A stretch of 64,000 nt of DNA. It comes from an uncultured Deferribacteres bacterium. GTDB taxonomy: Bacteria; Zhuqueibacterota; JdFR-76; BMS3Abin05. The stretch lies in NCBI GenBank assembly GCA_964568545.1, contig CAZMRE010000001.1, forward strand, positions 134-64,133, given 5' to 3'. Below the pieces are notes generated by a model, which worked only from the letters and a program-made list of their open reading frames with translations, had not been told where the DNA came from and did not search any database. Position numbers and translations under genes: made by a program. Positions 1 to 64,000 of this stretch are shown here, one piece after another (positions within the stretch are counted from its first letter, which is position 1; the number at the start of each line of letters is the position of its first letter).

Positions 1-1
1 C

Positions 2-181
2 TTTGATTACATCACAAAACCGGTTAATCTGGATGAACTGCGCATCAAGATCGACCGGGGGCTGGAACGGGCACGAATGAATCAATCCATGAATTTCCTC
101 AAAAGCATCAATTGGTCGCTGCTGATCTCGATTCCCATTTGGCTCATTCTGGGCATTATTCTGGCCAAGCTACTGCGATAA
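2..181 (+). CDS. 3' end of a CheY-like receiver-domain protein with a C-terminal hydrophobic helix; the 5' end lies outside the window
   Basis: The frame is open from the window edge to TAA at 179-181. It reads FDYITKPVNLDELRIKIDRGLERA (the conserved K-P and last helix of receiver domains), then WSLLISIPIWLILGIILAKLL, a hydrophobic stretch of about 20 residues. Confidence 0.6.
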   Translation, partial: FDYITKPVNLDELRIKIDRGLERARMNQSMNFLKSINWSLLISIPIWLILGIILAKLLR

Positions 182-270
182 TTTCAAACGCCGTTTGCTT
201 TTGCGATTGTCTTTCGTGATTTAAATCCTTTACCGGCCGTGTAACGGGCATTTAACTTACCTCAACACGC

Positions 271-1272
271 TTACGGAATTTCTAGAACAGCCGCTCCGTT
301 TATCTTGCTTTCCTTAACCAATTGAAGGGCCTTGTTGGCGTCTTTCAACGGAAAAACAGAAATTTCCGTGTGAATGGGGATTTCAGCCGCAATTTTCAAC
401 AATTCTTCCGCATCCTGACGAGTAGCATTGGCCACACTGCGAACCGTTCGTTCATAATAAAGAAGATTGTTGTAATCTATTTCGGGGATTGGCGTCATGT
501 AGATGCCTGCCAGAGCCAACGTACCACCCTTGTCCAGAACGCGAAGCGCTTCTGGAACAAGAGTGCCGGCAGGAGCGAAAATAATAGAGCTATCCATTTT
601 GGCAGGCGGTGTATCCTCAGCTCGTCCGGCCCATTTGGCACCCAATTGCAACGCCAGTTTCTGATGCTCCTCACTGCGCGTGAAGACGTACACATCGCAC
701 CCCCAATGAACCGCAATTTGAATGATTACGTGGGCAGTGGCCCCAAATCCGTACATGCCGAAATTTTGACCCGGTTTAAGCTCGCTTAATTTGAGCGCCC
801 GATATCCGACAACCCCCGCGCACAGCAGAGGAGCCGCCTGAAAATCCGGAAATCCCTCCGGCAAAAAATACGCAAAATCCTGATGAATAATGTGGTACTG
901 CGCGTAGCCTCCATCCACGTGATACCCTGTAAATTTTGCCTGATTACAGAGATTTTCCCGACCCGACGTGCAATATTTGCAGGTACCGCAGGTTGAGTAC
1001 AACCATGGCACTCCCACGCGATCCCCAATTTTGAATCGAGTTACGCCCTTGCCCAGCCGATCTACTGTTCCCACAATTTGATGCCCCGGAATGAGCGGCA
1101 ATTTTGGCAGAGGCAGCTCGCCTTCTACCTCGTGCAAATCGGTGTGGCACACCCCGCAGGCCCTAATCCGAATCCGAATTTCGCCGGGACCCGGCGTGGG
1201 ATCCGGCAAATCCACATATTTCAACGGCTCGGCTTCGATAGGAGCTGGCGCAGAAAACTGCATCGCTTTCAT
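271..1272 (-). CDS. Zinc-dependent alcohol dehydrogenase (medium-chain dehydrogenase/reductase family)
   Basis: 333 aa. It has the catalytic-Zn motif GVCHTDLH, the structural-Zn cysteine cluster CGTCKYCTSGRENLC, and the Rossmann motif GMYGFGATAH. GGAGGA lies 5 nt upstream of the ATG. Confidence 0.85.
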   Translation of the reverse strand: MKAMQFSAPAPIEAEPLKYVDLPDPTPGPGEIRIRIRACGVCHTDLHEVEGELPLPKLPLIPGHQIVGTVDRLGKGVTRFKIGDRVGVPWLYSTCGTCKYCTSGRENLCNQAKFTGYHVDGGYAQYHIIHQDFAYFLPEGFPDFQAAPLLCAGVVGYRALKLSELKPGQNFGMYGFGATAHVIIQIAVHWGCDVYVFTRSEEHQKLALQLGAKWAGRAEDTPPAKMDSSIIFAPAGTLVPEALRVLDKGGTLALAGIYMTPIPEIDYNNLLYYERTVRSVANATRQDAEELLKIAAEIPIHTEISVFPLKDANKALQLVKESKINGAAVLEIP

Positions 1273-1392
1273 TGCAATCCTCCGAATTTTTGGTGAATGG
1301 CTTTTTGAATCCTTATAAATTTATTTCTATTCGATAAATATTTCCAAGAAAAAGAGAAATATTTTTAGTTAACCACCAATTCCCTGTCATGC

Positions 1393-1803
1393 TTAGAACG
1401 ATTTCCACACCCTTGCCAATGAGCGCCCGGGAGCATCGATGTGAATATCCAGAAAATAGCCGATGGGTGTTTCACCAACCGTGTAGCCGGACGCCTCCAG
1501 ACGTTCTTTGGCCCGCCTAAAAACCTCCCGAACCGTCTCTGCCGAAGCCTTGCTTTCCGCCAGGTGCGCAAAAGAATGGAGTACCACATTTTTGGTCTTC
1601 CACTTCCCTGCCAGCCATTTCAGATTCTTAATGACTTTGGTAACCGTGCTTCCAACGGCTTCCGCATCCTTTTCTTCTAGATGTACAAATCCAACCACGG
1701 CATTCTGGAACGAGCCTTCTTCATCCAGATCAGGGACATCTTCCAATCCCTTTGAGGCCGTTTTGTATGAAAAATTATCCATATACCACAATAGTAATTT
1801 CAT
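1393..1803 (-). CDS. Free-standing homolog of the archaeal-type threonyl-tRNA synthetase editing domain (tRNA-Thr_ED, DTD-like fold); putative trans-acting Ser-tRNA(Thr) deacylase
   Basis: 136 aa. The blocks MKLLLWYMDNFSY, VVGFVHLEEKD, NVVLHSFAHLAES and GYTVGETPIGYF match, in the same order and spacing, the blocks I recall from the N-terminal editing domain of Pyrococcus ThrRS (MRVLLIHSDYIEY, LVAFISVEK, VFVYPFAHLS, GFNVGKAPFGYYK). The ATG lies 8 nt after the serA stop, with a GAGG ribosome-binding site. Confidence 0.7.
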   Translation of the reverse strand: MKLLLWYMDNFSYKTASKGLEDVPDLDEEGSFQNAVVGFVHLEEKDAEAVGSTVTKVIKNLKWLAGKWKTKNVVLHSFAHLAESKASAETVREVFRRAKERLEASGYTVGETPIGYFLDIHIDAPGRSLARVWKSF

Positions 1804-1811
1804 TTGAACCT

Positions 1812-2789
1812 CTATTTTAGAATTGCTTCCGGGTTCACCACATTTTCAATCTGTTCTTCTTTGAAGAACTCCACCATCTGCCGGGCCACTTTTGTTGCCA
1901 CCCTGATTTGGGCTTCTACCGTCGATGCCCCGATATGGGGAGTCATAATGACATTCGGCAGTTCGCGCAGGGGACTATCCCTGGGCGGTTCCTTTTCAAA
2001 AACATCCAATGCAGCTCCGGCCACCTGCCCCGATTCCAGTGCCTTGTAGAGCGCTTTTTCGTCAATAATTTCGCCTCGGGCACAATTTATAATTCGGACA
2101 CCCTTTTTGCATTTTGCGAGCGTTTCCTCATTCAGCATGTGATGTGTGTCCTCATTTAACGGCAAGTGAAGCGAAATATAATCCGATTGCACAAGTAATT
2201 CGTTCAACTCCACAATTTTCACGTTGAACGGAACATCCGATTCTGGCCCAAATTTTGGATCGTTGGCAATGACTGTCATCCCAAAGCCGATGCCGCGCTT
2301 GGCCACCTCAACACCAACCATTCCAAGCCCCAGTAACCCCAAGGTTTTACCCATGATTTCATTTCCGCTGAGGCGCTTTTTCCACCATTTTCCCGCCTTT
2401 GTTGAGTTGTTAGCTTCGACCAGGTGGCGTGCCAGCATGAGCATCATGGCCAGAGTTAATTCTGCCACAGAAACGGCATTGGCACCGGGGACATTCATTA
2501 CCGCAATTCCCTTTTCTGTGGCAGCAGCCACGTCGATATTGTCGTAGCCCACGCCCGCTCGTGCAATTAGTTTCAGCCGATTGCCGCTTTCAATGACTTC
2601 GCGTGTCACCTTTACCTTGCTGCGCACAACCATTCCGTCAGCTTCTTTTACGGCTTCCACAATTTCTTCCCGAGGCATTGAGGGGTTAAAAACAACATCA
2701 AAATCCGCCGATTTGAAAATATTAATGCATTCCTGAGGCAAATCATCCGGAATCAAAATTTGAATTTTCTTATCCATTTTATTCTCCAA
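1812..2789 (-). CDS. serA: D-3-phosphoglycerate dehydrogenase, short form without an ACT domain (D-2-hydroxyacid dehydrogenase family)
   Basis: 325 aa. It has the NAD-binding motif GLLGLGMVGVEVA and the catalytic region INCARGEIID...TPHIGAST, next to a class-V aminotransferase gene. Confidence 0.8.
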   Translation of the reverse strand: MENKMDKKIQILIPDDLPQECINIFKSADFDVVFNPSMPREEIVEAVKEADGMVVRSKVKVTREVIESGNRLKLIARAGVGYDNIDVAAATEKGIAVMNVPGANAVSVAELTLAMMLMLARHLVEANNSTKAGKWWKKRLSGNEIMGKTLGLLGLGMVGVEVAKRGIGFGMTVIANDPKFGPESDVPFNVKIVELNELLVQSDYISLHLPLNEDTHHMLNEETLAKCKKGVRIINCARGEIIDEKALYKALESGQVAGAALDVFEKEPPRDSPLRELPNVIMTPHIGASTVEAQIRVATKVARQMVEFFKEEQIENVVNPEAILK

Positions 2790-2853
2790 AAATTATTGAA
2801 ATACGTACTGCTTAAAAAATTTAACTCAATTAACTCGGTGTTACATTGCTACC

Positions 2854-2925
2854 AAAAATATTAACGCCACAAATTCACAATTTTTATTCCGATAAAAATA
2901 CAATTCGGACATTCACGGCCAATTC
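2854..2925 (-). repeat. Interspersed intergenic repeat, family 2, inverted relative to the 55592-55664 copy
   Basis: The reverse complement GAATTGGCCGTGAATGTCCGAATTGTATTTTTATCGGAATAAAAATTGTGAATTTGTGGCGTTAATATTTTT aligns at about 80% identity over about 72 nt with 55592-55664. The last 17 nt (GTGGCGTTAATATTTTT) are identical. It lies between serC and serA. Confidence 0.75.
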
Positions 2926-3045
2926 TATTACCAAAAAACAAAGATTTTTCTGGAAATATTATAAAGTACATCTTTACGTCGGAATAATTCATTATTGTCC
3001 TCACAGACGAAGCACGCACATGGCCTACCATGTTTTTCCAACTTG

Positions 3046-4194
3046 CTATTCCTGAATCATTCGCAAATATGTTTTCTGAAGGGCTAACACGCCTTCGCCG
3101 CCTTTAATCGGCCATCCGACATCCAGCAGAACTTCTTCCAAAATACTGATGGCTGCCAGCATATCCTGAACATCGTAATACCCCAGATGTGAAATGCGAA
3201 AGATTTTCCCCTTTAATTTACCCTGGCCTCCTGCCGCAATAATTCCCTTTTCTTTCAAGCGATTATCAATACCTGCCTCCTGCAAAGAGTCGGGAATTTT
3301 GACAGCCGTGACGGCGTTAGACGGAGAATCGGCTAGCAATTCCAAATCAAGCGCCCGAATTGCGCGTCGCGTTGATTCAGCCAAGATTGCGTGACGTTTC
3401 CAAACGGCTCCCACGCCCTCGGCCTGAATCATTTTCAATGCTTCCAGTAACCCCACAACAAGCGTAACAGCCGGTGTAAATGGCGTGGTTTGATCTTTCA
3501 AAGATTTTCGAGCCTTGCGAAGGTCAAAATAGTACCGCGGCTGCGTAGAGGCTTCTACCGCTTTCCATGCCCGCTGACTGGAAGCAATAAATGCCAGGCC
3601 CGGTGGAAGCATGAGTCCCTTCTGGGAACCTGTAACAACGACATCCACGCCCCAATCATCCATTTTAAGAGGCATGGCTCCAACGGACGTAATGCCATCC
3701 ACAATAATCAGCGCCTCACTTGCATCGTGAATAACCTGGGCCATTTTTTCAAGATCAATCGCGACCCCGGTGGATGTTTCACTGTGCGTTAAAAGAACGG
3801 CTTTGTAATCGGATTTTTTCTGCAATTCTGCACGCATTTCAGCCGGAGTAAATGCCCTCCCCCAGGGAACGGCGATGCGCGTGGCTTTCACGCCATAGAC
3901 GTCACACAGCTCCCCCCACCGTTCGCCAAATTTGCCCCCCTCGATGGTCAAAACCTCGTCACCGGGATTTAAATGGTTGACAACTGCTGCTTCCATGGCT
4001 CCCGTACCGGAGGAGGCCAGCATGTAAACATCTTCTTTTGTCTGAAAAAGCTCCTGCAAAATTTTGGAGGCCTGCATAAAAATATCCGAAAATTCCTTCG
4101 TTCGGTGGTGAAGAATAGGCTCCGCCATCCGATTCGTCACCTTCTCTGGGACCGGCGTTGGCCCCGGTGTAAACAATCGTGCTTTCAAAGTCAT
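3046..4194 (-). CDS. Class-V (AGXT/SerC-like) pyridoxal-phosphate aminotransferase; probably the phosphoserine or serine-glyoxylate aminotransferase of the serine pathway
   Basis: 382 aa. It has FTPGPTPVP at the N-terminus, SSGTGAMEAA, and the PLP-lysine region TGSQKGLMLPPGLA, with serA immediately downstream. GAGGAG abuts the ATG, so the TTG two codons in (at 4188) is an alternative start. Confidence 0.75.
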   Translation of the reverse strand: MTLKARLFTPGPTPVPEKVTNRMAEPILHHRTKEFSDIFMQASKILQELFQTKEDVYMLASSGTGAMEAAVVNHLNPGDEVLTIEGGKFGERWGELCDVYGVKATRIAVPWGRAFTPAEMRAELQKKSDYKAVLLTHSETSTGVAIDLEKMAQVIHDASEALIIVDGITSVGAMPLKMDDWGVDVVVTGSQKGLMLPPGLAFIASSQRAWKAVEASTQPRYYFDLRKARKSLKDQTTPFTPAVTLVVGLLEALKMIQAEGVGAVWKRHAILAESTRRAIRALDLELLADSPSNAVTAVKIPDSLQEAGIDNRLKEKGIIAAGGQGKLKGKIFRISHLGYYDVQDMLAAISILEEVLLDVGWPIKGGEGVLALQKTYLRMIQE

Positions 4195-4815
4195 CTCCTC
4201 TCATTTAATCCGGTTTCGATATACTTTTTGATTTATCTTCAAATTCGAAAATCGCAAAAATAAGTTTCTTCACGAAAATGCGTACATTTTAATCCATTTT
4301 TAAAATGCATTCTAATCACCAAAAAAATCAAATTGAAAAAATACCGGCCCAAAAAATTAGTTGCAAAAATAGGCTCACCCCATTCCACGGAATTACCGTT
4401 TGCCATTTCTTGCTCAAGAAAAAAAGGTTGCTAGTACCATGTGTTTAAAAAGGCAGTCCGCACAATGTGAAAGCTCCTATTTCCAAATCGTCCCTATTTT
4501 CCAGCAATCCATCGGCCCTTGCACCATTTAAAGGCTATTTGAATTTTGCATTCATTTTGCCTTTTTCATTTTACTTTTTTCATTCGTTTCCACTTGCTTA
4601 CTGGATTAAATTACAACATACCTACGCATTATTCGGATGAGCTTAAAATTTTGGGTTAATACCAATTAGCTGCCGGGGAAACTCATTACAATGTCACGAT
4701 CCGCCCCATTTTTACAATGCCTCCGAGGCAGCCTTATTTTGCAATCACCGTTTACCCGCTTCCTATTTTACATGATTTTTGGGGATGTTAGAAAACAAGA
4801 CATCCTTTTCCCAGC

Positions 4816-5406
4816 TCAGGAATTGTCCAGAAATTCATACAGCACCTTCCACAAGATCATTCGTCCGTCCCCGGTTTTGGCAGAAAACGGAATTGCAGGC
4901 GAAACGGTCAATTTCTCTAAATTGGCATTAATTTTCTTGAATTGCTTTGCCTGTTCGTTTCGTGACAGCTTGTCGACTTTTGTGGCAACCACCCGAAATG
5001 AAATCATCACGTGTTTCAGCCACGAAATCATCATTTCATCCAATTCAGTCAGCCCGATGCGGCTGTCCACGATTACAATGGCCCCCCGGAGATTGGACGA
5101 GGCTAAGAGAAACCCCTCAATCAAGGCTTGCCAGCGGCGCTTGGCATCCCTTGAGACTTTCGCAAAGCCGTAGCCCGGCAAATCCACCAGATAAAATTGC
5201 TCATCTATCAGGAAAAAATTGAGGCTTCGCGTTTTGCCAGGTGTGGAACTGATCTTTGCCAATTTTTTTTGATTGAGCATTGCATTGATGAGGGACGATT
5301 TTCCGACATTTGATCGTCCGGCAAATGCAATTTGCGGAAAGCCATCACCCGGCAAATCTTTCAAATCATGCACACTTTTTACAAATCTTGTTTGGTGATT
5401 TTTCAT
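4816..5406 (-). CDS. engB: Ribosome-biogenesis GTPase YihA/EngB
   Basis: It has the G1 motif GRSNVGKSSLIN, the G3 motif DLPGYG and the G4 motif ATKVDK. The start is set at the internal ATG (MKNHQTRF) because the 52-codon upstream extension of the ORF covers the lon terminator region and is not protein-like. Confidence 0.85.
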   Translation of the reverse strand: MKNHQTRFVKSVHDLKDLPGDGFPQIAFAGRSNVGKSSLINAMLNQKKLAKISSTPGKTRSLNFFLIDEQFYLVDLPGYGFAKVSRDAKRRWQALIEGFLLASSNLRGAIVIVDSRIGLTELDEMMISWLKHVMISFRVVATKVDKLSRNEQAKQFKKINANLEKLTVSPAIPFSAKTGDGRMILWKVLYEFLDNS

Positions 5407-5519
5407 TATGAATTTCCAGCCAAACTGAGGACTGAATTCCAAAGCCGAGATGAAATCAACTTTATGTCCAGGCTGCGCCGAAAATATTCTTAAACCACAA
5501 CGCAGCAAACCCCAATTAA

Positions 5520-5536
5520 AAAAATAGTAACGCCAC
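5520..5536 (-). repeat. Partial copy (17-nt core) of the family-2 repeat
   Basis: The minus strand reads GTGGCGTTACTATTTTT, a 16/17 match to the identical 17-mers at 2854-2870 (minus) and 55648-55664 (plus). It sits just downstream of the lon terminator and upstream of engB. Confidence 0.5.
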
Positions 5537-5552
5537 GGACTCAGGTTAATAT

Positions 5553-5581
5553 AAAAAAGCACTCACCTAAGCGGAGAGTGC
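5553..5581 (-). terminator. Rho-independent terminator after lon
   Basis: The minus strand reads GCACTCTCC-GCTTA-GGTGAGTGC (9-bp stem with one mismatch) followed by TTTTTTAT. It starts 44 nt after the lon stop. Confidence 0.7.
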
Positions 5582-5624
5582 ATTCCTTAAATTGTGACAG
5601 GTACCTGATTGTTTGTTTACGATC

Positions 5625-8000
5625 TCAAGAGGTACCTGCCTCTTGAGAAATGGAAAAACCATCCCTCATAGCAAATCTCAACACATCGTCCATGTTTTTA
5701 ATGAATTTTATTTCCAGGTCTTTTTTGATTTTCTGCGGAACCTCTGTCAAATCCTTTTTATTTTGAGCGGGAACCAGTACCGTTTTTATCCCCGCCCGTC
5801 TGGCAGCCAGCAGTTTTTCGTTCAAGCCGCCAATAGGCAGTACGTGGCCCCGAAGCGTAATCTCACCGGTCATGGCTATCTTTCGACAAATAGGCTTGCG
5901 CGTAATCGCAGAAACCATCGCCAGCGCCATCGTGACGCCCGCAGATGGGCCGTCTTTGGGAATAGCACCCTCGGGTACGTGAACGTGAATTTCGTGATCC
6001 TGGAAGAATTTCGGATCAATTCCGAGACGCTTGGCATTGGATCGAATGTAGCTCAGTGCAGCCTGAGCCGATTCCTTCATCACATCCCCAAGATGCCCGG
6101 TTAAAGTCAGGCCCGATTTTCCATCCATGGGCGTTGCTTCAATCATTAAAATATCACCGCCGAACTCCGTCCATGCAAGCCCCACCGCGGCGCCGATCAG
6201 CTCCTCATCTTCAATCGACTTTTCCGGAATTTTAGGTACACCCAGGTAATCTTCCAAATTCTTGGTGGTAATGGCGTAAAAGGTTTTATTTGGATTTGAG
6301 ACAATCTTGCGGGCTACCTTACGGCAAATGGTGGAAATGCTTCTTTCCAGATTGCGAACGCCCGCTTCTCTGGTATATTCCCTGATAATGAGTAAAATTG
6401 CCTGGTCAGAAATCCGAATGTTTTTATCACGCAATCCGGTTTCTTTCATCTGTTTGGGCAGAAGAAATTGCTTGGCTATTTCCAGCTTGTCGTATTCCAT
6501 GTAGCCCGGCAGCTCGATGATTTCCATTCGATCTAAAAGCGGCGGCGGAATATTGTATCGCACATTGGCAGTCGTAATGAACATGACTTCCGACAGATCG
6601 AATTCCACTTCCAGATAATGGTCGCTGAATGTTTTGTTTTGCTCAGGGTCCAGCACCTCTAGCAAGGCCGCCGAGGGATCCCCCCGAAAATCCATGCTCA
6701 TTTTGTCGATTTCATCCAATAAAAACACAGGGTTTCGGCTGCCTGCTTTTTTGAGCGATTGAATAACTCGACCCGGCATAGAGCCAATATACGTCTTCCG
6801 GTGTCCTCGAATTTCGGCTTCGTCGCGCACCCCGCCCAGGGAAACACGTACAAAATTCCGGCCAATTGCCCGCGCAATGGAGCGCCCCAGCGATGTTTTG
6901 CCCACACCCGGAGGCCCGACCAAACATAGAATGGGCCCTTTGACACGCTTCACCAGTTTCATAACCGCCAGATGTTCCAGCACTCTCTCTTTCGCCTTTT
7001 GCAGCCCATAGTGATCGGAATCGAGCGTTTTTTGAACCCGATCCATATTAAGGCTGTCCCGCGTACGCTTCTTCCAGGGCAGAGCCAGGAGCCAATCCAA
7101 ATAATTTCGGGTAACCGTGTACTCCGGTGACATCGTGGGTGTAAATTTCAGCCGGTCAATCTCTTCAAAAGCTTTTTCACGAACCTCTTTCGGCATACCC
7201 GCCTTTTCGATTTTATCGATCAAAAGCTGAACATCGCCAATAACTTCATCTTCCTCGCCCAGTTCCTGTTTGATCACCCGAAGCTGTTCCTGCAGATAAT
7301 AGCTTCGCTGCGATTTCTGCATGCGATCGCGCACCTTGTCTTCAATGGTGCGTTCGATTTCCAGGATTTCTTTTTCGGATTCCAAAATCCGCGATAGCTC
7401 CACCAGCTCCTTGTTCAAATCCCTTACTTCAAGAAGCTTCTGTTTATCGGATAATTTTTTCGTTACATGAGCAGCAATAAAATCTGCAATCCGCTGCGGG
7501 TTTTCCAGACTTTCTACGGTGAGAACCAGCTCGTCGGGAACATCGCGATTAAGTAAAATGTATTCTTTGAATAGATTTAGCACGTGCCGAAGTCCGGCCT
7601 CAACCGTTGCATCCGATTGAAGTGTTTCCGGAACCAGATCGATTGTGGAACGATAGAAATCTTCCACCTTTAAAAAACGCTTAACACGCGCACGGATAAT
7701 GCCTTCCACCAAGACCTTAATAAGTCCGTTCGGAAGCTTTAAAATCTGTAAAACACGCGCAATAACGCCCACGCGATACAAATCTCTTGCAGAAGGGTTC
7801 TCTTCCTGAATATCTTTCTGAGCCACCAGGAAAATGAGCTTATCCGTCATAAGGGCTTCCTGTAGGGCATGGGTTGAAGACTCCCGCCCCACCAGAAGCG
7901 GGTAAATCATATAAGGAAAAACTACCGTCTCCTTTAACGGAAGTACCGGTAGTTTATCGTTTAATTCAATGGTAATGTCTTCTCGTTTAATTCTTTGCAT
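5625..8000 (-). CDS. lon: ATP-dependent Lon protease (LonA)
   Basis: 791 aa. It has the Walker A motif GPPGVGKTS, the Walker B motif FLLDEIDK, and the protease Ser site [10 protein letters not shown], with a LON N-terminal domain. Confidence 0.95.
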
Positions 8001-8033
8001 AAAACTTTCTTTTCTCGATGAGTAATGGCTCCC

Positions 8034-9278
8034 CTACGCTCGTTTCTTGATTTCTTTTATATTGTAAATGGGTTCTTTTTTCTTGGTGATGACATCTTTT
8101 GTAATAATGCATTCTTTCACCCCCTGGATGTTCGGAAGCTGGAACATAATATCCATCATGGCTTCCTCCATCACCGAGCGAAGTGCCCGTGCGCCTGTTC
8201 CTCGTTTCTGGGCGATTTCCACCACGGCCTTGAGAGCCTCTTTATCAAATGAGAGAGCCACCCCTTCCATTTCAAAAAGGCGCTGGTACTGTTTGGTAAT
8301 GGCGTTCTTCGGACCGGTGAGAATGGTAAGCAAGGCATCCGTTGTTAATTCATCCAGCGCGCTGATTACCGGCAACCGACCGATCAGTTCGGGAATGAGC
8401 CCAAATCGCAGCAAATCCTCCGGTTCAACACGTCGCAAAATTTCGCCGATCTGGCGCTCGGATTTCAGTTTAATATCGGCGCCAAAGCCCATTGATTTCT
8501 TATTTAGCCGGGCTTCAATAATTTTGTCGATTCCCTCAAATGCCCCGCCAACGATAAACAGAATATTTTTTGTGTTGATGTTGATCAGACTTTGCTCGGG
8601 GTGTTTCCGTCCGCCCTTTGGGGGGACGGAAGCAATCGTGCCTTCCAGAATTTTCAGCAAGGCCTGTTGAACTCCCTCTCCGGATACATCCCTGGTAATG
8701 GAAGGATTTCCACCTTTGCGCGCAATTTTGTCAATCTCATCGATGTAGATGATTCCCTTTTCGGCCCGTTCGATGTCGTAATCGGCTGCCTGAAGCAATC
8801 GCACCAGAATATTCTCGACATCCTCTCCCACATACCCGGCCTCCGTTAGGGTGGTGGCATCGGCAATGGTAAATGGAACCTGAAGAAAACGAGCCAGTGT
8901 TTGAGCCAACAGTGTTTTTCCGGTACCCGTGGGGCCAATCAATAAAATATTGCTTTTTTCAAGCTCATCATCTTCGTAATAATCCTGAGAAGCCACCCGT
9001 TTGTAGTGGTTGTAAACAGCCACCGAAAGTGTCTTTTTGGCCTGATCTTGCCCGATGACGTAATTATCTAATTCAGCTTTTATTTCGGCAGGCGTCGGAA
9101 TATTTTTGCGTTCAGAAATCGTCCGCCGCATTAAATCATTTTTCAAAATCTCCATGGCATTGTACACGCATTCATTGCAAATGTACACGCCGGGCCCGGT
9201 GATTATTGCTTCCACCTGATTGGAATTTTTGCCACAAAATGAGCAAATGTAGACTTTTTCGCGTTTTGTATTGGCCAT
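8034..9278 (-). CDS. clpX: ATP-dependent Clp protease ATP-binding subunit ClpX
   Basis: It has the zinc-finger motif CSFCGK...CNEC, Walker A GPTGTGKT and Walker [10 protein letters not shown]. The ATG at 9278 is preferred over the GTG at 9293, which shares 1 nt (9293) with the clpP stop codon. Confidence 0.93.
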
Positions 9279-9292
9279 CACCACAATCTCCA

Positions 9293-9901
9293 CTATTTTT
9301 TCTTTTTCTGGCTTTTCGATGATTTCTTGGTCAGAATCTCATCAATTAGACCATATTCTTCTGCCTCTTCGGGCGACATGAAATAATTGCGATCTGTGTC
9401 TTTCTCAATTTTTTCAATCGATCGTCCTGTGTGAAATGAAAGAATTTCATTCAATTTTTGGCGGAGGGTCAAAATTTCCCTGGCATGAATTTCAATGTCG
9501 GATGCCTGCCCCTGAGCACCACCCAAGGGCTGATGAATCATAATTCGGGAGTGCGGAAGTGCCGAGCGTTTCCCCTTGGCGCCCGCGGCCAAAAGCACGG
9601 CTCCCATGCTTGCTGCCTGCCCCATACAAATAGTGGCCACATCCGGCTTAATGTACTCCATCGTGTCGTAAATAGCCAAACCGGCTGAAACATAGCCTCC
9701 CGGCGTATTCAGATACAAAAATATGTCCTTCTCGGGGTCTTCTGCCTCCAAAAACAGTAACTGGGCAATGGTTAAACTTGCAAGCGCATCATCAATTGGA
9801 GACCCAATAAAAATGATCCGTTCCTTTAAAAGTCTGGAGAATATGTCAAAGGCTCGTTCGCCGCGGCCTGTCTGCTCGATAACAATTGGAACTAATCCCA
9901 T
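9293..9901 (-). CDS. clpP: ATP-dependent Clp protease proteolytic subunit ClpP
   Basis: 202 aa. It has the catalytic Ser in GQAASMGA and the His in MIHQPLGG, in the classic tig-clpP-clpX order. Confidence 0.95.
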
Positions 9902-9962
9902 AAAAACACCCTTTTCTCTAACGATTTGTTACTTTTGGAAAAATCAGTCTCAACTATTTAAA

Positions 9963-11267
9963 CTATTCCGTAACAATCTTTTGTTCGCTTAAATCGACCT
10001 TTACTTCTTCAATTTCTGAATTTTTCAAGAGAAAATCAACGATTTTTTCTTCTTGAAGCCGATCCTTTAAATTTTCTCGTCTATTTTTTACACTGTATTT
10101 TGCCTTCAGTTTTCTGAGGCTTTGATTGGTTTCTTCTGCCATTTTTTCAATATAAGCATCGACATCCTCATCGCTTACCTTTAGATTTTCCTGTTCAGCC
10201 AACCGCTTTTGAATCAGAAACCATTTGACTGAACGAATGACATTTGGTTTCTCTGATTCACTGAAAGCCTCAACATCAAAATCTCTCTTTAATTGCTTTT
10301 TTACATCCTCAATATAGGCATTCATAGAATTTTCTATCATCCGGGGAGGCACCTCAAATGGGTTCTCGTCAATAAGTGCATCGATCAGTCCATCCACTAA
10401 ATTCTGTCTGGACTTCTTTTCATGCTCCCGTTCCAGATATCTCCGAACATTTTTTCGCAAATCGTCAAGTGAATCATAATCCCCCAGATCCTTTGCAAAT
10501 TCATCGTTTAATTCCGGTAAATTGTGGCGGGTAATGTCTTTTACACGAACAGAATAGTATCTGGGCGGTTTTCCCTCTTCTAGTAGCTGCTCTACCCTGC
10601 GTTCCTCACCCTTCTTCACACCAAGCAATTGTCCCTCAAAATCCTCATCGTACGCACCGGCACCCAGTTGAATCTCCCTATCTTCTGCTTTGTGACCCAA
10701 AATGGGGACGCCGCCGGCATCGACTTCCTGCAAATCCACCACAATGTAATCGCCCGCTTCTGCCTCACCATCGATATCTTCAACAACCGCATTTTCTTCC
10801 CGAATGTGCTCAATTGTTTCGTCTACTTCTTCTTCCGTAGTTTCGTGAACTTCCTTTGTAAGGTGAAATCCCTTGTAATTTTGCAATTCAATTTCTGGCT
10901 CTACCTGAACCTCTAGCAGAACATCCAACCCATCCTTTTCATCCCACTTTTGTTCCTGAACTTCCGGTGGAGCAATAACTTCCAGATTCTCCTTCGTCAG
11001 GATTTCCTTGTAAGCATCATTTATGACATCCTCGAGAATTTCCTCAAGAATCACTTTTCCAAATCTCATGCGAATGATGTCGACAGGGACTTTCCCCTTG
11101 CGAAATCCGGGAACAGTGATATCTTTTCGAAGCTCCCGAATTTTCTCATTTACCCTCTCTTGAATTTTTTCCACAGGAACATGAAATTTAATTTCCCGTA
11201 ACCAAGCCTGTACATCATTAACAGAATAATCCAATGGTTCCTCTACTTTTTTAACATGATTGATCAA
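9963..11267 (-). CDS. tig: Trigger factor
   Basis: 434 aa. It has the ribosome-binding signature GFRKGKVP and an acidic middle and C-terminal region, directly upstream of clpP. The start is a TTG, because there is no in-frame ATG nearby. Confidence 0.9.
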   Translation of the reverse strand: MINHVKKVEEPLDYSVNDVQAWLREIKFHVPVEKIQERVNEKIRELRKDITVPGFRKGKVPVDIIRMRFGKVILEEILEDVINDAYKEILTKENLEVIAPPEVQEQKWDEKDGLDVLLEVQVEPEIELQNYKGFHLTKEVHETTEEEVDETIEHIREENAVVEDIDGEAEAGDYIVVDLQEVDAGGVPILGHKAEDREIQLGAGAYDEDFEGQLLGVKKGEERRVEQLLEEGKPPRYYSVRVKDITRHNLPELNDEFAKDLGDYDSLDDLRKNVRRYLEREHEKKSRQNLVDGLIDALIDENPFEVPPRMIENSMNAYIEDVKKQLKRDFDVEAFSESEKPNVIRSVKWFLIQKRLAEQENLKVSDEDVDAYIEKMAEETNQSLRKLKAKYSVKNRRENLKDRLQEEKIVDFLLKNSEIEEVKVDLSEQKIVTE

Positions 11268-11315
11268 CTATCGCAATTCCTATTTTTTGGATGCTGATTC
11301 ACTAAAATGCGGGTT

Positions 11316-11400
<85 letters not shown>

Positions 11401-11476
11401 AAATATATGAAAAAAAGCTCCCTGTACCACAATGGGAGTTTTCGCATTCGATCAGATCGCTTTTTCAAACGACTTA

Positions 11477-11505
11477 AATATAAGAAGTTTTGGAAGTAAT
11501 GTCAA
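11477..11505 (-). promoter_or_regulatory. Sigma-70-type promoter upstream of tRNA-Leu/tig
   Basis: The minus strand reads TTGACA - 17 nt - TATATT, with the -35 at 11500-11505 and the -10 at 11477-11482. Confidence 0.6.
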
Positions 11506-11577
11506 TATTTTTTCCATTCAATAAAGAGACTCACCAAAGGCGGAAATTGTGTGGAATTTTCGTTAGGATTGATTTTT

Positions 11578-11964
11578 TCACGTGGATTGCTGTATCCATT
11601 CCTGAACGACCTCTTGCATGGCCTGAAATTGCCCCTTTATTTTTTTTCGGGCACATTTCGGATTGGATAAAATACAAAGGGTTGCTTTACAAAAATAAAC
11701 CCGCTCCGAGCAACCCTGCCGCCGCTGATAGACAGGCGTTGGCACCATTCGACTCGTGATGTCCTTTCGGCTAAATTCTTTTCCCTTGATTCGCAAACCG
11801 ATTTCTACGGTTTTATCCCAAATAAATTTCTGAAGGGCTACCACATCCTGATTGGTGTACGAATCAACGAGATCGTCAAGGGGAATTCCTTTGAGCAAAC
11901 GGTAGACAGCTTCTATTTTTTGCGCGGGTGAGAGTTCTTTTCGAGCAACTTCGGTATAGGCCAT
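11578..11964 (-). CDS. Hypothetical small protein, last gene of the REC-PATAN-GTPase module
   Basis: The 128-aa ORF starts 14 nt after the upstream gene. The first 70 or so residues look protein-like (SPAQKIEAVYRLLKGIPLDDLVDSY). The Cys- and Lys/Arg-rich tail overlaps a GGGTTGC...GCAACCC hairpin and may be run-on reading. Confidence 0.4.
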   Translation of the reverse strand: MAYTEVARKELSPAQKIEAVYRLLKGIPLDDLVDSYTNQDVVALQKFIWDKTVEIGLRIKGKEFSRKDITSRMVPTPVYQRRQGCSERVYFCKATLCILSNPKCARKKIKGQFQAMQEVVQEWIQQST

Positions 11965-11978
11965 TTTTTCCTCAATTC

Positions 11979-12467
11979 TTACACAGACATCTGTTCCAGG
12001 TTAATATTGACCAGATCCACAACCAACTGGCGGATCGAGTCCAAATGATTCAATTGATACAATGTGAATCTGCTGGTTTTATCCAGTGGTAATCCTCCGC
12101 GATAGGCACGAATGGCAATTTGTGACGTTGAATTTTCGTCAACATTTGAGGCGATTATAATTGGGATTTCGAAATTCTCCTGAAAATATTCCGTAATTTC
12201 TTCAGCGGTTTGAACCGTTTCCGGGCGTTCCCAATCAAACAAAACAATGATGCCAAGAGCCTTAGTTGCCAGAAGTTCCCATGCGTAACTCTTGGCAAAC
12301 CGGCTCCAATGAATGCCGTAAAATTGCAAGAGCATTTCATCATCAAGAGAAAGCCACCCCGCTTGAATTCCTTTTTCCTGAAGCTCCACGCGGTCGCAGA
12401 GCTCTTGCAAAAGGGTTTCTTTTTTTACACTTTTGGGTCCAACTATTAAGATTTCTCCAACTCGCAT
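11979..12467 (-). CDS. Small Ras/MglA-like GTPase-fold protein with degenerate nucleotide-binding motifs
   Basis: 162 aa. Its layout parallels the C-terminal domain of the 13733-15322 protein: beta1 plus a P-loop position reading ILIVGPKSVKKET instead of GxxxxGK[ST], then LGIIVLFD, then IIIASNVDE at the NKxD position. Confidence 0.5.
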   Translation of the reverse strand: MRVGEILIVGPKSVKKETLLQELCDRVELQEKGIQAGWLSLDDEMLLQFYGIHWSRFAKSYAWELLATKALGIIVLFDWERPETVQTAEEITEYFQENFEIPIIIASNVDENSTSQIAIRAYRGGLPLDKTSRFTLYQLNHLDSIRQLVVDLVNINLEQMSV

Positions 12468-12533
12468 AAACGGATCCTCTGCCTTAGCCCAAATTTTTTT
12501 CTGCTGTTCAATCGGCTTGACGCAGCGTTTTTT

Positions 12534-13715
12534 CTACAAAAGCTTATGTTTGATAAATTGCAGTTCGCTTCGGCTGAAAAAAAGCCTTCGGGGCCTTGCC
12601 TTTGTCTGAGCTTCCGCCGAAACGTGCTGTCCTTCATCCGCCGGAAGCTCTGCCTCAACGGGGGCAATCTGGGTAAAGAAATTTTGAATCGCCTCAAAGG
12701 TTCGATCGATGAGATTATCTTCCGGGAGCTCCTCTTGATTTTCCCGGGGTTCGGCATGAAATGATTTTTCCTGCATTGGAAGATGAAAAGAAGCGGATTC
12801 CCTCAAAACTCCCAATTGGTACAGCCGGATAATTTCCCGAAGAGCGGCTAATTCATCCAACAGACTTTCATCCAAAATATCCTGAATGGTGTGCTCTGCA
12901 TCCACGTGGGACAAAATTTCCTGGGTGTCTTCATTTATTTCATCCGGGAAAAGATCCCTCACGTGCTCAAAAACGGTGTCGATAGGAGGCAAGCGGGTAA
13001 GAAGCTGTTCTTTTTCATCCAAAAGTTGAATACTCGTTTGAACAATTTCTTGCACGGGATGGAAAATAGCCTGTTCGCGAAGGATCGCTTGAAAAGTTGC
13101 CGAAAATGTTCCCTCCACCCAGAGAACCAATTGGTAGAGAGCCGCTTCTCCTCTCAGAACACCTAGTTCAGCGTCCCAGACCATTCCTTCTTTAATGTAC
13201 AAACTGCCTTCCAAAGCTCCCCTGCTCAATGTAATAATCCCCGATTTTTTACCCAGCTCAAATGTTTGAATAAGGTCAATTGCATTCATTTCCGAAAGCA
13301 GCCCGTTGAAGCCCTGGAATTCAGCCGCATGTGTTTGCTTCAATCGATCTCTTTCCCGTAGCAGCATTCGGATTCGGTAGAGCAATTCTTCCATTTCGAA
13401 GGGCTTTTGAATAAAATCGTCCACACCGCTCTCAATGAGACGGATTCGCTTTTCAACATTTTCTTCATCACTCAAGGCAATAAACAGCATATTTTTTGTT
13501 CGAGGCACCTCGCGAAGCTGTCGGATCCAATGAATAAAATCGCCGTTAGGCAAATGGGCTTCGGCTACAACAATCTGAGGAGAAAAGGATTCCAGCAGAT
13601 CCTGGGCATCTTTGAGTGTGGATGCGAATCTGCTTTCAAAGTCATTGATGCTCTCCAGATCTTGAAAATCGTTTGCTAGTTCTTTCTCTGGCTCAATGAA
13701 AAGAATTTTATTCAC
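12534..13715 (-). CDS. Atypical receiver (REC-like) plus PATAN/DUF4388 domain protein
   Basis: 393 aa with a GTG start. The REC-like N-terminus keeps the K (IQKPF) and the S/T position (FIALSD). It has IEPE in place of the acidic DD pair and VVAEAHLP in place of the phospho-acceptor Asp. The DUF4388 signature is FNGLLSEMNAIDLIQTFELGKKSGIITL...GSLYIKEGMVWDAELG..GEAALYQLVLW. Confidence 0.7.
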   Translation of the reverse strand: MNKILFIEPEKELANDFQDLESINDFESRFASTLKDAQDLLESFSPQIVVAEAHLPNGDFIHWIRQLREVPRTKNMLFIALSDEENVEKRIRLIESGVDDFIQKPFEMEELLYRIRMLLRERDRLKQTHAAEFQGFNGLLSEMNAIDLIQTFELGKKSGIITLSRGALEGSLYIKEGMVWDAELGVLRGEAALYQLVLWVEGTFSATFQAILREQAIFHPVQEIVQTSIQLLDEKEQLLTRLPPIDTVFEHVRDLFPDEINEDTQEILSHVDAEHTIQDILDESLLDELAALREIIRLYQLGVLRESASFHLPMQEKSFHAEPRENQEELPEDNLIDRTFEAIQNFFTQIAPVEAELPADEGQHVSAEAQTKARPRRLFFSRSELQFIKHKLL

Positions 13716-13732
13716 CGACTCTTGCTCCCAAC

Positions 13733-15322
13733 TTAATTCGTTACTCGTTTTTCACCAAGACTGAACGAAATTTTTTCTTCCTCCGGGTAGGGAGAATACA
13801 TATTTAGCAAAATCATTTTTGCGTTTTCTTTGTCCTTCGGATCACAGGGAATAATCTCTTCGTAACTTTCCAGACCCAACCGCTGGGAAATCTCCTCAAT
13901 GCCCAATGCTTTTTGATGCCGAAGATTTGTTACCGCTACGGCATACGGAAGCTGAAAACGTACCCGAAAAGATTTTATCAGATAATTTATGTAATCCAAA
14001 CTTTCTGCCTCGGTTGCATCCACCAGAAAAACGTAGCCTAGCATGTTGGATGCAATGGAATGAATAATGGCTTTGACCTGTTTTTCGATGGGAATTCCAA
14101 TCAAGAGAATCCTTTTTTCATTGAAAAGATTCAATTTTCCAATATCGAGAGGATGTGGAAAAACCCTTTTCATGGAACGGGTTCGGTAACCTTTTCCAAC
14201 TAACGCCCGCACAAATTCACTCTTTCCACTATCAACCGTTCCCAAAATCACCAGGTAGGGTTCATCGAGAGGCATCTTTTTAAATACTCGTTTCTGGAAG
14301 GATTCGAATTCTTCTTCGCTAAAAAGTGGTTCCAGGACTTCTTCTTCAGCGGGAACTTCTTCCGGCTCGGGAATTTTGATTTCCTCCAAAAATCCCTGCT
14401 GGTACATTTTTACGATTCGCCTCAGTGTGGTAAGATCGTCATTGAAACTGTCATCCAGAATTTTAAGAACCGGGCGTTTGCCGTCGAACAATTCCACAAA
14501 TTTAATGACATCCGGCGCTACCGGGCGTTCTTCCAGATGTTTCAGAAAATGTGCTTTTACTGAAAAAATAGCGTATGGCCCGGGCAGTTTACTCAAAAGA
14601 TCGCGACGCTGTCGAAGGCGTTCATATCCCTGTAACAAAAGGCCAAGATTACTAATTGAAATCTCATCTTCCATATCCACTTGCTGTGGCACAAGGGAGG
14701 TGTGTCCCTTTGCCCAGGGAAACATTTGGTAAACGGCTCGTTCGCCCCTGAATCCCCCCAGAATTGCATTCACAACCGCACCGTTGCGAAAAAATATCTG
14801 CCCACTCTTTTTAAATTCATTGGTCACATTCACAATTCCAGACCAGCGCCTAACCCCAAGTCTGGCAATCAACTCTGCCACAATTTTGTCTTTCAGATTC
14901 CCCTGACTTCTCGCCCCCTCATCTGAGTCGCCCGATTGCATGCGCTGAAGCCGATTTAGAATCATTTTTACCCGTGCAACAATTTCTGCCACGTGCAGGG
15001 GCTTCATCATGTAATCCTGCACGCCCAGTTCAAAGGCCTTTACTCTATTCTGAAGACCGTTCTGTGCCGTTAGAAAAATAACCGGGATACCTTCGGTTTT
15101 CTCATTTTCCTTGAGATTTTGTAAAAGCGCCACGCCGTTGAGATCCGGTAAATCGGCATCCGTAATGATCAAATCCGGCTGGTATTTTTCCGCTTTTTCC
15201 AGCGCATCGTAGCCATTCTCCGCTGTACTCACTTGGAAACGATTGCTAACTAGCTCCCGAACGAGAATTTCGATGTTTTGAGCATCGTCATCTACAATTA
15301 GAATTGTTTTTGCTTGTGCCAT
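13733..15322 (-). CDS. Response-regulator receiver plus PATAN/DUF4388 plus C-terminal P-loop GTPase-like domain fusion protein
   Basis: 529 aa. The REC domain is canonical (LIVDDD, IITDADLP, FLTA, MMKP). The DUF4388 signature is GNLKDKIVAELIARLGVRRWSGIVNV...GQIFFRNGAVVNA..GERAVYQMFPW. The C-terminal domain has Walker A ILGTVDSGKS, then GYVFLVD and AVTNLRH. Confidence 0.75.
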   Translation of the reverse strand: MAQAKTILIVDDDAQNIEILVRELVSNRFQVSTAENGYDALEKAEKYQPDLIITDADLPDLNGVALLQNLKENEKTEGIPVIFLTAQNGLQNRVKAFELGVQDYMMKPLHVAEIVARVKMILNRLQRMQSGDSDEGARSQGNLKDKIVAELIARLGVRRWSGIVNVTNEFKKSGQIFFRNGAVVNAILGGFRGERAVYQMFPWAKGHTSLVPQQVDMEDEISISNLGLLLQGYERLRQRRDLLSKLPGPYAIFSVKAHFLKHLEERPVAPDVIKFVELFDGKRPVLKILDDSFNDDLTTLRRIVKMYQQGFLEEIKIPEPEEVPAEEEVLEPLFSEEEFESFQKRVFKKMPLDEPYLVILGTVDSGKSEFVRALVGKGYRTRSMKRVFPHPLDIGKLNLFNEKRILLIGIPIEKQVKAIIHSIASNMLGYVFLVDATEAESLDYINYLIKSFRVRFQLPYAVAVTNLRHQKALGIEEISQRLGLESYEEIIPCDPKDKENAKMILLNMYSPYPEEEKISFSLGEKRVTN

Positions 15323-15380
15323 TTTTCTCCCTTGTTATTCAACCGACTCTCCCCGCTGTTTTTATGCCCTTGAAGCAAGT

Positions 15381-15397
15381 TGCAAAAATAGCGCCAA
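15381..15397 (-). promoter_or_regulatory. Sigma-54 (-24/-12) type promoter upstream of the REC-PATAN-GTPase gene
   Basis: The minus strand reads TTGGCGCTATTTTTGCA, against the consensus YTGGCACGrNNNTTGCW. The GG and GC dinucleotides have the correct spacing. The element ends about 59 nt upstream of the ATG at 15322. Confidence 0.55.
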
Positions 15398-15503
15398 AAA
15401 GCAAGAGTTGTTTTCGGGCATACTTACACTCTATTTTACAGAGTTAAAGCGTTTGAATTTTGCACAGGTCTCACTTTGAAACAATTTGCTAAAAAACACT
15501 CAA

Positions 15504-17096
15504 TTACATATAAAGCTTTTTTAATTTGGAACCCGGATAATAGTGATATAAAATTTCCGAGTACGTGTAGCCCTGTTCAGCCATTATTTCAGCACCCACC
15601 TGACACAACCCCACACCGTGTCCCCAGCCCCCACCCTTTAGATGAATGGCCTTCAATTTTCCGTTCGTGTCTGTTTCTTTATTAACAATGAACAAAGAGC
15701 TGAACAAGTGCGTTTTGGAAAGCACACGCCGGATTTCCAGCTCCTTTCCGACGATTTTTTCACCATTTTTCCCCACAAGCCTGGCGTAGATAAGCCGTCC
15801 CGAATCGCCTCGCTCAAGCGGTTGGATGTCCTGAATGGCTCCCAACCCCCAGCCTGTTTTTTCTTCCACAATTTCCCCCAATTCTTCCGGTGTGAAATGA
15901 ACCTCCCACCGAAAACCCGATTTTTCAGGCAGGTAGCCCACCTGCCAATTAAAGTGCTCGTGGGCCTCTCGCAAATAATCAGGGAGCTGGTAGGCGTCTG
16001 GATTGCAAAAGACCCTGGGCGAGCTTTCAATAAATTCGCGTACAGTTTCCTCTTGCCGCAAATCAGGTAATTGCGCCGGCGCCTCAGGGCCGTCGTAAAA
16101 TTTAGTCAAGTAGGGAATGTCCTGATCATCCCACACGTTTTTGTAAGATTCCCCAATCCCCCCGCAAACTTTGGCATAGCGGGCATCGCACACCTGATTT
16201 CCATATGCCAGCACTTCTCCGCGTGTCAGGGCAGCGGCTTCTCGGGAACGGTCTTCAATGGCCGCCGATCCGTGAAAACACTGGCAGTGATCATCCGCGC
16301 AAAGGTCAAATGGATCGCCAAAATGATGTTTGCCCGTCGTTGCAAACACCGTATTTCGCGCCACAATCGTCTGGCTTTTCAAAAATTCCATCGAGCAATT
16401 GGGAACCATTTCAGACGAATTGACCGACGCAAGGTAAGTTTCTAGATCAAGGATATTGACGGCTGTAATTTTTCCGTAGCGATCGATATGAAAGGCCAGA
16501 TCGCCTTCGTATTCCTGAGTTTCCCGGTGATCCCAATGAAAACCGATTCCCACATGAATATTATCCAGCAAAAAGCGGCACGACGGATCATCAGGCACAA
16601 AACGAATGCCGTTTTCTATTGAAACATCTTCTAAAAAGAGTTCTCCTCTGGCAGCGCGCGTAATAATCGGAATAACCATCATCCCACCAAAATCTGGCAG
16701 GGTACGCCGGTAATCGTCTGCGGCTTTTTCCGAATCAAATGGCTCAGAAAGCACCCAGAATTCCCGATTGTCGTACACGCGGCCATTCCCCAGTGGAATT
16801 TCCTGTCCCACCCGTAATTTTGTTGTCTGAACCCCATGCGATGCCCAGTATTGGATGCGTTCATCCGCCTCACCTTCTTCCACCCGAATATTCATTCTGA
16901 CGGCGTATTGGATTTCACCGGGATCCAATGTTTTGTGCGTGATCCTATAAAAATGCTCTGGCTTTCCCTCAAAGATTCTATTGTTTGCCAGATCGTATCC
17001 CGTGAACGAACGGGTGGCTTTGAATGTCATCTCGGCTTCGTGCTGAAGAACCCCGATACGAATCAGCAAAGCACCCGTTTCTTGATGAACCTCCAT
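15504..17096 (-). CDS. SpoIID/LytB-domain protein (lytic transglycosylase / amidase-enhancer family)
   Basis: 530 aa. SpoIID-family blocks are present: LKSQTIVARNTVFAT, CADDHCQCF, YAKVCGG, GGGWGHGVGLCQVGA. The ATG overlaps the upstream CPBP stop codon (TAATG). Confidence 0.75.
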   Translation of the reverse strand: MEVHQETGALLIRIGVLQHEAEMTFKATRSFTGYDLANNRIFEGKPEHFYRITHKTLDPGEIQYAVRMNIRVEEGEADERIQYWASHGVQTTKLRVGQEIPLGNGRVYDNREFWVLSEPFDSEKAADDYRRTLPDFGGMMVIPIITRAARGELFLEDVSIENGIRFVPDDPSCRFLLDNIHVGIGFHWDHRETQEYEGDLAFHIDRYGKITAVNILDLETYLASVNSSEMVPNCSMEFLKSQTIVARNTVFATTGKHHFGDPFDLCADDHCQCFHGSAAIEDRSREAAALTRGEVLAYGNQVCDARYAKVCGGIGESYKNVWDDQDIPYLTKFYDGPEAPAQLPDLRQEETVREFIESSPRVFCNPDAYQLPDYLREAHEHFNWQVGYLPEKSGFRWEVHFTPEELGEIVEEKTGWGLGAIQDIQPLERGDSGRLIYARLVGKNGEKIVGKELEIRRVLSKTHLFSSLFIVNKETDTNGKLKAIHLKGGGWGHGVGLCQVGAEIMAEQGYTYSEILYHYYPGSKLKKLYM

Positions 17097-17947
17097 TACT
17101 CCTCTACGCTCCTCTGCTCAATTGAATTCTTCAGGGATTCCATCATCCACTGGAATCCCGCCGCAAAAAGAATAATTCCCCCTGCCAGCCAGTACCACCG
17201 GACAGTTTCGCCCTTCAAATACCAACCAAGCCTTTCATCCGGAATTTTCAAAAAAACTACCGCAATCGCGTTGTTCAGCACGTGAATAAAAATCCCAGGG
17301 ATGACTGAATCACTCTTAAAAGCCACGTAACCCAATAAAATTCCCAGCAAAAGTATTTGAAAAAGCCACCAAGGGTTTAGATGCACCACCGCAAACAGAA
17401 TAGACGAAACGGCAATTGCCCAGGCCGGAGAAAAGTATGTTTCCCACACCTTCTGAAAAAATCCCCTGAAAAGTATTTCCTCGAAAATCCCTGCAAAAAT
17501 TGTTGCTGACAAAAATGCCAGCCAAAAATAGAGGGGATTGTTGAACCGAAAAGATTCCTTGATCAACTCTTCCATTTCGGGCGGCATAACCAACCAAGTT
17601 TGAAGAATTCGATCAAGTGCATCCGAAATGGGAATCAGACCAATTGTTACCAACACGCTGGCCGCTACAACAGGCCATCCTACCGGCCGCAGCCGAAATG
17701 CGCGTTTGAATGAAATTCTCTTCCACCCCAGGAAAATGATCTCCGGTACCAGCAGAAGCAGCTCTGCCGACAGCACAAGTGCTTTCAAATCCGGGTTGGC
17801 TGATTTCGTCCGAACCCACAGCGATAGGCCAAAACCAACCCCAAAAATAAGAAGCATCGAACCAACTACAAGGAGCAATGCCCGACCGGGGGTTAGAAGA
17901 GATTTCTCAACAAACATTTCTTCCGGCCGGGATTCCGGATCAGTCAA
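17096..17947 (-). CDS. CPBP-family (CAAX-type) intramembrane metalloprotease
   Basis: 283 aa and polytopic. It has motif 1 FEEILFRGF, motif 2 FAVVHL and motif 3 IFIHVLNN. Confidence 0.8.
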   Translation of the reverse strand: MTDPESRPEEMFVEKSLLTPGRALLLVVGSMLLIFGVGFGLSLWVRTKSANPDLKALVLSAELLLLVPEIIFLGWKRISFKRAFRLRPVGWPVVAASVLVTIGLIPISDALDRILQTWLVMPPEMEELIKESFRFNNPLYFWLAFLSATIFAGIFEEILFRGFFQKVWETYFSPAWAIAVSSILFAVVHLNPWWLFQILLLGILLGYVAFKSDSVIPGIFIHVLNNAIAVVFLKIPDERLGWYLKGETVRWYWLAGGIILFAAGFQWMMESLKNSIEQRSVEE

Positions 17948-18734
17948 GAGATTCCCTCCCCGGAAAAACCATTCGGTCCATCAAAACGATGGCTGCCATT
18001 GCCGCATTAAGCGATTCCCCCCAGCCTCGTTTTGAAATCCGCACCGTTTGAACGGGCGGCTTTAGAATATCCCCGCGGATTCCCCGACGTTCATTTCCAA
18101 TTATCAGGGCAACTCTTTCCGGAAAATTGATTTTGTGATGCGCCAAAGCACCATCCCCCATTGCCGCAAAAACCTGAAAACCGGCCGCAGAAAGACTTGA
18201 GACTGCTTCCTCCAAAGGAACATCTTCGAAAACAGGCAAATGAAAAAAAGAACCTGCCGAGGCGCGAAGGACCTTTCCATTCGTGCTTTCCACACATCCT
18301 CGGCTCAAGAGAACCGCATCAAATCCGTACCAGTCGGCAGAACGAATAATCGTTCCCAGATTTCCTGGTTCCTGAAGGTGATCCAGGAGAGCGACTCTCT
18401 GCCACTCTGCCGAAAAATTGGTTTCAAAAACGTAATTCTGTTTTCGAATAACGGCCAGAGCACCTTGAGGCGTTTTTGTTTCTGAAATTGTTTTCAGTTC
18501 ACCTGCACCGATTTCATCAAGCGGAATTTCTTTTTTTTGAAGCTGCCTTTTCACCGAAACAAAAGCATTTGATTCCCTGAATTCAGGCGTTACAAAAAGA
18601 TGCAACATCTGAAAATCCGACTCCAGGGCTTCCAGAATCAGATTTGGCCCCTCAATCAGAAACGAGCCTTCTTGCTTCCGGTATTTTTTCAGGTGCAGTT
18701 TTTTGACCCATTTCAGCAATTCCCGGGAGGTCAT
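17940..18734 (-). CDS. TrmH/SpoU-family RNA 2'-O-methyltransferase
   Basis: 264 aa. It has SpoU motifs LDHLQEPGNLGTIIRSA, ALIIGNERRGI and ESLNAAMAAIV, plus an N-terminal substrate-binding domain. The start overlaps the hisS stop by 4 nt. Confidence 0.8.
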   Translation of the reverse strand: MTSRELLKWVKKLHLKKYRKQEGSFLIEGPNLILEALESDFQMLHLFVTPEFRESNAFVSVKRQLQKKEIPLDEIGAGELKTISETKTPQGALAVIRKQNYVFETNFSAEWQRVALLDHLQEPGNLGTIIRSADWYGFDAVLLSRGCVESTNGKVLRASAGSFFHLPVFEDVPLEEAVSSLSAAGFQVFAAMGDGALAHHKINFPERVALIIGNERRGIRGDILKPPVQTVRISKRGWGESLNAAMAAIVLMDRMVFPGRESLD

Positions 18735-20005
18735 GATTCACGAAGCGTCTTTTGAACAAACGCAAAAAGCTGGCCAAAGGGAATTTCCTCCTGCCAACTC
18801 GTTTTCAGATTTTTAACCTGAGCCTTTTCTTTTGCCAGCTCATTTTCTCCGATAATCACAGCGAATGTCGCATCAAGGCGATTGGCTTCCCGCAGTTGCG
18901 CTTTCATGCTTTTGCCGGATAAATCCAATTCACACGCTACCCCTTGCCGCCGAAGCGACTGTGTCAATTTAAGTACGGGAATTCTGGCATTCTCCCCGAG
19001 CGAAACAAAGTAAACCTCAGGGTGCGGAGGATTGCCGAGAAACAGACCCCTTTTTTCCATGATGCTCAACAGACGTTCCATGCCTGCGGCAAATCCAACA
19101 CCGGGCAGATCGGGGCCGCCTAACTCAGCCACCAGACGATCGTACCGCCCACCACCGCAAACCGCATCCTGCGATCCCAATTCCGTACTAACAATTTCGA
19201 AAGCGGTTCGCGTGTAGTAGTCCAATCCGCGAACCAGACGCTTATCTACCTCGTAGGGGATCGACAGCGCATCCAGCCCGGCTTTTACCCGATCGAAGTG
19301 CGCACGGCAGTCCTCGCACAAATACTCCTCAATGCTGGGAACATCCTTTGTAAGTTCCCGGCAGGTGGGCTTTTTGCAATCAAGAATTCTCAGGGGATTC
19401 GTATCGTACCGAACCTGGCAATCCGAACACAATTGCTCTTTTACGTCCTTCAGGGCCTCCCGCAGCGCCTCCTTGTATTTTGGCCGGCATTTGGGGCAAC
19501 CCACGCTATTGATTTTAAGCCTCAGTTCCGTCAACCCCAGGTGCGTGAAAATTTCCATGGCAAGCGTGATGACTTCAACATCTGCCATGGCGTTTGGCGT
19601 CCCAAGAATTTCCACACCAAATTGATGAAATTGCCGCAGACGCCCTTGCTGGGGACGTTCCTGGCGAAACATTGGCGATATGTACGAAAATTTTTGCACA
19701 GACCCTCTGTTCCAGAGAGAATGTTGAATGTATGCACGGACAACGGAAGCCGTCATTTCGGGCCTCAGCGTCATGCTTTTCCCGCCCCGATCTTCAAACG
19801 TGTACATCTCTTTTTGCACAATGTCCGTGGTTTCTCCCACACCCCGTGCAAATAACTCGGTTTCCTCAAAAACAGGCGTCCGAATCTCTAAAAAATTAAA
19901 TCGCTCAAAAATCTTGCGAACCTCATTTTCCAAATAGAGCCAGCGGTAGGATTCTTCCGGAAGCGCATCCTTAGTCCCGCGCGGTGTCTGAATTTTCTTT
20001 CCCAT
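18731..20005 (-). CDS. hisS: Histidine--tRNA ligase
   Basis: 424 aa. It has class-II motifs (RPEMTASVVRAY, FRQERPQQGRLRQFHQ, GGGRYD) and a C-terminal anticodon-binding domain. Confidence 0.93.
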   Translation of the reverse strand: MGKKIQTPRGTKDALPEESYRWLYLENEVRKIFERFNFLEIRTPVFEETELFARGVGETTDIVQKEMYTFEDRGGKSMTLRPEMTASVVRAYIQHSLWNRGSVQKFSYISPMFRQERPQQGRLRQFHQFGVEILGTPNAMADVEVITLAMEIFTHLGLTELRLKINSVGCPKCRPKYKEALREALKDVKEQLCSDCQVRYDTNPLRILDCKKPTCRELTKDVPSIEEYLCEDCRAHFDRVKAGLDALSIPYEVDKRLVRGLDYYTRTAFEIVSTELGSQDAVCGGGRYDRLVAELGGPDLPGVGFAAGMERLLSIMEKRGLFLGNPPHPEVYFVSLGENARIPVLKLTQSLRRQGVACELDLSGKSMKAQLREANRLDATFAVIIGENELAKEKAQVKNLKTSWQEEIPFGQLFAFVQKTLRES

Positions 20006-20146
20006 TAATCCTTTTTAAGTTTTACTGTTAGATTTTATTTGATCTGGGCATTCATAGCCATAAATACCGCAAGACACAAAGGGTTCACAAAGATTTAGTT
20101 TGCTACGAATAGGTTGTTTCCGATTATATTGGTTCAAAGAAAACCC

Positions 20147-20404
20147 CTAAATATGATTCAGCATATCGATCGATATTTCTCTGCACCGGTCGAGGTCTTT
20201 TTCCAACACCCAGAGAGTCACTTTTCCAGGAGATGATGTTCCATAGCTTCCGGTACCAAGAATTCCCACATCTTCCCCCTGAATTATGGAGGGAATTTCC
20301 AGGTGGTCCAAAACTTCTTTCACCATTTCCGCGTAAAGCCGGCTGGGAAATGTTTTTAAACGAACCCATTTTTCTTCCGACTGTTTTTCTTTCGGATGTG
20401 TCAC
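20147..20404 (-). CDS. DUF2007-like small putative signal-transducing protein
   Basis: 85 aa. The pattern WVRLKTFPSRLYAEMVKEVLDHLEIPSII...LWVLEKDLDRCREI matches the DUF2007 arrangement as I recall it. Confidence 0.45.
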   Translation of the reverse strand: MTHPKEKQSEEKWVRLKTFPSRLYAEMVKEVLDHLEIPSIIQGEDVGILGTGSYGTSSPGKVTLWVLEKDLDRCREISIDMLNHI

Positions 20405-20724
20405 AGAATAACACTCCTTTTTTCTCTGGGATCTTAGTCGCTGCCTTCCTTTCCGATTGGCCGAAAAAAAACACGCAACTTAACGATAAACTAAAAATAT
20501 CCTGTAAATCCCGTCAATAATTTGCTTGGATTGACGCCAACAATTCCCGGCCGGAACGACCCGCCCTTCTGATATAGTGCTCCATTTTATAAGTTCTACT
20601 ACATATTTTTTATGACCAATAAGCTTTGTAATCATTAAAAATAAATACGAAATGCGAATGTCAAAATGCGAAACAAATCCAAAATTCAAATACGACAATT
20701 TTCAAAACAGTAAATTAGAAGAAT

Positions 20725-21066
20725 TTAAACATTTAATTCAGACGCTAATCCCTTAGCAAAATCAACCGGAAGCGTGAAAACAATTCCGACGCCTGGTTGT
20801 TTCAGATCCCCAATAATTTGCTCAATTGCATCGACAATCCGAGGGACTTGCTCATCGCCCACAACCGAGAAAATCGTCTTGTTGTATGGGCGGTTTCCCG
20901 GCAAAACACTTCTCAAAGCTGCAAAAATTGGAATTTCAAAAGACAGCAAGTGCCCCATTCCCACGCTGTCGATTACGGTTGCACCGTGAACATCCAATTC
21001 CAGAAAAGCCTCCAGAATTTCGTCCAGGTATTCCTCCTTGTTCAGGACCATAACAAATAGCTTCAT
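20725..21066 (-). CDS. PII-like (GlnB/DarA-fold) small signalling protein
   Basis: 113 aa. It begins MKLFVMVLNKEEYLDEILEAFLELDVHGATVIDSVGMG and ends GIVFTLPVDFAKG. This is the beta-alpha-beta layout, T-loop-like middle and C-terminal LPVD block seen in PII-like proteins. The subfamily is not resolvable by eye. Confidence 0.4.
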   Translation of the reverse strand: MKLFVMVLNKEEYLDEILEAFLELDVHGATVIDSVGMGHLLSFEIPIFAALRSVLPGNRPYNKTIFSVVGDEQVPRIVDAIEQIIGDLKQPGVGIVFTLPVDFAKGLASELNV

Positions 21067-21081
21067 CCGACGAAATCCGTG

Positions 21082-21567
21082 TTAAATTTCAAAATATTTT
21101 TTTTCTTCATTTCGGATAAGCTGCATGGCCGCTTCGGCATCCTCTGCCTGCATCAGTTTTTCTCGAAATGTCTCTTTGCTCAAAAGGCGCGAGGCGCGAC
21201 TCAAGGCTTTAAGATGCAGCCCCGTTTCATTGGGCGGTGCAACCAACAAAAATACAATATGAACGGGTTCTTCGTCAATCGCCTGAAAATCAATATCCTT
21301 TGGGGAAATTCCCATGGTGGCCACTACTGTCTCCGCACTGTCAGTTTTCCCGTGCGGAATGGCAATGCCCTGCCCAACCCCTGTGCTCATTACTTTTTCC
21401 CGCTCCAACACAGCACTCAGGACGGCTTTTTTGTCGGAAATCTTCTTGTTTTTTTCCAACAAATTAACCAGTTCTTCAATTACAGTTTCTTTTTTTGTTG
21501 TTTCCAACGGAATCTTGATCAATTCCGGGGTTAGTAAATCGCTTAATTTCATCAACCTTTCCTCCAA
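21082..21567 (-). CDS. ptsN: PTS EIIA(Ntr)-type regulatory protein
   Basis: 161 aa. It has the phosphorylatable His context GQGIAIPHGK and the second block HIVFLLVAP. Confidence 0.8.
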   Translation of the reverse strand: MEERLMKLSDLLTPELIKIPLETTKKETVIEELVNLLEKNKKISDKKAVLSAVLEREKVMSTGVGQGIAIPHGKTDSAETVVATMGISPKDIDFQAIDEEPVHIVFLLVAPPNETGLHLKALSRASRLLSKETFREKLMQAEDAEAAMQLIRNEEKKYFEI

Positions 21568-21578
21568 TTTCCTGTGGT

Positions 21579-22266
21579 TTATAATTTAAGAGATTTTTTG
21601 GAAAATTCCAATATAAATTTGGAATTATGGCGATAGTCCCTGTTTACCGGAAATATTTCACTAATCTTTTTCCATTCAAGGTATCGTTCAGTCTTTTCAG
21701 TATTTCTTCTGATTAAAAAATAATACGGGCTCCTGGGTTCAATCCTTATTATAATTCCTTTTCGAGAATGAATGCTTGTCCAACCACTCGTATTTTTCTT
21801 CCCTCAGGCCAAATAGGTCCAAATGAAATACCTTCGCTTTCTTTGGTTATTTTATTCTTAACAAATAGCCCAATAGCTACACCCTGACGAATATCAAACA
21901 CATTTTCGTCTTTTCCACCGCTGGATTTGGTTTCCTTTTTCAGGCTGTTGCCGCGCAAATCCAGGATGTAAATTTCGTCAAATGTTTTATCAGACTTTGG
22001 CGTCTGTCCCGAAAGGTAGGATTGTCCAAATAACTGTGATTGGTAATTATGCCCACAATGCCATAACCGGATTTCCCGCTTCCGTTTTCTTAGGGAGAAT
22101 GGTTACATCAACATCTTTGATTGTTTAAATTTCCGCATGCTGCTCAATTAAATCATTGAGATGCCTGTAGTAACTCTTCATTGGCATCACCCTGTTTGGA
22201 CGTATCCGTGAGATTTTTGAGGTAGGCTTTTAGAATTTCTGTCAACAGAATGGCGTCTCTCGATTT
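21579..22266 (-). pseudogene. Decayed remnant of a type ISP / type IIG-like DNA methyltransferase-restriction gene: N-terminal piece fused to the C-terminal specificity-domain piece, with the catalytic core missing
   Basis: Minus-strand translation gives family-typical blocks scattered over three frames. These are ILKAYLKNL..GDANEE / SYYRHLNDLIE / VDVTILPKKTEAGNP / GIVGIITNHSYLDNPTFRDRRQSLIKH / FDEIYILDLRGNSLKKE...ENVFDIRQGVAIGLFVK / IEPRSPYYFLIRR...YLEWKKISEIFPVN. In-frame stops and a 1-nt deletion at KH|FDEIY interrupt them. No NPPY-type methylase core lies between the N-terminal and C-terminal pieces. Confidence 0.7.
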
Positions 22267-22278
22267 TTATTGGTCAAT

Positions 22279-23556
22279 TTAAATTTTTGGCGGCAAATAA
22301 ATCACCTTCACCTCGGCGATGCGCTGACCTTCCAATTTTTCAATCTGAAATTTGTAGTTTCCCCATTGAATGACCTCATTTTCTTCCGGAACATTTCCGG
22401 TGATATCGAAAATAAATCCCCCAAGCGATTCGTAATCCTCATCTTCGGGAAGGGGTTCGGGAAATGTTTCGTTAAACTCGGGGATGTCGATTTTGGCATC
22501 GACGAGCCAGATATTTTCCGCAACTTTTTTGAAAAGCGGTTGTTCCTGGTCGTATTCGTCCTGAATTTCTCCGACAATTTCCTCAATAACATCTTCCAGC
22601 GTGACCAGCCCGGCCGTGCCGCCATATTCATCCACAACAATAGCCATGTGTGTTTTTTCCTGCTGAAATTCCCGAAGCAGATCGTCAATCTTTTTGCTTT
22701 CGGGAACAAAATAAGCGGGACGTGCCAGTTTTCTCAGATCGGTCGTTTCTTGGGAACCCACCAAAAAAGGAATAAGGTCTTTGGCGTGAATAACACCCAC
22801 AATATTGTCAATTCGCTCTTCATAAATGGGAATACGAGAGTGCCCCGCTTTTTGAATAATTTCGACCAGTTCTTCAATAGGAGTGGCTGTTTCTACGGAA
22901 ACCATATCTATCCGAGGCACCATAATTTCGCGGACGGTCGTTTCCCCAAACTCAAAAATAGAGTCAATCATCTCCTTTTCTTCTTCTTGGATGGTGCCCT
23001 TTTCTTCGCCCAACTCAATCAAAACCTTTAATTCATCTTCCGACAAAAAATGCTCGCTTTTTTGAAGATGGAAAATTCCTGAGAAAACAAGCGTAAATCG
23101 TTCCAAAAAAGCCGAAACCGGATAAAATGCCAGGTAAATTAGATCGATCCAGAAAACAACCTTTCGTGCAAATGCCACCGGACGCTTAACGGCAAGCACT
23201 TTTGGCGTGATTTCGCCAAAAATTAAGATGAGAAACGTTACCGCTACCACCTCAATCAACATGCTCCAGGTTTCGCTGAGATGATACTGTTGAATCAATT
23301 TCACCGTTAAGATTGTTGCAATAACAGCCGACCCAATATTTACAAGCGTATTCCCGGTGAGAATGGTAATCAATAATTTTCGTTGATCATTCAGAAGGCG
23401 GACAATCTTCTTTGCTGAGGATGAGCGATCCTCTTTTAATTTCGCCAGATCAATTTTACTAATGGCGAAAAAGGCGGTTTCAGTACCGGAAAAAAACGCT
23501 GACAAAGCCAATAAAAGAACAAAAATCCCGCCATAAATTAAATATGATGTATCCAA
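22279..23556 (-). CDS. CNNM/CorC-HlyC family transporter (DUF21 - CBS pair - CorC_HlyC)
   Basis: 425 aa. It has a four-TM N-terminus, a CBS pair (VREIMVPRIDMV, IPIYEERIDNIVGVIHAKDL) and a C-terminal domain. It sits downstream of ybeY, as in many bacteria. Confidence 0.85.
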   Translation of the reverse strand: MDTSYLIYGGIFVLLLALSAFFSGTETAFFAISKIDLAKLKEDRSSSAKKIVRLLNDQRKLLITILTGNTLVNIGSAVIATILTVKLIQQYHLSETWSMLIEVVAVTFLILIFGEITPKVLAVKRPVAFARKVVFWIDLIYLAFYPVSAFLERFTLVFSGIFHLQKSEHFLSEDELKVLIELGEEKGTIQEEEKEMIDSIFEFGETTVREIMVPRIDMVSVETATPIEELVEIIQKAGHSRIPIYEERIDNIVGVIHAKDLIPFLVGSQETTDLRKLARPAYFVPESKKIDDLLREFQQEKTHMAIVVDEYGGTAGLVTLEDVIEEIVGEIQDEYDQEQPLFKKVAENIWLVDAKIDIPEFNETFPEPLPEDEDYESLGGFIFDITGNVPEENEVIQWGNYKFQIEKLEGQRIAEVKVIYLPPKI

Positions 23557-23564
23557 GTAGTCTG

Positions 23565-23969
23565 TTATCCTCCATTTTCGTTCAGGAGTTTCGCAAGAAA
23601 ATCATTTTCTCTTGCGGCCATTTTTTGCTTTTTTTCGGGCGTGTTATCCTCCCAGCCCAACAGGTGCAAAACCCCGTGAATTACCAGGCGGTGAAGTTCT
23701 TCGCGATAGGAAACGCCAAATTCACCCGCCTGTTCCCGGGCGCGTTCGAATCCGACGTAAACCTCACCCTCCACAGTTTTCCCGGGAACATCCTCCAGAT
23801 TGAAAGCAATCACATCCGTGGGATAATTGTGATCAAGAAAGGAGCGGTTGATTTCCCGAATGGAATCGTCTGCAAGAAAAATAACGGAGATTTCCCCATC
23901 TAATTCCGGTGATTCCTCGGCAACCACCATTTCCACTGCTTTTACAACCTCTCGCCGTTTAATGGGCAA
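23565..23969 (-). CDS. ybeY: rRNA maturation endoribonuclease YbeY
   Basis: 134 aa. It has the zinc motif HGVLHLLGWEDNT. Confidence 0.9.
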   Translation of the reverse strand: MPIKRREVVKAVEMVVAEESPELDGEISVIFLADDSIREINRSFLDHNYPTDVIAFNLEDVPGKTVEGEVYVGFERAREQAGEFGVSYREELHRLVIHGVLHLLGWEDNTPEKKQKMAARENDFLAKLLNENGG

Positions 23970-23976
23970 TCGGTAT

Positions 23977-26334
23977 TTATTTTTGAATACTTTGACCTTC
24001 AGTTACAGGGCCTTTCTTTTTGGGCAAATTCTCTTTTTGTTTTTCAGATTTGACCACCGCTTTTGAGGATTTTTTCCCGGAAAGCATTTTTTCCTGTCCC
24101 GGATATTCAATTCGTGCGTGGTGAACACCAATCAAAATCTTTTCAAAGGCTTCCCCGATTTTTCGAAGTTCTCTCACGGTTAGAGGACATTCATCCAATT
24201 GCCGCTCTTCGAACTTCTCTTCAATAACCGAATGAATAGCATTTTTAATTTTACTTACATTCACTTCCCGAATGGAACGGGAAAGCGCTTCAACCGTATC
24301 GGCCAACATGAGAATTCCCGTTTCACGCGTTTGCGGTTTCACTCCCTGGTACCGAAAATCAGCCTCATTGACGGGCACCCCTTTGCCCTGAGCAAGTGCC
24401 TTTTCATAGAAATATTTCATAAGAGAGGTACCGTGATGCTGAAGAATAAAATCCTTGATCGCCGATGGCAAATGGTACTGATTGGCAAATTCAATCCCCT
24501 TTTTGACGTGATTTTGAAGAATGAGGCTGCTTATTCTTGGTGCCAGATTTTCATGAGGATTTTTCCCGAAGCGCTGGTTTTCAATAAAGTATTCCGGCAT
24601 GTACATTTTGCCGATGTCGTGGTAATAAGCCCCCACCTTTGCCAGTAGGGTATTGGCGCGAATCTCTTCCGCCGCCGCTTCCGCCAAATTACTAACCACA
24701 ATACTGTGGTTGTAAGTTCCCGGCGCACGCACGGCTAACATTTTTAGGAGTGGGTGATTTAAATCACTTAATTCAATTAATTTGTATTCGGAGCAAACAT
24801 CAAAAATGGAATCGAACATAAGCAAAAGGCCATAGGTTAAAACGGCTGATAGCACCCCGTTAATTATTCCGCCAACCCAATCCTTTGCCAGCTCGGAAAA
24901 TGCAATCTGTTGAGAAAGCCCCAAAAATACAAGAGAAAGAAAATAGGCTCCCGACAAAAAGAACACAGAATTTGTAAGCCGCTTGCGATTTCGGAAAACC
25001 CCCACACTAACCACAGCGATTGCAGAAACAAAAATGGAAATCACCAGCAAACTGTAGTCATTGCCAAACAGCCCGGCTACAATCATACTTAATGAAAATC
25101 CTGCGAGAAGGCTGGTTCGGTTATCAAAATAATAAGTGATCACCATTGGAACCACTGCCACAGGTACAAGATAGCGGGTGAGTCCGTAATTTTCAACGAA
25201 GAACCCCATAATAATAACCAGAAGCATCGACCCGAAAATCATGATCAAGGAACTGTCGTTCTTAAAGATTTTAGGGCGATACACAAAAATAAAGCTAACC
25301 AGCGGGAAAAGGGCTAATAAAATGAAGAAAAAGATTCCCATATAAAACGTGAACAACTGCCAGAGCGGGCTATTCGCATTTTTGTCTGCTTTTGCTTTTT
25401 CAAGAGAACGCAGGGCATCAATTTGTTCCTGAGTGATGCGCTGGTGCTTTTGAATGATGGTCTCTCCCTTTAAAATCTGCCCCTTCACCAGTGGAACCCC
25501 GCTAATGGCCTCTTGAATCAGATGTTTTGTTTTCTTCTCGTTGTAAATAATATCAGGTTTAATCAAGGAAACTAACAAGGCATACGCGGCATGGATGGAA
25601 TCGGCTTCGGTGCCATACCTGGCGCGCAGTCTTTCAAGCAATCGTTCCCGTGCATCTTTGAAATCATAAATATAATTCAGATTTTTTTCAAAATGCTGAT
25701 CGGCATCCTCAATGTAGATTCGAGTGTTTATTTTGCGGATTTGTTGCTTTGGCCGATCAATAATTCCAATGGCATAGATATCCTGCAAAATTTGCCGAAC
25801 CTCATTTTCAAATTTGCTCTCAGCCCTGGCATTGGATTTTGTGGCCAATTGCGAAAAAAATTTGGCTTCGCTGTCAGCCAGAACAATTTTCTCTCTGTGA
25901 CAAAAGCTCAAGATTTCGATAATGCGAATGGTATCCGAAACGCCAGATGTGGCAAGCAGGTGAATCTCGTCAAAGAAGCTGTTCAGACTTTCCAATTCCT
26001 TGTTAGCGATTGTATGATCCACATAAAAAATGGGGAGAACCCGCCGGCTCGCTTCCTGTCGATCTCGTCTGAGTTCCTGATCACTCTTGTAGATGTAAAA
26101 AGTAAAGGGGGCAATGATGTCGCGATCCGCAATGGTTCCGGGACGCAAATTGCGGTATTGATTGAAATTCAGGGAAGGGAAAAAGAGCGTTGCAATAACA
26201 GTAAAAAAGAGGAGAATAATAATCTGAGTTTTATAGCGCAACAGCCACGAGCCATCCTCGTCAGATGATTTTTCAGAAGATACAGCGGATTTGTTCGGAG
26301 ATGCCGCCGATTTTTTTCTGTTAAACAGGTGCAT
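23977..26334 (-). CDS. pgpH: Membrane HD-domain phosphohydrolase of the 7TM-HD (PgpH-like) family
   Basis: It has an extracellular N-terminal domain, 7 TM helices, and an HD domain (HSIVVSNLAEAAA, YYHDIGK, HHG). The start is set at the ATG at 26334, directly after the phoH stop. The longer ORF start would overlap phoH by 92 nt. Confidence 0.85.
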   Translation of the reverse strand: MHLFNRKKSAASPNKSAVSSEKSSDEDGSWLLRYKTQIIILLFFTVIATLFFPSLNFNQYRNLRPGTIADRDIIAPFTFYIYKSDQELRRDRQEASRRVLPIFYVDHTIANKELESLNSFFDEIHLLATSGVSDTIRIIEILSFCHREKIVLADSEAKFFSQLATKSNARAESKFENEVRQILQDIYAIGIIDRPKQQIRKINTRIYIEDADQHFEKNLNYIYDFKDARERLLERLRARYGTEADSIHAAYALLVSLIKPDIIYNEKKTKHLIQEAISGVPLVKGQILKGETIIQKHQRITQEQIDALRSLEKAKADKNANSPLWQLFTFYMGIFFFILLALFPLVSFIFVYRPKIFKNDSSLIMIFGSMLLVIIMGFFVENYGLTRYLVPVAVVPMVITYYFDNRTSLLAGFSLSMIVAGLFGNDYSLLVISIFVSAIAVVSVGVFRNRKRLTNSVFFLSGAYFLSLVFLGLSQQIAFSELAKDWVGGIINGVLSAVLTYGLLLMFDSIFDVCSEYKLIELSDLNHPLLKMLAVRAPGTYNHSIVVSNLAEAAAEEIRANTLLAKVGAYYHDIGKMYMPEYFIENQRFGKNPHENLAPRISSLILQNHVKKGIEFANQYHLPSAIKDFILQHHGTSLMKYFYEKALAQGKGVPVNEADFRYQGVKPQTRETGILMLADTVEALSRSIREVNVSKIKNAIHSVIEEKFEERQLDECPLTVRELRKIGEAFEKILIGVHHARIEYPGQEKMLSGKKSSKAVVKSEKQKENLPKKKGPVTEGQSIQK

Positions 26335-26335
26335 G

Positions 26336-27370
26336 TTATTTAATTGAACTTTCAGAGACTTCGGACTGCGTGGATTCTTGTACAGAAACAGCCATTTGTA
26401 CCGTTTCTGAAGCAGCATTTGTTTCAATACTCTGGTCGTAGGCGTTGTAAGCTTTAATAATTTCCCTCACAAGGCGGTGACGAACCACATCGCGATCCGT
26501 CAGATAAATAAAGTCGATGCCTTCAATTCCCGTCAAAATTTCTTGAATGAGAATAAGCCCAGACTTCTGTTTTGCCGGCAGGTCTACTTGTGTAATGTCA
26601 CCCGTAATAATCGCTTTGGAATTCACTCCCAATCTCGTTAAAAACATTTTCATCTGATTTGGGGTGGTGTTTTGTGCTTCATCCAAAATAACAAAGGCAT
26701 TATTCAGGGTTCGACCCCGCATGTATGCCAAAGGGACAATTTCAATTTCTCCACGCTCCATCATTTGGCGCAAACGCTCTCCCGGAAGCATGTCGTAAAG
26801 GGCATCGTAAAGGGGTCTCAAATAGGGGTCGACTTTCTCTCGGAAATCACCCGGAAGAAAACCAAGGCTTTCGCCCGCCTCAACAGCCGGACGCGCTAAA
26901 ACAATACGGTCCACCTCGTGGGCATTAAGATGCGCAACCGCAATGGCCACAGCCAGGTAGGTTTTTCCGGTACCCGCCGGTCCAATAGCAAAAACAATAT
27001 CGTTCTTCAGTGTCGATTGGTAATAAACAAATTGTCCCCTGGTTTTTGGACGAATAAAATCAGATTTAGTACTCAGAATGACCGATCCCAGGTCTTCCTC
27101 CTTTAGCGATACACCCATCGATTTCACAAGGGAAATAAGTGTTTCCAAATCCTTTTCGGAGATTTTTCCGTTGCGATTTATGAGCAAAATCAATTCGGAG
27201 AAAAGCTTTTCTAATTGAGTTACTTCGGAAGGCTCACCGTCAAGAACAACATCCGTGCCTCGAACGGTAATTTTGGAAGAAAATCGCTCTTGAATGAGTC
27301 TGAGATTTACGTCCTGAAAACCCAGAAGTTGTAATTGATCAACTCCTTTTATGGAAAATTTTTTTTGCAT
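26336..27370 (-). CDS. phoH: PhoH-family ATPase
   Basis: 344 aa. It has Walker A GPAGTGKTYLAVA, Walker B FVILDEAQN and ITGDITQVDL. Confidence 0.9.
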   Translation of the reverse strand: MQKKFSIKGVDQLQLLGFQDVNLRLIQERFSSKITVRGTDVVLDGEPSEVTQLEKLFSELILLINRNGKISEKDLETLISLVKSMGVSLKEEDLGSVILSTKSDFIRPKTRGQFVYYQSTLKNDIVFAIGPAGTGKTYLAVAIAVAHLNAHEVDRIVLARPAVEAGESLGFLPGDFREKVDPYLRPLYDALYDMLPGERLRQMMERGEIEIVPLAYMRGRTLNNAFVILDEAQNTTPNQMKMFLTRLGVNSKAIITGDITQVDLPAKQKSGLILIQEILTGIEGIDFIYLTDRDVVRHRLVREIIKAYNAYDQSIETNAASETVQMAVSVQESTQSEVSESSIK

Positions 27371-27415
27371 ATTTGGGAAAATGCATCTCCTTTAATTTAT
27401 TCATCATCTTTAAAA

Positions 27416-27444
27416 ATAATACAATAAATTTTCACGATTTGCAA
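27416..27444 (-). promoter_or_regulatory. Sigma-70-type promoter of the phoH-pgpH-ybeY-corC operon
   Basis: The minus strand reads TTGCAA - 17 nt - TATTAT. An AAAGGAG ribosome-binding site lies further downstream, 10 nt before the ATG. Confidence 0.55.
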
Positions 27445-27542
27445 GATTTATTTTGTGGCAATCGGCAACGCGTTCTTGTGCTTTTCACATTGGCTTTACA
27501 TTCTTTCAGGGCTGAAAATTCTCTAAAAAGGCACTAAATAGC

Positions 27543-27574
27543 AAAAACCCGTTCCAAAAGTTGAAACGGGTTTT
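27543..27574 (-). terminator. Rho-independent terminator after the LysM gene
   Basis: The minus strand reads AACCCGTT-TCAACTTTTGG-AACGGGTT followed by TTTTGCTATTT. Confidence 0.7.
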
Positions 27575-27602
27575 GCACATTCACCTTGATTTTGGAAGAG
27601 GG

Positions 27603-28448
27603 CTATTTTTTTGGAATAACCAGAACCTCGTACGGATAAATCAAGTTTTTGTTTTTGATAATGGATTTGTTCGCTTCATAAATCTTGGTCCATTGTGTAG
27701 GATCGCCCAACGCAGCGCCGGCAATTTTCTTCAAATAATCGCCTTTAGTGACCACGTATTCATTGGGGCCGGTTTTACGAACAATTTTCAAATTCCAATC
27801 AGGGTAAATCAAATCGGGATTTTTGATCATTTCGCGATTGTAAGTGTAAATTTTCATCCACTGGTAGGGATCGCCGTAAATATCCGGTTTTTTGGAAATC
27901 TTCCACAAATAGTCACCACGGACCACTGTGTAGGTATCGTAGATCGATTTGGGCAATTTGCTTTTCACCTGCATTAATTTGCCTTCGACGGAAGCAATCA
28001 AATCTTGCATTTCTGTCAGAATAGCAATTTTGCTTTTTTTCGCTTCATCCAGTTTCTTTGCGATTTCATCGATCTCTGCCCGTTTTTGGAACAACTCTTC
28101 CGACGAAAGAGAGCTTAGCCCATCCAACTGGCTTTCCAGATCCTTTAGCGACTGACGATACGCATCGACGCTATTCTTGTCAGTACCCAAAAGCGCGTAA
28201 ATTTCTTCCCAGGTTTTGTCAATTTCGTTTTGGGTCGTCTGGATTTCGCCCTTCAATCCATCAATGTCCTTCTGCAAGGTAGCAATTTGTGCCTTAGCAT
28301 CGGCTTCGGTTTTTTGCCATTTTGCCAATTCTACTTTATAATCGTCCAATTTCATTTTAACTTTTTCCTGGGCGTAACTAAAGTTGGCCATAGCACCGAG
28401 CACAACAATTGCAACCATAGCTGCTGCAAATATCCGGTTAAGTTTCAT
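27603..28448 (-). CDS. Secreted coiled-coil protein with two C-terminal LysM peptidoglycan-binding domains
   Basis: 281 aa. It has a signal peptide ending ANFSYA|QE and about 150 aa of heptad-like sequence. The two LysM repeats are YTVVRGDYLWKISKK...IYPDWNLKI and YVVTKGDYLKKIAG...IYPYEVLVIP. Confidence 0.8.
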   Translation of the reverse strand: MKLNRIFAAAMVAIVVLGAMANFSYAQEKVKMKLDDYKVELAKWQKTEADAKAQIATLQKDIDGLKGEIQTTQNEIDKTWEEIYALLGTDKNSVDAYRQSLKDLESQLDGLSSLSSEELFQKRAEIDEIAKKLDEAKKSKIAILTEMQDLIASVEGKLMQVKSKLPKSIYDTYTVVRGDYLWKISKKPDIYGDPYQWMKIYTYNREMIKNPDLIYPDWNLKIVRKTGPNEYVVTKGDYLKKIAGAALGDPTQWTKIYEANKSIIKNKNLIYPYEVLVIPKK

Positions 28449-28486
28449 AAAATCTCATCACCTCCTGATCACATTTATTCAGTGCA

Positions 28487-28762
28487 TTATTCGGATTTAC
28501 TCAAACGTTCTTTCACAACCTCTTTTTCTTGTTTTACCTTTTGCAACTCGGCCTTTTTTGAATCCAACTTTTTCTGAAGTTGGGCTTTCTCAGTCTGCAA
28601 ATCCGACACCTTTTGCTGGGCACTTTTTGCAGCTTGTTTGGTTTCCTGAAGCGTCTTTAGCTGCTCATCATTTGCATAACGTGTACAGCCCGTCATAGCA
28701 ATTGACGCCACAAATAACCCGGCCATGACCAACAAAGCAAATTTTCTAAACCATTTGGACAT
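28487..28762 (-). CDS. Small coiled-coil lipoprotein (Lpp-like architecture)
   Basis: 91 aa, counted from the ATG that has the AAAGGAGGTG ribosome-binding site. It has a signal peptide with a lipobox-like IAMTGC, then a continuous Lys/Glu/Gln-rich helix. Confidence 0.65.
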   Translation of the reverse strand: MSKWFRKFALLVMAGLFVASIAMTGCTRYANDEQLKTLQETKQAAKSAQQKVSDLQTEKAQLQKKLDSKKAELQKVKQEKEVVKERLSKSE

Positions 28763-28817
28763 CGGGACAACACCTCCTTTTTCTTTTATTATACATAGAT
28801 AACGGAATGTTAAATCA

Positions 28818-28846
28818 ATATTAACAAAAAAAACAACAATTGTCAA
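28818..28846 (-). promoter_or_regulatory. Sigma-70-type promoter of the lipoprotein-LysM pair
   Basis: The minus strand reads TTGACA - 17 nt - TAATAT, with the -35 at 28841-28846 and the -10 at 28818-28823. Confidence 0.6.
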
Positions 28847-28906
28847 GGGAAAAATTCATTTCAGCAAAAAATAACATAATTTTATGCAAAATCCTTTTTG
28901 CGAAAA

Positions 28907-30733
28907 TTACGGCTTACCCATTGGGTCTGGCTCATTTTCCCTTTCCATAATTTGAATTCCCAATTCTTCCAGTTGCGGGGGATCAACGTCCGAAGGTGCC
29001 CCGTCCATCAAAGAAATGGCACTCGCTGTTTTCGGAAAGGGAATAACGTCCCGAATGGATTTTTCACCCGCTAGAATCATAACCAGACGATCGAAGCCAA
29101 AGGCGATGCCGCCATGCGGCGGAGCCCCATATTCAAATGCATGCAGCAAAAAGCCGAATTTCTTTTCTGCTTCTTCCGGGGAAATACCCAGCAATTTAAA
29201 CATTTTCATTTGGATATCTTTTCGGTGAATACGAATACTTCCACCTGCAATTTCATTGCCGTCCAGAACCAGATCGTAGGCGCGTGCCCGAATTTTTTCC
29301 GGTTCCTTTTCCATGGATTCAAAATCTTCTTCCTTGGGTGAGGTAAACGGATGATGCATCGCCACATACCGTCCCTGTTCCTCATCAAATTCCAGCAGCG
29401 GGAAATCGACCACCCAGAGAAGCCTGTGAATGGACGTGTCGATGAGATTTAATTTCCGGCCCAGATGCAGGCGCAGGGCACCCAGTGAGCGATACAAGGT
29501 TTCATTCTGATCGGCAATCAAAAGAATCAAATCCCCCGGAGCAGCCTCAAATTTTTCAATCAATTTTATCTGTATTTCCGACGACAAGAATTTGGAGGCA
29601 GAGCCCTTCAGCGTGCCCGATTCCACTTTTAAAGGCAAGGCACCCTTCGCTCCAAATTGCGTCACAAACTCATTCAATTCATCCAGTTGAGAGCGGGAAA
29701 AAGAAGCACCGCCCGGAACAGCAATTCCGGCAATATTTCCGCCAGCGGCAATTACCGAAGAAAAAACCTTAAAATCCGTCGCGGACAGTAAATCCGTTAC
29801 GGTTTGAATTTCCATTCCAAAACGCAGGTCGGGTTTATCCACACCAAAGCGCCGAATGGCCTCATCGTAGGACAATCGCAAAATGGGGTATTTCAGGGCT
29901 TCGCCCAGCACTTCTTGAAAGATTCTTTTCATCAAGCCCTCAACCACCATGAAAATATCGTCTTCCTGAACAAACGACATCTCCACATCAATCTGAGTAA
30001 ATTCGGGCTGACGGTCAGCCCGCAAGTCTTCATCCCGAAAACAGCGCACTATTTGAAAATAGCGGTCGAAACCCGCTACCATTAAAATCTGCTTGTAGGT
30101 TTGGGGAGATTGGGGCAAGGCATAGAATTTCCCTTTGTGGAGTCTGCTGGGCACCAGAAAATCGCGTGCGCCTTCCGGGGTGCTCTTCATCAAATAGGGC
30201 GTTTCGATTTCAACAAAATTATTTTCATCGAAATAGCGACGAACAATTTGTGAGACCTTGTGCCGAAGCAGGATATTTTTCTGCATATCCGGCCGCCGCA
30301 AATCCAGATAACGATATTTGAGCCGCAGTTCCTCAGAAACATCCACATCGGCAATTATTTGGAAGGGAGGCGTTTTGGCCGCATTGAGTATTTTAAGCTC
30401 ATTGGCACGTATTTCAATTTCGCCAGTGACCAATTTTTGATTCAGGGATTCCTCGGGGCGATTTGCCACAAGTCCCCGAACGGCAATAACAAATTCAGGA
30501 CGCAGCTCCTTCGCTTTTTCATAGACTTTTTGGTTGGTTTTTGGATTGAAAACAATCTGAGATTTGCCGTAACGATCCCGAATGTCAATAAAAATCAACC
30601 CGCCATGATCCCGTCTGCGATCTACCCATCCCATTAAGGTAACCGTTTTATCCACATGCCTTGTGCGAAGTTCACCGCAGGTGTGCGTGCGCTTCCATCC
30701 TTCCAATTTTTCAGACGTCAACCGATCCTCCAA
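28907..30733 (-). CDS. aspS: Aspartate--tRNA ligase
   Basis: 608 aa. It has an OB-fold N-terminus (GWVDRRRDHGGLIFIDIRD), class-II motifs (FRDEDLRADRQPEFTQ, GGIAFGFDR) and the bacterial insertion domain. The start is ambiguous: TTG at 30733, or TTG at 30721, which has GGAGGA 4 nt upstream. Confidence 0.92.
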   Translation of the reverse strand: MEDRLTSEKLEGWKRTHTCGELRTRHVDKTVTLMGWVDRRRDHGGLIFIDIRDRYGKSQIVFNPKTNQKVYEKAKELRPEFVIAVRGLVANRPEESLNQKLVTGEIEIRANELKILNAAKTPPFQIIADVDVSEELRLKYRYLDLRRPDMQKNILLRHKVSQIVRRYFDENNFVEIETPYLMKSTPEGARDFLVPSRLHKGKFYALPQSPQTYKQILMVAGFDRYFQIVRCFRDEDLRADRQPEFTQIDVEMSFVQEDDIFMVVEGLMKRIFQEVLGEALKYPILRLSYDEAIRRFGVDKPDLRFGMEIQTVTDLLSATDFKVFSSVIAAGGNIAGIAVPGGASFSRSQLDELNEFVTQFGAKGALPLKVESGTLKGSASKFLSSEIQIKLIEKFEAAPGDLILLIADQNETLYRSLGALRLHLGRKLNLIDTSIHRLLWVVDFPLLEFDEEQGRYVAMHHPFTSPKEEDFESMEKEPEKIRARAYDLVLDGNEIAGGSIRIHRKDIQMKMFKLLGISPEEAEKKFGFLLHAFEYGAPPHGGIAFGFDRLVMILAGEKSIRDVIPFPKTASAISLMDGAPSDVDPPQLEELGIQIMERENEPDPMGKP

Positions 30734-30834
30734 AATCCATTAATTTCCAAAAAGTTAGTCTTCTTATTTTGCGATAAAAATTTTTGGTTTATCCTAAAAA
30801 GATGTAAATTTTGATTCACTTAATCATTTTTTCG

Positions 30835-30855
30835 TAGCCGCGAATGCGCGAATTA
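30835..30855 (+). repeat. Partial copy (21 nt) of the family-2 repeat
   Basis: TAGCCGCGAATGCGCGAATTA matches 55596-55616 (TAGCCGCGAATGCGCAAATTA) at 20 of 21 positions. Confidence 0.5.
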
Positions 30856-31131
30856 AGGATTTTAACAACATCACTTCAGGCATTTCCAGGAATTCCCACG
30901 CCTGAATTAAATCCCAATGCGGCATATCGTAAATCACTTCAAAAATATTGGCATATAATATACACATTCAACAAAACATAATTCAAGTATTATTTTACAA
31001 TGACACCCAAAAACAGCAATTAGCTCTGTTATTCAGGTTTTTTAATCGGAGCAACACTCATATTTTTCTAAGGCGCACACCAGAAGGCTGACGAAATACA
31101 TTTGATAAGAACCCTTCTTTCCCCTCTAAAC

Positions 31132-31158
31132 AAAAAAGCCCCGAATTTAATCCGGGGC
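31132..31158 (-). terminator. Rho-independent terminator ending the TPR-TolQ/ExbBD-TonB-like operon
   Basis: The minus strand reads GCCCCG-GATTAAATT-CGGGGC followed by TTTTTTGTTT. It starts 27 nt after the stop at 31185. Confidence 0.75.
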
Positions 31159-31184
31159 CTGGTACGTAAAATTTGTTTAACCAA

Positions 31185-32315
31185 TTAATACCCGAAGATG
31201 TAATCCTGGCGGAATATGGCATCGCCCTTTGAGGGATCGACCGGGCCAAAATCACGCCAGCGTCGGATTTTACTGACAATACAGCGTTCCACACCCGAAT
31301 TGTTCAAAGTCGATTCAACCACAGAAACCTTTCCCACACTTCCGTCCGTGTGAATGACAAAGCGAACGGAGATTTTTCCCTTCAGATTTGGGTTGGTCCG
31401 AAGGGCACGCTGGTAGCAGTACTCAATAGCCGCTTTGTGAGAATTAATCACTGCCAGAACGCTTTGTGCGCTGCGGCCGCCAGATTTTCCGGCTTCAGCC
31501 TTGACATTTGCCGATTTAAATAGTTTCATCTTTGTTTTCTTTTGCACAGACGTCGTTTTTGCCTGTCCAAGGCCGGTTAGGATATCGCCAATAGCGGCAC
31601 CTGCTCCAGAAGCCCTTCCGCCACGAACGCGGCCACCCCCTCCTTTTCCAGCACCTTCCGGTGAACCGGATGTCTTAATTCCACCAATATTTGAGAGAAT
31701 TTTATCCAAATTTTTTCCGCTTGCCTGCCCCGCATCATTCCCTAAAACATCATTTACCGCTTCCCCCTGTGCGGCTTTCCCTGTGCCTGTTAGCAGACCC
31801 AATAAGCCCTTTTTGCTGACCTCCTGCGAAATCTGGCTGGTGCTTCTGGATCGCGCGGCGACACGCTCCTTTGCCGTTGCCAGTCCTTTTTGTCCCTTGC
31901 CATTAGAGGCCGCTCCGGATTTTGCCTCGGCAGGCGGTTGCTCTGCCACTTTCTTGGATTCTTCTTTTTTAGTTCCGACTCCTTCCTTTGCCGTCGTCGA
32001 GGCTTCCACGGCCAGAGCTTTCTTTTGCTTCTGATAAATAAAATTAGCGTAATGCTCCTGAATGCGACGGGCTGCATTTTCCGAGATCTGATAAGGGAGA
32101 TTCGAAAGGTAAATCATGATTATCGCATTAAGGAGAAATGTAGCCAGGAAAATTCCCCAAAAGCGCCGATCCAACTTTTGGAACGCATGTTTTTTGTACT
32201 GATCCGGATCGATATATAGGGTTGTTTTTTCCCTCGAGACTTTCTTTTTTTCTTCCACAACGGCTACATCGGTTCCATCCTCAAACGGGGAGAGCTTTTT
32301 ATTTTTATGTTTCAT
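31185..32315 (-). CDS. TonB-like energy-transducer homolog with an AgmX/PglI-type C-terminal domain
   Basis: 376 aa. It has one TM helix (FWGIFLATFLLNAIIMIYL) and a long Gly/Ala/Lys-rich linker. The C-terminal block is AAIEYCYQRALRTNPNLKGKISVRFVIHTDGSV...VERCIVSKIRRWRDF, with the paired Cys typical of the AgmX/PglI C-terminal family. Confidence 0.7.
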   Translation of the reverse strand: MKHKNKKLSPFEDGTDVAVVEEKKKVSREKTTLYIDPDQYKKHAFQKLDRRFWGIFLATFLLNAIIMIYLSNLPYQISENAARRIQEHYANFIYQKQKKALAVEASTTAKEGVGTKKEESKKVAEQPPAEAKSGAASNGKGQKGLATAKERVAARSRSTSQISQEVSKKGLLGLLTGTGKAAQGEAVNDVLGNDAGQASGKNLDKILSNIGGIKTSGSPEGAGKGGGGRVRGGRASGAGAAIGDILTGLGQAKTTSVQKKTKMKLFKSANVKAEAGKSGGRSAQSVLAVINSHKAAIEYCYQRALRTNPNLKGKISVRFVIHTDGSVGKVSVVESTLNNSGVERCIVSKIRRWRDFGPVDPSKGDAIFRQDYIFGY

Positions 32316-32352
32316 ATCCAGACTCGTTTTTTGATGTTAGTCGTCCAATTAA

Positions 32353-32847
32353 TTACCCCTGGTCTTGATAGACCAAAAGCCTCATGTTTGGATATTCTGA
32401 GCGTCCACATGTCGCCATAATTTTAACCAGCACCTTGTAGGGCAAATCCTTGTCGCCCTGGATAACAACCTTTCCAGTAAAAGGCGTCCCATATTGCTCC
32501 TCCGCTTTTTGGGCTTCCGAGGCATATTTCTCCAGCTCCCTTGCAAGCGGTGGAATTACCAAGCTCTTCTCCGAGAGCACGTCTGCAATTTTAGCCACCG
32601 GTTTATCATTCAGCACAACCCATTCCTTGGAGACTTTCAGATCGAGAGCCACCTCGGCATGTTTGTGAACCGAAGAATTTGGCAGCGTTAGGTCATTGGA
32701 AGGTTGAATCATTTGCCCCTCGCTGGAGTAAACCTTCAGTAAGAAAACCAGAATGATGGTGAACATATCCATCATGGATGTCAAATTCAATTTTACTTGA
32801 CCGCTACCTGTGCCGTGCCTCTTTATTCGAGAAGGGATAAAGGCCAT
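32353..32847 (-). CDS. exbD: ExbD/TolR-family protein (paralog 2, retains the TM Asp)
   Basis: 164 aa. Its N-terminus LNLTSMMDMFTIILVFLL carries the conserved membrane Asp, followed by a periplasmic ExbD domain. Confidence 0.8.
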   Translation of the reverse strand: MAFIPSRIKRHGTGSGQVKLNLTSMMDMFTIILVFLLKVYSSEGQMIQPSNDLTLPNSSVHKHAEVALDLKVSKEWVVLNDKPVAKIADVLSEKSLVIPPLARELEKYASEAQKAEEQYGTPFTGKVVIQGDKDLPYKVLVKIMATCGRSEYPNMRLLVYQDQG

Positions 32848-32867
32848 TTGTAACTCCGTTCTTTGAT

Positions 32868-33407
32868 TTAAAGTACTGTTGCTCCTAACGAAACATCCGG
32901 AAACAGCGGTTTCAATTTTCCATCTACTTTGACACTTCTGGAGGCATCCATTGTACTAACTACTGTTTGATATTTAATAGATGGCTCCGCCAAAATGATG
33001 ATCCGATTCGAATCCCTAAAAATACCATCTGCCTTCTTCTTGATTCGGTATAAATAATCAGATAGCTTTTTATAATCGTAACCATCCGCTTCTTTTGGAA
33101 TGGTTGGCCCCTCACCATTTTGGCCCAATGCCACTGCAGCGCTGCTTGCAATGTAAAATCCCTGATCCGTGACGGTAACCGTCAGATCGAGCTTTTTTTC
33201 CGTCTCCTGAGGCATTTTCGAGACGGAGGTCATGGTTGCGCCGGCTGCCGGAGGCAGATTAATTTCAATAATTCCCAGTTTTATAAACTCCGCCGAGGTC
33301 AAAAGTAATGGAATGAGAACAACCATCAGATTCATAATGGGGGTCAAATTCAATTCCGGTTCAACCGCATCCGGACGTCTTTTGCGTTTAGATGGTTTGA
33401 AAGCCAT
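32868..33407 (-). CDS. exbD: ExbD/TolR-family protein (paralog 1, Asn at the TM Asp position)
   Basis: 179 aa. It reads LNLTPIMNLMVVLIPLLL, with Asn where the proton-relay Asp normally sits. The start overlaps the upstream stop by 1 nt. Confidence 0.75.
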   Translation of the reverse strand: MAFKPSKRKRRPDAVEPELNLTPIMNLMVVLIPLLLTSAEFIKLGIIEINLPPAAGATMTSVSKMPQETEKKLDLTVTVTDQGFYIASSAAVALGQNGEGPTIPKEADGYDYKKLSDYLYRIKKKADGIFRDSNRIIILAEPSIKYQTVVSTMDASRSVKVDGKLKPLFPDVSLGATVL

Positions 33408-34075
33408 TATTTGTTCCCTGTAATTAAATTAATCAGTTTTACCGTATGTTCATCAATTTCATCGATAATTCCCATGGTTTTATTGTGAATATACGTATAC
33501 ACTAATACGGCAGGGATTGCAATGGACAACCCAACCAATGTCGTGTTCATAGCTGTTGAAATACCCGCTGCCAATAGCCTGGACTTTTCGGCAGCATCCA
33601 CACCTGGGGCTGAAATCGAGTTAAATGCCATGATCAGACCGTAAATCGTTCCCATCAGGCCCAGCAGAGTGGCTACATTTCCAAGCGTGGCTAACCAGCC
33701 GGTTCGCTCTTGTAATTTGGGAATAATCTCCAGAGTTCCCTCATCAACGGCATTTTGAACCGTTCGGAAATCAACTTCTTCATCGTCATTATCAAGTACC
33801 CGAAGACCGGTTCCCACAACATAAGGAAGGGCTTTGTCCTTCATTTTTTCACAAACTTGAACCGCTTCTTTGTACTCTCCTTTGGAGACCAGACGACGGA
33901 TGTCTTTCATAAACTTATCCGCATTAATATTTGAGCGAATACCAATGAAATACGAACGCTCAACTGCCAGGGCTACGACAAACACGGCTGTAACCAATAG
34001 CAACCACATAAAAAGCCATCCGGGGGCTCCGATCTTAAATGCATGGAATATTTGGACGAATTCTCCCATGTTCAT
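33407..34075 (-). CDS. MotA/TolQ/ExbB proton-channel protein
   Basis: 222 aa. It has three TM helices and the conserved C-terminal core TLGNVATLLGLMGTIYGLI...AGISTAMNTTLVGLSIAIP. Confidence 0.88.
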   Translation of the reverse strand: MNMGEFVQIFHAFKIGAPGWLFMWLLLVTAVFVVALAVERSYFIGIRSNINADKFMKDIRRLVSKGEYKEAVQVCEKMKDKALPYVVGTGLRVLDNDDEEVDFRTVQNAVDEGTLEIIPKLQERTGWLATLGNVATLLGLMGTIYGLIMAFNSISAPGVDAAEKSRLLAAGISTAMNTTLVGLSIAIPAVLVYTYIHNKTMGIIDEIDEHTVKLINLITGNK

Positions 34076-34105
34076 ACCTCCTGTTTCATTTTTTTGGGAA
34101 TGATG

Positions 34106-34453
34106 TTATTTTCGCTCTTTTCGCAACATTTCCCGTGCCTCTGCCACCTGTTTGCTTCTCGATTTTTTCATCTCCATATAAAGAAGTTCTCGGGGCACGT
34201 TTTTAATTTCTTTGCTAAAAGAACGGCGGATGAATTCTACTTCTTTTAACTTGGGCTCAATTCGCTTAGGAACAATGGAAACACTCGGCTTCTCAATATG
34301 TGCTTCTACGTGAAGTGCTTTAAGAACCAATTCTTTGGATGTTTTCGGCGCCACCGGTTTCTTTTTAGATGACACGTCCTGGGCGTCCACATTCCGATTC
34401 AAGAGAAACACACTTAGAATTGCTGCCATACCTACCACAACCGAATATCTCAT
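34106..34453 (-). CDS. Small secreted basic protein of unknown function
   Basis: 115 aa. It has a signal peptide ending NVDA|QD. It lies between the TPR genes and tolQ/exbB, with short gaps to both neighbours. Confidence 0.55.
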   Translation of the reverse strand: MRYSVVVGMAAILSVFLLNRNVDAQDVSSKKKPVAPKTSKELVLKALHVEAHIEKPSVSIVPKRIEPKLKEVEFIRRSFSKEIKNVPRELLYMEMKKSRSKQVAEAREMLRKERK

Positions 34454-34467
34454 CTTTGTATCCTCTG

Positions 34468-37400
34468 CTAGGGCTTAAGCACACGATTCAAAAGAAAGGC
34501 CTGTTTTTCAATTTCCTTTTCGAGATTGATCTCTTCCCGCTTTACCGATTCACTCACTTTCTGAATGGTCGCTTTTCGCAAGAGTTGAATTTGAAAGATC
34601 GCTCGCATGCCTTTCCGAGTACTGTCTGTGTCTGTCACGTGAATAGCTACGACATTCTTTCCTTGCCGGATGAACTCATTGACATTCACAGGGAAAACTT
34701 GCTTCCACCCTAATGTATCGGCTTTTTCCTGAAAAACCTTTACGCCGTTTATAAAAATTTCCATATTGTCATCAGCTTGAATTTTAAGTTTGGAAGACAC
34801 CGGAATATCACTGATATCAAACGCTTTTTTGAAATACAATTCCGCCGGATAAGCTTCGTGGGCGGCAAGATGGAAGGCTCTTGGAGCAGCCTTTTGCGAG
34901 GAATCCACCGCAACCGTGTCAGCAAACACTGTATCCATTTTCATTGGAATATTCATGCTGTAGGCCATCTTCCCTGGGAACAGAGCTTTTCCCGCAGAAT
35001 CCCACGCCATTTTCTGTGCGTGCATCCAGGAGGAATCTGGAGGGGTGTTCTGGATCCAGTTGGAATCAACCTTCGTGCTGACCAGCCATGAGGTGTCAGC
35101 AGGCACGTACACGGAATCGGTAGACACCGCAAATTCCTTGGCGTACGTGACAGGATCTAATTCAATTAGGAGACTGGACAAATTGCTAACCGCCAGGCTT
35201 TGCAAATTATGGGATTTTTTATAATCGTACGCATCCGCAGCAATTTCAAGAGCGGCGTCGTGCAAAGAATTAAAATTATCGGAATAGGTGTAGATGGCGT
35301 CTTCGTACTCAGGCATTGGCTCCTTTTGATTCAGCGCAGAAAAATAATCCTTCAATGCCCGCGCAGAATCCGCTTCAATTTTGTAAGTGTCGGCGATTTG
35401 GTAGGTGTTTTCCAGATAATCATTCATTCCCTGTTCGGCATATTTATCCGGGAAATTGTGTTTGAGAAAATTATCCAACTCCCACTGGTAAAATCGTGTC
35501 ATGATTTGCGTGTATTTCTTTCCCAAATCAATTACATTTAACAAATCTCCAGCCAAATTGAGGGCGCCCTCTTTTTCACTGTCAGAGCCTTTTGTCATTA
35601 TTTTATAATAGCGGTGTTTCATTTTCCGGTACGTGTCGATTGTTCCCATGGCCAGCTCGTAATATTTTGCGGGAAGAATTTTAAATACCTGCAGCAGCTT
35701 TTTCCGCGAACGCGCAACCCATCTATTTTCCAGTTCAAGCGAATCGGCTTCATTGATATTACGAAGATGAGCCTGAACAATTTTATCCACCGTTGGCTTA
35801 ACGGCCTTTAGATACACCTGATTTTTGTACTCCAATATAGCCACGGGATCGAGGCCATCAGGAATGGGTGCCGACAAAATCTGTTCGATGGACGCAAAAT
35901 TGAGATCCGCAATGCGGTACAGCATTTCGGATGTCTTTTCACCCGAACGTGTGACCCATCGTTTCATCACCCGCAATGTGCTGTCCTTTTCTGCCACTCG
36001 AATAGAATGCCTGTGGATAGAATCGCCAGACGTTGTGTCCGAAAGGGCCGTTGAATCTGAAGCGGTCGGTGCGGCAGCATTCTCAAGCTTTCTCAACAGA
36101 ATAACAGCCGAGCGGTAGGAAGCGTGAGCTTTTTCATACAATTGCGCAGACATTTGATGGATTTTTGTCCGGTACACAATCTGTCGTGTTTTGTCCATTT
36201 GAGGGATTTCCTGAGAGTTCCAAGTATTGGCAAATTCCTCGTAAACCTTGCCAATGTCATACGTGGCTTCGTACAACCGAATGGTACCATACGCCGCCAC
36301 CTGTTCATACTGAGAGACCAGTTGTTTCAACAGCTCTTTCTTCTGCTTTTTCTGGGCATCCATATTTGCCAGCGTGAATCGGATTTTTTTGTAATCATTG
36401 TACATTAATTCCGATTTCAGGAAAAGAGCCTCTGCCGCGTAGAAATCATTTGTTTTAAGATTTTTGGATTTCAATTCTGTGTTCCGCTGCAACGCCCGAT
36501 TGAATTCCACAATGGCCTGGTCATGTTCCCCCTTATTCATAAAATATTCGCCGCGTTTGTAAAATGTTTCCACGCCTCGGGGCGAATCCGGGTACTTCAT
36601 CCCGAATTCATCCCAAATTCTGTTTGCCTGATCCAGATCATCTAACTTCAAATAGTACTCAGCCATGTTGTAAAACATATTTTCCGCATCGGAAGATTTT
36701 GGGTACGTTTCCACGTACTGCTTGTTAATCCGAATCGCATTTCGCCAGTCCTTTGCCTTGACCGAGAAAAAACTGGCATTGTACAGTGCATCCTGCGCTT
36801 TTGCCGAATCCGGCGTAACCTTCCAGAGTTTCTCATAAGTATTGGCTGCGTATTTGTACTCTTTCAATTCACCATAATCCAGTGCCAGGTTGTTCATGGC
36901 ATCCAGGTAGTATTTGGATGAAGGAAAATGATCAATCAAATATTGGTAGGCTTCCACCGCCTGATTGTATTCCGAAACCTTATCGTACTCCACCGCCGAT
37001 TGGTAGAGCGACAAATCAGCAAATTTGGCGTTCGGAACCTCTTTAACAACCCTCCGGTATTCCTTTGCCGCTGCCAGATGATTCCCGCTATCCGCCAATG
37101 CCTGGGCATGCATAAAAATCGATTCAGACATGCGTCTGACCGCTTTCTTTTTTACAGCTTCAGGAACATTCTTGCTCAATTGAATTTTTTTCGCCATCAA
37201 TTCGGCGCTCACAAAATCCTGCTTTCCAAAATAGCTTTCCATTGCCGTGAATTGAGCCTGAGTAAGCTCCGGACTATCCGGAAAACGCTGAATAAGCGTG
37301 TTAAAATACGTCAGAGCTTCCTCAAAGTGCTTTTTATTGTAGAACAAAATTCCGGCATTAGCCAATGCTACCGAAGCATCTTTGTCCTGCGGAAACAGTT

Positions 37401-39144
37401 TAATGAAATTATCGTAGGCTTCAATGAGGCGTTTCTCATCAGCATTCAGCGTATCAGGCTTCACCGGCTTAAGACCGACCGCATTCTTTTGACGAGCAGC
37501 CATTTTCTGAAAATCGCTAATTTTACTGGTGTCGCTGCCAGCCGTTTTCAATGGTTGAGCATGGTGTTTTTTCAAAATTTCATTGGCAACTGCAATGGCA
37601 TTTTGAGCGGCATCCTTTCGATACTTGTCCTTTGTATAATCAAAGGCAATCTTTTCATATTCCCTAAAAGCCTCATCATCCCGATTTAATTTGGTGTCCA
37701 AAACGAGGGCCATGTTCCAGTGAATCGTGTAAGCCAGCGAATCATCAGGAAAGTATTTCAGATAAATGCGGCTGTTTTTTACCGCCTGTTGATAATAGTC
37801 CAGGGAAGAATCCTTCTCCGCATCCGTGAGAAGTCGATTAATATTTTCTTGCATAGTTTTCTTCACCAGTTCGGTTGCTTCCCGAATGGCTTTTCTTCGG
37901 AGGAGAGGATTGGGAATTTTTTTCTGCATCGCCTTAGACCATTTGCTTCCGGGATGAAATTTCAGAAACATTTCCCGCTGGGCTTGATACACGCCGTTAG
38001 TATCTTCCAAGCGCTTAAATGACTTAACGATTTCATTCTGGATTTGCGGCGCCTCCGGTGCATCCGGATAATAATGCAGGATGGCGTTATACGTCGCGAT
38101 GGCTCTCAGAAACTTTTCTTCATCAACTTCGTAAACGTCTCCCAATTTTTTTAAAATATGAACACCGTAATCGGGATAGTTTAAATCAGCTAAATATTTC
38201 AGCGCCTCGTCAAGGCCGCCGTAATCGTGGAAACAAATGCCAATGTAATCCAGCGATTCATCTTCAAGAGAGGGGTTGGAATAGGTGCCGTTGTAGTCAA
38301 CGGGTTTTGTCTTCTCAATATCTTGCACGGCTGCCGTAAAGGATGCAATTGCTGAGGGGAAATCTCCCTTTAAATAGTTGGCCCAGCCAATCTTGTACAA
38401 CGCCTCATCGTAGCGCGGCGTGTCTTTGTATCTTAGAACCAATTTATAGTATTTAATGGCTTCGTCGTAGTTTTTTACAGAGGGACTGAAATAATATTCC
38501 CCGATCTGCATAAGGGCTTCGGGAGCATATTTGCTTTTGGGATATTTTGAAGCAATTTCGCGATAATAACCTACAGCATCCACAAACTTCCCTTGTTTGC
38601 CCAAGATGTAGGCCAAATTATAGAGGGCATCGTCGTACAAACTGCTGTTCGGAAAATTATCTACAATAAGGCGATATTTTTCCAGTGCCTTGGAATAATC
38701 AATTTTAGGTTCCTCAGGGGGATTGGGACGCAAGCCCTTTTCATAGTCAGAATAAGCCTTATCATACGCATCCATTTTCTTGAGAAAGGTTTCATCCGCC
38801 TGCTGAAAATAAAACTCGCCCAAACGCAAAAGAATTTTGTCGACAAAATGACTGTTAGGATTTTCGGTTAGCAGTTTTTCCACATTCTGGATATTCTTCT
38901 CACGAAGCAATTTTTTTTCGCGCTGCAAGCGATTAATTTCGTTTTTGTAGTATTCACGAAACTTGATCAGATCCTCAGCCGAAAATGTTTTAACCAGGGA
39001 ATCCAACAGCGTTTGATGAGATGATTTCTCCCCTTTTTCAATTAGCGTTTCCTGAGCAAAACTATTTTTGCCCAAAAATATAATTAGGGCCATACTCAAA
39101 AACACGATGGCCTTTCTCCATCCCTGGAATCTACGATTTTCCAT
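34468..39144 (-). CDS. Giant secreted TPR-repeat protein (about 1558 aa) with a C-terminal beta-sandwich-like domain
   Basis: The start is set at MENRRFQGWRKAIVFLSMALIIFLGKNSFA|QE (signal peptide). The longer ORF start would overlap the upstream gene by 149 nt. There are dozens of A/Y/L-patterned 34-residue repeats (e.g. YDDALYNLAYILGKQGKFVDAVGYYREI). The last 150 or so residues (KIQADDNMEIFINGVKVF...NVVAIHVTD) resemble a galactose-binding-like fold. Confidence 0.75.
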   Translation of the reverse strand: MENRRFQGWRKAIVFLSMALIIFLGKNSFAQETLIEKGEKSSHQTLLDSLVKTFSAEDLIKFREYYKNEINRLQREKKLLREKNIQNVEKLLTENPNSHFVDKILLRLGEFYFQQADETFLKKMDAYDKAYSDYEKGLRPNPPEEPKIDYSKALEKYRLIVDNFPNSSLYDDALYNLAYILGKQGKFVDAVGYYREIASKYPKSKYAPEALMQIGEYYFSPSVKNYDEAIKYYKLVLRYKDTPRYDEALYKIGWANYLKGDFPSAIASFTAAVQDIEKTKPVDYNGTYSNPSLEDESLDYIGICFHDYGGLDEALKYLADLNYPDYGVHILKKLGDVYEVDEEKFLRAIATYNAILHYYPDAPEAPQIQNEIVKSFKRLEDTNGVYQAQREMFLKFHPGSKWSKAMQKKIPNPLLRRKAIREATELVKKTMQENINRLLTDAEKDSSLDYYQQAVKNSRIYLKYFPDDSLAYTIHWNMALVLDTKLNRDDEAFREYEKIAFDYTKDKYRKDAAQNAIAVANEILKKHHAQPLKTAGSDTSKISDFQKMAARQKNAVGLKPVKPDTLNADEKRLIEAYDNFIKLFPQDKDASVALANAGILFYNKKHFEEALTYFNTLIQRFPDSPELTQAQFTAMESYFGKQDFVSAELMAKKIQLSKNVPEAVKKKAVRRMSESIFMHAQALADSGNHLAAAKEYRRVVKEVPNAKFADLSLYQSAVEYDKVSEYNQAVEAYQYLIDHFPSSKYYLDAMNNLALDYGELKEYKYAANTYEKLWKVTPDSAKAQDALYNASFFSVKAKDWRNAIRINKQYVETYPKSSDAENMFYNMAEYYLKLDDLDQANRIWDEFGMKYPDSPRGVETFYKRGEYFMNKGEHDQAIVEFNRALQRNTELKSKNLKTNDFYAAEALFLKSELMYNDYKKIRFTLANMDAQKKQKKELLKQLVSQYEQVAAYGTIRLYEATYDIGKVYEEFANTWNSQEIPQMDKTRQIVYRTKIHQMSAQLYEKAHASYRSAVILLRKLENAAAPTASDSTALSDTTSGDSIHRHSIRVAEKDSTLRVMKRWVTRSGEKTSEMLYRIADLNFASIEQILSAPIPDGLDPVAILEYKNQVYLKAVKPTVDKIVQAHLRNINEADSLELENRWVARSRKKLLQVFKILPAKYYELAMGTIDTYRKMKHRYYKIMTKGSDSEKEGALNLAGDLLNVIDLGKKYTQIMTRFYQWELDNFLKHNFPDKYAEQGMNDYLENTYQIADTYKIEADSARALKDYFSALNQKEPMPEYEDAIYTYSDNFNSLHDAALEIAADAYDYKKSHNLQSLAVSNLSSLLIELDPVTYAKEFAVSTDSVYVPADTSWLVSTKVDSNWIQNTPPDSSWMHAQKMAWDSAGKALFPGKMAYSMNIPMKMDTVFADTVAVDSSQKAAPRAFHLAAHEAYPAELYFKKAFDISDIPVSSKLKIQADDNMEIFINGVKVFQEKADTLGWKQVFPVNVNEFIRQGKNVVAIHVTDTDSTRKGMRAIFQIQLLRKATIQKVSESVKREEINLEKEIEKQAFLLNRVLKP

Positions 39145-39181
39145 ACAATGACTCTCGTTTAAAATGCTGTCGCCTAAGGTT

Positions 39182-42100
39182 TTATTTTTTATGTTTTTCT
39201 TTTTTGTCCTTTTCCTGCAATCGGTTTTGCTTTTCCGGATATTTCTTTTCCAGAAGTTCCTGCACACCCTGATCCTGAGTCTTGTACTTAGCCTCCTGCC
39301 GGACGACGTTTTCACGATTTTTGGAAACAAAGTATTTCTGATTAAAATATATGTCCATCGCCTTTCGATGGTCTTCCATTTGTTTTTGCTTCAGGCGCCG
39401 CTGCACCTGGCGAAGGCTATCGTTCATGGTGTAAATATGATCCTTCAACGCTAATTGCTGAACATTCAGGGCATTGTTAATTAAGCTGATATAATCGTAA
39501 TAATTTTTAATTTTTAGATCAATATTCTGAAGCCGAACAAAATCGATGTCGCTGACACCAAAGCCGCTGAAATCAGCATAATATTGAACATTTTCTTCCG
39601 GCGAATCATCCAATTCTCCGTTCAAATAAACAACATATTCCTCCAGGCGATCGGAAATATTCTCCAAATTTTCACCGTTAAAATCCAATCGAACAATAGA
39701 TCTTACATCTCCCTGTTTTCGCGCTTCAGCAACCAGTTTTTCAACATCTTTTTGGTCGTTCTGGACCTGTTTTAATTGGGATTGAATTTCTGCCAGCATT
39801 TCGGAAAGAACCTGCCGCTTATACCTGACCATACTCTGCCGTTGAAGAAATGGATAACTTGCTAGGAAGTCCGTTTCGCTGCTCCATTTGCCGGGGGTAT
39901 AACTGCCTAAAATCGCCAATAATCGATTTTTTGTTTTGCCGATGTTCTTCGTCAAATCCTCGTAGCCCAATTTCCGAACAATCTTTTGGTAGGTTTCCAG
40001 ATCGCTCACCAGATTCTCCAAGCGCTGCCGCTCCAGCTCAAATTCATCCATCATGTAAAGACCAGGTTTGCCGGACGGATATGTATTTTCCATAATCCTC
40101 TTGACCTTTTGTTTCAGGTACACCACTTCCTGAAACCGAAGCCTATCCCCCCGTTTCAAGGCATCTTCCTGAATCTTGTCCAATTCCTGAAGGCGTCCGG
40201 CCAGCGCTTTTCGTTCTTTGTTTTTTCCGGTCAGGATGGCGAGAGCTCTTTTTGCATTTTCCACATAACGCAAATCGCGCGCCGCACGGATGGGTTTTCC
40301 CATCATATTATAGCAATGGGCAGAAAGCGTTTTGGCTTCGTAGACGTAGTTCGAGCTCATGAAATTCCAGAATAACCGATCCAGATCCTCAACCGTATAT
40401 TTGATTTGCCCCTCACGGAATTCTGCCCATGCTTTTCCAATCAGTGCATCCTGATAGGCGTTATTGCCTGCAGAAACCCTGTTAAAATACTTCAATGCTA
40501 ATTTTGGTTCGTTATTTTCATAATAAATCATTCCAAGCTTCAATAACGAATTATTTTTAATGAGATTAGCCCTTGAATCAGACGATTGTTTTTGTGCCTC
40601 CGCTACCAATTTTCTAAAGATTTTCGCCGCCGACCGATACCGCTGTTCACCGGCATACGCACTTGCCAACAAAAATTGAGCAGACATTGCGTAGTCCGAT
40701 TTCTCCGGGATGGTTCGAAGCGTGGAAATGGCCTGATCGTAGTTTTCCTTTTTAAAATAAACATAGCCCGTCAAATAATGAGCCTTTTCGTAAACCTCAT
40801 CTTTCGGAATTTTTTGAAATCGGGCTTCCAGTTTTTTGTAGGCATCAAAATATTGATCGTCCTGGTGCAGCGCCTCGGTAATTAATAAAATTTTGAAATA
40901 CGAATCGCTTACATATTTTGAATGGGGAAACTGCCGGATTACGTAGGCAAAGGTTCGTTTGGCTTTTTCATATTTGCCCTGAGCCATATAAATTTCAGCG
41001 AGATGGTAGTGGATATCTTCCATATCGTGGAAGGGATATTCCCTAAGAAGCTCCCTAAATTCCAATTCGGCCAGCGGGTATTCCCCTCGATTGTAGCTCA
41101 CAATGGCATCAGCCAAATCCCGGCGAAACATTCGGTTTAACTGTGCTAGATTAGAATCGTGGATCAACCGTTGCCGCAGCAAACGCACGCGTGTCAACTT
41201 GATTTTATAATTGAAGATCTGCGTCGCCTTCCACTCTTCCAGAAATTCGTCGAATTTGGATTCATTTGAGAGAAGGGCAAAATTCGTATATCCTAGTACC
41301 CGAAGTAATTTCCGATCCACATTCGCCAGAACGTCTTCTTTAAGGGCATCGATTTTAAACAGAATGTCCTCATCATCCGGGCTAATCTGGGATCGAAAAT
41401 GATCCAACTGATACAGAACACTGATAATATTTTCCATTTCCCGATAATATTGAGCTTCCAGCGTGTTGTCCGAACGCGACATATGGCTGCTGAGAAGCTG
41501 CTCCAGATGGGATTTTTCCTGCTTAATTTCAGAAAGGGCCGCCTGATTATTTTCCGCCCGGGCAAGCGCCTGGTAATGATCGAGTTCGCCATAAATCGTG
41601 AGAATTTGTTTAATTTCACTCCGATAGTTGGAAATTAATGTGTTGGACAATTGGTCTTTTTTTGAGAAGGGTACGCGGGTCTTTCCCTCAATGGCCCGTT
41701 TTAATTCGTCTTTGATGGCCGCCGCCCGGGCACGAATTGACACATCATTTTTCTGATCCGCCTCCCGCTCCAACTGCTTTAATTGATCCATTAATCCCAG
41801 AGCACGGCGAATTTCCTGGGAATACGCCTGAATCAGTGAATCTGAACCGGCAGCCGCATCGTGCGTAACAATCGCGTCAAAAATCCCTGAAACAGGCTGT
41901 TTTTCCTTTTTTCGCTCCTTCAGCTCTTCAACCAGATTATCCATCAATCTGGTTAAAAACTGCTCTTTGTAAACCATGTCGTAATAAAAATCACTGGTCT
42001 TTTCGTCAATCATTTGCCAAACATGGGCTTCGAATTGCTTTTCAAGGCGGGTTTTTTCTGGAGCCATCGAAAGGCTGGTTCCTCCAAGAAGAAGAATCAC

Positions 42101-42199
42101 AAAAAGGAATGCAGCTCTATTTGCAAGATGTTGAACACGAGATTTCCAAATATCAGGCGATGTCGTACCATGCTTCTTTGAAATCATTGAATGCACCAT
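39182..42199 (-). CDS. Large coiled-coil plus TPR-repeat protein (1005 aa) with an N-terminal membrane anchor or signal
   Basis: It has an N-terminal hydrophobic segment AAFLFVILLLGGTSL and long heptad regions. The central TPR repeats include YHLAEIYMAQGKYEKAKRTFAYVIRQFP and YLTGYVYFKKENYDQAISTL. The C-terminus is Lys-rich. Confidence 0.7.
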   Translation of the reverse strand: MVHSMISKKHGTTSPDIWKSRVQHLANRAAFLFVILLLGGTSLSMAPEKTRLEKQFEAHVWQMIDEKTSDFYYDMVYKEQFLTRLMDNLVEELKERKKEKQPVSGIFDAIVTHDAAAGSDSLIQAYSQEIRRALGLMDQLKQLEREADQKNDVSIRARAAAIKDELKRAIEGKTRVPFSKKDQLSNTLISNYRSEIKQILTIYGELDHYQALARAENNQAALSEIKQEKSHLEQLLSSHMSRSDNTLEAQYYREMENIISVLYQLDHFRSQISPDDEDILFKIDALKEDVLANVDRKLLRVLGYTNFALLSNESKFDEFLEEWKATQIFNYKIKLTRVRLLRQRLIHDSNLAQLNRMFRRDLADAIVSYNRGEYPLAELEFRELLREYPFHDMEDIHYHLAEIYMAQGKYEKAKRTFAYVIRQFPHSKYVSDSYFKILLITEALHQDDQYFDAYKKLEARFQKIPKDEVYEKAHYLTGYVYFKKENYDQAISTLRTIPEKSDYAMSAQFLLASAYAGEQRYRSAAKIFRKLVAEAQKQSSDSRANLIKNNSLLKLGMIYYENNEPKLALKYFNRVSAGNNAYQDALIGKAWAEFREGQIKYTVEDLDRLFWNFMSSNYVYEAKTLSAHCYNMMGKPIRAARDLRYVENAKRALAILTGKNKERKALAGRLQELDKIQEDALKRGDRLRFQEVVYLKQKVKRIMENTYPSGKPGLYMMDEFELERQRLENLVSDLETYQKIVRKLGYEDLTKNIGKTKNRLLAILGSYTPGKWSSETDFLASYPFLQRQSMVRYKRQVLSEMLAEIQSQLKQVQNDQKDVEKLVAEARKQGDVRSIVRLDFNGENLENISDRLEEYVVYLNGELDDSPEENVQYYADFSGFGVSDIDFVRLQNIDLKIKNYYDYISLINNALNVQQLALKDHIYTMNDSLRQVQRRLKQKQMEDHRKAMDIYFNQKYFVSKNRENVVRQEAKYKTQDQGVQELLEKKYPEKQNRLQEKDKKEKHKK

Positions 42200-42314
42200 T
42201 CTTTAGAGTTTTAGGGATCACTATTTTTTTCGGCTCTTTTTTAAAATAATCAATAGATTTTCCTAAAGATTTTCTTTTAACGAATCCATTTTGGAATAAA
42301 AAAGTATCTGATTA

Positions 42315-42353
42315 CAAAAAAGCCGATAAACTCATATATGATTATCGGCTTTT
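42315..42353 (-). terminator. Rho-independent terminator after atpC
   Basis: The minus strand reads AAGCCGATAA-TCATATATGAGT-TTATCGGCTT followed by TTTTTGT. A-tracts and T-tracts flank both sides, so it could work in both directions. Confidence 0.75.
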
Positions 42354-42398
42354 ATGATATATTTCTTTATGGAGTCTGTTACGGCTACAAAAACTTAT

Positions 42399-42812
42399 TT
42401 ACATTTTTGAAGCCACTTTCAGGCGGATCAGGGCGCGTGCAAGTGCTGCTCGGGCACGAGCCACATTCACCTCAGCCGAACGCTCATGCAACCGCTTTTC
42501 GGCACGAGCTTTTGCCTGGTTCGCGCGCCCAACGTCAATTTCTTCGGCTGCCTCCGCGGTTTCCGCCAAAATAGAAACAGCATTATTCAGAACTTCTACA
42601 AACCCGCCGCTGGTTGCGAAAAATCGTTTTTTATTCCCAATCTCGACTTTAATCTCGCCAATATCCAGAGTCGCCAAAAATGGAATGTGATTAGCTAAAA
42701 CCCCAAAAGAGCCTTCAATTCCCGGAGCCCGCAGGTAGGTCACATCGCCACTGTAAACCGTGCGCCCGGGGGTTAATATTTCAAGGGTAAATTTTTTATC
42801 GTGTTCACTCAT
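42399..42812 (-). CDS. atpC: F1 ATP synthase epsilon subunit
   Basis: 137 aa. It has a beta-sandwich N-terminus (LEILTPGRTVYSGDV) and a helical C-terminus. It is the last gene of the atp operon. Confidence 0.9.
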   Translation of the reverse strand: MSEHDKKFTLEILTPGRTVYSGDVTYLRAPGIEGSFGVLANHIPFLATLDIGEIKVEIGNKKRFFATSGGFVEVLNNAVSILAETAEAAEEIDVGRANQAKARAEKRLHERSAEVNVARARAALARALIRLKVASKM

Positions 42813-42820
42813 TGCCGTCT

Positions 42821-44254
<1,434 letters not shown>

Positions 44255-44374
44255 TCATTATTTGCACACGAATCACTTGCAATTTACAATTTAACCCAAT
44301 CCACCTCCGGCGGATGTAACGCCGCGATTCGGATGATTCCCCTGCACTTTCAAAGTGCGAGGGGATTAGAAAAA

Positions 44375-45241
44375 TTATTGATTTTGCGCCTCTGCTCCCC
44401 CAACAATTTCTGTAATTTCCTTTGTAATGGTCGCCTGTCGGACGCGATTGTAATGAAGCGTCAGGCGATCGATCATTTCGGAAGCATTGTCTGTTGCCAT
44501 TTCCATGGCCGTCATTCGGGCACCCTGTTCGGCTGCGTTGGATTCCAGCAGCACCCGCCACATCTGAATGTTAATCTGCTTTGGCAGCAGATCTTCCAAA
44601 ATTTTGTCCGGCGAGGGCTCGTAGATGTATTCCAATTTTCGCCTGCCCAAATCGGGTATGACCGGCTGAATGGGAAGCAATTGCTCCACTGTCACATTCT
44701 GCTGAATGGCCGATTTGAATTCATTGTACACCAGATGAATATGATCGAGCTCATGATCTGTGAATAGCCGGATGATTTCGTTTCCGATACGAACCGCGTT
44801 GGCAAATTCCAGATGATTAAAAAAATCCACCGATTCGTAGATCACGGAATAAGAGCGACGCCGAAAATAATCCCTGGCATGCCGTCCCACCGAAAGTACA
44901 AACACCTCTTTTCCTGCAGCCAGCTGTGTTTCCAGCTCTTCCGTTGATCGACGTAAGATGTTTTGATTAAAGGCACCACACAGTCCACGATCAGCGGTAA
45001 CAACTACGTATCCTACACGCTGAGCCTCCCGTTCTTCCAGTAGCGGGTGCAAACTCCGGTCAACCAAACCGGCCACGTGCCCCAGAACCTGATTGAGTCG
45101 GTAGGCATAGGGGCGCGCTTTCAGGATATTTTCCTGTGCCCGCCGCAACTTTGCCGCTGCCACCATTTTCATGGCTTTGGTAATCTGCTGGGTGCTTTTA
45201 ACACTTGAAATTCGTCGTCGAATATCGCGCAGGGTTGCCAT
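44375..45241 (-). CDS. atpG: F1 ATP synthase gamma subunit
   Basis: 288 aa. It has the N-terminus MATLRDIRRRISSVKSTQQITKAMKMVAAAKLRRAQ and the C-terminus ITKEITEIVGGAEA. Confidence 0.95.
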   Translation of the reverse strand: MATLRDIRRRISSVKSTQQITKAMKMVAAAKLRRAQENILKARPYAYRLNQVLGHVAGLVDRSLHPLLEEREAQRVGYVVVTADRGLCGAFNQNILRRSTEELETQLAAGKEVFVLSVGRHARDYFRRRSYSVIYESVDFFNHLEFANAVRIGNEIIRLFTDHELDHIHLVYNEFKSAIQQNVTVEQLLPIQPVIPDLGRRKLEYIYEPSPDKILEDLLPKQINIQMWRVLLESNAAEQGARMTAMEMATDNASEMIDRLTLHYNRVRQATITKEITEIVGGAEAQNQ

Positions 45242-45243
45242 CT

Positions 45244-46758
45244 TTATTCCTCAAACGACTGAGTTTTGATGAATTCTTTGCAGGCATTGTCAAGGCGCGC
45301 TTCCAATTCCTTATCCATTACCTTTTTCTCGCGAATATCTTTTAAAACATCCAAAAAATTGGAATCAAGAAATGAATAAAAATCCTTCTCAAGATTTTTA
45401 ATCTTTCCCAGAGGCACTTTGTCCAAATAGCCGTGAATGCCCATGTAAATAATGGCAATCTGCTTTTCAACCGGCAGTGGCTGGTACTGATCCTGCTTCA
45501 GTATTTCACGAATATGCTGCCCGCGAACGATCTGATCCATTGTGGCCTTGTCCAGATCGGAGCCGAATTTCACAAATGCTTCCAACTCGCGAAACTGAGC
45601 CAAATCCAGACGCAATCGGCCGGCCACCTGTTTCATCGCTTTAATCTGGGCATTTCCACCCACACGAGACACAGACAAACCAGCATTAATGGCCGGACGA
45701 AAACCCGCGTAAAAGAGATCGGTTTCCAGATAAATTTGTCCATCTGTAATGGAAATCACATTGGTCGGAATGTAAGCCGAAATATCGCCCGCCTGTGTTT
45801 CAATAATCGGAAGGGCCGTAAGCGACCCGCCGCCCAACTCATCGTTTAGTTTGGCGGCACGTTCCAGCAAACGGGAATGCAGATAAAACACATCACCGGG
45901 GTAAGCCTCGCGTCCGGGAGGACGGCGCAGCAGCAGTGAAACCTGACGATATGCCCACGCGTGCTTGGTAAGATCATCGTAAATAACCAGAGCATGCTTT
46001 CCGTTGTCTCGGAAATACTCACCCATGGCCGCACCGGCGTAGGGAGCAGCATACAACAAAGGAGCCGGCTGCTCGGCCATTGAGGCGATCACAATTGTGT
46101 GATCCATAGCACCGTTACTCTCAAGGGTTTGCACCACTTTTGCGATGGTGGATCCCTTTTGCCCGATGGCCACATAGATACAGACCACATCGGAATTCTT
46201 TTGATTGATAATCGTGTCGACCGCAATGGCTGTTTTACCCGTTTGACGATCGCCGATGATCAATTCGCGCTGCCCTCGGCCGATGGGAATCATTGAATCA
46301 ATAGACTTCAACCCGGTTTGCAGGGGCTCTTTCACAGGACGCCGGTAAATCACACCGGGCGCTTTCCGCTCGATAGGATTAAACTGCTTGGCATTGATCG
46401 GGCCTTTTCCATCCATTGGCTGTCCCAAAGGATTAACCACACGGCCCAGAAGCTCCTCACCAACAGGAACCTCCATAATGCGACCTGTTCGCCGGACGGA
46501 ATCTCCTTCACGGATATGCGTGTCGCTTCCGAAAAGAATACACCCCACATTATCTTCTTCCAGATTCAAAGCCATGCCGTATACATTGCCAGGGAATTCA
46601 ATCAGCTCCCCGGCCATTACTTTTTCAAGGCCGTAAATGCGTGCAATTCCGTCGCCAACGTAAATGACTTCGCCAACCTCTTCGACATTTACCGTGTAGT
46701 CAAAACTTTCTATTCTCTGCCGAATAATCGATGTAATTTCATCCGGCTTAATCTTCAT
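45244..46758 (-). CDS. atpA: F1 ATP synthase alpha subunit
   Basis: 504 aa. It has Walker A GDRQTGKT and the conserved block [42 protein letters not shown]. Confidence 0.97.
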
Positions 46759-46856
46759 GAATAAACCTCCACTTTTTCCAGATTCGCATCCATCGAATCT
46801 TCTGGATTAAAACGCTGTCACTATTTTATTTTAAAACTCCGGCCACTTATTGAATT

Positions 46857-47417
46857 TTAATTATTCTGATTTTGCGGCGCCTCCGTCAGAAATGATCGCA
46901 TTCGCAGTAACTGACCCTTCAAAGAAGCATCGAAAACCGTACTATCAATGCGTAAGCGAATACCACCCAGAATTTCAGGGTCTATTTCCGACTGAATTAT
47001 GACCTCTTTTTGCAAATCTTTGGATAATTTGCTTCGGATTAGGGTTAATTCTTCTTCCGAAAGCGGAACAGCCGTAGTGGCCCGAACCTTAATTCGATTG
47101 AAATAGGCATCCTGATACCGGTAAAATTCCTGAACCATATCCGGGAAATAATTCTGGCGGCCATTCTTCAAAAGCACCTGAATAAAATTGAAAAATTCCG
47201 CCGCAAGCTGATCTCCAAAAAATTTTTCTACGGTTTTTTCTTTTTCCTTTCGGGAAATTTCAGGAGATCGGAGATACCGATGAAAATCCGGGTTTGCCTG
47301 CAGCGCTTCATTGAAAGCTGTAAGATCGGCACTTATTTTTTCCAGAATATTCTTTTCAACGGCTACCTTGAAAAGGGCTTTTGAATACCGTCGAACCAGA
47401 GCATTTGATCCGATCAT
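46857..47417 (-). CDS. atpH: F1 ATP synthase delta (OSCP) subunit
   Basis: 186 aa. Its position between atpF and atpA, and the OSCP-like block [27 protein letters not shown], support the call. Confidence 0.88.
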
Positions 47418-47902
47418 GACAGTTTCATCTCCTGGATGTATTTTTTAACAATTTCTTTATGATCGGCATCGGTAAGCGATTTTCCAATCAGTTTCGATGC
47501 GGCATCCAGAGAAAGATCCACTGCCAGCTTTCGGATGTCCTCGATTGCCTTTTCCCGTTCCAGCGAAATGTCGCGTCGAGCCTTTTCCACCAATCGTGTA
47601 GCTTCTTGATCGGCTTTTTGGACAATCTCGTCTTTGAGCATGTCTGCTGTTTTGCGTCCTTTCGCCACAATCTCCTGCGACTCTTTCTTGGCCTGTTCAA
47701 TCATTTGCTGGTACTCGGCGAGTTTTTTTTCAGCCTCTTGCCGATTTTTTTCAGCTTCATCTAAAGCAGATTGAATCCGCTGTTCCCGGCTTTCCAAAGC
47801 ACCCACAATGGGTTTCCAGGCCAGCTTTTGCAGCGCCCAAAGCAAAACCAGAAAGGTTACAACCGTCCAAAAAATAAGGCCAGGGTTGATTTGTAGTAGC
47901 AT
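47414..47902 (-). CDS. atpF: Fo ATP synthase b subunit
   Basis: 162 aa. It has a single N-terminal TM helix followed by a long charged helix. The atpF stop overlaps the atpH start by 4 nt. Confidence 0.88.
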
Positions 47903-47914
47903 TTTTTCGCCTAA

Positions 47915-48154
47915 CTATTTTGCCATGAAAATTAACAACACACAAACCACGACCGCAAAAAGGGCAATACCTTCGATCATAGCTGCCGTCAGAATCATCA
48001 TTCCTCGAATGTCACCAGCAGCCTCCGGCTGGCGGGACACACTTTCCATTGCGGCACTGGCCAATTTCCCAATCCCGTATCCACCACCGATAGTCGCAAT
48101 GCCCGCTCCAAATCCTGCGGCCAGGTAAGCCATAGCCAATGATAACGTCGACAT
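47915..48154 (-). CDS. atpE: Fo ATP synthase c subunit
   Basis: 79 aa hairpin protein. It has the loop SRQPE and the carboxylate in AAMIEGIALF. Confidence 0.93.
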   Translation of the reverse strand: MSTLSLAMAYLAAGFGAGIATIGGGYGIGKLASAAMESVSRQPEAAGDIRGMMILTAAMIEGIALFAVVVCVLLIFMAK

Positions 48155-48215
48155 ACTTTCCTCCTTACTTCTTCTTCAGTGTTTTTGTTCGACAATTATT
48201 TGCTTTTAATTTGTT

Positions 48216-48316
48216 GAGTATGCTCTAAAAAGCCTTTACCCACTAATTTCACGAATTTTCACAAATTGATTTTGTAGAAATTAATTAGCGTAATTTCTGT
48301 AATTCATGGTTTTTAC
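48216..48316 (+). repeat. MITE-like intergenic repeat, family 1 (copy B), between atpB and atpE
   Basis: The 5' 42 nt (GAGTATGCTCTAAAAAGCCTTTACCCACTAATTTCACGAATT) match the reverse complement of 56729-56822 at 39 of 42 positions. The 3' 33 nt match at 29 of 33. The middle is variable. The ends are imperfect inverted repeats (CTCTAAAAAGCC ... GGTTTTTACAG). Confidence 0.8.
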
Positions 48317-48338
48317 AGCGAACCCTTTGTTTATTTTT

Positions 48339-49148
48339 CTACGCTTCTTCCTCCAACGCCAATCCGATAAAAACAGCAGATAGCATGGCAAAAATATACG
48401 CCTGAATAAATGCAATCAAAATTGCCAACAGCTCAACGCCCACTGCTGTTACAACAGATAGCGGAGCAATTAAATAGCTGTGAAAGATAAAAATAAGACC
48501 GATAACCGTTCCCGCCACCAGATGATCGGCAATCATATTTGCAAAAAGACGAATCGCCAGCGCAAAGTGCCGGGTAAACAAGCCCATTAATTCAGCAATA
48601 AAAAGAATCGGAATCACAAAGCCGGGGATTCCTGAAGGGACAAACTGCTTAAAATAACCAATGGGCCCCTCTTGCTTCAGACGAGCTCCCTGCCCGATGA
48701 GAAAGGTTAATGTAGCCAAAGCAGCCGTTACATTAATATTCGAGGTGGCCGTGGCGCCCATCGGAACTAATCCCAACAAGTTGCAGGTAAGGATAAAAAA
48801 GAAAACGGATAAAATGTAGGGGGAAAATCGGGAGGCATTTTCGCCAAGGTAGGGAATCAAAACATCTTCACGCAAGAAAACAACAACTGCCTCCAGGGCA
48901 CTCGCCATTCCCCTGGGAACCAAACGGATTTTTCTAAAGGAAATTCCAAATAGAAAAATCAGAATGGCGGCAGATATCCACAACATAAGTACATGCTTGG
49001 TGATTGAGAAATCAATTCCCCAAACCATGGGTAACTTCACCAAAACATGATCAGACACCTCTTCCAAAATAAACCCGGCGCTCTTGCCTCCCTCCTTAGC
49101 CGATTCTTCCGCCATTAAAAGTAAGGCATTCATTGCATTTAAAATCAT
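48339..49148 (-). CDS. atpB: Fo ATP synthase a subunit
   Basis: 269 aa and polytopic. It has the conserved Arg region FALAIRLFANMIADH. Confidence 0.92.
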   Translation of the reverse strand: MILNAMNALLLMAEESAKEGGKSAGFILEEVSDHVLVKLPMVWGIDFSITKHVLMLWISAAILIFLFGISFRKIRLVPRGMASALEAVVVFLREDVLIPYLGENASRFSPYILSVFFFILTCNLLGLVPMGATATSNINVTAALATLTFLIGQGARLKQEGPIGYFKQFVPSGIPGFVIPILFIAELMGLFTRHFALAIRLFANMIADHLVAGTVIGLIFIFHSYLIAPLSVVTAVGVELLAILIAFIQAYIFAMLSAVFIGLALEEEA

Positions 49149-49360
49149 TGTTTCAAACCAAATCGTTTGATGTTCATATTCAAGAACCCTTTTAGCTTCT
49201 TCAATAGTGCCTGAACGAAAATACCTGAAAAATGTAACGTAAGCATCTTGCTTGCGCTAGTTTGCCATCAAAAACAAAAAATTAGCTAAAACAACTTTCA
49301 CAAACCAGAGTCTTCTGCCGCATTTTTGTTCAGATACTAAATCGTCTGTATCCACGGCTT

Positions 49361-49762
49361 TTATTCGGAAGCCACTGATTTTTTTCCCATCTGATTTTGA
49401 AGGAACTTCGCTTCCATAATTTGGAAAATCAAATAATAAGCGATAAGTGTAATCAGAAAAAGTGTCGGTGACAAATGCAAAAGCCACCACACCAAAAAAA
49501 TCAGGGCAACCACAAGCACAATACGGGCAACCATTCCTCCGACCAACACGCGAAAAAACACTTTATTGCTCTTTTGAAATGCCCATCGATTCAGATAATA
49601 GGCAAATAAAATCACAAAAAAACTAATCACGCAGCTTACAAAAGGGGTTACCAGAAATTGCTGCCCTTTCCACAGCGATAGCGGTAACCAGATCGCCAAA
49701 AACGTTACAACCATCACGCAAAAGAACTGCCCTAACAAAGAACGCTTACACATAAAAATCAC
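49361..49762 (-). CDS. atpI: AtpI-like small membrane protein of the atp operon
   Basis: 133 aa with four hydrophobic helices. It lies immediately upstream of atpB, and its start overlaps the preceding gene's stop by 4 nt. The family call rests mainly on position and topology. Confidence 0.55.
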   Translation of the reverse strand: MIFMCKRSLLGQFFCVMVVTFLAIWLPLSLWKGQQFLVTPFVSCVISFFVILFAYYLNRWAFQKSNKVFFRVLVGGMVARIVLVVALIFLVWWLLHLSPTLFLITLIAYYLIFQIMEAKFLQNQMGKKSVASE

Positions 49763-49989
49763 TTCTGCTTTTTTGAAAAAACGCTATGGTAAATACTTAA
49801 AAAACCAGAGAAAGCCCCAAATATAAATCCAATCAGCAAAAACAGGGGAAGCGTGTGTAATTTTTTATCGACCCAATAGCCCCCGAACAAACCAATGAGA
49901 ATTGAAATGACCAACCGAAGGCCTAAATCCAGATAAGGCCCCACCTCTTTCCAGGTATCGTGCCAGGATGTCGGCGATTTGCCTTTCAT
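49759..49989 (-). CDS. AtpZ/AtpI-family small membrane protein (two TM helices)
   Basis: 76 aa. It reads YLDLGLRLVISILIGLFGGYWVDKKL..LPLFLLIGFIFGAFSGFLSIY, the typical two-helix AtpZ pattern, at the head of the atp operon. Confidence 0.6.
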   Translation of the reverse strand: MKGKSPTSWHDTWKEVGPYLDLGLRLVISILIGLFGGYWVDKKLHTLPLFLLIGFIFGAFSGFLSIYHSVFSKKQK

Positions 49990-50423
49990 TTTTTATCAGA
50001 TTGAAGACCTTTTTCTTCATCCTTTTTCGAAAAAGTCGTTTTTCTCTCAGACGCTGCTGTCTTCGATCCGCCAGGCATCTGGCAATTCCCGTTAAACAAG
50101 GCACCCTCGTCGATAATCAGGCGGGTGGTTTTCAACTCACCCTCAATCTTGGATGTATTTTCAAGGGTTACTTTCCCTGAAGCAAACAGCTTGCCTACCA
50201 CTTTCCCACCGACAATGGCATTTTTCACCTCAATTTCGCCATTTACCTCGCCATCTTTACCGATAACAATAGATTCCGTTGATTTAATATTTCCATTAAA
50301 TATCCCATCCACACGCACACTATTCTGGACATTAATATTTCCTTCAAAGGATGTTCCTTTGCCAATAATCGTATTAATGTCGCCCATATTATTAAAGGAC
50401 TCTTCCGACTTGTCTTTAAACAT
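49986..50423 (-). CDS. Bactofilin (polymer-forming cytoskeletal protein, DUF583)
   Basis: 145 aa. It has the beta-helix repeat pattern IIGKGTSFEGNINVQNSVRVDGIFNGNIKSTESIVIGKDGEVNGEIEVKNAIVGGKVVGKL...IEGELKTTRLIIDEGALFNGNCQM and a Lys/Glu-rich tail. Confidence 0.88.
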   Translation of the reverse strand: MFKDKSEESFNNMGDINTIIGKGTSFEGNINVQNSVRVDGIFNGNIKSTESIVIGKDGEVNGEIEVKNAIVGGKVVGKLFASGKVTLENTSKIEGELKTTRLIIDEGALFNGNCQMPGGSKTAASERKTTFSKKDEEKGLQSDKK

Positions 50424-50456
50424 TTATTTCTCCTGAAAATTCTAAATCCACACTCA

Positions 50457-51362
50457 TCATGTGCCTGACTCTAAAGCAAGAATAAATTTTTTGGGATCGA
50501 CCGGCACTCCGGCTTTCCAGATTTCAAAATGAAGATGCGGGCCAGAGCTGGTTAAACCAGAGCTTCCCAGCAGGGAGATTGGCTCGCCCTTTTTAACAAA
50601 ACCCTCGGTTTTTAGAATACGAAGGTTGTGCGCATAAAAGCTAAAGGTATCATTTCCATGATAAATAATGACCAGATTCCCCAATTCAGGCGTCCAATTG
50701 GCAAAAATAATTTCTCCCGCACCCGCTGCTTTTACAACCGTTCCAACTTTCGCCGCAATGTCAATTCCGATATGCCGTTCCCGATGCAGAAATTCACCCT
50801 TGTTATAGGTATCGTAATCGAGTGTTAAAAACCCATTAACAGGCAGGAGCGTTGGCATATTTTTGTAAAGATCATGAAAAACGGTTTTTTGGCTTCTGAT
50901 GTATTCCAGCTTTCCCTTAATATTTGAAAGATCATTCCAATCCGCACCTGAAGATACATCGCCTTTTTCAAATTCAGGAGCGATCAAATCCTGAGGTTTT
51001 ATCCCCGGCTGCACATCTACTTCACTATGATCGATACCCACAGGGTTATTGACGCCAAGGGATGTTTTTAACTTTTCGGCAAACTGCGACAGATCGGCAA
51101 ACTTCTTTGAAATATCGTAAATCTTCTTATTCTCTTCACGAAGTTTCTGATTCTGAGCAATCAGCTTATTTTTTTCACTGTGAACCTGTGCATATCTCCA
51201 ATAAAAAACTCCTCCAGCCACAAAGTGAATCAGAAGCAAAACACCGGCAATTTTCAAAAAACGAACCATCCCGCTCTTGAGTGTAATCGAAATGGGCTCT
51301 TCGCGATCACTCGGGATAATTAAAATTGATATCTGCTTTTTTCTTTTTTTCTTTGTTCCCAT
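50457..51362 (-). CDS. M23-family (LytM-type) metallopeptidase with an N-terminal membrane anchor
   Basis: 301 aa. It has the TM helix FLKIAGVLLLIHFVAGGVFYW, a coiled-coil segment, and the catalytic motifs HIGIDIAA and GSSGLTSSGPHLHFEIW. Confidence 0.88.
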   Translation of the reverse strand: MGTKKKRKKQISILIIPSDREEPISITLKSGMVRFLKIAGVLLLIHFVAGGVFYWRYAQVHSEKNKLIAQNQKLREENKKIYDISKKFADLSQFAEKLKTSLGVNNPVGIDHSEVDVQPGIKPQDLIAPEFEKGDVSSGADWNDLSNIKGKLEYIRSQKTVFHDLYKNMPTLLPVNGFLTLDYDTYNKGEFLHRERHIGIDIAAKVGTVVKAAGAGEIIFANWTPELGNLVIIYHGNDTFSFYAHNLRILKTEGFVKKGEPISLLGSSGLTSSGPHLHFEIWKAGVPVDPKKFILALESGT

Positions 51363-51382
51363 TGCTTTTCCTAAACTCAGAC

Positions 51383-51411
51383 AATATAGAATAAAAATAA
51401 ATAAAAAGCAA
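51383..51411 (-). promoter_or_regulatory. Sigma-70-type promoter upstream of M23-bactofilin-atp
   Basis: The minus strand reads TTGCTT - 17 nt - TATATT, ending about 20 nt upstream of the M23 ATG. Confidence 0.5.
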
Positions 51412-51497
51412 TATTTTTTTGATGATATTATTTATGAAATATTGAAATTAGAACACTCTTAAAATCACTGATTTCCGCATTCGAATATTAGCAAAAA

Positions 51498-52382
51498 TCA
51501 GTAATCATTCTCAGAAGACTGCACTATTTCCCAAATGCGTTCGAGGTCTTCTCGTGAATAATATTCAATTTCTATTTTACCGCCTTTTTTCTGCGGATGA
51601 ATGTTCACTTTCGTTCCGAGAACTTCCCGGAATCTTTCTTCCATTGCCTCAATGTGAGGTGACTTTGGCTGCGGTTGCCGCTTTTTCTCTTCTTCCCCCT
51701 GGTTGGCTTTTCTTACCCGAGCCTCAACCTCGCGAACGGACAATTTTTTCTGAACAGCTTGTCTCCAGATTTCCTGAAGCCGATCTGGATTTTCCACGCC
51801 AAGCAGTGCCCGTGCGTGCCCCATTGAAATTTCTCCCCGCTTAAGACTTTCCTGAACCTCAGCGGGCAATTTTAGCAATCGCAACAAATTGGCAACAGTC
51901 GAGCGCTCTTTTCCAACCTTTTGAGCAACCTGTTCCTGGGTCAGATTTAATTCCTCAATCAAGCGTTGGTACCCCCGGGACACATCAATCGGATTTAAAT
52001 CCTCTCGCTGAATATTTTCAATGAGAGCCAATTCCAGCATTTCATCATCGGTGCTAACATCAATGATAAAAGCAGGAATTTTTTCATAACCCAATTCTTT
52101 TACTGCACGAAGCCTGCGCTCCCCGGCAACAAGCTGGTAGCGATCGTTTTTTTCGCGAACGGTTACCGGCTGAATGACCCCTTTTTCAGCAATGGAATTC
52201 TTCAACTCCTCCATGTTCTTCGGATCGTAATCCTCACGAGGCTGGAAAGGGTTGGGGGTAATCATGCGTACATCGATTTCCTGAAATTTTTGGGGAATTT
52301 CACCCCCCAGAAAAGCTGCATCGGAATCATCTGAAATGAGTGCTCCGAGCCCCCTGCCAAGGCGCTTGGATTTAGCGACCAT
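51498..52382 (-). CDS. parB: Chromosome partitioning protein ParB
   Basis: 294 aa. It has GRGLGALI, the box II motif GERRLRA, and the HTH region [22 protein letters not shown]. Confidence 0.93.
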
Positions 52383-53136
52383 TGTTCAAGATCTCCTCTG
52401 CCAAACTCATGTAATTTTCCGAACCGGTAGAAACGGCATCATATAAAATAATCGGTTTGCCGAAACTGGGGGCTTCACTTAAACGCACATTTCGAGTAAC
52501 CACTGTCTTAAATACCTTGTCATCAAAATAATTGCGAACCTCTTCGGCCACCTGCCGCGAGAGATTCAGTCGGCTGTCGTACATGGTTAAAAGAACACCT
52601 TCGATTTCGAGGGACGGATTCAGATGCTTTTGCACCAACCGAATGGTATTTAACAACTGGCTAAGTCCTTCCAAGGCATAATACTCACACTGAATGGGAA
52701 TCAGAATGGAATCAGACGCTGTTAAACTATTCACGGTTAAGAGTCCCAGAGAGGGGGGATTGTCAATAATAATAAAATCGTACTCTTTTTGAAGTTTTGA
52801 AAGGGCCGCGCGAAGAATTTTTTCGCGAGCGATTGTACCTACCAGCTCAATTTCCGCACCTACCAATCGAATATTTGAAGGAAGAATATCCAGATATTTA
52901 ATTTGAGTGGGCTGAATGGTTGAATTAATGTCTTCCTCGCCGATGAGTACGTCGTAAACGCTCTTTTTGATTTCGGTAGGTGTTAGGCCGATACCACTGG
53001 TTGCATTGGCTTGAGGATCGATGTCGATCAAAAGTGTTGGAATTTCTGCAACTGCCAGACAGGCAGCCAGATTAACCGCCGTCGTTGTTTTTCCCACACC
53101 ACCTTTTTGATTCGCTATTGCAATTATTTTGCCCAT
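52372..53136 (-). CDS. parA: Chromosome partitioning ATPase ParA/Soj
   Basis: 254 aa. It has the deviant Walker A motif [16 protein letters not shown]. The stop overlaps the parB start. Confidence 0.95.
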
Positions 53137-53171
53137 TTTTCCTTCGATTTCATTTTCATTGAATGATTTAA

Positions 53172-53200
53172 AATATAAATTTTTAAACAGTTGAAATCAA
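53172..53200 (-). promoter_or_regulatory. Sigma-70-type promoter of parAB
   Basis: The minus strand reads TTGATT - 17 nt - TATATT, located between the ppx stop and the parA ATG. Confidence 0.55.
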
Positions 53201-53207
53201 GGAAAAT

Positions 53208-54140
53208 TTATATTTTAGATTGCAACCTTAAATCGTCCAGAATGAGGCCAAATCGCAGCCCGCGGTCGCTTACAATCAGCTCATTTTGTCTGAACGTTTT
53301 CATAATTTCCTTTAGAAGTAAACTCCCTGCGAGAATAACATCTTCCCGCCCGGGATACAGTCCGGGCAGTTTTATGCGCTCCTTCGCGGGCATCTCCTGC
53401 ATTTTTTGGATCAACGTCGAGACCTGCCGGGAAGACAGCTTAAAGCCATCAATCGTTTCAGAATCGTACTCCGTCAGTTTCAGCGTCATTGCGGCAAGGG
53501 TAGTCACCGTTCCGGCCGTGCCTACCAGGTGATCCGGAATTGGAATATCGGCTCGCAACGAATTCAGATACCGGCCAGTGTATTCCGCAACCTTTTTAAA
53601 TTCGTTTGGCAAAGGCGGGTCGTGGCGAAAAAACTGCTCGGTAAGACGAACCGAGCCGATATTCAAACTTTTCCGCCCCACCAGCGACAGATTGCGGCCC
53701 CACACAAATTCCGTGCTTCCGCCGCCAATATCCACCACCAGGACACGTCCCTTCAGAGCGCTCTTATTGGAAAGCGCACCCAAAAAGGACAGCCGCGCCT
53801 CTTCTTCTCCGGTAATAATTTTAACATCCCAGCCAAGTATTTCCTTTACGCGATTCAAGAAGTCATCGCGATTAGTGGCATCGCGCAGAGCGGATGTTCC
53901 CACGATTAAAACTCTTGAAACGTGATTTTCATTGGCAGTAAGCTTGTACCCCTGCAAGATCCGGAGCGCCTTTTCCATGTTTTCCGAATTTAGTTTTCCT
54001 GTCTTGTCCACCCCTTTGCCCAGACGCGCCACACCCTGCGCCTGGTAAACAGGAAAAAGCTCTCCGTTTGGGGACAGCTCCGCAACGAGAAGCAAAATGG
54101 TGTTTGTTCCGATGTCGATGGCAGCAATTCGCTCTCCCAC
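53208..54140 (-). CDS. Ppx/GppA-family phosphatase (exopolyphosphatase / pppGpp phosphohydrolase)
   Basis: It has ASKHA-fold motifs IAAIDIGTNT, VVDIGGGSTE and GTAGTVT. The start is set at the GTG at 54140, which has an AGGAG ribosome-binding site 8 nt upstream and shares 1 nt with the prmA stop (TAGTG). Confidence 0.85.
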   Translation of the reverse strand: MGERIAAIDIGTNTILLLVAELSPNGELFPVYQAQGVARLGKGVDKTGKLNSENMEKALRILQGYKLTANENHVSRVLIVGTSALRDATNRDDFLNRVKEILGWDVKIITGEEEARLSFLGALSNKSALKGRVLVVDIGGGSTEFVWGRNLSLVGRKSLNIGSVRLTEQFFRHDPPLPNEFKKVAEYTGRYLNSLRADIPIPDHLVGTAGTVTTLAAMTLKLTEYDSETIDGFKLSSRQVSTLIQKMQEMPAKERIKLPGLYPGREDVILAGSLLLKEIMKTFRQNELIVSDRGLRFGLILDDLRLQSKI

Positions 54141-54994
54141 TACGCCTTCTCCTTTCGAACAATCAGCCCGATCCACTCCCCCTGCTGCTTAATTTTCTGA
54201 ACGCTTACCGGGTAGTGATTTAATTGCCGGAGAAAAGCATTTTTTTCTTCGACAAGAATTCCTGAAAGAAAAAGCCAGCCGTTTGGTTTTAATGCTGGAA
54301 CAACATCCGGGAGAAGATCGCCAATGACCCGGCTTACAATATTCATAAGAATCACATCGAATTCCCGATTAGTGACGGCCGCTGCAGATCCAGCAAAAAA
54401 TCGAATCGTTTGCTCCGTTTGATTTAAGCGGGCGTTTTCAACGGCCGTTCTCACAGCCACCGGATCGTTATCATTCGCGAGAATGTCCGTAACTCCCATT
54501 TTTGCCGCAGCAATGGCCAGAATGCCTGTGCCCGTTCCCACATCCCAGAGGGACATCCCCGGCTTGACAATCGGCTCCATAATCGTCAGAATGAGCTGAG
54601 TGGTTTCGTGGGTTCCCGTGCCAAATGCCTGCCCGGGATCGATAGTAATCACAAGCCGATCCGTTTTTTCAGAAAGATTTTCCCAAGAAGGCTTCACTAA
54701 GAATCGGTCACCAATTTTTAGCGGCTTAAAATTCTTTTTCCAATTTTCGTTCCAATTTTCCGCAGGAATTTTTTCCCATTCAATTTTGAATTGAAAACCG
54801 AGCTTTTTCAGCCGCTCCCGGAGATTTCCCATGACTGTTTCAATAGACGCTTCCGGTCGGAAATAGGCAAGCAATTTCCAAGGGAGATTTTCCAGGCCAA
54901 TGCAGCCCTCCTGAAACAGCAGCGATCCTACGAGGTCTTGCTGATCTTCAGACACATTCAACGTAAGTTTGTACCAAAAATCAGGAGAATTCAT
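54140..54994 (-). CDS. prmA: Ribosomal protein L11 methyltransferase
   Basis: 284 aa. It has IDPGQAFGTGTHETT and the SAM motif DVGTGTGILAIAA. Confidence 0.9.
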   Translation of the reverse strand: MNSPDFWYKLTLNVSEDQQDLVGSLLFQEGCIGLENLPWKLLAYFRPEASIETVMGNLRERLKKLGFQFKIEWEKIPAENWNENWKKNFKPLKIGDRFLVKPSWENLSEKTDRLVITIDPGQAFGTGTHETTQLILTIMEPIVKPGMSLWDVGTGTGILAIAAAKMGVTDILANDNDPVAVRTAVENARLNQTEQTIRFFAGSAAAVTNREFDVILMNIVSRVIGDLLPDVVPALKPNGWLFLSGILVEEKNAFLRQLNHYPVSVQKIKQQGEWIGLIVRKEKA

Positions 54995-55022
54995 GGTTTA
55001 TTTCGTACAATTTTCAACACAA

Positions 55023-55496
55023 TTATCGAAACGAATACACGTAACCAATCTTAAAATAATTGAAAATCCCTGTGTATCCGCTATTATTCTTGAAAAATAT
55101 CGGCACACGCACTTCGGCGAAAAGATTTTTCCACTCAACATTGTACCCGTAACCCATGTAAACTTGCAAATTGGAAACACTGTGGCCAGACTGGCCATAT
55201 CCTACCATGTGGAATACGCTGTGGGTAAAATTTGAGCCTTCAAAAATTTTTATGAAAAATGCAAGCTCCACGCCGTTGGGGGCGCCGTCATTCGACCCCG
55301 TGTAAATTCCTGATAGTCTCATGGCATAATTTGAAAAATGAACTGCCGTAGAAAGATTAACACCAGCAGGCGCCCCGAAAGAACTTCCAACGGATAAATA
55401 CCTGTGTTCCAAACTCAACCGATAATTCTGTGCATTGGCAATACCGGAAAACACCGAAACAAAAAGAGCCATTGCTACAAACGTTCGTTTAAACAT
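55023..55496 (-). CDS. Small outer-membrane beta-barrel protein
   Basis: 157 aa. It has a signal peptide ending IANA|QN and alternating hydrophobic/aromatic strand pattern. The C-terminus is GYVYSFR. The ribosome-binding site is GAGGAGG. Confidence 0.6.
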   Translation of the reverse strand: MFKRTFVAMALFVSVFSGIANAQNYRLSLEHRYLSVGSSFGAPAGVNLSTAVHFSNYAMRLSGIYTGSNDGAPNGVELAFFIKIFEGSNFTHSVFHMVGYGQSGHSVSNLQVYMGYGYNVEWKNLFAEVRVPIFFKNNSGYTGIFNYFKIGYVYSFR

Positions 55497-55591
55497 TTGG
55501 ATTGCCTCCTCTTGGGGTGAACTACTAATTCATTTAAATTTTAAAAACAATCTTTTAAATAGACCTCTATTGTTGTGATTTTTACAAAAAG

Positions 55592-55664
55592 GAATTAGCC
55601 GCGAATGCGCAAATTATATTTTTTTTTCGAATAAAATTCGTGAATCTGTGGCGTTAATATTTTT
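55592..55664 (+). repeat. Interspersed intergenic repeat, family 2 (full-length copy)
   Basis: GAATTAGCCGCGAATGCGCAAATTATATTTTTTTTTCGAATAAAATTCGTGAATCTGTGGCGTTAATATTTTT aligns with the reverse complement of 2854-2925. Sub-segments recur at 30835-30855 and 5520-5536. Confidence 0.75.
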
Positions 55665-55758
55665 AAATTTCAATTTACGGCGCTATGTATCCACATTTAA
55701 AACAGAATCCCACTTGCGGCTTTTTAATCAAACTCGAAACGCGAAAGAAACAAAATAT

Positions 55759-56682
55759 TTACCGGCTGTAAATCAGATTCAGAAGAACCTGTCCCACAAT
55801 CTTCAGGCTTTTGGCAGAGCATTTGTCCGGCGTATCGCCAAGAGTGTGCCAATACGGGTAATCGAAATCGATCACGTCGATGCTGGGAATTCCCACTTCC
55901 AGAAGAGGCAAATGATCGTCGATAATTGTGTAGCGTACATCAGGAATAAATTGTGTGTAACCCAATTTGCCAGCAATTCCCCAAACTACGTTCACCACAT
56001 CCGGGGCATAACTGGCAGAATTGCCTTCCTCATAAATCTGCAAATCGCGGTCGCCAATCATGTCTAACAAAATGCTGAATTCAGGATTGTAGGATGGCGA
56101 TTTGTGCTGCGCAAAATAGCGGGAACCCTGCAAATATTCATCCGAATGCTCCTCCCGGCCAGAATCTTCGCCGTCCCACAAAGCCAGATCAACTCCCACA
56201 GGAGGGGGATTTTCTTTTAGATGCCGGGCAATTTCAAGCAGAACCGCTACTCCGGACGCCCCGTCGTTCGCACCGAGAATGGGTGTATTTCGATTTTTCG
56301 GATTCGGGTCGTGATCGGCCCAGGGGCGGGTATCCCAGTGGGCGGCCAAAAGAATTCTGCGATTTTTATGCCCGAATGAAGCAATAATATTGTGCAGCGT
56401 CAGGTGGAGATTATCTTTGTAGTTCACGAATGGAAAGGGCTGCAGACGCACTTGATCCGCAAATTTTGAAAACTCCCGTACCAGGTATTTCTGCGCCTTT
56501 TCGTGCCCGATTGAGCCGGGATTTCGCGGCCCAAAATCACATTGCTTCACCAGATAAGTGTAAGCACGCTGACCATCAAATGTGGGAATGGTTTGAGCGG
56601 AACAACTTGCCGCGATAAGCCAAATTCCCAAAAATAGCCACACATTCCTGATGTACTTTTTTCTTTTCATTGTTTGCTCCAT
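55759..56682 (-). CDS. M28-fold glutaminyl-peptide cyclotransferase-like protein (glutaminyl cyclase type)
   Basis: 307 aa. It reads LLAAHWDTRPWADHD...TPILGANDGASGVAVLLEIARHL...VDLALWDGEDSG, the metal-ligand pattern of animal/Bacteroidetes-type glutaminyl cyclases. The N-terminus IAASCSAQT is either a lipobox or a signal peptidase I site. Confidence 0.7.
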   Translation of the reverse strand: MEQTMKRKKYIRNVWLFLGIWLIAASCSAQTIPTFDGQRAYTYLVKQCDFGPRNPGSIGHEKAQKYLVREFSKFADQVRLQPFPFVNYKDNLHLTLHNIIASFGHKNRRILLAAHWDTRPWADHDPNPKNRNTPILGANDGASGVAVLLEIARHLKENPPPVGVDLALWDGEDSGREEHSDEYLQGSRYFAQHKSPSYNPEFSILLDMIGDRDLQIYEEGNSASYAPDVVNVVWGIAGKLGYTQFIPDVRYTIIDDHLPLLEVGIPSIDVIDFDYPYWHTLGDTPDKCSAKSLKIVGQVLLNLIYSR

Positions 56683-56728
56683 GCGCGTTCCATTTTAAAA
56701 AATGTCTAACATATTATCCGTGAGTTCA

Positions 56729-56822
56729 CTCTAAAAACCACAAATTACAAAAATTACGCTAATCTAATTCCAATAAAATTAATTCGTGGAATTAGTGGGC
56801 AAAGGCTTTTTAGAGCAGACTC
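56729..56822 (-). repeat. MITE-like intergenic repeat, family 1 (copy A), inverted relative to copy B; between sprA and the cyclase gene
   Basis: See 48216-48316. Its terminal inverted repeats are CTCTAAAAACC ... GGCTTTTTAGAG. Confidence 0.8.
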
Positions 56823-56926
56823 ATCCACAAAGAAATCTACTTCTTTAAGGCAATTGCAATTTCTAAAAACAGGCCATTGCTCATGCCACTTTTTGAAACA
56901 TAGAACAATGCAGGGGTATCTAAAAT

Positions 56927-59900
56927 TTACCGTCCGGCGATAGAAATATTTACATTTATTCCAAAATCCTGAATGGTTGTTTTCCCCATAAGTTTGTTTT
57001 CGGTCTGGCCATATTCAAAATGTATGCCGCCGCGGACCGTGGAACTGAAGGAGTAAGAAACTTTTGGCGTAATCGACCATTTCCCCATCCGAGTTCGTTC
57101 AACATATTTTCCGTTCTCTCCGCGTTTCCAGAGCGTCCTATTTTTAGTATAGTTAAATCCCATCGAAAAATCAATATTATTGCGAATTTCTTTTGTTTTC
57201 AAGAAGGGAATGGGAATTTTCAAACCACCGGAATGGCGATAGGTGGTGGTCAGGGAAATATCCGTGTTGGTTTTTCGCGTGGCATCAAGACCTCCGGCAT
57301 AATTAAAATTTTCAATCATGGAACTGTTCACTTGAAGACTCACATTAATTCCCTTTTTAAGACTCATGGTCAGCCCAATAAGCGGTCGATAATTAACAGT
57401 TGTTTGCACGCTCGATTTGTTATCAACCTTATCATTCCATTTCATAACCTTGCGTCCGCTTCTGGCATGATCCAGGCTTACCCGCTGGGCAAATTTCTTA
57501 AATATTGGCAACCGCTCTAAACCGCCCCAGCGGAACGTCCAATCAGGAATGAGCATTTCCTTACCGCCCATTTTCCAGATGGTTTGTGAAATGCTTCCCG
57601 TTGCACGCGTGGTGCGATTTTTGGAATTATTGTAAGCATATTTCAAATTAATTGAGATATTGCGACTCAGATTGAGACCGCTGGAAAGTGAGACATCGTT
57701 GGAAAAATTGAATGAACTCCGGTTGCTTCCCACGGCATCTACAGTTTCAACACCCGGATTGTAAGTTCGCCCCAATTGATAATCGAGCGTTGGCATTCCA
57801 TTCAAACCCACTACACGGCTGTTGGCACGGTGTGACATTCGAATGGAAATCGGGTTGATTTTACTGCCGGCCAAACCAATCCATTTCAAAATGGGAACGC
57901 CAATCTTCTTCTTTTTCTTTTCCTTTTTCTCCCCGGATTTTGCTCCCTTTTTCTCCTTCGGCTCATTTCTTCTTCTCCGTATGGTTGAAGTCGGTCTCCT
58001 GCGGATAGTTGAAAACCGTCTTCTTCCGGAAGATTTTCCCAAAAAGAGCCTGAACAGATTTTTGGGCGTCAGTGTAAAAGAGCTGCTTACGTTTGAAGAA
58101 GAACTGGCATTCTGTCCGGTTTTCCGATTCTGAATATTATTATTCCACCTGAAATTGGTTCCGCCTGAAAAATTCATTGCGAGCCAGTTGAACAACCTTG
58201 GATTGAATTTACTACTAATTTGTTGCGTCAGTCCGGTCATTTCCCCGAACTGGCCATTTAGAATTTCCGCTGGATTTTTCACATTGTGCAAATCCCGTGT
58301 TCGCGATTGGGTAAAATCCAGCGAAATACTACGCACCGGCTGAAAACCGACCCCCAAATTCTGATTCACAACGAATGTGTATTGGGGAGTCGTCAGGCCA
58401 TTGCGCAATTCAGAAAAATTATCGGCACGATTGCCTGTAATTTTGTAATTAAATCGCGACGGCCAGAGAATCATGTCAACTTTGCTTAATTTATTGACAA
58501 TCGGGCCGTTTCCCAGCCATGAAAAGAGTTTGACGCCTTTTTTTGTGGGAAAATTGACGCTGTAGGAAAAATTGCCCGTGCTGGTTTTCCCTGTGCTTTT
58601 CTTAGTTGTGGAGTTGCTCATCTCCGTTTGGGCATTGCTCAACCCCAGTGACATTCCGTCCACCGTATACCGCAAAAATGGATTTTGCGATTTTTTCCCA
58701 CGCCGGACATTAATGCTCCAATTAACGCGTCTGTTTCTGGATTGAATGGTTTTCAGAAGACTGTCTGGAACTGTTTTGGGTGTTACAAGAATGTCACTTC
58801 CTGGGTAATACTTGGGCGTGGCCTGGCTGGTATTGTACCCAAACGTAAGCGGAATGGACAATCCCAAAAACTTTGGCAGAAATTTGTGAAGTTGTAGACT
58901 TCCATTCAAGCTTGACCGAATCGAATTATTCCCTTTTCCAAACCGTTCGTTTATTGTGTGAAAATCAGCGGTCTTTTTGGTAAGACTGGCATTAACAGAT
59001 GCCACATCAGCCAGACGCAAATCCCCCCGCATCCGCATGGCAATTCCTTTATTCTTCTTCACATCGACTAGCCGGAGTTCGTCCAGCCAGATTTGGCCCG
59101 TAAATGGTTGATCTCTGTCCAAATTCTTCACACCAATGGTTATTTGACGAATGTTTGTGAGTGTCGGCCTCCCAACGATTCGATATTCTTTATGGCCAAT
59201 CGTACGAATAAGATTCCCGTACAAATCCACGCGGCTGGAATCCAATTTCAGGCCAGTTAAATCCTCAAAATCGATGATCATTTCATTACGTTTGTCCCAA
59301 CGCGGATACACCTTCTCCCGAAATTCATAATAGTTATTTTCATCTGAACCGAATTTGAAGAAGAATTCAATTTTTGAGGAATCCTTTGTCATGTGTGTGG
59401 CAAAAGGATCTTTGCCATAAACAAACATTTTTAGCCTGTTGTAATCGATAAAGCTTTGGCCCTTGAAAAAGGTTTTTTGAACGATTCCATTGTTTCCAGG
59501 CTCCAGATCCGTTACTTTCAGTACCAGCGCTTGCTCCTTACTTAGCACCTGGGTAATTCGATCCCGGATACCTTCAACCCCGGGCGGGGGCGCGTACCCG
59601 GGATTGTCATGGGTGTTAATTACCGTGATCGCCACAGTAGTGTCATTCTTAGCGTCATACGTTGAAGAATCGGAGGTAGCCACCCCCTTTTCCTTCCAAT
59701 CGCTTCCGACCAGATTAATTTCTGCAATGCTCAAAAAACCGGGCTTATTAAAATGATCAATCCAAATTCGGACATATTCAATATTCGTCCACTGAGGACT
59801 TCCAACCCTTAGCGTGGCATCCTGAAGAGGAATCCTGTACATTCGCCAGCCGTGTTCATTGCCCTTGCCGCCTGCGATCAGCGCCGTGTCGGGAGATGAC

Positions 59901-62900
59901 TTATCCAGCGAAAAAGTAAATTCAAAATACGAATTCTGGAGATCCACATCACCGTTCTGGTTTAAATCTTCTGTGTCCGGGAAACGGCCGCCCTCGTCGT
60001 TTTTATTATTCTCCGTTCCATTAATGTGGCGGTAATCGTAAAATTTTTGCTGGGAATAACTCCAATTATCGTAACTCCAGGGCTCGTAGGGTTCTTTAAT
60101 GCCATCGTTGTTCAGATCCCAAAAGTCGTAGGGAACACCCTTCTTAACACCATTAACAGTAACCACATGGGCTTCTTCGTGGGGATGCGGCCAATCCGGA
60201 GGATCGGCACCCACCATTCCATCCAGCCCTACGTCCTCGTTGTCATCCAAAATGTCGTTTCGAATACCATTAACTTTTTTATCTTCCGTGTCCAGCCGCA
60301 AATTCGGGATGGCATCCTCCGAAATTTGCCCAAAATCAATATGAATCCGCCCGGTATCGCCCTTTACCCAGATTTCCAGATATTTGCTCTGACTTTGATC
60401 GGCATATCCGGCGGAGAGTGCCTGTTCCACGCCATTCCATGAATAAATTTTTTTGTTGGGATCACCATCTACGGCCAGCGGGTTAAATTCCATTGATAAA
60501 ACATGCACGCGCTGAGGCACATTGGGATTGACATCCCGGTTAGGCCAGATCTCCTTAATGGCTACCTGCTGATAGGGATTGTACCAAATAAGATGCCCAC
60601 GACTTGTATTTTTCAACGAATCCGGCAGTTGATCGTACCCAAAGAAATCGGGGATAGAAGCGGGCACGCTCGAAATATGCCAGGCTCGCCGCATAATTCC
60701 CAGGGGCGTTTGACGCTTGGAGCCTTCAAAATCGTCCACATAAGCCACGCCATTGTTGTCACCTGTTTTTGGATTATTTTGCTTATTCGGATTTGGAACT
60801 ACCTGAGCCACTTCCCCCTCAAACTTGAGCGTGGAGGGTTCACGCGTCTGAACAATCGGAAGAGCATTAATCGCTTTCGTGAGAAAATAGGGATTAAAAT
60901 TGAGTTTGGAATTCAGATCCCAGACAAAATTGGTCATCGGGCCGTTCTGCCCAAGCCGGATTTTTTGGTCAATGGTACTCTGATTCAAATATAGAAACGT
61001 GCCGCCAATAAAGGAATCATTAAAAAGATGGTAATCCCAGCGCATGCCAAGCAGGGTTTTTCGATTGATTTGAAAAAGTTGATTGCTTTCGTATGTAATG
61101 TTAAGAGAAGCATTAGGGTCCGTAGCGGCTTCATCCAGAATAGTTAAACTTCCGGAAAAATAATCAATAATGTAGTCCACCCCTTTTACCAGACGCCGTC
61201 CATTTAACGTAATGACTTCACTGTTTTCAATAACATTGAATCCCAGATTGTAATTGGGCTGACGAATTTTGGCCTTTACCGAAATGTAAAAATTGCTTTT
61301 GGACGTAATGTATTGGTAATCGGTTGTGTCGTAAATAGCTCGCACATATTTGGTGGAATCCAGAAGGCTGTTTTCAGTTTTGGCCGGTGCAAACGGAGTT
61401 AAACTGGGGAAAATGAGTTCTCCACGCGCCCAGTTAATAATATTGGGATCATCATCCAGAATATTGTCCGGGGTCGGATTTCCGTTCAGATCCCGCTTAT
61501 CAAGGCCAAAAATCTGCAAATAGGATACGGGTTTTCCATTCACCGTCTGTGTTTCTTGCGGATCTCCTGACGGAGGTTTATAAAATATCTTTAGATTGAA
61601 GCCGTCCTTGTTGATGTTTCGAGACCCCAGAAAATACACATTTCGCCATTCCAATTTCCAGGTTGGGTCGGACGGACGCGGGTTTTTGGGGCGAATGAGC
61701 TGCAGAATAATTCGCTTATTCGTGCCATCGTCTACATAATGGATGTCTCCTACCTCCGAGCCTGACGTATCTCGGTAAGCAGCCGCAAGGACTTCGCCTT
61801 CCCGCAGCGGGGAATTTAACGCAATGTAACCCAATTGCCGATCGATGTAATAATCGGTCGGATCAATTCGCAAAAAATAACCGCGGTAATGTTTTTGATC
61901 AACTGTATTTGTGTCAGGATTTTCCGGATGAGTTCCATCAATATCGGCAATTGCCCAACCCGGAAGGGACCCGGGCTTGCTCTCGTAACGAACATCCGAT
62001 TTGTACAACTCAATCTTTGAAATCACGCGTTTCGGATCGTACTCGTGAAGCCCATCAGAATTCACTTTTCGGTAATTATTTCGGTAAAAATCATTCAGGA
62101 AAAAATACGTGCCTTTGCGGTACTGGTAATCCTGAATTTTATTTTCATCTTCAGTGGCGCCACCCTGGATGCTCAATTTCTTCTTCTGGCCTTTTTCCTG
62201 ACTGGCAATCGCCGTGATATTTAGGTTTCCAACTTGCGCATTCGCTTTAATGCCAAATAGACCAGAATTTTTTCCACTAAAAGTTACAAATTGTGTAGCA
62301 GGCAGGGAAAGAGCAATATTACCGGCTTTAATGCTTTTGACAATCTCGTCTTCAAAGCCCTTGTATTCCAGGCGAATAGCATTGTTAAATTCAAATGGGC
62401 GTTCACTGTCCTGATCGACGTAAACGTTCACCTTTTTCCCAACGTTTCCTTTTACGGTGAATCGCTGTGTCTGCTTCATCTGGAAATTGTAATCGGATTG
62501 GCGATTTATGGCGGTTTTCACTTCACTGCGTTTTTCATGGCGCAGCCCCCCGTCGATGTTAATATTTCCGACAACCTTCAGACCCACGGAAGCTCCCCCA
62601 AAGATTTTCTGGAAGGCCTGACTTTTAATCGGAATCGGGATGTCAAAACCGATCCCTTTCCCTCCCTGTTTCTCGAGACGCTTTCCAAAAATTTGCTCGT
62701 GAACAGCCTTCTGCCAGAGGTTCTGATTTTGATGCGAAATTCCAAGTGACAAATAATCATTAAACGGAATAAACGTCGGAACGCGAAACCAATTACCCAA
62801 AAATGATTCCGAAACGGTTACGTACGACCGTGTAGAATCGATCTTGAGCTCTCGCTTCAGACCCTGTAAATGATTTTGCAAATAGGGGTGGTTGATTGAA

Positions 62901-63094
62901 ATCTGTTTCAGCCCGGCATATTCCTCTTTAAAAAGCGGGGCACATACCCCACTGGAGTGCGGAGCAACTCGCAATCCAAGAGTTGCCGATTGTTTCTGAC
63001 GAGATGCAGAGAACGCTTCGGAAATCAGCACAAACAGAACAAACACCACCACCCACGCGAGGGCTACGCCTTTCTTCAAACCTGCACGTCCCAT
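56927..63094 (-). CDS. sprA: Type IX secretion system translocon SprA (Sov) homolog
   Basis: 2055 aa. It has a signal peptide and beta-strand-rich composition throughout. The N-terminal region is SprA-like (e.g. FxIPIPIKS..GG..VGLKVVGNINI, RLEYKGFEDEIVKSIKAGNI). The size and pattern fit the giant SprA barrel. The call relies on recollection of the family, not on an alignment. Confidence 0.75.
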   Translation of the reverse strand: MGRAGLKKGVALAWVVVFVLFVLISEAFSASRQKQSATLGLRVAPHSSGVCAPLFKEEYAGLKQISINHPYLQNHLQGLKRELKIDSTRSYVTVSESFLGNWFRVPTFIPFNDYLSLGISHQNQNLWQKAVHEQIFGKRLEKQGGKGIGFDIPIPIKSQAFQKIFGGASVGLKVVGNINIDGGLRHEKRSEVKTAINRQSDYNFQMKQTQRFTVKGNVGKKVNVYVDQDSERPFEFNNAIRLEYKGFEDEIVKSIKAGNIALSLPATQFVTFSGKNSGLFGIKANAQVGNLNITAIASQEKGQKKKLSIQGGATEDENKIQDYQYRKGTYFFLNDFYRNNYRKVNSDGLHEYDPKRVISKIELYKSDVRYESKPGSLPGWAIADIDGTHPENPDTNTVDQKHYRGYFLRIDPTDYYIDRQLGYIALNSPLREGEVLAAAYRDTSGSEVGDIHYVDDGTNKRIILQLIRPKNPRPSDPTWKLEWRNVYFLGSRNINKDGFNLKIFYKPPSGDPQETQTVNGKPVSYLQIFGLDKRDLNGNPTPDNILDDDPNIINWARGELIFPSLTPFAPAKTENSLLDSTKYVRAIYDTTDYQYITSKSNFYISVKAKIRQPNYNLGFNVIENSEVITLNGRRLVKGVDYIIDYFSGSLTILDEAATDPNASLNITYESNQLFQINRKTLLGMRWDYHLFNDSFIGGTFLYLNQSTIDQKIRLGQNGPMTNFVWDLNSKLNFNPYFLTKAINALPIVQTREPSTLKFEGEVAQVVPNPNKQNNPKTGDNNGVAYVDDFEGSKRQTPLGIMRRAWHISSVPASIPDFFGYDQLPDSLKNTSRGHLIWYNPYQQVAIKEIWPNRDVNPNVPQRVHVLSMEFNPLAVDGDPNKKIYSWNGVEQALSAGYADQSQSKYLEIWVKGDTGRIHIDFGQISEDAIPNLRLDTEDKKVNGIRNDILDDNEDVGLDGMVGADPPDWPHPHEEAHVVTVNGVKKGVPYDFWDLNNDGIKEPYEPWSYDNWSYSQQKFYDYRHINGTENNKNDEGGRFPDTEDLNQNGDVDLQNSYFEFTFSLDKSSPDTALIAGGKGNEHGWRMYRIPLQDATLRVGSPQWTNIEYVRIWIDHFNKPGFLSIAEINLVGSDWKEKGVATSDSSTYDAKNDTTVAITVINTHDNPGYAPPPGVEGIRDRITQVLSKEQALVLKVTDLEPGNNGIVQKTFFKGQSFIDYNRLKMFVYGKDPFATHMTKDSSKIEFFFKFGSDENNYYEFREKVYPRWDKRNEMIIDFEDLTGLKLDSSRVDLYGNLIRTIGHKEYRIVGRPTLTNIRQITIGVKNLDRDQPFTGQIWLDELRLVDVKKNKGIAMRMRGDLRLADVASVNASLTKKTADFHTINERFGKGNNSIRSSLNGSLQLHKFLPKFLGLSIPLTFGYNTSQATPKYYPGSDILVTPKTVPDSLLKTIQSRNRRVNWSINVRRGKKSQNPFLRYTVDGMSLGLSNAQTEMSNSTTKKSTGKTSTGNFSYSVNFPTKKGVKLFSWLGNGPIVNKLSKVDMILWPSRFNYKITGNRADNFSELRNGLTTPQYTFVVNQNLGVGFQPVRSISLDFTQSRTRDLHNVKNPAEILNGQFGEMTGLTQQISSKFNPRLFNWLAMNFSGGTNFRWNNNIQNRKTGQNASSSSNVSSSFTLTPKNLFRLFLGKSSGRRRFSTIRRRPTSTIRRRRNEPKEKKGAKSGEKKEKKKKKIGVPILKWIGLAGSKINPISIRMSHRANSRVVGLNGMPTLDYQLGRTYNPGVETVDAVGSNRSSFNFSNDVSLSSGLNLSRNISINLKYAYNNSKNRTTRATGSISQTIWKMGGKEMLIPDWTFRWGGLERLPIFKKFAQRVSLDHARSGRKVMKWNDKVDNKSSVQTTVNYRPLIGLTMSLKKGINVSLQVNSSMIENFNYAGGLDATRKTNTDISLTTTYRHSGGLKIPIPFLKTKEIRNNIDFSMGFNYTKNRTLWKRGENGKYVERTRMGKWSITPKVSYSFSSTVRGGIHFEYGQTENKLMGKTTIQDFGINVNISIAGR

Positions 63095-63435
63095 GGATGG
63101 ATTGGATTTCTAACTTTTTTCACGATAGGTTTTGTCGATTCCTACACTAATTATCGTAACAATTTTCCGAAGGGTTCCCTCCATTGGTTGAGTTTGTAAA
63201 TATGAGCTAAAAAATAATAAATATATCGGGGAATATCAAGCCAATTTTCAAGAATTTACTGGAATTAAAAATGGTTACCCTCTCGTTAAAGGCATTCTTC
63301 TTGGGCAAACATCTGAAATTAGCCTTGTTTTTGATGGTGATTCATACTATTTTGTAAAAAGGTTTTCGGATAAATTCAAATTCACAGTTATTAAAATTCC
63401 AAACAACTTATAAAGTTCCCCGAGTTTCGGAATTT

Positions 63436-64000
63436 ATGAAAATAGTCTCTAAATACGTTCTTAAAGAGCATATCGGGCCATTCATTTTTTCCTTGATGCT
63501 CATCATCCTGCTTTTCCTGATGAACATTATCTTTCGGGAATTGGGCCACATCTTGAGCCGCGGGCTAAAATTGAAAATCGTCCTCGAATTTCTCTTTCTG
63601 AATATTGCGTGGATTGTTGCCCTTGCCGTCCCGATGGCCGTCCTGATTGCCACACTGATGGCTTTCGGACGCCTCTCTGCCGATAATGAGATTACCGCTC
63701 TAAAATCCAGCGGCATTAGTTTTTATCGCGTCTTAACCCCTGTCCTCCTCTTTTTTGCAGGCGTGGGCATTTTACTGGTTCTTTTTAATGATCGGGTTCT
63801 TCCCAATTTCAATCACCGGGCCCGGCTGCTAACAACAGACATCTTGCGCAAACGCCCTACGCTGAAATTGGAACCCAATGTCGTTTTTAAAGAAATTCCT
63901 AAGATTACACTACTGGTGCACGATGTCAAAGATACCGGAGATTCCTCTAAAATTTACGACGTCGTTCTGGACGATCGAAGTGACCGCCAGATTTTGAAGA
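63436..64000 (+). CDS. LptF/LptG-family (YjgP/YjgQ) permease; 5' part, continues beyond the window
   Basis: The ATG at 63436 opens MKIVSKYVLKEHIGPFIFSLMLIILLFLMN...AWIVALAVPMAVLIATLMAFGRLSADNEITALKSSGISFYR, the typical N-terminus of LptF/G permeases. There is no stop before the window end. Confidence 0.8.
   Translation, partial: MKIVSKYVLKEHIGPFIFSLMLIILLFLMNIIFRELGHILSRGLKLKIVLEFLFLNIAWIVALAVPMAVLIATLMAFGRLSADNEITALKSSGISFYRVLTPVLLFFAGVGILLVLFNDRVLPNFNHRARLLTTDILRKRPTLKLEPNVVFKEIPKITLLVHDVKDTGDSSKIYDVVLDDRSDRQILK

Follow-up and report, generated by a model that had tools for sequence, protein, structure and literature searches.

A free-standing bacterial homologue of the archaeal ThrRS editing domain, with its own active-site signature and a serA-coupled position in one lineage

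[quoted passage not shown] The reading that we favour, at somewhat better than even chances, is that ED is a functional free-standing gene for a trans-acting acyl-tRNA deacylase with a non-archaeal acyl pocket, which is coupled to serA in this lineage; a predicted trans-acting acyl-tRNA deacylase is the most likely identity of the protein. ED belongs to the HS class, a name used here after the invariant His76-Ser77. This class forms a branch of its own within the D-aminoacyl-tRNA-deacylase-like (DTD-like) fold and is a sister type to the archaeal ThrRS NTD. The window (64,000 nts of contig CAZMRE010000001.1) holds the following features, all on the minus strand and given in the order of transcription:

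4195..4815, minus strand: intergenic region upstream of the aminotransferase, 621 nts, AT-rich
3046..4194, minus strand: class-V aminotransferase (AGT / serine-glyoxylate type), 382 aa, a plausible phosphoserine or serine aminotransferase
2790..3045, minus strand: aminotransferase-serA spacer, 256 nts, AT-rich, with a repeated element of ~75 nts at 2854-2925
1812..2789, minus strand: SerA-like D-3-phosphoglycerate-dehydrogenase-like 2-hydroxyacid dehydrogenase, 325 aa, short, without ACT/ASB domain
1804..1814, minus strand: serA stop (TAG, 1814-1812) and the serA-ED spacer of 8 nts, AGGTTCAA, read directly
1393..1803, minus strand: ED gene, a free-standing tRNA-Thr-ED homologue of the HS class with a DTD-like fold, 136 aa, last gene of the unit

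An earlier reading of this DNA from its letters alone (the sequence-only reading) had placed the 136-aa ORF downstream of an aminotransferase gene and 8 nts past the serA stop, and the sequence bears it out on both points. ED is free-standing, its ORF lying between the stop of serA and a stop of its own. The start codon is an ATG at 1803, and a Shine-Dalgarno-like GAGG can be read 5 nts upstream (1812-1809), which together with the 8-nt gap upholds the operon-like coupling of serA and ED. The host is bacterial, with trigger factor, ClpXP, Lon and an F-type ATPase encoded nearby and the best named AspRS matches found in bacterium BMS3Bbin03, KSB1 and Calditrichota. The aminotransferase-serA spacer, 256 nts here compared with 19-63 nts in relatives, may hold a promoter for serA-ED. 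The 621 nts upstream of the aminotransferase, compared with 52 nts in one relative, are presumed to be the promoter or regulatory region of the whole unit. An Rfam search over positions 1200-5000 returned zero matches at the gathering threshold or at E ≤ 1, a T-box or riboswitch leader being absent, and a scan for terminators and promoters gave a signal not above that of shuffled sequence.

The SerA-like ORF carries the Pfam domains 2-Hacid_dh and 2-Hacid_dh_C, and in the PDB it comes closest to PHGDH catalytic domains (E about 3e-88). Its top NCBIfam match, the PGDH model TIGR01327, reaches 393 bits and stays under the cutoff of 454 because the C-terminal domains are missing. The upstream gene matches Aminotran_5 of Pfam (E=7e-31), with a BhcA-like model as top NCBIfam match (338 bits, below cutoff) and serine-glyoxylate and serine aminotransferases as best PDB matches (E about 1e-58). 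An aminotransferase does stand upstream of serA, but it is of the class-V AGT / serine-glyoxylate type and, since the SerC models give only E about 1e-7 to 1e-9, the “SerC-like” of the sequence-only reading is a loose label. The aminotransferase and the short SerA-like protein fit either serine synthesis or the conversion of serine to hydroxypyruvate and glycerate.

The proposed homology of ED to the archaeal ThrRS editing domain is well founded. ED matches Pfam PF08915 (tRNA-Thr_ED) with E=7.2e-36 and 123.7 bits (cutoff 30.2), its residues 1-135 aligning with profile positions 1-136 of 137. NCBIfam aligns it with the N-terminal ends of archaeal threonine-tRNA ligase and Ser-tRNA(Thr) hydrolase, and its PDB sequence matches are archaeal ThrRS editing domains only. 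In Foldseek, the AF2 model (pLDDT 92.3) matches the NTDs of P. abyssi, M. jannaschii and A. pernix with TM 0.88-0.92 and an rmsd of about 1.8 Å; the best match is the P. abyssi NTD (TM 0.92), and DTD comes next (TM about 0.7). ED is a real gene under strong purifying selection, with a dN/dS of about 0.04 when compared with relatives in which synonymous changes are close to or fully at saturation; where ED is 90% identical, SerA is 73% and EngB 64% identical. Identity to 29 family members is 41-63%. Like ED, DTD and its animal paralogue ATD are free-standing proteins of the DTD-like fold, and where the archaeal NTD has Lys121 they too have a non-polar residue, which is Met in DTD. Membership of ED in the DTD or DTD2 families was considered and rejected, because neither PF02580 (Tyr_Deacylase) nor DTD2 was reported at E ≤ 0.1, the SQFTL and NxGPVT (Gly-cisPro) motifs are absent and identity to DTD/ATD is 7-11%.

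The free-standing form had seemed rare and the domain archaea-specific. The latter is Pfam's label; present-day databases hold many bacterial copies, and at least 578 bacterial species from many phyla, each counted by its representative genome, encode the 136-aa form. A metagenome contig scan with the single ED protein gave only 2 loci. Carriers of the HS class are taken to be mostly anaerobic bacteria, plus some archaea. NCBI already names three of the matches “threonyl-tRNA synthetase editing domain-containing protein”, and free-standing “tRNA-Thr-ED” homologues were listed and discussed by Mukai et al. 2017 (mBio; Text S1, Fig. S4, Data Set S1), whose data set includes Caldithrix abyssi WP_006930409, Desulfovibrio africanus, Bacteroidales, Sunxiuqinia and the archaea Methanosphaerula and Thorarchaeota. 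An orthologue from Desulfovibrio africanus is WP_005984039. Mukai et al. observed that the Glu is not conserved in tRNA-Thr-ED and proposed hydrolysis of aminoacyl- or hydroxyacyl-tRNA. ED is of this same family (~136 aa, LHSFAHL, without Glu135(Mj)/Glu134(Pab)) and has no structural difference from the set; it is 63% identical to the nearest named sequence and differs by sitting after serA, a context without description in Mukai et al. 2017. Our literature search found mentions of bacterial tRNA-Thr-ED proteins only in the 2017 and 2022 papers of the Mukai/Soll laboratories, and no characterisation. The ED of the window is therefore not a novel form but a lineage-specific addition to an already catalogued, uncharacterised family.

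What sets this family apart is its active site, as seen in a comparison of 175 full-length HS-class sequences with 33 archaeal-type sequences. H76, S77 and L81 are present in 175/175 HS-class sequences and F78 and H80 in 174/175, whereas the archaeal type reads Y-P-Y-A-H-L. Position 118, the archaeal Lys121, is L, N or C in the HS class and never K (0/175), compared with K in 32/33 archaeal-type sequences. At position 131, the archaeal Glu134, 174 of the 175 have R or K and none has E, which is found in 29 of the 33. K59, K62, W63 and K67 are each present in 157-169 of the 175. Nearly all HS-class proteins are short (173/175 with ≤160 aa), and all 120 among the close homologues listed have about 136 aa. 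The ED of the window has every signature residue (H76, S77, F78, H80, L81; K59, K62, W63, K67; F117, L118; R131), and its VVLHSFAHL fits the HS-class pattern LHSF[A/N/T/S]HL with a non-Glu residue at the Glu134/135 position.

The archaeal ThrRS NTDs (P. abyssi 1Y2Q and 2HL1, M. jannaschii 4RRF) share Pfam family and fold with ED at 25-26% identity, and E43, D46, F78, H80, L81 and P113-x-G115-[YW]116 are common to both. The HS class has H76-S77 in place of archaeal Y79-P80, F-[L/N/C] in place of Y120-K121, G-x-[S/P] in place of G-H-P and R/K in place of E134; furthermore, ED is not fused to a synthetase and the HS class has an extra basic helix motif, K..KW...K. The invariant archaeal active-site set Pro80, Phe/Tyr81, Ala82, His83, Tyr120, Lys121 and cross-subunit Glu134 corresponds in ED to S77, F78, A79, H80, F117, L118 and R131. 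Of the 7 side chains that lie close to the scissile bond in PabNTD, 4 differ. The crenarchaeal ThrRS-ed / ThrRS-2 (Korencic et al. 2004; Aeropyrum pernix 4RR6) also acts in trans and shares the fold, but it has about 400 aa, an anticodon-binding domain and the archaeal Y-P...Y-K...E site, as seen in three of the matches, whereas ED is a bare domain with the HS signature.

These differences bear directly on the model of the sequence-only reading, in which ED is a trans-acting deacylase of Ser-tRNA(Thr), or of seryl-tRNA in general, and its place in a serine operon scales proofreading with serine supply. In its favour, ED is homologous to the archaeal Ser-tRNA(Thr) editing domain and almost the same in fold. 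In the archaeal NTD, Glu134 holds the α-NH2 of the substrate, and exchanging the Lys for Met in three archaeal NTDs (K121M, K116M and K122M) severely impairs them (PMC4491819); with Lys121 in 0/175 sequences and Glu134 changed to R/K in 174/175, the activity cannot be taken over from the archaeal enzymes as had been assumed. The conserved swap to the opposite charge argues for selection on a different contact, not for neutrality. Catalysis in the archaeal NTD is carried out by the tRNA and not by side chains (PMC4491819), and Ser/Thr discrimination survives the Y120A/E134A double mutation, main-chain atoms being responsible. The P-x-G-Y backbone motif is kept in the HS class. Since discrimination rests on main-chain atoms, the side-chain differences are no proof of changed specificity; equally, because the class has a signature of its own (H76-S77, L/N/C for Lys121, R/K for Glu134), Ser-tRNA(Thr) editing is not to be assumed. 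A ThrRS gene does not accompany ED: no thrS was detected within about 6-10 kb of 104 ED copies (tblastn with the catalytic parts of archaeal ThrRS) nor in the 64-kb window, where Pfam scans of large ORFs gave AspRS and HisRS only. Bacterial ThrRS normally has its own N2 editing domain, which also counts against the model.

The genomic context limits the serine link further. In the close clade, where ED identity is 81% or higher, serA adjoins ED in 14/14 loci, with a junction of an 8-9 nt gap or a 4-nt overlap, the latter in five relatives, but neither serA nor a class-V aminotransferase lies next to ED at any of 80 other-species loci or 11 further distant loci. The metagenome-assembled genomes GCA_964579725.1, GCA_054024455.1 and GCA_053936785.1 are among the carriers of the serA-ED unit. 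The neighbours at these 91 loci are cobB, a methyltransferase, cca, or asnS and arfB. Hence the serA-ED synteny does extend beyond one genome, as the sequence-only reading would have it, but not far beyond it, and no general link to serine follows. Taken together, tight coupling to serA in the whole clade despite saturated synonymous sites keeps the Ser-tRNA(Thr) model alive, and the replaced pocket, the missing thrS and the narrow synteny make it unlikely.

We hold it distinctly more probable, if still short of an even chance, that the serA-ED juxtaposition is a gene-order accident without functional meaning, in which a housekeeping ED happened to end up last on the serA transcript of a single ancestor. 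The link is confined to a single clade and can therefore be traced to a single evolutionary event; the genes downstream of ED vary even inside that clade, and the neighbourhood of ED is highly variable elsewhere, the commonest neighbour family occurring in only 15/80 loci. An accident would not readily explain a junction that is still tight though SerA has fallen to 73% identity and synonymous sites are saturated, while the other spacers in the unit range from 19 to 621 nts. This retention is some evidence for a serine link and, as such, counts against the favoured reading, in which the substrate is not simply Ser-tRNA(Thr).

The most recurrent ED neighbour across phyla is cobB (Sir2), which lies ≤3 genes away in 14 loci and directly follows ED (gap of -4 to +7 nts) in loci labelled Cloacimonadota, Fermentibacteria, Melioribacteraceae and Desulfobacteraceae; these neighbours score as NAD-dependent protein deacylase over the subfamily cutoff. 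In Calditrichaceae, a cca-like CCA tRNA nucleotidyltransferase homologue (under its NCBIfam cutoff) lies upstream of ED, and in an Anaerolineae-like lineage the gene order is asnS-ED-arfB. The cca-like, asnS and arfB neighbours are genes of tRNA and translation and agree with an acyl-tRNA deacylase; cobB is a non-translation gene and does not. SepRS and SepCysS, a link considered because of archaeal-type tRNA-Thr-ED, were rejected, no such genes being present among the immediate same-strand neighbours by Pfam.

The cobB context raises the alternative that the HS class acts on a non-tRNA ribose ester, much as the macro-domain esterases do; one candidate is the 2′/3′-O-acyl-ADP-ribose that CobB, an NAD-dependent deacylase, releases. 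The basic R/K131, K134 and K59/62/67 would then bind the diphosphate, and charge reversal at the amino-group site, which abolishes the contact for a free α-amine, would suit such a substrate. This is very improbable, however: going by published structures, the adenosine pocket of the fold should expect the ester on the ribose of the adenosine itself, unlike O-acyl-ADP-ribose, and the residues of this pocket are kept as in the tRNA enzymes. Moreover, cca, asnS and arfB adjoin ED in other lineages, and no cobB adjoins it in the window.

In the favoured reading, ED would act in trans, presumably as a homodimer, at the 3′ terminus of an acyl-tRNA, with A76 bound in the conserved adenosine pocket (E43, D46, H80, P113-x-G115-Y116). 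The ester would be hydrolysed by the substrate-assisted route, using the A76 2′-OH and water, that is established for the DTD-like fold. The family-specific basic helix (K59, K62, W63, K67) probably gives tRNA affinity, and would thereby replace the anticodon-binding domain that supplies it in the archaeal enzymes. The acyl-group pocket is predicted to be unlike the archaeal serine pocket, with Leu for Lys121 and Arg for the cross-subunit Glu134, and on this comparison the physiological substrate is probably not simply Ser-tRNA(Thr). In this lineage only, ED would have become the last cistron of an aminotransferase-serA-ED unit, translationally coupled to serA, an arrangement that fits a serine-related substrate in this clade.

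A bolder version holds that the HS class is a new specificity of the DTD-like fold, predicted to deacylate in trans an acyl-tRNA without a free protonated amine. With R/K for Glu and no Lys121, the candidate substrates would be α-hydroxyacyl-tRNA or N-modified aminoacyl-tRNA. Since a serine-type aminotransferase and a 2-hydroxyacid dehydrogenase are the partners of ED here, the offender in this lineage would be not serine itself but its hydroxy analogue (glycerate or hydroxypyruvate-derived). We regard this version as improbable, less so than the ribose ester and more so than Ser-tRNA(Thr) proofreading.

The outcome is a clear diagnostic signature for the HS class and a lineage-specific operon arrangement added to a known family, the serA-linked copy being one of few contextual hints to the substrate. 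Should HS-class proteins prove to be active deacylases of distinct specificity, a widespread trans-editing factor would join DTD, ATD, AlaX, ProXp/YbaK and CtdA and would be carried by the same 578 or more bacterial species and some archaea. The supposedly archaea-specific NTD branch of the DTD fold would then have diversified outside ThrRS, and a new specificity of the HS class, if true, would be a finding of the same kind as that of ATD.

The 136-aa protein ED is matched over its whole length by PF08915 (E=7.2e-36), which Pfam names 'Archaea-specific editing domain of threonyl-tRNA synthetase', while the DTD and DTD2 families were not reported for it in the Pfam search. In NCBIfam, it aligns with the N-terminal ~130 residues of archaeal ThrRS and of Ser-tRNA(Thr) hydrolase, and a PDB sequence search returned archaeal ThrRS editing domains only (E about 1e-13). 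A confident AlphaFold model built from 30 homologues (pLDDT 92.3) superposes with TM 0.88-0.92 on the domains of P. abyssi, M. jannaschii and A. pernix, the next fold being DTD (TM about 0.7). ED belongs to a unit of three co-directional ORFs:

4194..3046, minus strand, class-V aminotransferase, 382 aa
2789..1812, minus strand, 2-hydroxyacid dehydrogenase (SerA-like), 325 aa
1803..1393, minus strand, ED, 136 aa

Between the dehydrogenase stop (TAG, 1814-1812) and the ED ATG at 1803 lie 8 nt (AGGTTCAA), and a GAGG motif lies 5 nt 5′ of the ED start codon. The family and fold matches, together with this junction, show that the sequence-only reading was correct in describing a homologue of the archaeal ThrRS editing domain that starts 8 nt past the serA stop. 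In this lineage, ED is predicted to be co-transcribed with serA and its translation is probably coupled to that of serA.

The dehydrogenase is nearest to D-3-phosphoglycerate dehydrogenase (TIGR01327, 393 bits, below the cutoff because the protein is without the ACT/ASB part) and matches PHGDH catalytic domains with an E-value of about 3e-88. The aminotransferase, previously described as SerC-like, is instead of the AGT/serine-glyoxylate/'serine aminotransferase' type. Class-V enzymes of the AGT/serine-glyoxylate type act as phosphoserine aminotransferase in Methanococcales, hence a role of the unit in serine biosynthesis is plausible; an alternative route, from serine through hydroxypyruvate to glycerate, is possible.

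Two long spacers, 4195-4815 (621 nt) and 2790-3045 (256 nt), are AT-rich (GC about 0.38-0.41), without an Rfam match or a convincing ORF; they are much shorter in the relatives L081 and L087 (52 nt and 19-63 nt, respectively). The window has two copies, ~82-85% identical, of an AT-rich intergenic element of ~75 nt (core AAAAATATTAACGCCACAnATTCAC...CATTCnCGGCnAATTC), one within the aminotransferase-serA spacer (2854-2925) and the other, inverted, between the ORFs 55023..55496 and 55759..56682 (55592-55664). The element may be a small repeat or a site for a regulator. The position 3′ of ED is occupied by a zinc alcohol dehydrogenase in the window (271..1272) and in the related locus L103, and in other relatives by a conserved protein of 185-203 aa (L087-L090, 10396-11007; L083, 3480-4037), which has no match in Pfam or NCBIfam and whose gene shares 16 nt with the ED gene in L087-L090.

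The window is bacterial. It encodes a bacterial-type AspRS with a GAD domain, whose best named relatives are from 'bacterium BMS3Bbin03' (81%), candidate division KSB1 (68%) and Calditrichota (62-63%), as well as an F-type ATPase and SpoIID; tig-clpP-clpX-lon-engB lies immediately upstream in relatives. No thrS was found within the 64-kb window, nor in 935 kb of ED flanks. In the regions 12534-15322, 34468-42199 and 56927-63094, the window also carries two adjacent DUF4388 response regulators and three very large ORFs of 1620, 1005 and 2055 aa.

The stand-alone bacterial form had been presented as unusual. When GTDB species were scanned, each through a single genome, at least 578 loci encoding it were confirmed, and Mukai et al. 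2017 had already recorded it, with 30 LHSFAHL sequences from carriers including Caldithrix abyssi, Desulfovibrio africanus, Bacteroidales and the archaea Methanosphaerula and Thorarchaeota. The best 80 of these loci include Calditrichota, Cloacimonadota, Ignavibacteria, Bacteroidota, Zixibacteria, Desulfobacterota, Atribacterota, Thermotogae, WOR-3, Aminicenantes, Nitrospirae, Fermentibacteria, Bipolaricaulota and others; judging from the organism labels of the metagenome-assembled genomes, used as deposited, the carriers would be mostly anaerobes. All 120 homologues listed are about 136 aa long; the named examples are from Caldithrix, Acetothermia, Bacteroidales, Chlorobi, Marinilabiliales, Anaerolineae and Binatia, and NCBI calls some of them 'threonyl-tRNA synthetase editing domain-containing protein'. 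When 1.84 billion representatives were searched with a profile, 1108 proteins reached E<=1e-3. The top ~100 of these are stand-alone proteins of about 136 aa, and it is only from about 97 bits down that archaeal ThrRS in full length (613-723 aa) and ThrRS-ed (about 400 aa) come in. Our literature search found no biochemical study of free-standing homologues. ED is a new member of a known, uncharacterised family.

Alignment of 212 near-full-length sequences to the family profile cleanly split them into an HS class (n=175, named after the invariant H76-S77), which contains ED and in which 173/175 are <=160 aa, and an archaeal class (n=33), which holds all long synthetases.

Active-site signature of the two classes (ED residue numbers)
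Positions 76-81: HS, H76, S77 and L81 in 175/175, F78 and H80 in 174/175; archaeal, Y-P-Y-A-H-L
Basic helix: HS, K59, K62, W63 and K67 in 157-169/175; archaeal, not conserved
Positions 117-118: HS, mostly F, then L/N/C, never K; archaeal, Y-K, with K in 32/33
Past G126: HS, G-x-[S/P]; archaeal, G-H-P
Position 131: HS, R/K in 174/175; archaeal, E in 29/33

The adenosine-side residues E43, D46, H80, P113, G115 and Y/W116 are common to both classes. In the P. abyssi editing domain (PabNTD), seven side chains lie within 6 A of the scissile bond (Pro80, Phe81, Ala82, His83, Tyr120, Lys121 and, from the other subunit, Glu134), the alpha-NH2 of the substrate is held by Glu134, catalysis comes from the tRNA 2′-OH, and Lys-to-Met mutants of three N-terminal domains are severely compromised (Ahmad et al. 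2015, PMC4491819). Set against these roles, the alignment indicates that the HS class keeps the catalytic scaffold with a differently charged acyl-group pocket, and the conservation of that pocket in its own right speaks against drift and for selection acting on another contact. Mukai et al. 2017 had noted a lack of conservation at the position equivalent to Glu135 in the M. jannaschii domain and suggested that 'aminoacyl-tRNAs or hydroxyacyl-tRNAs' are hydrolysed. On balance, we favour ED as a predicted trans-acting, homodimeric acyl-tRNA deacylase of DTD-like fold, the acyl specificity of which would differ from that of the archaeal serine pocket. The claim that it edits Ser-tRNA(Thr) is lowered by the recharged pocket and the absence of Lys121, differences which do not lower the case for NTD/DTD-type deacylase action. 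The weakly supported proposal of Ser-tRNA(Thr) proofreading in step with serine supply, although unlikely, retains some probability because Ser/Thr discrimination, which relies on main-chain atoms, is kept in Y120A/E134A (PMC4491819), a recognition that could persist in the HS class, and because the clade has kept the tight serA-ED junction.

The serA link stands within the close clade and fails as a general association. It is present in every close-clade locus (L081-L091, L103 and L104; 14 in all), with a gap of 8-9 nt or an overlap of 4 nt; identities are 81-95% for ED, 73-88% for SerA and 64-81% for EngB. The clade is not shallow, its synonymous sites being saturated or nearly so, with a dN/dS of about 0.04. 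When the window is paired with L087 and L083, ED (90-91% identity) proves markedly more conserved than SerA (73-76%) or EngB (64-69%). However, tblastn with the window SerA and aminotransferase against the best 80 of the at least 578 other-species loci (about +/-6 kb) found neither gene adjacent in any of the 80, the single weak 2-Hacid_dh match (L044) lying 4.5 kb off. The 80 loci have other, variable neighbours; the serA coupling is therefore a single evolutionary event, kept within one lineage of family level. That the position is a historical accident is a serious possibility, if somewhat short of probable, and its functional meaning is a question separate from the biochemical role of ED.

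Among the best 80 loci, the commonest partners are a small SAM methyltransferase upstream (15/80) and a CobB-type NAD-dependent deacylase downstream, at most three genes away (14/80). The ED-cobB gap is -4 to +7 nt in loci labelled Cloacimonadota, Fermentibacteria, Melioribacteraceae and Desulfobacteraceae. This pairing (L008, 2996-4141; L010, 6001-7146; L020; L022; L040; L046; L066; L072, 6013-7163; L073, 2918-4070) spans several phyla and is more widespread than serA-ED, often with a small UbiE/CpaM-like SAM methyltransferase and an MFS transporter 5′ of ED. A CobB-linked, non-tRNA ester as the substrate is nevertheless a long shot. The next relatives (Calditrichaceae, 57-63% identity) have tmk-ctpB-cca-ED instead of serA. 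There, a PolyA_pol/HD-domain gene lies directly 5′ of ED (L001, L005, L006 and L021, about 4619-6411; L092, 4537-6411; L094), its best NCBIfam match being CCA tRNA nucleotidyltransferase (386 bits, below the 439 cutoff); it overlaps ED by 1-4 nt in the first four loci according to our own ORF calls and is 81 nt away in L092 and L094 (called genes). This cca-like neighbour links ED to the tRNA 3′ end. The order asnS-ED-arfB of an Anaerolineae-like lineage (L096-L099, 3647-6025), with an AsnRS above cutoff (532 bits), a 16-nt gap to ED and the ribosome-rescue peptidyl-tRNA hydrolase gene arfB, is a translation quality-control neighbourhood.

The bacterial stand-alone form and its missing Glu have been known since 2017. 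This analysis adds a signature that sets two classes explicitly apart, with Lys121 universally absent from the HS class and the basic K..KW...K helix among its features. It also adds the extent of the family's distribution, the restriction of the serA operon to one lineage, and the repeated occurrence of the gene beside cobB, a methyltransferase, cca or asnS-arfB. The family is a good and cheap target for the tRNA-editing field.

Follow-up and report, generated by a model that had tools for sequence, protein, structure and literature searches.

When a receiver, a PATAN domain and a GTPase-like domain are joined in one protein and accompanied by what appear to be inactive copies of the same parts, do they constitute a pair of active and inactive signalling switches? 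This question is raised by a four-gene operon of an uncultured Calditrichota bacterium, located in the 64 kb stretch of DNA analyzed here (the window). The four genes, designated g1 to g4, all lie on the minus strand with intergenic gaps of 17, 66 and 14 nt, confirming the tight co-directional arrangement and the coordinates first proposed (Table 1). Their neighborhood in the window is of a housekeeping nature, with hisS, spoU and genes for an Rce1-like protease and SpoIID upstream, and tRNA-Leu, tig, clpP, clpX and lon downstream. The operon has no linked genes for type IV pili, MglB or a kinase, so any target assigned to the module is a guess.

Table 1. Genes, protein domains and sequence elements of the operon (nucleotide positions in the window).
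Feature	Position (nt)	Residues	Strand	Description
g1	13733-15322		-	529 aa; ATG start
g1 receiver (REC)		7-119		Acceptor D55; Pfam Response_reg, E 4.9e-27
g1 PATAN/DUF4388		140-239		Pfam, 35.4 bits against a cutoff of 25
g1 conserved post-PATAN region		to about 317		Followed by an acidic linker
g1 helix SEEEFESFQKRVF		335-347		After the acidic linker
g1 small-GTPase-like domain		about 345-529		AlphaFold2, Foldseek
g1 Walker A/G1 motif GTVDSGKS	14219-14242		-	From the translation
g2	12534-13715		-	393 aa; GTG start; order: pseudo-receiver, PATAN, post-PATAN region, variable acidic linker, C-terminal helix
g2 conserved C-terminal helix SRSELQFIKHKLL	12537-12575		-	From the translation and an orthologue alignment
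g3	11979-12467		-	162 aa
g4	11578-11964		-	128 aa
Sigma-54-type -24/-12 element TGGCGC-TATTT-TTGCA	15381-15396		-	Predicted; one mismatch to TGGCAC-N5-TTGCW
Conserved block ATTGTTTCAAAGTGAGA	15469-15485		-	Precedes the -24 element by about 75-90 nt; candidate EBP binding site

Domain composition of the four proteins

The domains of g1 were mapped with Pfam, an alignment of 17 orthologues, and AlphaFold2 models searched with Foldseek. Pfam, AlphaFold2 and Foldseek agree that this protein is a fusion of a receiver, a DUF4388/PATAN domain and a P-loop GTPase-like domain, as the original prediction held. The receiver carries the canonical signature D11-D12-D55-T85-K107. The C-terminal domain was modelled with a pLDDT of 85 and a pTM of 0.81, and adopts a small-GTPase fold: its best 50 Foldseek matches are all small GTPases with a probability of 1.0, the Foldseek matches include FeoB, Arf and MglA (structures 6izw, 6h5b and 3t1q, TM 0.54-0.61), and a profile search of the PDB returned Rab, Rheb, Arl and SR-beta. 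The canonical Walker A motif, whose G361, G366 and K367 do not vary within the 529-aa clade (that of the window), would fit, together with this fold, a working MglA-type GTP/GDP switch, with g3 as its decoy or effector and g2 as the inactive partner of the g1 receiver. Moreover, some relatives from a clade of ~490-aa proteins reach the Pfam Arf threshold. Against such a switch, S368 of the GKS is replaced by N or G in some orthologues, the G3 position reads GIPIE and so has neither the gamma-phosphate-sensing Gly nor the catalytic Gln, and the G4 position is TNLRH and not NKxD. Stand-alone MglA-like relatives, which come among the last matches of the family search, have FGTPGQ, and some also have NKxD. 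In MglA groups 2-5, the G3 signature is GTPGQ (PMC4316618); g1 has the Gly-for-Asp substitution in common with these groups, while the P-loop alone is retained. Thus, of the "active" GTPase attributed to g1, the P-loop stands, and the remaining MglA-type motifs (PGQ/DxxG and NKxD) do not.

The second protein, g2, is also recognized by Pfam (Response_reg, E 1.2e-10; DUF4388, 53.5 bits) and repeats the REC-PATAN arrangement with a non-phosphorylatable receiver, as had been claimed, since Glu52 occupies the phospho-acceptor site and Pro the D12-equivalent, the second acidic pocket residue. Its residues 1-309 align with residues 4-317 of g1 (hhalign probability 100%, E 2e-50), and its tail motif SRSELQFIKHKLL equals the helix that precedes the G-like domain in g1-like proteins. 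No Pfam or NCBIfam family was found for g3, which gives weak Ras/Rab profile matches; its family profile (A3) aligns with that of the g1 C-terminal domain (A2) over 150 columns (hhalign 98.5%, E 2.6e-15), and its P-loop is gone, GPKSVKKE standing at that position. The earlier description of g3 as a stand-alone, degenerate GTPase-like copy therefore holds, and the comparison makes it a candidate pseudoGTPase, paralogous to the g1 C-terminal domain. Judged from these alignments, g2 and g3 together look like a split paralogue of g1 in which the key sites were lost. The proposed active/inactive pairing is accordingly upheld for the receivers and for the degenerate g3, but not for GTPase activity in g1; as g1 keeps only its Walker A motif, a fused form with key sites retained and a split form with key sites lost is the better description.

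The last protein, g4, originally listed as a small unknown protein, is all-alpha according to AlphaFold2 (pLDDT 87) and has no fold match in the PDB or BFVD. Twenty-one homologous clusters, none of them named, and four invariant cysteines in the alignments (C85-x6-C92-x4-C97-x6-C104) support it as a real gene. It is absent from the loci of the ~490-aa clade and of the sister (long) clade, and is thus a clade-specific accessory protein confined to the 529-aa clade. Its cysteines could form a zinc site, and DNA binding by it, or by the post-PATAN region of g1 and g2, would make the module a transcription regulator whose receiver controls expression. DNA binding was indeed predicted earlier for PatA-type proteins, a prediction that the Synechocystis preprint (bioRxiv 10.1101/2021.06.11.447907) cites and calls unlikely. 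However, searches of g1 to g4 at E values up to 1 gave neither an HTH nor any other DNA-binding family, the search that left the g4 fold unmatched included zinc-finger and HTH proteins, two of the three clades lack g4, and the sole functional study that we found has PATAN acting via protein contacts. A role in transcription regulation is therefore highly improbable.

Conservation of the module across clades

All related loci examined that were long enough have the gene order g1-g2-g3(-g4), and the g1-g2-g3 triad is kept in all adequate loci of the three clades (529-aa, long and ~490-aa), so that the module is syntenic in relatives. The nucleotide-binding motif is far less constant: of the 152 best family domains, 30 contain GxxxxGK[ST] and the other 122 lack the P-loop. 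The motif is well preserved in the clades of the window and of the ~490-aa proteins, whereas in the sister clade it is destroyed and absent clade-wide, with the whole triad kept. Moreover, the receiver acceptor Asp is lost in that clade, where Glu replaces it in 58 of 60 proteins. The residues that are invariant family-wide are G85, Y100, Y103 and L104 of A3, and not the G-motifs.

Survival of the triad after loss of both the P-loop and the receiver Asp speaks for interaction surfaces, and not catalysis, as the conserved core. With no MglB/Roadblock GAP in the operon either, g4 being all-alpha, a working GTP/GDP switch is in our view unlikely, and GTP cycling by g1, judged from its motifs, is probably not central to the core function. 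Nevertheless, as two clades keep the P-loop, nucleotide binding may matter more than our preferred explanation assumes.

The promoter and the upstream region

The predicted -24/-12 element precedes the g1 ATG by about 60 nt. A search of the 64 kb for TGGCAC-N5-TTGCW with at most one mismatch revealed no enrichment, with one match against 2.58 ± 1.57 expected from 100 shuffles, 93 of which contained at least one. Such a count (1 against 2.6), the lack of an EBP gene within the window, and the absence of the element upstream of g1 in two relatives from the 529-aa clade (L001 and L004) would be consistent with a fortuitous match, transcription then arising from a sigma-70-type promoter or from SpoIID read-through. 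However, the chance-level count is outweighed by conservation in diverged spacers. When SpoIID-to-g1 spacers from relatives whose g1 proteins are 88, 82, 72 and 62% identical are aligned, TGGC-NN-TATTTTTGCA does not vary amid diverged surroundings, 14 of the 16 positions of the element being unchanged down to 62% identity. The distance to the ATG varies, and the element keeps its place in the 62% relative, where roughly 95 nt are inserted between the two. Furthermore, the sister clade has its own conserved, independently placed element (TGGTAT-N5-TTGC) with palindromes upstream, adjoining an NtrC-type EBP gene (REC-AAA+-HTH_8; 77-85% identical between loci), and the 181-nt spacer contains no good sigma-70-like site. 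A chance match is thus scarcely credible, and the sigma-54-type promoter is supported by phylogenetic footprinting, not by motif statistics.

The window shares the upstream block ATTGTTTCAAAGTGAGA with the 88% and 82% relatives, and the 62% relative has the related GTCTCA-N3-TGATAA. The block has TGTTTCA and TGAGAC/GTCTCA half-sites in common with the palindromes of the sister-clade promoter, from which we infer a candidate activator binding site. The window operon thus resembles NtrC-type sigma-54 regulons in its canonically spaced -24 GG and -12 GC and in a conserved block at activator distance; the sister clade has an adjacent activator gene, whereas none for the operon lies in the window.

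The same upstream region could also indicate that a longer envelope-remodelling operon ends with g1 to g4, the module then serving to position or regulate cell division or the remodelling of peptidoglycan, and not motility. In all 529-clade loci examined, g1 is preceded by the genes for the Rce1-like protease and SpoIID; in L001, which has no -24/-12 element there, SpoIID ends just 26 nt before g1, and a PatA-divisome contact is reported for Anabaena (PMC7380572). On the other hand, the long-clade neighbors are different (an EBP, an unknown ~390-aa protein and cystathionine-related enzymes), a SpoU methylase directly abuts the module of the ~490-aa clade, with no SpoIID, common synteny within one phylum may reflect relatedness alone, and the window has a conserved promoter between SpoIID and g1. 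We regard an envelope operon as decidedly unlikely.

Relation to known systems and proposed mode of action

Literature searches found no characterized system with this fused and duplicated layout, in line with the original prediction. One of the closest known systems has PATAN genes neighboring mglA and mglB (Wuichet and Sogaard-Andersen, 2014, PMC4316618; Makarova et al., 2006, as represented in citing papers). As in that system, PATAN is combined here with an MglA-like G domain of the Ras superfamily, G3 has Gly instead of Asp (as in the GTPGQ of MglA groups 2-5), and REC domains are common PATAN partners; our reading is that the module is a version of this known association. However, the published link is one of gene neighborhood, neither a fusion nor a fused-plus-split triad, whereas here the G-like domain is fused to REC-PATAN and duplicated as a split copy, and has lost both the Gly and Gln of G3 and the NKxD of G4. 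The MglA proteins of Myxococcus xanthus and Thermus thermophilus share the small-GTPase fold and, with g1, the P-loop, but they are single-domain proteins with PGQ and NKxD that cycle GTP with the GAP MglB, while g1 has neither motif and no MglB partner, and in g3 the P-loop is missing as well.

Cyanobacterial PixG, PixE and PatA also combine REC and PATAN. In Synechocystis, PATAN is an output domain that binds the partner proteins PilB1 and PilC (bioRxiv 10.1101/2021.06.11.447907), and some members of this family are phosphorylation-independent. They differ in domain order (PATAN-REC against REC-PATAN in g1 and g2), in having no G-like domain, and in being encoded in chemotaxis-like or photoreceptor operons, not a sigma-54 operon. 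Finally, eukaryotic pseudoGTPases (among them the N-terminal domain of AAGAB and the pseudoGTPase domains of p190RhoGAP) likewise combine a G-domain fold with degraded G motifs and use it for protein-protein interaction, not switching; their homology to g1 and g3 ends at the superfamily, and the context here is bacterial.

As a whole, the locus is best explained, with a probability of about 0.5, as a sigma-54 operon whose fused and split triad acts through protein contacts, and not through DNA binding. Sigma-54 and an EBP encoded elsewhere would gate expression, and an unlinked kinase would phosphorylate D55 of g1, so that its PATAN and G-like domains engage partners differently. The tail helix of g2 may dock onto g3 to reconstitute a g1-like unit, with both G-like domains serving mainly as docking or dimerization surfaces through which the fused half pairs with the split half, and nucleotide binding by the g1 P-loop would be a lineage-specific modulator at most. 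The PATAN domains would provide the output; to judge from MglA and the PatA-type proteins of cyanobacteria, their target is probably a machine of the cell pole or envelope, for instance type IV pili, and a type IV pilus cluster is present in the phylum (PMC5317091). Overall, this family is conserved but uncharacterized, and its conserved module is probably a protein-protein interaction device rather than a true GTP switch.

Organization of the operon and its predicted promoter

The module comprises four genes, g1 to g4 (the same names are used for their proteins, and triad stands for g1-g2-g3). All four are minus-strand ORFs separated by gaps of 17, 66 and 14 nt, in agreement with the original prediction, and their positions are compiled in the table below together with those of the associated elements. 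The nearest database proteins to g1 derive from Calditrichota MAGs, with protein P0001 being 100% identical to the g1 query region. Within the window, no extra copies of the four families were found and neither riboswitch nor sRNA was seen, a tRNA alone being detected. No convincing terminator was found 3' of g4, and a terminator-like site at 11699-11711 was dismissed as chance because it lies inside g4. Just past the g4 stop, a near-perfect sigma-70-type promoter (TTGACA-17-TATATT, 11/12 matches; 11477-11505, minus strand) is located about 77 nt 5' of the tRNA-Leu gene. Over the whole 64-kb window, nearly all gene-like ORFs of at least 120 aa lie on the minus strand, a strong strand bias. The window also encodes two giant TPR proteins (34468-39144 and 39182-42199), a 7TMR-HD receptor (23977-26418) and the alpha and beta subunits of an F-type ATPase.

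Positions of the operon, its control elements and its surroundings in the window, and of features in related loci (L-numbers) of other genomes
Feature	Position	Strand	Remarks
g1	13733-15322	minus	529 aa
g2	12534-13715	minus	393 aa, GTG start
g3	11979-12467	minus	162 aa
g4	11578-11964	minus	128 aa
-24/-12 element TGGCGC-TATTT-TTGCA	15396-15381	minus	about 60 nt 5' of the g1 ATG
Second conserved block ATTGTTTCAAAGTGAGA	15485-15469	minus	75-90 nt farther upstream, an activator distance
SpoIID-domain gene	15504-17096		upstream of the operon
Rce1-like protease gene	17096-17947		upstream; followed by SpoU methylase and hisS
tRNA-Leu	11316-11400		downstream of the operon; followed by tig, clpP, clpX, lon
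Palindrome pair, long clade	L007:6075-6115		also equivalent spacers of L008, L014, L016, L017, L020
Gene for ~390-aa protein, long clade	L007:6213-7439; L008:6227-7384		between EBP gene and g1; also L013-L017, L020
Long-clade g1 homologues	L013:3769-6525; L015:5815-8577; L018:1041-4016		open frames of 919-992 codons

A sigma-54-type promoter had been proposed for this operon. The -24/-12 element has one mismatch to TGGCAC-N5-TTGCW, with the GG of -24 and the GC of -12 at 10-nt spacing. The motif count alone is unremarkable: allowing up to one mismatch, a single match was observed in the window versus 2.58 +/- 1.57 expected, and 93 of 100 shuffles contained at least one. We then aligned the spacers between SpoIID and g1 from relatives whose g1 is 88, 82, 72 and 62% identical, and a TGGC-NN-TATTTTTGCA block proved invariant amid diverged neighbouring spacer, even though the 62% relative departs by about 95 nt in its distance from element to ATG. 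Among more distant members of the 529-aa clade (the relatives of the window's g1), the -24/-12 element is absent from L001 (58%), where SpoIID ends 26 nt before g1, and from L004 (44%), while L012 carries CGGCGCTTATTTTGCA at about -207. No gene for an enhancer-binding protein (EBP, the sigma-54 activator) was found in the window, which holds no GAFTGA-type ORF, or in the 529-clade loci; tblastn gave no match beyond the receiver domain.

In the sister clade, referred to as the long clade, the sigma-54-type element is another one but conserved to an equal degree: TGGTAT-N5-TTGC is found about 1.8 kb upstream of g1 in six loci, and the gene of an NtrC-type REC-AAA+-HTH_8 activator (77-85% identical across long-clade loci) lies directly upstream. 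About 100-130 nt upstream of this element are two adjacent, nearly invariant palindrome-like elements, GTCTCA-N3-TGATAC and TGTTTC-N3-GAAACA, which look like putative binding sites of the adjoining activator. Their half-sites, TGTTTCA and GTCTCA/TGAGAC, recur in the upstream block of the window. Because of the spacer conservation, the long-clade element with its adjoining EBP gene and these recurring half-sites, we accept the sigma-54 reading: such a promoter is well supported for the window's operon, by comparative conservation in the 88-62% relatives and not by motif statistics.

The long-clade promoter directly precedes an extra conserved gene, the product of which (about 390 aa) has no Pfam family and shows only a weak DUF7809 match (E 4e-4) in L008. 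This protein, absent from the window and the 529-clade loci, is 55-74% identical across loci (tblastn); for comparison, identity between the g1 proteins of the long clade and that of the window is about 40-45%. In the long clade, the g1 homologues of L013, L015 and L018 carry an insert of approximately 300-450 residues between the PATAN and G-like domains.

Receivers, PATAN domains and G-like domains

Proteins g1 and g2 both contain a response-regulator receiver (REC, PF00072; 94.7 bits, E 4.9e-27, and 42.0 bits, respectively, with a cutoff of 30.2) and a PATAN domain (DUF4388, PF14332; 35.4 and 53.5 bits, cutoff 25). When the PATAN region was searched against PDB sequences, only spurious matches to repeat proteins came up. 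The phosphorylation signature of g1 is complete (D11-D12-D55-T85-K107), and the DD-D-T/S-K set is present in 20/26 members of its clade. In g2, Glu52 occupies the acceptor position and a Pro the D12-equivalent, therefore this protein is a pseudo-receiver; among its orthologues the acceptor is E, A or D, and several have also lost the conserved Lys. An anti-phage defence reading was discarded, as PADLOC gave only weak matches (SduA, PD-T4-6 and PDC-M60B), all on the REC residues of g1 and g2.

The C-terminal 185 residues of g1, as well as g3 and g4, match no Pfam or NCBIfam family; the JGI annotation of the g1 region is "SRP receptor subunit beta". Its AlphaFold2 model, built from a 23-sequence alignment, reached pLDDT 85 and pTM 0.81, and the 50 best PDB matches in Foldseek were all small GTPases (FeoB G-domain, Arf, Arl, Sar1 and MglA; probability 1.0, TM 0.53-0.64). 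At the sequence level, the profile of this domain gives weak matches to Rab, Rheb, Arl and SR-beta (best E 2e-4), and single-sequence PDB searches gave marginal matches only, to dynamin and IFT22. BLASTP detected no similarity between the g1 C-terminus and g3; profile-profile comparison alone revealed their homology, the two family profiles aligning in hhalign over 150 columns with a probability of 98.5% and E 2.6e-15. It is through this homology to the g1 domain that g3 was given a small G-domain fold. At the place of the P-loop, g3 has GPKSVKKE, and the site is degenerate throughout its orthologues.

The only canonical G motif of g1 is the G1 motif GTVDSGKS, which conforms to GxxxxGK[ST]. 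This pattern is kept in 30 of the 152 best family domains and absent in the other 122, and in several 529-aa-clade orthologues the serine of GKS is changed to Asn or Gly. Neither a G3 motif (DxxG(Q), or the xxPGQ/GTPGQ of MglA) nor a G4 motif ([NT]KxD) is present in either protein, the respective positions reading LIGIPIEK and VTNLRH in g1, and FYGIHW and ASNVDE in g3. Judged by these motifs, the gamma-phosphate-sensing Gly, the catalytic Gln and the guanine-specificity motif are all gone from the g1 domain. What is invariant throughout the family is instead G85, Y100, Y103 and L104 of the family alignment A3 (LxGY...YxxYLI), none of which belongs to a G motif.

The original prediction had described an active/inactive pair, with an active GTPase and receiver in g1 and inactive partners in g2 and g3. 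Its promoter, the paralogy and the pseudo-domains stand, including the non-phosphorylatable type of the g2 receiver and g3 as a stand-alone G-like paralogue with a ruined P-loop, but the "active GTPase" of g1 is not supported, given the loss of G3 and G4.

As to ancestry, the tail of the exhaustive family search contains stand-alone relatives that carry FGTPGQ, some together with NKxD, and that match Pfam ATP_bind_1, Ras and Arf. MglA groups 2-5 are characterized by GTPGQ at G3, and lack of the G3 Asp has been described as peculiar to MglA (PMC4316618). Since the relatives carry the motif that marks these MglA groups, the G-like domain most likely descends from an MglA-like GTPase. A further protein from the representative search, P0207 (557 aa), has an MglA-like/ATP_bind_1 G domain (G3 FGCPGE) together with TIR_2 (E 1.4e-25), a HEAT repeat and a REC at the C-terminus; here the G-domain lineage is put to another multidomain use, alongside a TIR domain of defence-like type.

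The paralogy extends beyond single domains. Over g1 residues 4-317, hhalign pairs g2 with g1 at a probability of 100% (E 2e-50), and the C-terminal end of g2 is the conserved helix SRSELQFIKHKLL. A motif class, [ED]-h-x-x-h-[KRQ]-x-[KR]-h-h, is common to this tail and to the helix that precedes the G-like domain in g1 and in its relatives of the third, ~490-aa clade. In g1 this pre-G helix is EEFESFQKRVF, located 18-19 residues N-terminal to the first strand of the G-like domain, and the strict pattern occurs in 11/120 proteins, always at the same position, with a background of 0.01 per 45 residues. Because g2 ends in the pre-G helix class of g1, g2 and g3 taken together resemble a second g1 split in two.

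For the fourth protein, 21 clusters of homologues were found, none of them named, and four of its cysteines are invariant (C85, C92, C97 and C104). Its fold is confidently predicted as all-helical (AlphaFold2 pLDDT 87), with no structural match in PDB or BFVD, and a T4_MRH match was discarded as weak (E 0.047). The Roadblock fold is alpha/beta; g4, being all-alpha and without a fold match, was ruled out as an MglB/Roadblock equivalent, and no MglB/Roadblock GAP is found in the operon, which contains g1-g4 only. In a word-based homology search, the exact g4 of the window was not matched (best 92%), while the g1 query region and g3 were matched at 100% on a 66.5-kb contig; the source record may therefore not call g4, or call it in another way.

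Distribution and the three clades

The exhaustive profile search yielded 268 clusters (50% identity) at E <= 1e-10. At E <= 0.001 there were 816, among them the stand-alone MglA-like GTPases of the tail. Scanning 185,579 species genomes with two peptide patterns recovered at least about 11 with a near-full-length g1 relative; among the matches listed, all such genomes are MAGs, labelled Caldithrix, KSB1, "Deferribacteres", "Cytophagia" or "Bacteroidetes".

The order of g1-like, g2-like and g3-like genes is kept in all three clades, and g2-like receivers and g3-like P-loops are degenerate in every one. In the 529-aa clade, to which the window belongs, the g1 receiver is canonical, the P-loop is present, and the triad is accompanied by g4 and often by a sigma-54 element. 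In the long clade (590-990 aa), Glu occupies the acceptor position in 58/60 proteins and the P-loop is destroyed; g4 is missing, and the linked EBP gene, sigma-54 promoter and ~390-aa protein are present. In the ~490-aa clade (e.g., L093), the receiver is degenerate, the P-loop is mostly kept and g4 is again missing. The window thus carries the version with the most sites intact, and the triad architecture outlasts the loss of either input site.

Relation to known systems and possible mode of action

PATAN genes have been reported as neighbours of mglA and mglB (PMC4316618), and PatA-type regulators are defined by an N-terminal PATAN and a C-terminal REC (bioRxiv 10.1101/2021.06.11.447907). 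In contrast to these PATAN-REC proteins, which have no G domain, g1 has its REC (residues 7-119) before its PATAN (140-239) and adds a G-like domain; because of this domain order, a PatA-type regulator was ruled out and the triad is set outside that type. MglA, in turn, is a single-domain switch working with MglB, whereas the G-like domain of g1 is fused to REC-PATAN and no MglB is present in the operon. Since both G3 and G4 are lacking, membership in the MglA family proper was also excluded. A full-text literature search (on PATAN with GTPase, the PATAN domain, DUF4388 and bacterial pseudoGTPases) returned no description of a REC-PATAN-G fusion or of the triad. Overall, the comparative data describe what appears to be a coherent, conserved and unannotated signalling module.

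We propose that the module acts via protein-protein contacts. In the window's clade, the input would be phosphorylation of g1 D55 by an unlinked kinase, and the g2 tail may dock on g3. The G-like domains would serve mainly as docking or pairing surfaces, with nucleotide binding at the P-loop as a lineage-specific modulator, and the output would lie with the PATAN domains. The cellular target, e.g., the type IV pilus or flagellar machinery, is a guess by analogy: PATAN binds PilB1 and PilC in Synechocystis (bioRxiv 10.1101/2021.06.11.447907), and both a type IV pilus cluster and flagellar genes occur in Caldithrix abyssi (PMC5317091). No pilus, flagellar, mglA or mglB genes are linked to the module here. 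The genomic context would also allow a role in the envelope or in division, as the SpoIID and Rce1-like neighbours are constant in the 529-aa clade. About 42 kb from the module, a 2055-aa ORF (56927-63094, minus strand) matches SprA_N (E 1.6e-42), of the type IX secretion/gliding-associated translocon family, with no obvious link to the module.

Returning to the contact-based mode of action, we tentatively consider the triad, with a probability of roughly one in four, as an undescribed bacterial signalling device in which contacts between pseudoGTPase and G-domain would join two g1-like units, one fused and intact at its sites, the other split and devoid of them. The same scaffold would have swapped its inputs between clades: the window's clade would respond to both phosphorylation and nucleotide binding, the ~490-aa clade to nucleotide alone, and the long clade, where both sites are lost, would be under purely transcriptional control by sigma-54 and the EBP. 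Among FCB-group bacteria, the triad would then be the first prokaryotic module for polarity or positioning to be built on a pseudoGTPase.

It is known that PATAN domains occur together with MglA-like GTPases; here the two are covalently fused, and stand beside their own split paralogue devoid of the key sites. The three clades represent a natural series of domain inactivations, in which the acceptor Asp and the P-loop prove dispensable, and the LxGY...YxxYLI surface and the pre-G helix do not. The family offers a concrete, testable handle on the coupling of PATAN to G-domains and on bacterial pseudoGTPases.

Follow-up and report, generated by a model that had tools for sequence, protein, structure and literature searches.

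The operon at 42199-31185 very likely encodes the Agl-Glt "core complex" in its Calditrichota/KSB1 form, a proton-motive-force-driven trans-envelope machine that is akin to the Ton and Tol-Pal systems without being one of them. It lies in a window of 64,000 nt (the whole stretch of DNA analysed), and direct reading of the ORFs gives seven tightly packed genes, A1 to A7, all on the minus strand, with intergenic spacing ranging from an overlap up to 37 nt. A sequence-only reading of this DNA had described seven co-directional genes bracketed by two terminators; all of the ORFs are found, as are both hairpins with their U-tracts. The upstream hairpin (42353-42315) folds at -16.1 kcal/mol (z -4.26), with equally good folds in 0 of 200 shuffles, and the downstream one (31160-31136) at -16.5 kcal/mol (z -2.97). 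The domain calls of that reading also stand, namely TPR for A1 and A2, PF01618 for A4, PF02472 for A5 and A6, and NF033768 for A7. The features are as follows.

42315..42353, minus strand: intrinsic terminator after atpC, the upstream operon edge (hairpin and U-tract)
39182..42199, minus strand: A1, secreted TPR protein of 1005 aa at the GltC position (Pfam TPR families)
34468..39144, minus strand: A2, 1558-aa secreted protein, GltD homologue by BLASTP and collinearity, with signal peptide
34579..35121, minus strand: predicted C-terminal beta-sandwich of A2, a galactose-binding-like jelly roll (AF2 and Foldseek)
34106..34453, minus strand: A3, 115-aa secreted protein, probable GltF homologue (conserved core, hhalign, position)
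33407..34075, minus strand: A4, 222-aa MotA/TolQ/ExbB-family channel, AglR clade (PF01618 84 bits, ML tree)
32868..33407, minus strand: A5, 179-aa AglQ-type ExbD/TolR paralogue, Asn26 (PF02472)
32353..32847, minus strand: A6, 164-aa AglS-type ExbD/TolR paralogue, Asp27 (PF02472)
31185..32315, minus strand: A7, 376-aa GltG-type transducer (NF033768, NF033760, AF2, Foldseek)
31188-31520, minus strand: AgmX/PglI C-terminal domain of A7, residues ~266-376 (NF033768, TonB-CTD fold)
31136..31160, minus strand: intrinsic terminator, the downstream operon edge (11-bp stem, 6 G-C pairs, U-tract)

The seven-gene order is identical in 20/20 genomes sampled across the phylum and is also kept in candidate division LCP-89, which is far from chance. 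On the upstream side lies atpC, on the downstream side aspS. This atp/operon/aspS synteny is kept across the phylum, and atpC, aspS, a LysM protein and PhoH are found around the 20 orthologous loci. The same genome has a second, paralogous cluster (B).

A4 has three TM segments. In an ML tree it forms a clade (support 98/92) with AglR of Archangium and the M2 paralogue of that protein, while E. coli TolQ/ExbB and the other paralogues of these genomes branch elsewhere. A5 and A6 are, judging by their sequences, AglQ-type and AglS-type paralogues. Among the query proteins, A5 is the best match of the Archangium M2 AglQ-type protein (36% identity, 5e-28), with which it has insertions in common, and A6 is that of the M2 AglS-type protein (33% identity, 4e-24). 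At 164 aa, A6 is also as long as Fibrobacter Fisuc_1896. The A5 motif IMNLMVV places Asn26 where the family has a protonatable Asp, and this Asn occurs in 62/65 orthologous loci as well as in cluster B and LCP-89; in A6 (motif MMDMFTI) the relay-site Asp is present in 65/65. One ExbD with Asn and one with Asp, as first reported from the letters, is thus a conserved pairing of two paralogues. In Archangium both AglQ and AglS keep the Asp, whereas here the AglQ-type A5 has Asn; A5 could be a passive plug subunit, or the motor could differ in its working from AglRQS.

A2 starts at ATG 39144 (MENRRF...), the longest ORF opening instead at TTG 39330, and the roughly 1558 aa first proposed for it agree with the ATG start. 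A signal peptide (MENRRF...NSFAQE) is followed by a TPR scaffold (~66-1019), a helical region and a C-terminal jelly-roll domain. Residues 66-1019 align collinearly with residues 85-1042 of P0218, a GltD paralogue from Archangium (BLASTP 8e-74). The match to the Archangium G1-cluster GltD is at 3e-42, that to the own-genome paralogue B2 at 3e-78, and phmmer gives E ~1e-78 to 1e-80 against Myxococcota proteins located in Glt-like clusters. The matches to GltD-family proteins identify A2 as a GltD homologue.

In A1, a TPR core (~350-690) is preceded by ~300 aa of helical extension at the N-terminus and followed by a helical C-terminal third; its orthologues have signal peptides. It matches NF033756 GltC at E 2.5e-9 with just 36 bits (cut-off 450). 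Its family aligns with the GltC-like family over residues 351-646 (hhalign 99.4%, E 8e-22), where the control comparison of the A1 and A2 families gives 3e-12. A 714-aa LCP-89 protein is an A1 orthologue (3e-42). A1 would be GltC by its TPR region and position only.

The TPR proteins also bear on whether the operon stands in for Tol-Pal, using the PMF to keep the outer membrane on the peptidoglycan and to coordinate constriction around a CpoB-like TPR hub. This is a reading of function, which does not conflict with descent from a Glt core; we regard it as possible, though not probable. TIGR02795 (CpoB/YbgF) scores above its cut-off of 90 on A2 (123 bits) and B2 (156 bits), but this score is a sum over many generic TPR repeats. 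TolB_N is undetected in the own genome, genus, family and order and is weak and patchy in the phylum (33/81), and a GltD-type protein, be it type A or type B, and with it a GltD-type cluster, is found in 81/81 sampled phylum genomes. The TolR-like periplasmic domains of A5 and A6, the housekeeping neighbourhood (atp operon, aspS) and the phylum-wide conservation are consistent with such a role. However, neither TolB nor Pal is encoded within the operon or next to it, and the motor proteins side with AglR rather than with E. coli TolQ. Contig C15 carries a classical exbB-exbD-exbD-tonB-tonB cluster of its own; this cluster, which includes a 1023-aa protein, could be the real Tol-like system, and in Myxococcota Glt-like systems coexist with true Tol-Pal (PMC3169522).

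The C-terminal beta-sandwich of A2, noticed in the sequence-only reading, is supported by an AF2 model (pLDDT 86.6, pTM 0.76) whose best Foldseek matches are GH2 beta-galactosidases/glucuronidases and an alpha-L-rhamnosidase (E ~1e-6, prob 1.0). NCBIfam rhamnosidase/jelly-roll matches fall in the same part of A2, and one homologue, P0089, is annotated PF02837. From this annotation and the GH2 architecture, we take the aligned part of the GH2 matches to be their N-terminal sugar-binding domain. Three Trp of the jelly roll are invariant or nearly so across 44 homologues. Motor and scaffold might then pull or lay a glycan, like Nfs, with the jelly roll as the glycan-binding module, an explanation that we consider unlikely. 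The sugar-binding fold with its conserved Trp suits it, as does a Poly_export/SLBB gene 2.5 kb downstream of an Archangium G5-type Glt cluster, and Agl-Nfs moves spore-coat polysaccharide in Myxococcus (PMC3858216). Yet genes for making or exporting polysaccharide are missing from the operon and its immediate neighbourhood, as they are next to the 20 orthologous loci, and such jelly rolls also serve as plain protein-protein or peptidoglycan-binding modules.

A3 is probably a GltF homologue, as far as its sequence can tell. It has no Pfam or NCBIfam match, but is present in 20/20 loci with the conserved core LxxIxIEAxIEKPxVxIxPKR...RSFxxELK. An HMM of this core picks the paralogue B3 (2e-4) and an LCP-89 small protein (1e-5) among 24,606 ORFs. 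Compared with the GltF/NfsF family, hhalign gives 93.6% and E 2e-7 over 44/48 columns, with a score of 33.9 against a maximum of 17.2 in 100 column shuffles; an HMM of four GltF sequences reaches A3 at E = 8 only. In a library of 1.84 billion proteins the core profile matches 188 representatives, and Myxococcota GltF-type proteins are absent among the best 150 of these matches. The position of A3 relative to the GltD- and GltG-type genes is the same as that of GltF-type genes, and its slot corresponds to the unlisted gene between the glt and agl genes in the core complexes of Luciano (PMC3169522).

From its N-terminus on, A7 comprises a short cytoplasmic stretch, a single TM segment (52-70), a linker of ~200 aa and a C-terminal domain. 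It scores 92.1 bits against NF033768 (AgmX/PglI C-terminal domain; cut-off 40) and 97.7 bits against NF033760 GltG, under the cut-off of 650. Pfam TonB_C (18.2, cut-off 24.6) and TIGR01352 (23.1 bits, cut-off 27.1) both stay below threshold. The C-terminal domain shares 34% identity with that of Archangium G1 GltG (4e-16). The AF2 model of this domain has pLDDT >90, and its best Foldseek matches are the solved TonB C-terminal domains 6sly, 7zc8, 6fip and 2gsk_B, on which it superposes. The sequence-only reading had called the domain AgmX/PglI rather than classical TonB and had counted a standard TonB fold, combined with ordinary Ton-box interaction, as evidence against its own view. The subfamily assignment holds, but the predicted fold is that of TonB, so the AgmX/PglI domain of A7 is, going by the model, different from TonB in sequence subfamily and not in fold.

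This fold and the sub-threshold TIGR01352 score, together with at least 21 TBDT plug domains elsewhere in the genome, would fit an ordinary ExbB-ExbD-TonB system that powers those TBDTs and beside which the TPR genes happen to sit without being related to it. We find this hardly credible. The motor belongs to the AglR clade and is separate from the classical ExbB of this genome, which is encoded on C15 with two TonB genes. In 20/20 genomes and LCP-89, motor and TPR genes are inherited together. TonB_C is under its gathering threshold on A7. TonB linkers are described as Pro-rich, whereas that of A7 is rich in Gly, Ala and Lys, with Pro outside its eight commonest residues. There is no TBDT plug domain on the 66.5-kb contig and no TBDT on the contig of cluster B either, in agreement with the earlier remarks that no TonB-dependent receptor gene is present and that the motor may serve something other than nutrient uptake.

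A gliding engine like Myxococcus Agl-Glt, possibly regulated by the MglA-like/PATAN genes that the sequence-only reading placed in the same window, appears very unlikely. In its favour, the operon encodes homologues of AglRQS and of GltC, D, F and G, and an MglB-like/MglA-like pair adjoins Archangium Glt-like clusters. But the core complex is insufficient for motility, gliding also needing the Group A genes gltA, B, H, K, I and J (PMC3169522), all absent from the operon. Flagellar MotAB and hook proteins are encoded in the genome, and the conserved atp-aspS synteny looks housekeeping. Nothing supports the motility function suggested earlier, and no evidence was found for a functional tie to SprA or the PATAN/MglA-like genes, which lie >16 kb away.

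As a Glt-type core complex, the operon may work as follows. Five copies of A4 would assemble into an AglR-type channel ring of the inner membrane, with a 5:2 stoichiometry as in ExbBD, TolQR and MotAB structures. The ring would surround an A5 (Asn26)/A6 (Asp27) heterodimer, after the AlphaFold AglR5QS model (Cambillau & Mignot 2025); such a motor would have one protonatable carboxylate, not two. Proton flow via A6 Asp27 would be turned into movement and handed to A7, whose TM helix presumably docks on the ring, as suggested by the AglR-GltG two-hybrid interaction (Luciano 2011; PMC3169522), and whose linker would span the periplasm. The TonB-fold domain of A7 may bind by beta-strand addition, its most promising partner being the invariant A3 strand IEAxIEKPxVxIxPKR, read as a TonB-box analogue after the GltF-GltG model, and A7 may also touch the N-terminal part of A2, as in the published GltD-GltG model. 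A2 and A1 would build a long periplasmic TPR/helical scaffold, with the A2 jelly roll holding a glycan, either peptidoglycan or an outer-membrane-linked polysaccharide. Most likely the machine performs a mechanical housekeeping task in the envelope (tethering, remodelling or moving an envelope polymer), and neither TBDT-mediated import nor gliding; both output and substrate are guesses.

By gene content, the operon is a match to the core complex already published (PMC3169522, Table S3), in the same order as in Fibrobacter (Fisuc_1892 GltC, 1893 GltD, 1894 AglR, 1895 in brackets, 1896 AglS, 1897 GltG) and Methylibium (GltC, GltD, GltE, one unlisted gene, AglR, AglQ, AglS, GltG), a correspondence that the sequence-only reading had missed. 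GltE is absent from cluster A, and the operon encodes no outer-membrane component. Compared with Agl-Glt, its local traits are the Asn in the AglQ-type subunit, the lack of GltE and the GltD jelly roll, which is absent from the compared Archangium GltD-family proteins and from B2. The AglR-clade A4, the AglQ/AglS-type A5 and A6, the GltD homologue A2 and the GltG/GltJ-type domain of A7 bear out the tie to the myxobacterial machinery that was first suspected from the sequence. The core complex is published and still unexplained, and it is from this complex that Myxococcus built its gliding machine.

The operon consists of seven genes, A1 to A7 in transcription order, all on the minus strand and following one another with spacings from overlap up to 37 nt. 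Seven co-directional genes between two terminators had been proposed from the sequence alone, and every checkable point of this layout is borne out by the ORFs and by a hairpin with a U-tract at each edge.

Features of the operon and its edges (window positions)
42353-42315, minus strand: terminator at the upstream edge, after atpC; hairpin and U-tract, -16.1 kcal/mol, z -4.3
42199-39182, minus strand: A1, TPR protein, 1005 aa
39144-34468, minus strand: A2, TPR protein, 1558 aa, ATG start
34453-34106, minus strand: A3, secreted protein, 115 aa, no family match
34075-33407, minus strand: A4, 222 aa, PF01618, three TM segments
33407-32868, minus strand: A5, 179 aa, PF02472, one N-terminal TM segment
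32847-32353, minus strand: A6, 164 aa, PF02472, one N-terminal TM segment
32315-31185, minus strand: A7, 376 aa, one TM segment (52-70), AgmX/PglI C-terminal domain
31160-31136, minus strand: terminator at the downstream edge; hairpin and U-tract, -16.5 kcal/mol, z -3.0

The longest ORF for A2, from a TTG at 39330, would run into A1, and the ATG at 39144 begins a typical signal peptide (MENRRFQGWRKAIVFLSMALIIFLGKNSFAQE). The operon is flanked upstream by the atp operon (atpC) and downstream by aspS, a LysM protein and PhoH. These downstream genes (26336-30733) encode AspS of 608 aa, a coiled-coil double-LysM protein of 281 aa and PhoH of 344 aa. Their order beside the operon is kept in most sampled genomes (orthologous loci L020-L035), so the synteny block exceeds the operon.

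The operon is of an already published kind, the Agl-Glt core complex. It represents the form that this complex takes across a phylum, marked by a stator with a single Asp, a GltD homologue with a lectin-like tip, the absence of GltE and a small adaptor resembling GltF. The sequence-only reading, which proposed that the motor energises the TPR scaffolds or an envelope or motility function and pointed to the myxobacterial gliding machinery, had the direction right, given the AglR clade and the GltD and AgmX/PglI homology, but the kind had already been described (Luciano et al. 2011, PMC3169522). The core complex comprises gltC, gltD, gltE, gltG, aglR, aglQ, aglS and one extra gene (Group B). It is clustered in some Gamma- and Betaproteobacteria, Geobacter and Fibrobacter, and is thought to be ancestral to the gliding (Agl-Glt) and spore-coat (Agl-Nfs) machines of Myxococcus (Luciano et al. 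2011, PMC3169522). The Fibrobacter succinogenes cluster, Fisuc_1892-1897, encodes GltC (746 aa), GltD (1292), AglR (212), one unlisted gene, AglS (164) and GltG (308), and that of Methylibium petroleiphilum, Mpe_A1224-1231, encodes GltC (634), GltD (941), GltE (243), an unlisted gene, AglR (217), AglQ (170), AglS (163) and GltG (371) (PMC3169522, Table S3). The comparison with the Fibrobacter and proteobacterial clusters rests on this published table, and the homology tests used myxobacterial sequences from the complete genome of Archangium gephyra, reached from A2 through its homologue P0116 to the Archangium protein P0218. Archangium has a G1 set (GltD of 1224 aa, GltE, GltF and GltG of 640 aa), an Nfs-like set, a G5-type set and two ExbB-ExbD-ExbD triplets, one being AglR (246 aa), AglQ (161 aa) and AglS and the other its M2 paralogue. 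The gene sizes fit the Stigmatella entries of the same table. In Archangium, Roadblock/MglB-like and Arf/MglA-like GTPase genes lie directly before the G5-type Glt cluster (L127; CP102578.1, 3163648-3186920), and a Poly_export/SLBB gene is found ~2.5 kb downstream of that cluster.

Full-length A1 orthologues are present in roughly three quarters of the 151 genomes of the phylum that were searched, family f14 and some genera giving nothing beyond weak TPR cross-matches. Comparison of gene order across genomes, a check that the sequence-only reading had suggested, shows all seven genes in unchanged order in 20 of 20 sampled loci from across the phylum, mostly flanked by atpC on the upstream and aspS on the downstream side, and the same array in the candidate division LCP-89. 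The homologues carry the names Calditrichaeota/Calditrichia, candidate division KSB1 or Zhuqueibacterota at NCBI, and the 80 related loci from a contig scan were all judged, from their close similarity, to belong to the same phylum. The genome itself encodes a paralogous cluster, cluster B, with counterparts of A2 to A7 (B2 to B7). All 81 genomes compared encode a GltD-type protein, be it type A (~65 genomes) or type B (~61), with ~45 encoding both.

Related arrays
LCP-89: TPR protein of 714 aa, TPR protein of 1561 aa, two small genes, ExbB, ExbD, ExbD and an AgmX-domain protein of 330 aa
Cluster B, own-genome contig C13 (L005:4314-12922): paralogous Glt-core-like cluster
Cluster B, first genes: secreted protein of 347 aa with no family match; TPR proteins of 207 and 224 aa
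Cluster B, B2 to B4: B2, GltD-type TPR protein of 953 aa (3e-78 to A2); B3, secreted protein of 113 aa; B4, AglR-type, 210 aa
Cluster B, B5 to B7: ExbD with Asn, 154 aa; ExbD with Asp, 169 aa; AgmX-domain protein, 449 aa

B7 carries an N-terminal cytoplasmic domain of ~145 aa, to which the N-termini of Myxococcota GltG-like proteins align. A possible FHA domain at this position finds no confirmation in Pfam (Yop-YscD_cpl, E 0.23).

The operon genes form one co-directional cluster, and the channel protein A4 belongs to the AglR clade. An ML tree of 28 proteins unites A4, six orthologues from the phylum, the LCP-89 protein, B4, Archangium AglR and the M2 paralogue in one clade (support 98/92), and E. 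coli TolQ and ExbB and the other paralogues from the same genomes fall outside it. Among the nine Archangium MotA/ExbB genes, only AglR and the M2 paralogue match A4/B4 strongly (2e-42 and 3e-37), the remainder giving 1e-21 or weaker. Two unlike ExbD/TolR paralogues follow straight after the channel gene. Strong matches to A5/B5 and A6/B6 come only from the two Archangium clusters that have two ExbD genes (down to 5e-28 and 4e-24, respectively). A5/B5 pair with the AglQ type and A6/B6 with the AglS type, and the insertions in common are type-specific.

The proton-relay site reads IMNLMVV in A5 and MMDMFTI in A6, which directly confirms one ExbD with Asn and one with Asp. At this site the AglQ-type subunit carries Asn at 62 of 65 loci and the AglS-type subunit Asp at all 65, and the same split occurs in cluster B (B5 has Asn) and in LCP-89. 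In Archangium, all four plug subunits (AglQ, AglS and both M2 paralogues) have Asp, as do those of M. xanthus according to the literature. In the Myxococcus-type AglRQS motor each plug subunit carries a protonatable Asp in its TM helix, whereas the operon combines Asn in A5 with Asp in A6. From these alignments, the single-Asp stator is therefore interpreted as a conserved, derived state of the lineages of the phylum and of LCP-89, and no other feature departs so clearly from AglRQS in mechanism. We found no literature on AglQ D28N together with AglS. A conserved motor variant with one proton-relay Asp per AglQ/AglS pair is a test case for 5:2 motor models. The three loci with Asp in the AglQ-type subunit, L075, L083 and L109 (= L026, genome G031), belong to one sublineage (NLNPLLDVVTVLIPLLL). 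Their Asp is either a reversion or a retained ancestral state, and they are natural comparison partners of the single-Asp motors.

A7 is a bitopic transducer of the GltG type. Its AgmX/PglI C-terminal domain follows a Gly-, Ala- and Lys-rich linker of ~200 residues. The domain scores 92.1 bits with NF033768 (AgmX/PglI; cut-off 40), 18.2 with PF03544 (Pfam TonB_C; cut-off 24.6) and 23.1 with TIGR01352 (cut-off 27.1), and is 34% identical to that of Archangium G1 GltG (4e-16). Since A7 reaches 97.7 bits with the equivalog model NF033760 (GltG), whose cut-off is 650, it is GltG-type and not GltG itself. The model of the last 140 residues has pLDDT >90 at residues 40-140, and its best structure matches are H. 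pylori 6sly, FusB 7zc8, P. aeruginosa 6fip and E. coli TonB/BtuB 2gsk_B. It matches the solved TonB C-terminal domains with probability 1.0 and target TM-scores of 0.55-0.63. Published GltG and GltJ models match the same TonB entries (Cambillau & Mignot 2025, PMC11761067). Because the A7 domain model superposes on TonB C-terminal domains, the AgmX/PglI type is, at the level of predicted structure, a subfamily of the TonB fold and no separate fold. The contrast that had been drawn between AgmX/PglI and classical TonB thus holds for the sequence subfamily and fails for the fold. The only further AgmX-domain protein found in the genome is that of cluster B. A motility-competent gliding machine has the Group A genes (gltA, B, H, K, I and J) in addition to the core. 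Models of these, which in NCBIfam covered a minority of them, match none of the seven operon proteins at E <= 0.01 save for a weak GltJ match of the A7 C-terminal domain (24 bits, cut-off 450).

A2 is the GltD-type large periplasmic TPR protein of the operon. Its residues 66-1019 are collinear with 85-1042 of P0218, the G5-type GltD paralogue of Archangium (BLASTP, E 8e-74, 988 columns), and the match to Archangium G1 GltD is 3e-42. The beta-sandwich expected at its C-terminus appears in a confident model of the last 288 residues, built with 44 homologues (pLDDT 86.6), as a jelly roll flanked by helices. Its best PDB matches are GH2 beta-galactosidases/glucuronidases and an alpha-L-rhamnosidase (E ~1e-6, prob 1.0), and weak NCBIfam matches agree with the jelly-roll assignment. 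We take the part of the GH2 enzymes that is matched to be the N-terminal sugar-binding domain, because the A2 homologue P0089 has a precomputed PF02837 match and because of the GH2 architecture. Three Trp are invariant or nearly so in this domain, which is absent from B2 and from the compared Archangium GltD-family proteins. A lectin-like domain on a GltD scaffold suggests a testable glycan partner, and a polymer-handling role is kept as a rival explanation for the operon, which is accompanied by no polysaccharide-export genes.

A1 is less certainly GltC-type. It lies upstream of the GltD homologue, as GltC does, and its TPR core aligns with a GltC-like profile (hhalign 99.4%, E 8e-22, TPR core only; generic TPR control 3e-12). 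It scores 36 bits with NF033756 (GltC; cut-off 450), and pairwise BLASTP gives 3e-5, with no alignment beyond the TPR region. No gene in the operon encodes a GltE-type TPR lipoprotein (~240-480 aa) and none matches NF033758 (GltE). GltE is not universal in core complexes, and cluster B has two small TPR genes.

The mature part of A3 has the conserved core LxxIxIEAxIEKPxVxIxPKR(x12)RSFxxELK. An HMM of this core, searched against 24,606 ORFs, recovers the equivalently placed small genes of cluster B (2e-4) and LCP-89 (1e-5). In Myxococcota gltF is the gene between gltE and gltG, and four proteins from the GltF/NfsF position have the common motif IEGxLxKPxxxYVxxR...F..K(V/L)xxSV. Profile-profile comparison (hhalign) aligns the two families end to end (44/48 columns, probability 93.6%, E 2e-7), the score of 33.9 standing against 9.0 ± 1.9 (maximum 17.2) for 100 column shuffles and 10.8 for the reversed alignment. 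Single-profile searches do not bridge the families: the A3 HMM is not significant with the 85-aa Myxococcota protein (E >10, then 0.31), the reverse HMM from four GltF sequences reaches A3 only at E = 8, and an A3 profile against 1.84 billion representatives gives no GltF-type protein among the best 150. Three lines, the profile-profile score, the column shuffles and synteny, thus connect A3 to GltF and make the homology probable but not proven. This kinship matters because Luciano et al. (2011, PMC3169522) regarded GltF as confined to Myxococcales and Bdellovibrionales, and because published models have GltF extend the beta-sheet of the TonB-like GltG domain by one strand and insert a helix into GltC (Cambillau & Mignot 2025, PMC11761067). 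GltF has also been likened to a TonB box (PMC9389320). A GltF-like small adaptor was probably already part of the ancestral module.

The genome has six MotA/ExbB-family genes, in a flagellar MotAB pair, a classical exbB cluster on contig C15, two further small clusters, the operon and cluster B.

Other motor clusters of the genome
C15:5141-13667: classical FCB-type cluster with exbB (207 aa), exbD (133 aa), exbD (170 aa), TonB-like proteins of 216 and 222 aa, a 417-aa protein
C16:101-10350: flagellar cluster with MotA (256 aa), MotB (262 aa) and a 677-aa protein

A 1023-aa secreted protein is encoded further on from the C15 cluster, and the N-terminus of the 677-aa protein on C16, read by eye, resembles a flagellar hook protein. 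TonB-dependent transporter (TBDT) plug domains number 21 elsewhere in the genome and are absent from C13 and from the whole 66.5-kb contig of the operon, which extends the earlier observation that no receptor gene is present. The C15 cluster is probably the general Ton (or Tol-like) system serving 21 or more TBDTs. An ordinary Ton system is essentially excluded for the operon by the ML tree, the lack of a TBDT on the contig and the separate classical C15 cluster; both TonB-family models stay below threshold on A7, although its fold is TonB-like all the same.

A motility role is another rival, in keeping with the homology to the gliding machinery. The flagellar genes make it probable that the source organism is a swimmer, which weakens the gliding reading. 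A Tol-like role is also kept as a rival. TolB_N (PF04052) is not detected in the genome, its genus, family or order; elsewhere in the phylum its matches are weak, at 22-36 bits, and confined to 33 of the 81 genomes, so canonical Tol-Pal may be missing or very divergent in this lineage. Membership of the operon in Tol-Pal itself was rejected, as the genome has no TolB_N match and the neighbours are atpC and aspS, with no TolB or Pal.

What these comparisons show is the ancestry, predicted folding, conservation and linkage of the operon genes; a working model of stoichiometry, contacts and output can be drawn by analogy with the Ton, Tol and Agl-Glt literature. A pentamer of A4 would surround an A5-A6 heterodimer, with the proton path running via Asp27 of A6. 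Movement would be passed to the TM helix of A7 and then by the long flexible linker to its TonB-fold domain, which may bind a strand of A3 (IEKPSVSIVPKR) and the N-terminal part of A2. A3 would bridge to A1. Together A1 and A2 would make up an elongated periplasmic scaffold, whose lectin-like A2 end could grip a glycan.

The most likely function is a housekeeping envelope task, because the system is universal in the phylum, keeps a conserved place beside atp and aspS, occurs where TolB_N is undetected or patchy, and is accompanied by no TBDT, polysaccharide-export or gliding-specific genes. The presence of one of the two types in 81/81 genomes, together with the housekeeping neighbourhood of type A, argues for a basic and not an accessory envelope role. 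Taken as a whole, a more far-reaching reading appears rather unlikely: that the Glt core is an essential housekeeping machine coupling the PMF to the outer envelope in Calditrichota/KSB1 and related candidate phyla (LCP-89), doing the job of Tol-Pal with a single-Asp heteromeric stator, a glycan grip at the GltD end and a GltF-like 'Ton-box' adaptor that is ancestral and no myxobacterial invention. If true, this would give a function and a minimal architecture to a core complex that has been an orphan for 15 years. The operon is an incremental but usable handle on the role that the core complex, known since 2011, has outside gliding and sporulating myxobacteria.

Among known systems, ExbB-ExbD-TonB shares PF01618, PF02472 and the TonB C-terminal fold with the operon. 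Tandem ExbD pairs are a feature of many FCB Ton clusters, and in this the operon resembles them. The operon motor, in contrast, lies in another clade than that of the C15 Ton cluster, has no TBDT nearby and is always coupled to giant TPR proteins. Tol-Pal has, like the operon, a proton motor of 5:2 type (predicted for the operon), a one-TM transducer ending in a TonB/TolA-like domain, and TPR repeats of the CpoB kind, and by analogy the two could have a similar housekeeping envelope role. The operon differs in having no TolB or Pal, a motor outside the TolQ clade, an AgmX/PglI C-terminal domain and two different TolR-like subunits.

The Agl-Glt and Agl-Nfs machines of Myxococcus are homologous to the operon in the motor, the GltG-type transducer and the GltD scaffold, probably in GltF and, less certainly, in the GltC-like TPR protein. 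Unlike Agl-Glt, the operon is without the outer-membrane GltA, B, H and K barrels, cytoplasmic GltI, GltJ and GltE, A7 is without the cytoplasmic FHA domains of GltG, and A5 does not have the Asp found in both Archangium plug subunits. The operon also shows no sign of motility or sporulation.

The closest likeness is to the core complexes of non-gliding bacteria, which have the same families in the same order in one operon, with no TBDT associated: TPR protein in the GltC position, GltD-type TPR, small extra gene, AglR, AglQ-type, AglS-type and GltG-type. Fibrobacter likewise has no GltE listed and an AglS-type protein of 164 aa. Compared with the non-myxobacterial entries of Table S3 (GltD of 941-1292 aa), the GltD homologue of the operon is ~270-600 aa longer and has the lectin-like jelly-roll end, and A1 has an extra N-terminal helical region of ~300 aa. 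The Asn at the proton relay of the AglQ-type subunit is a further difference, judged against the Asp of Archangium. The system's universality in the phylum, the GltF-like adaptor, the single-Asp motor and the lectin-like GltD end are additions that leave the classification unchanged, and the operon's type is conserved across the whole phylum in two paralogous forms.
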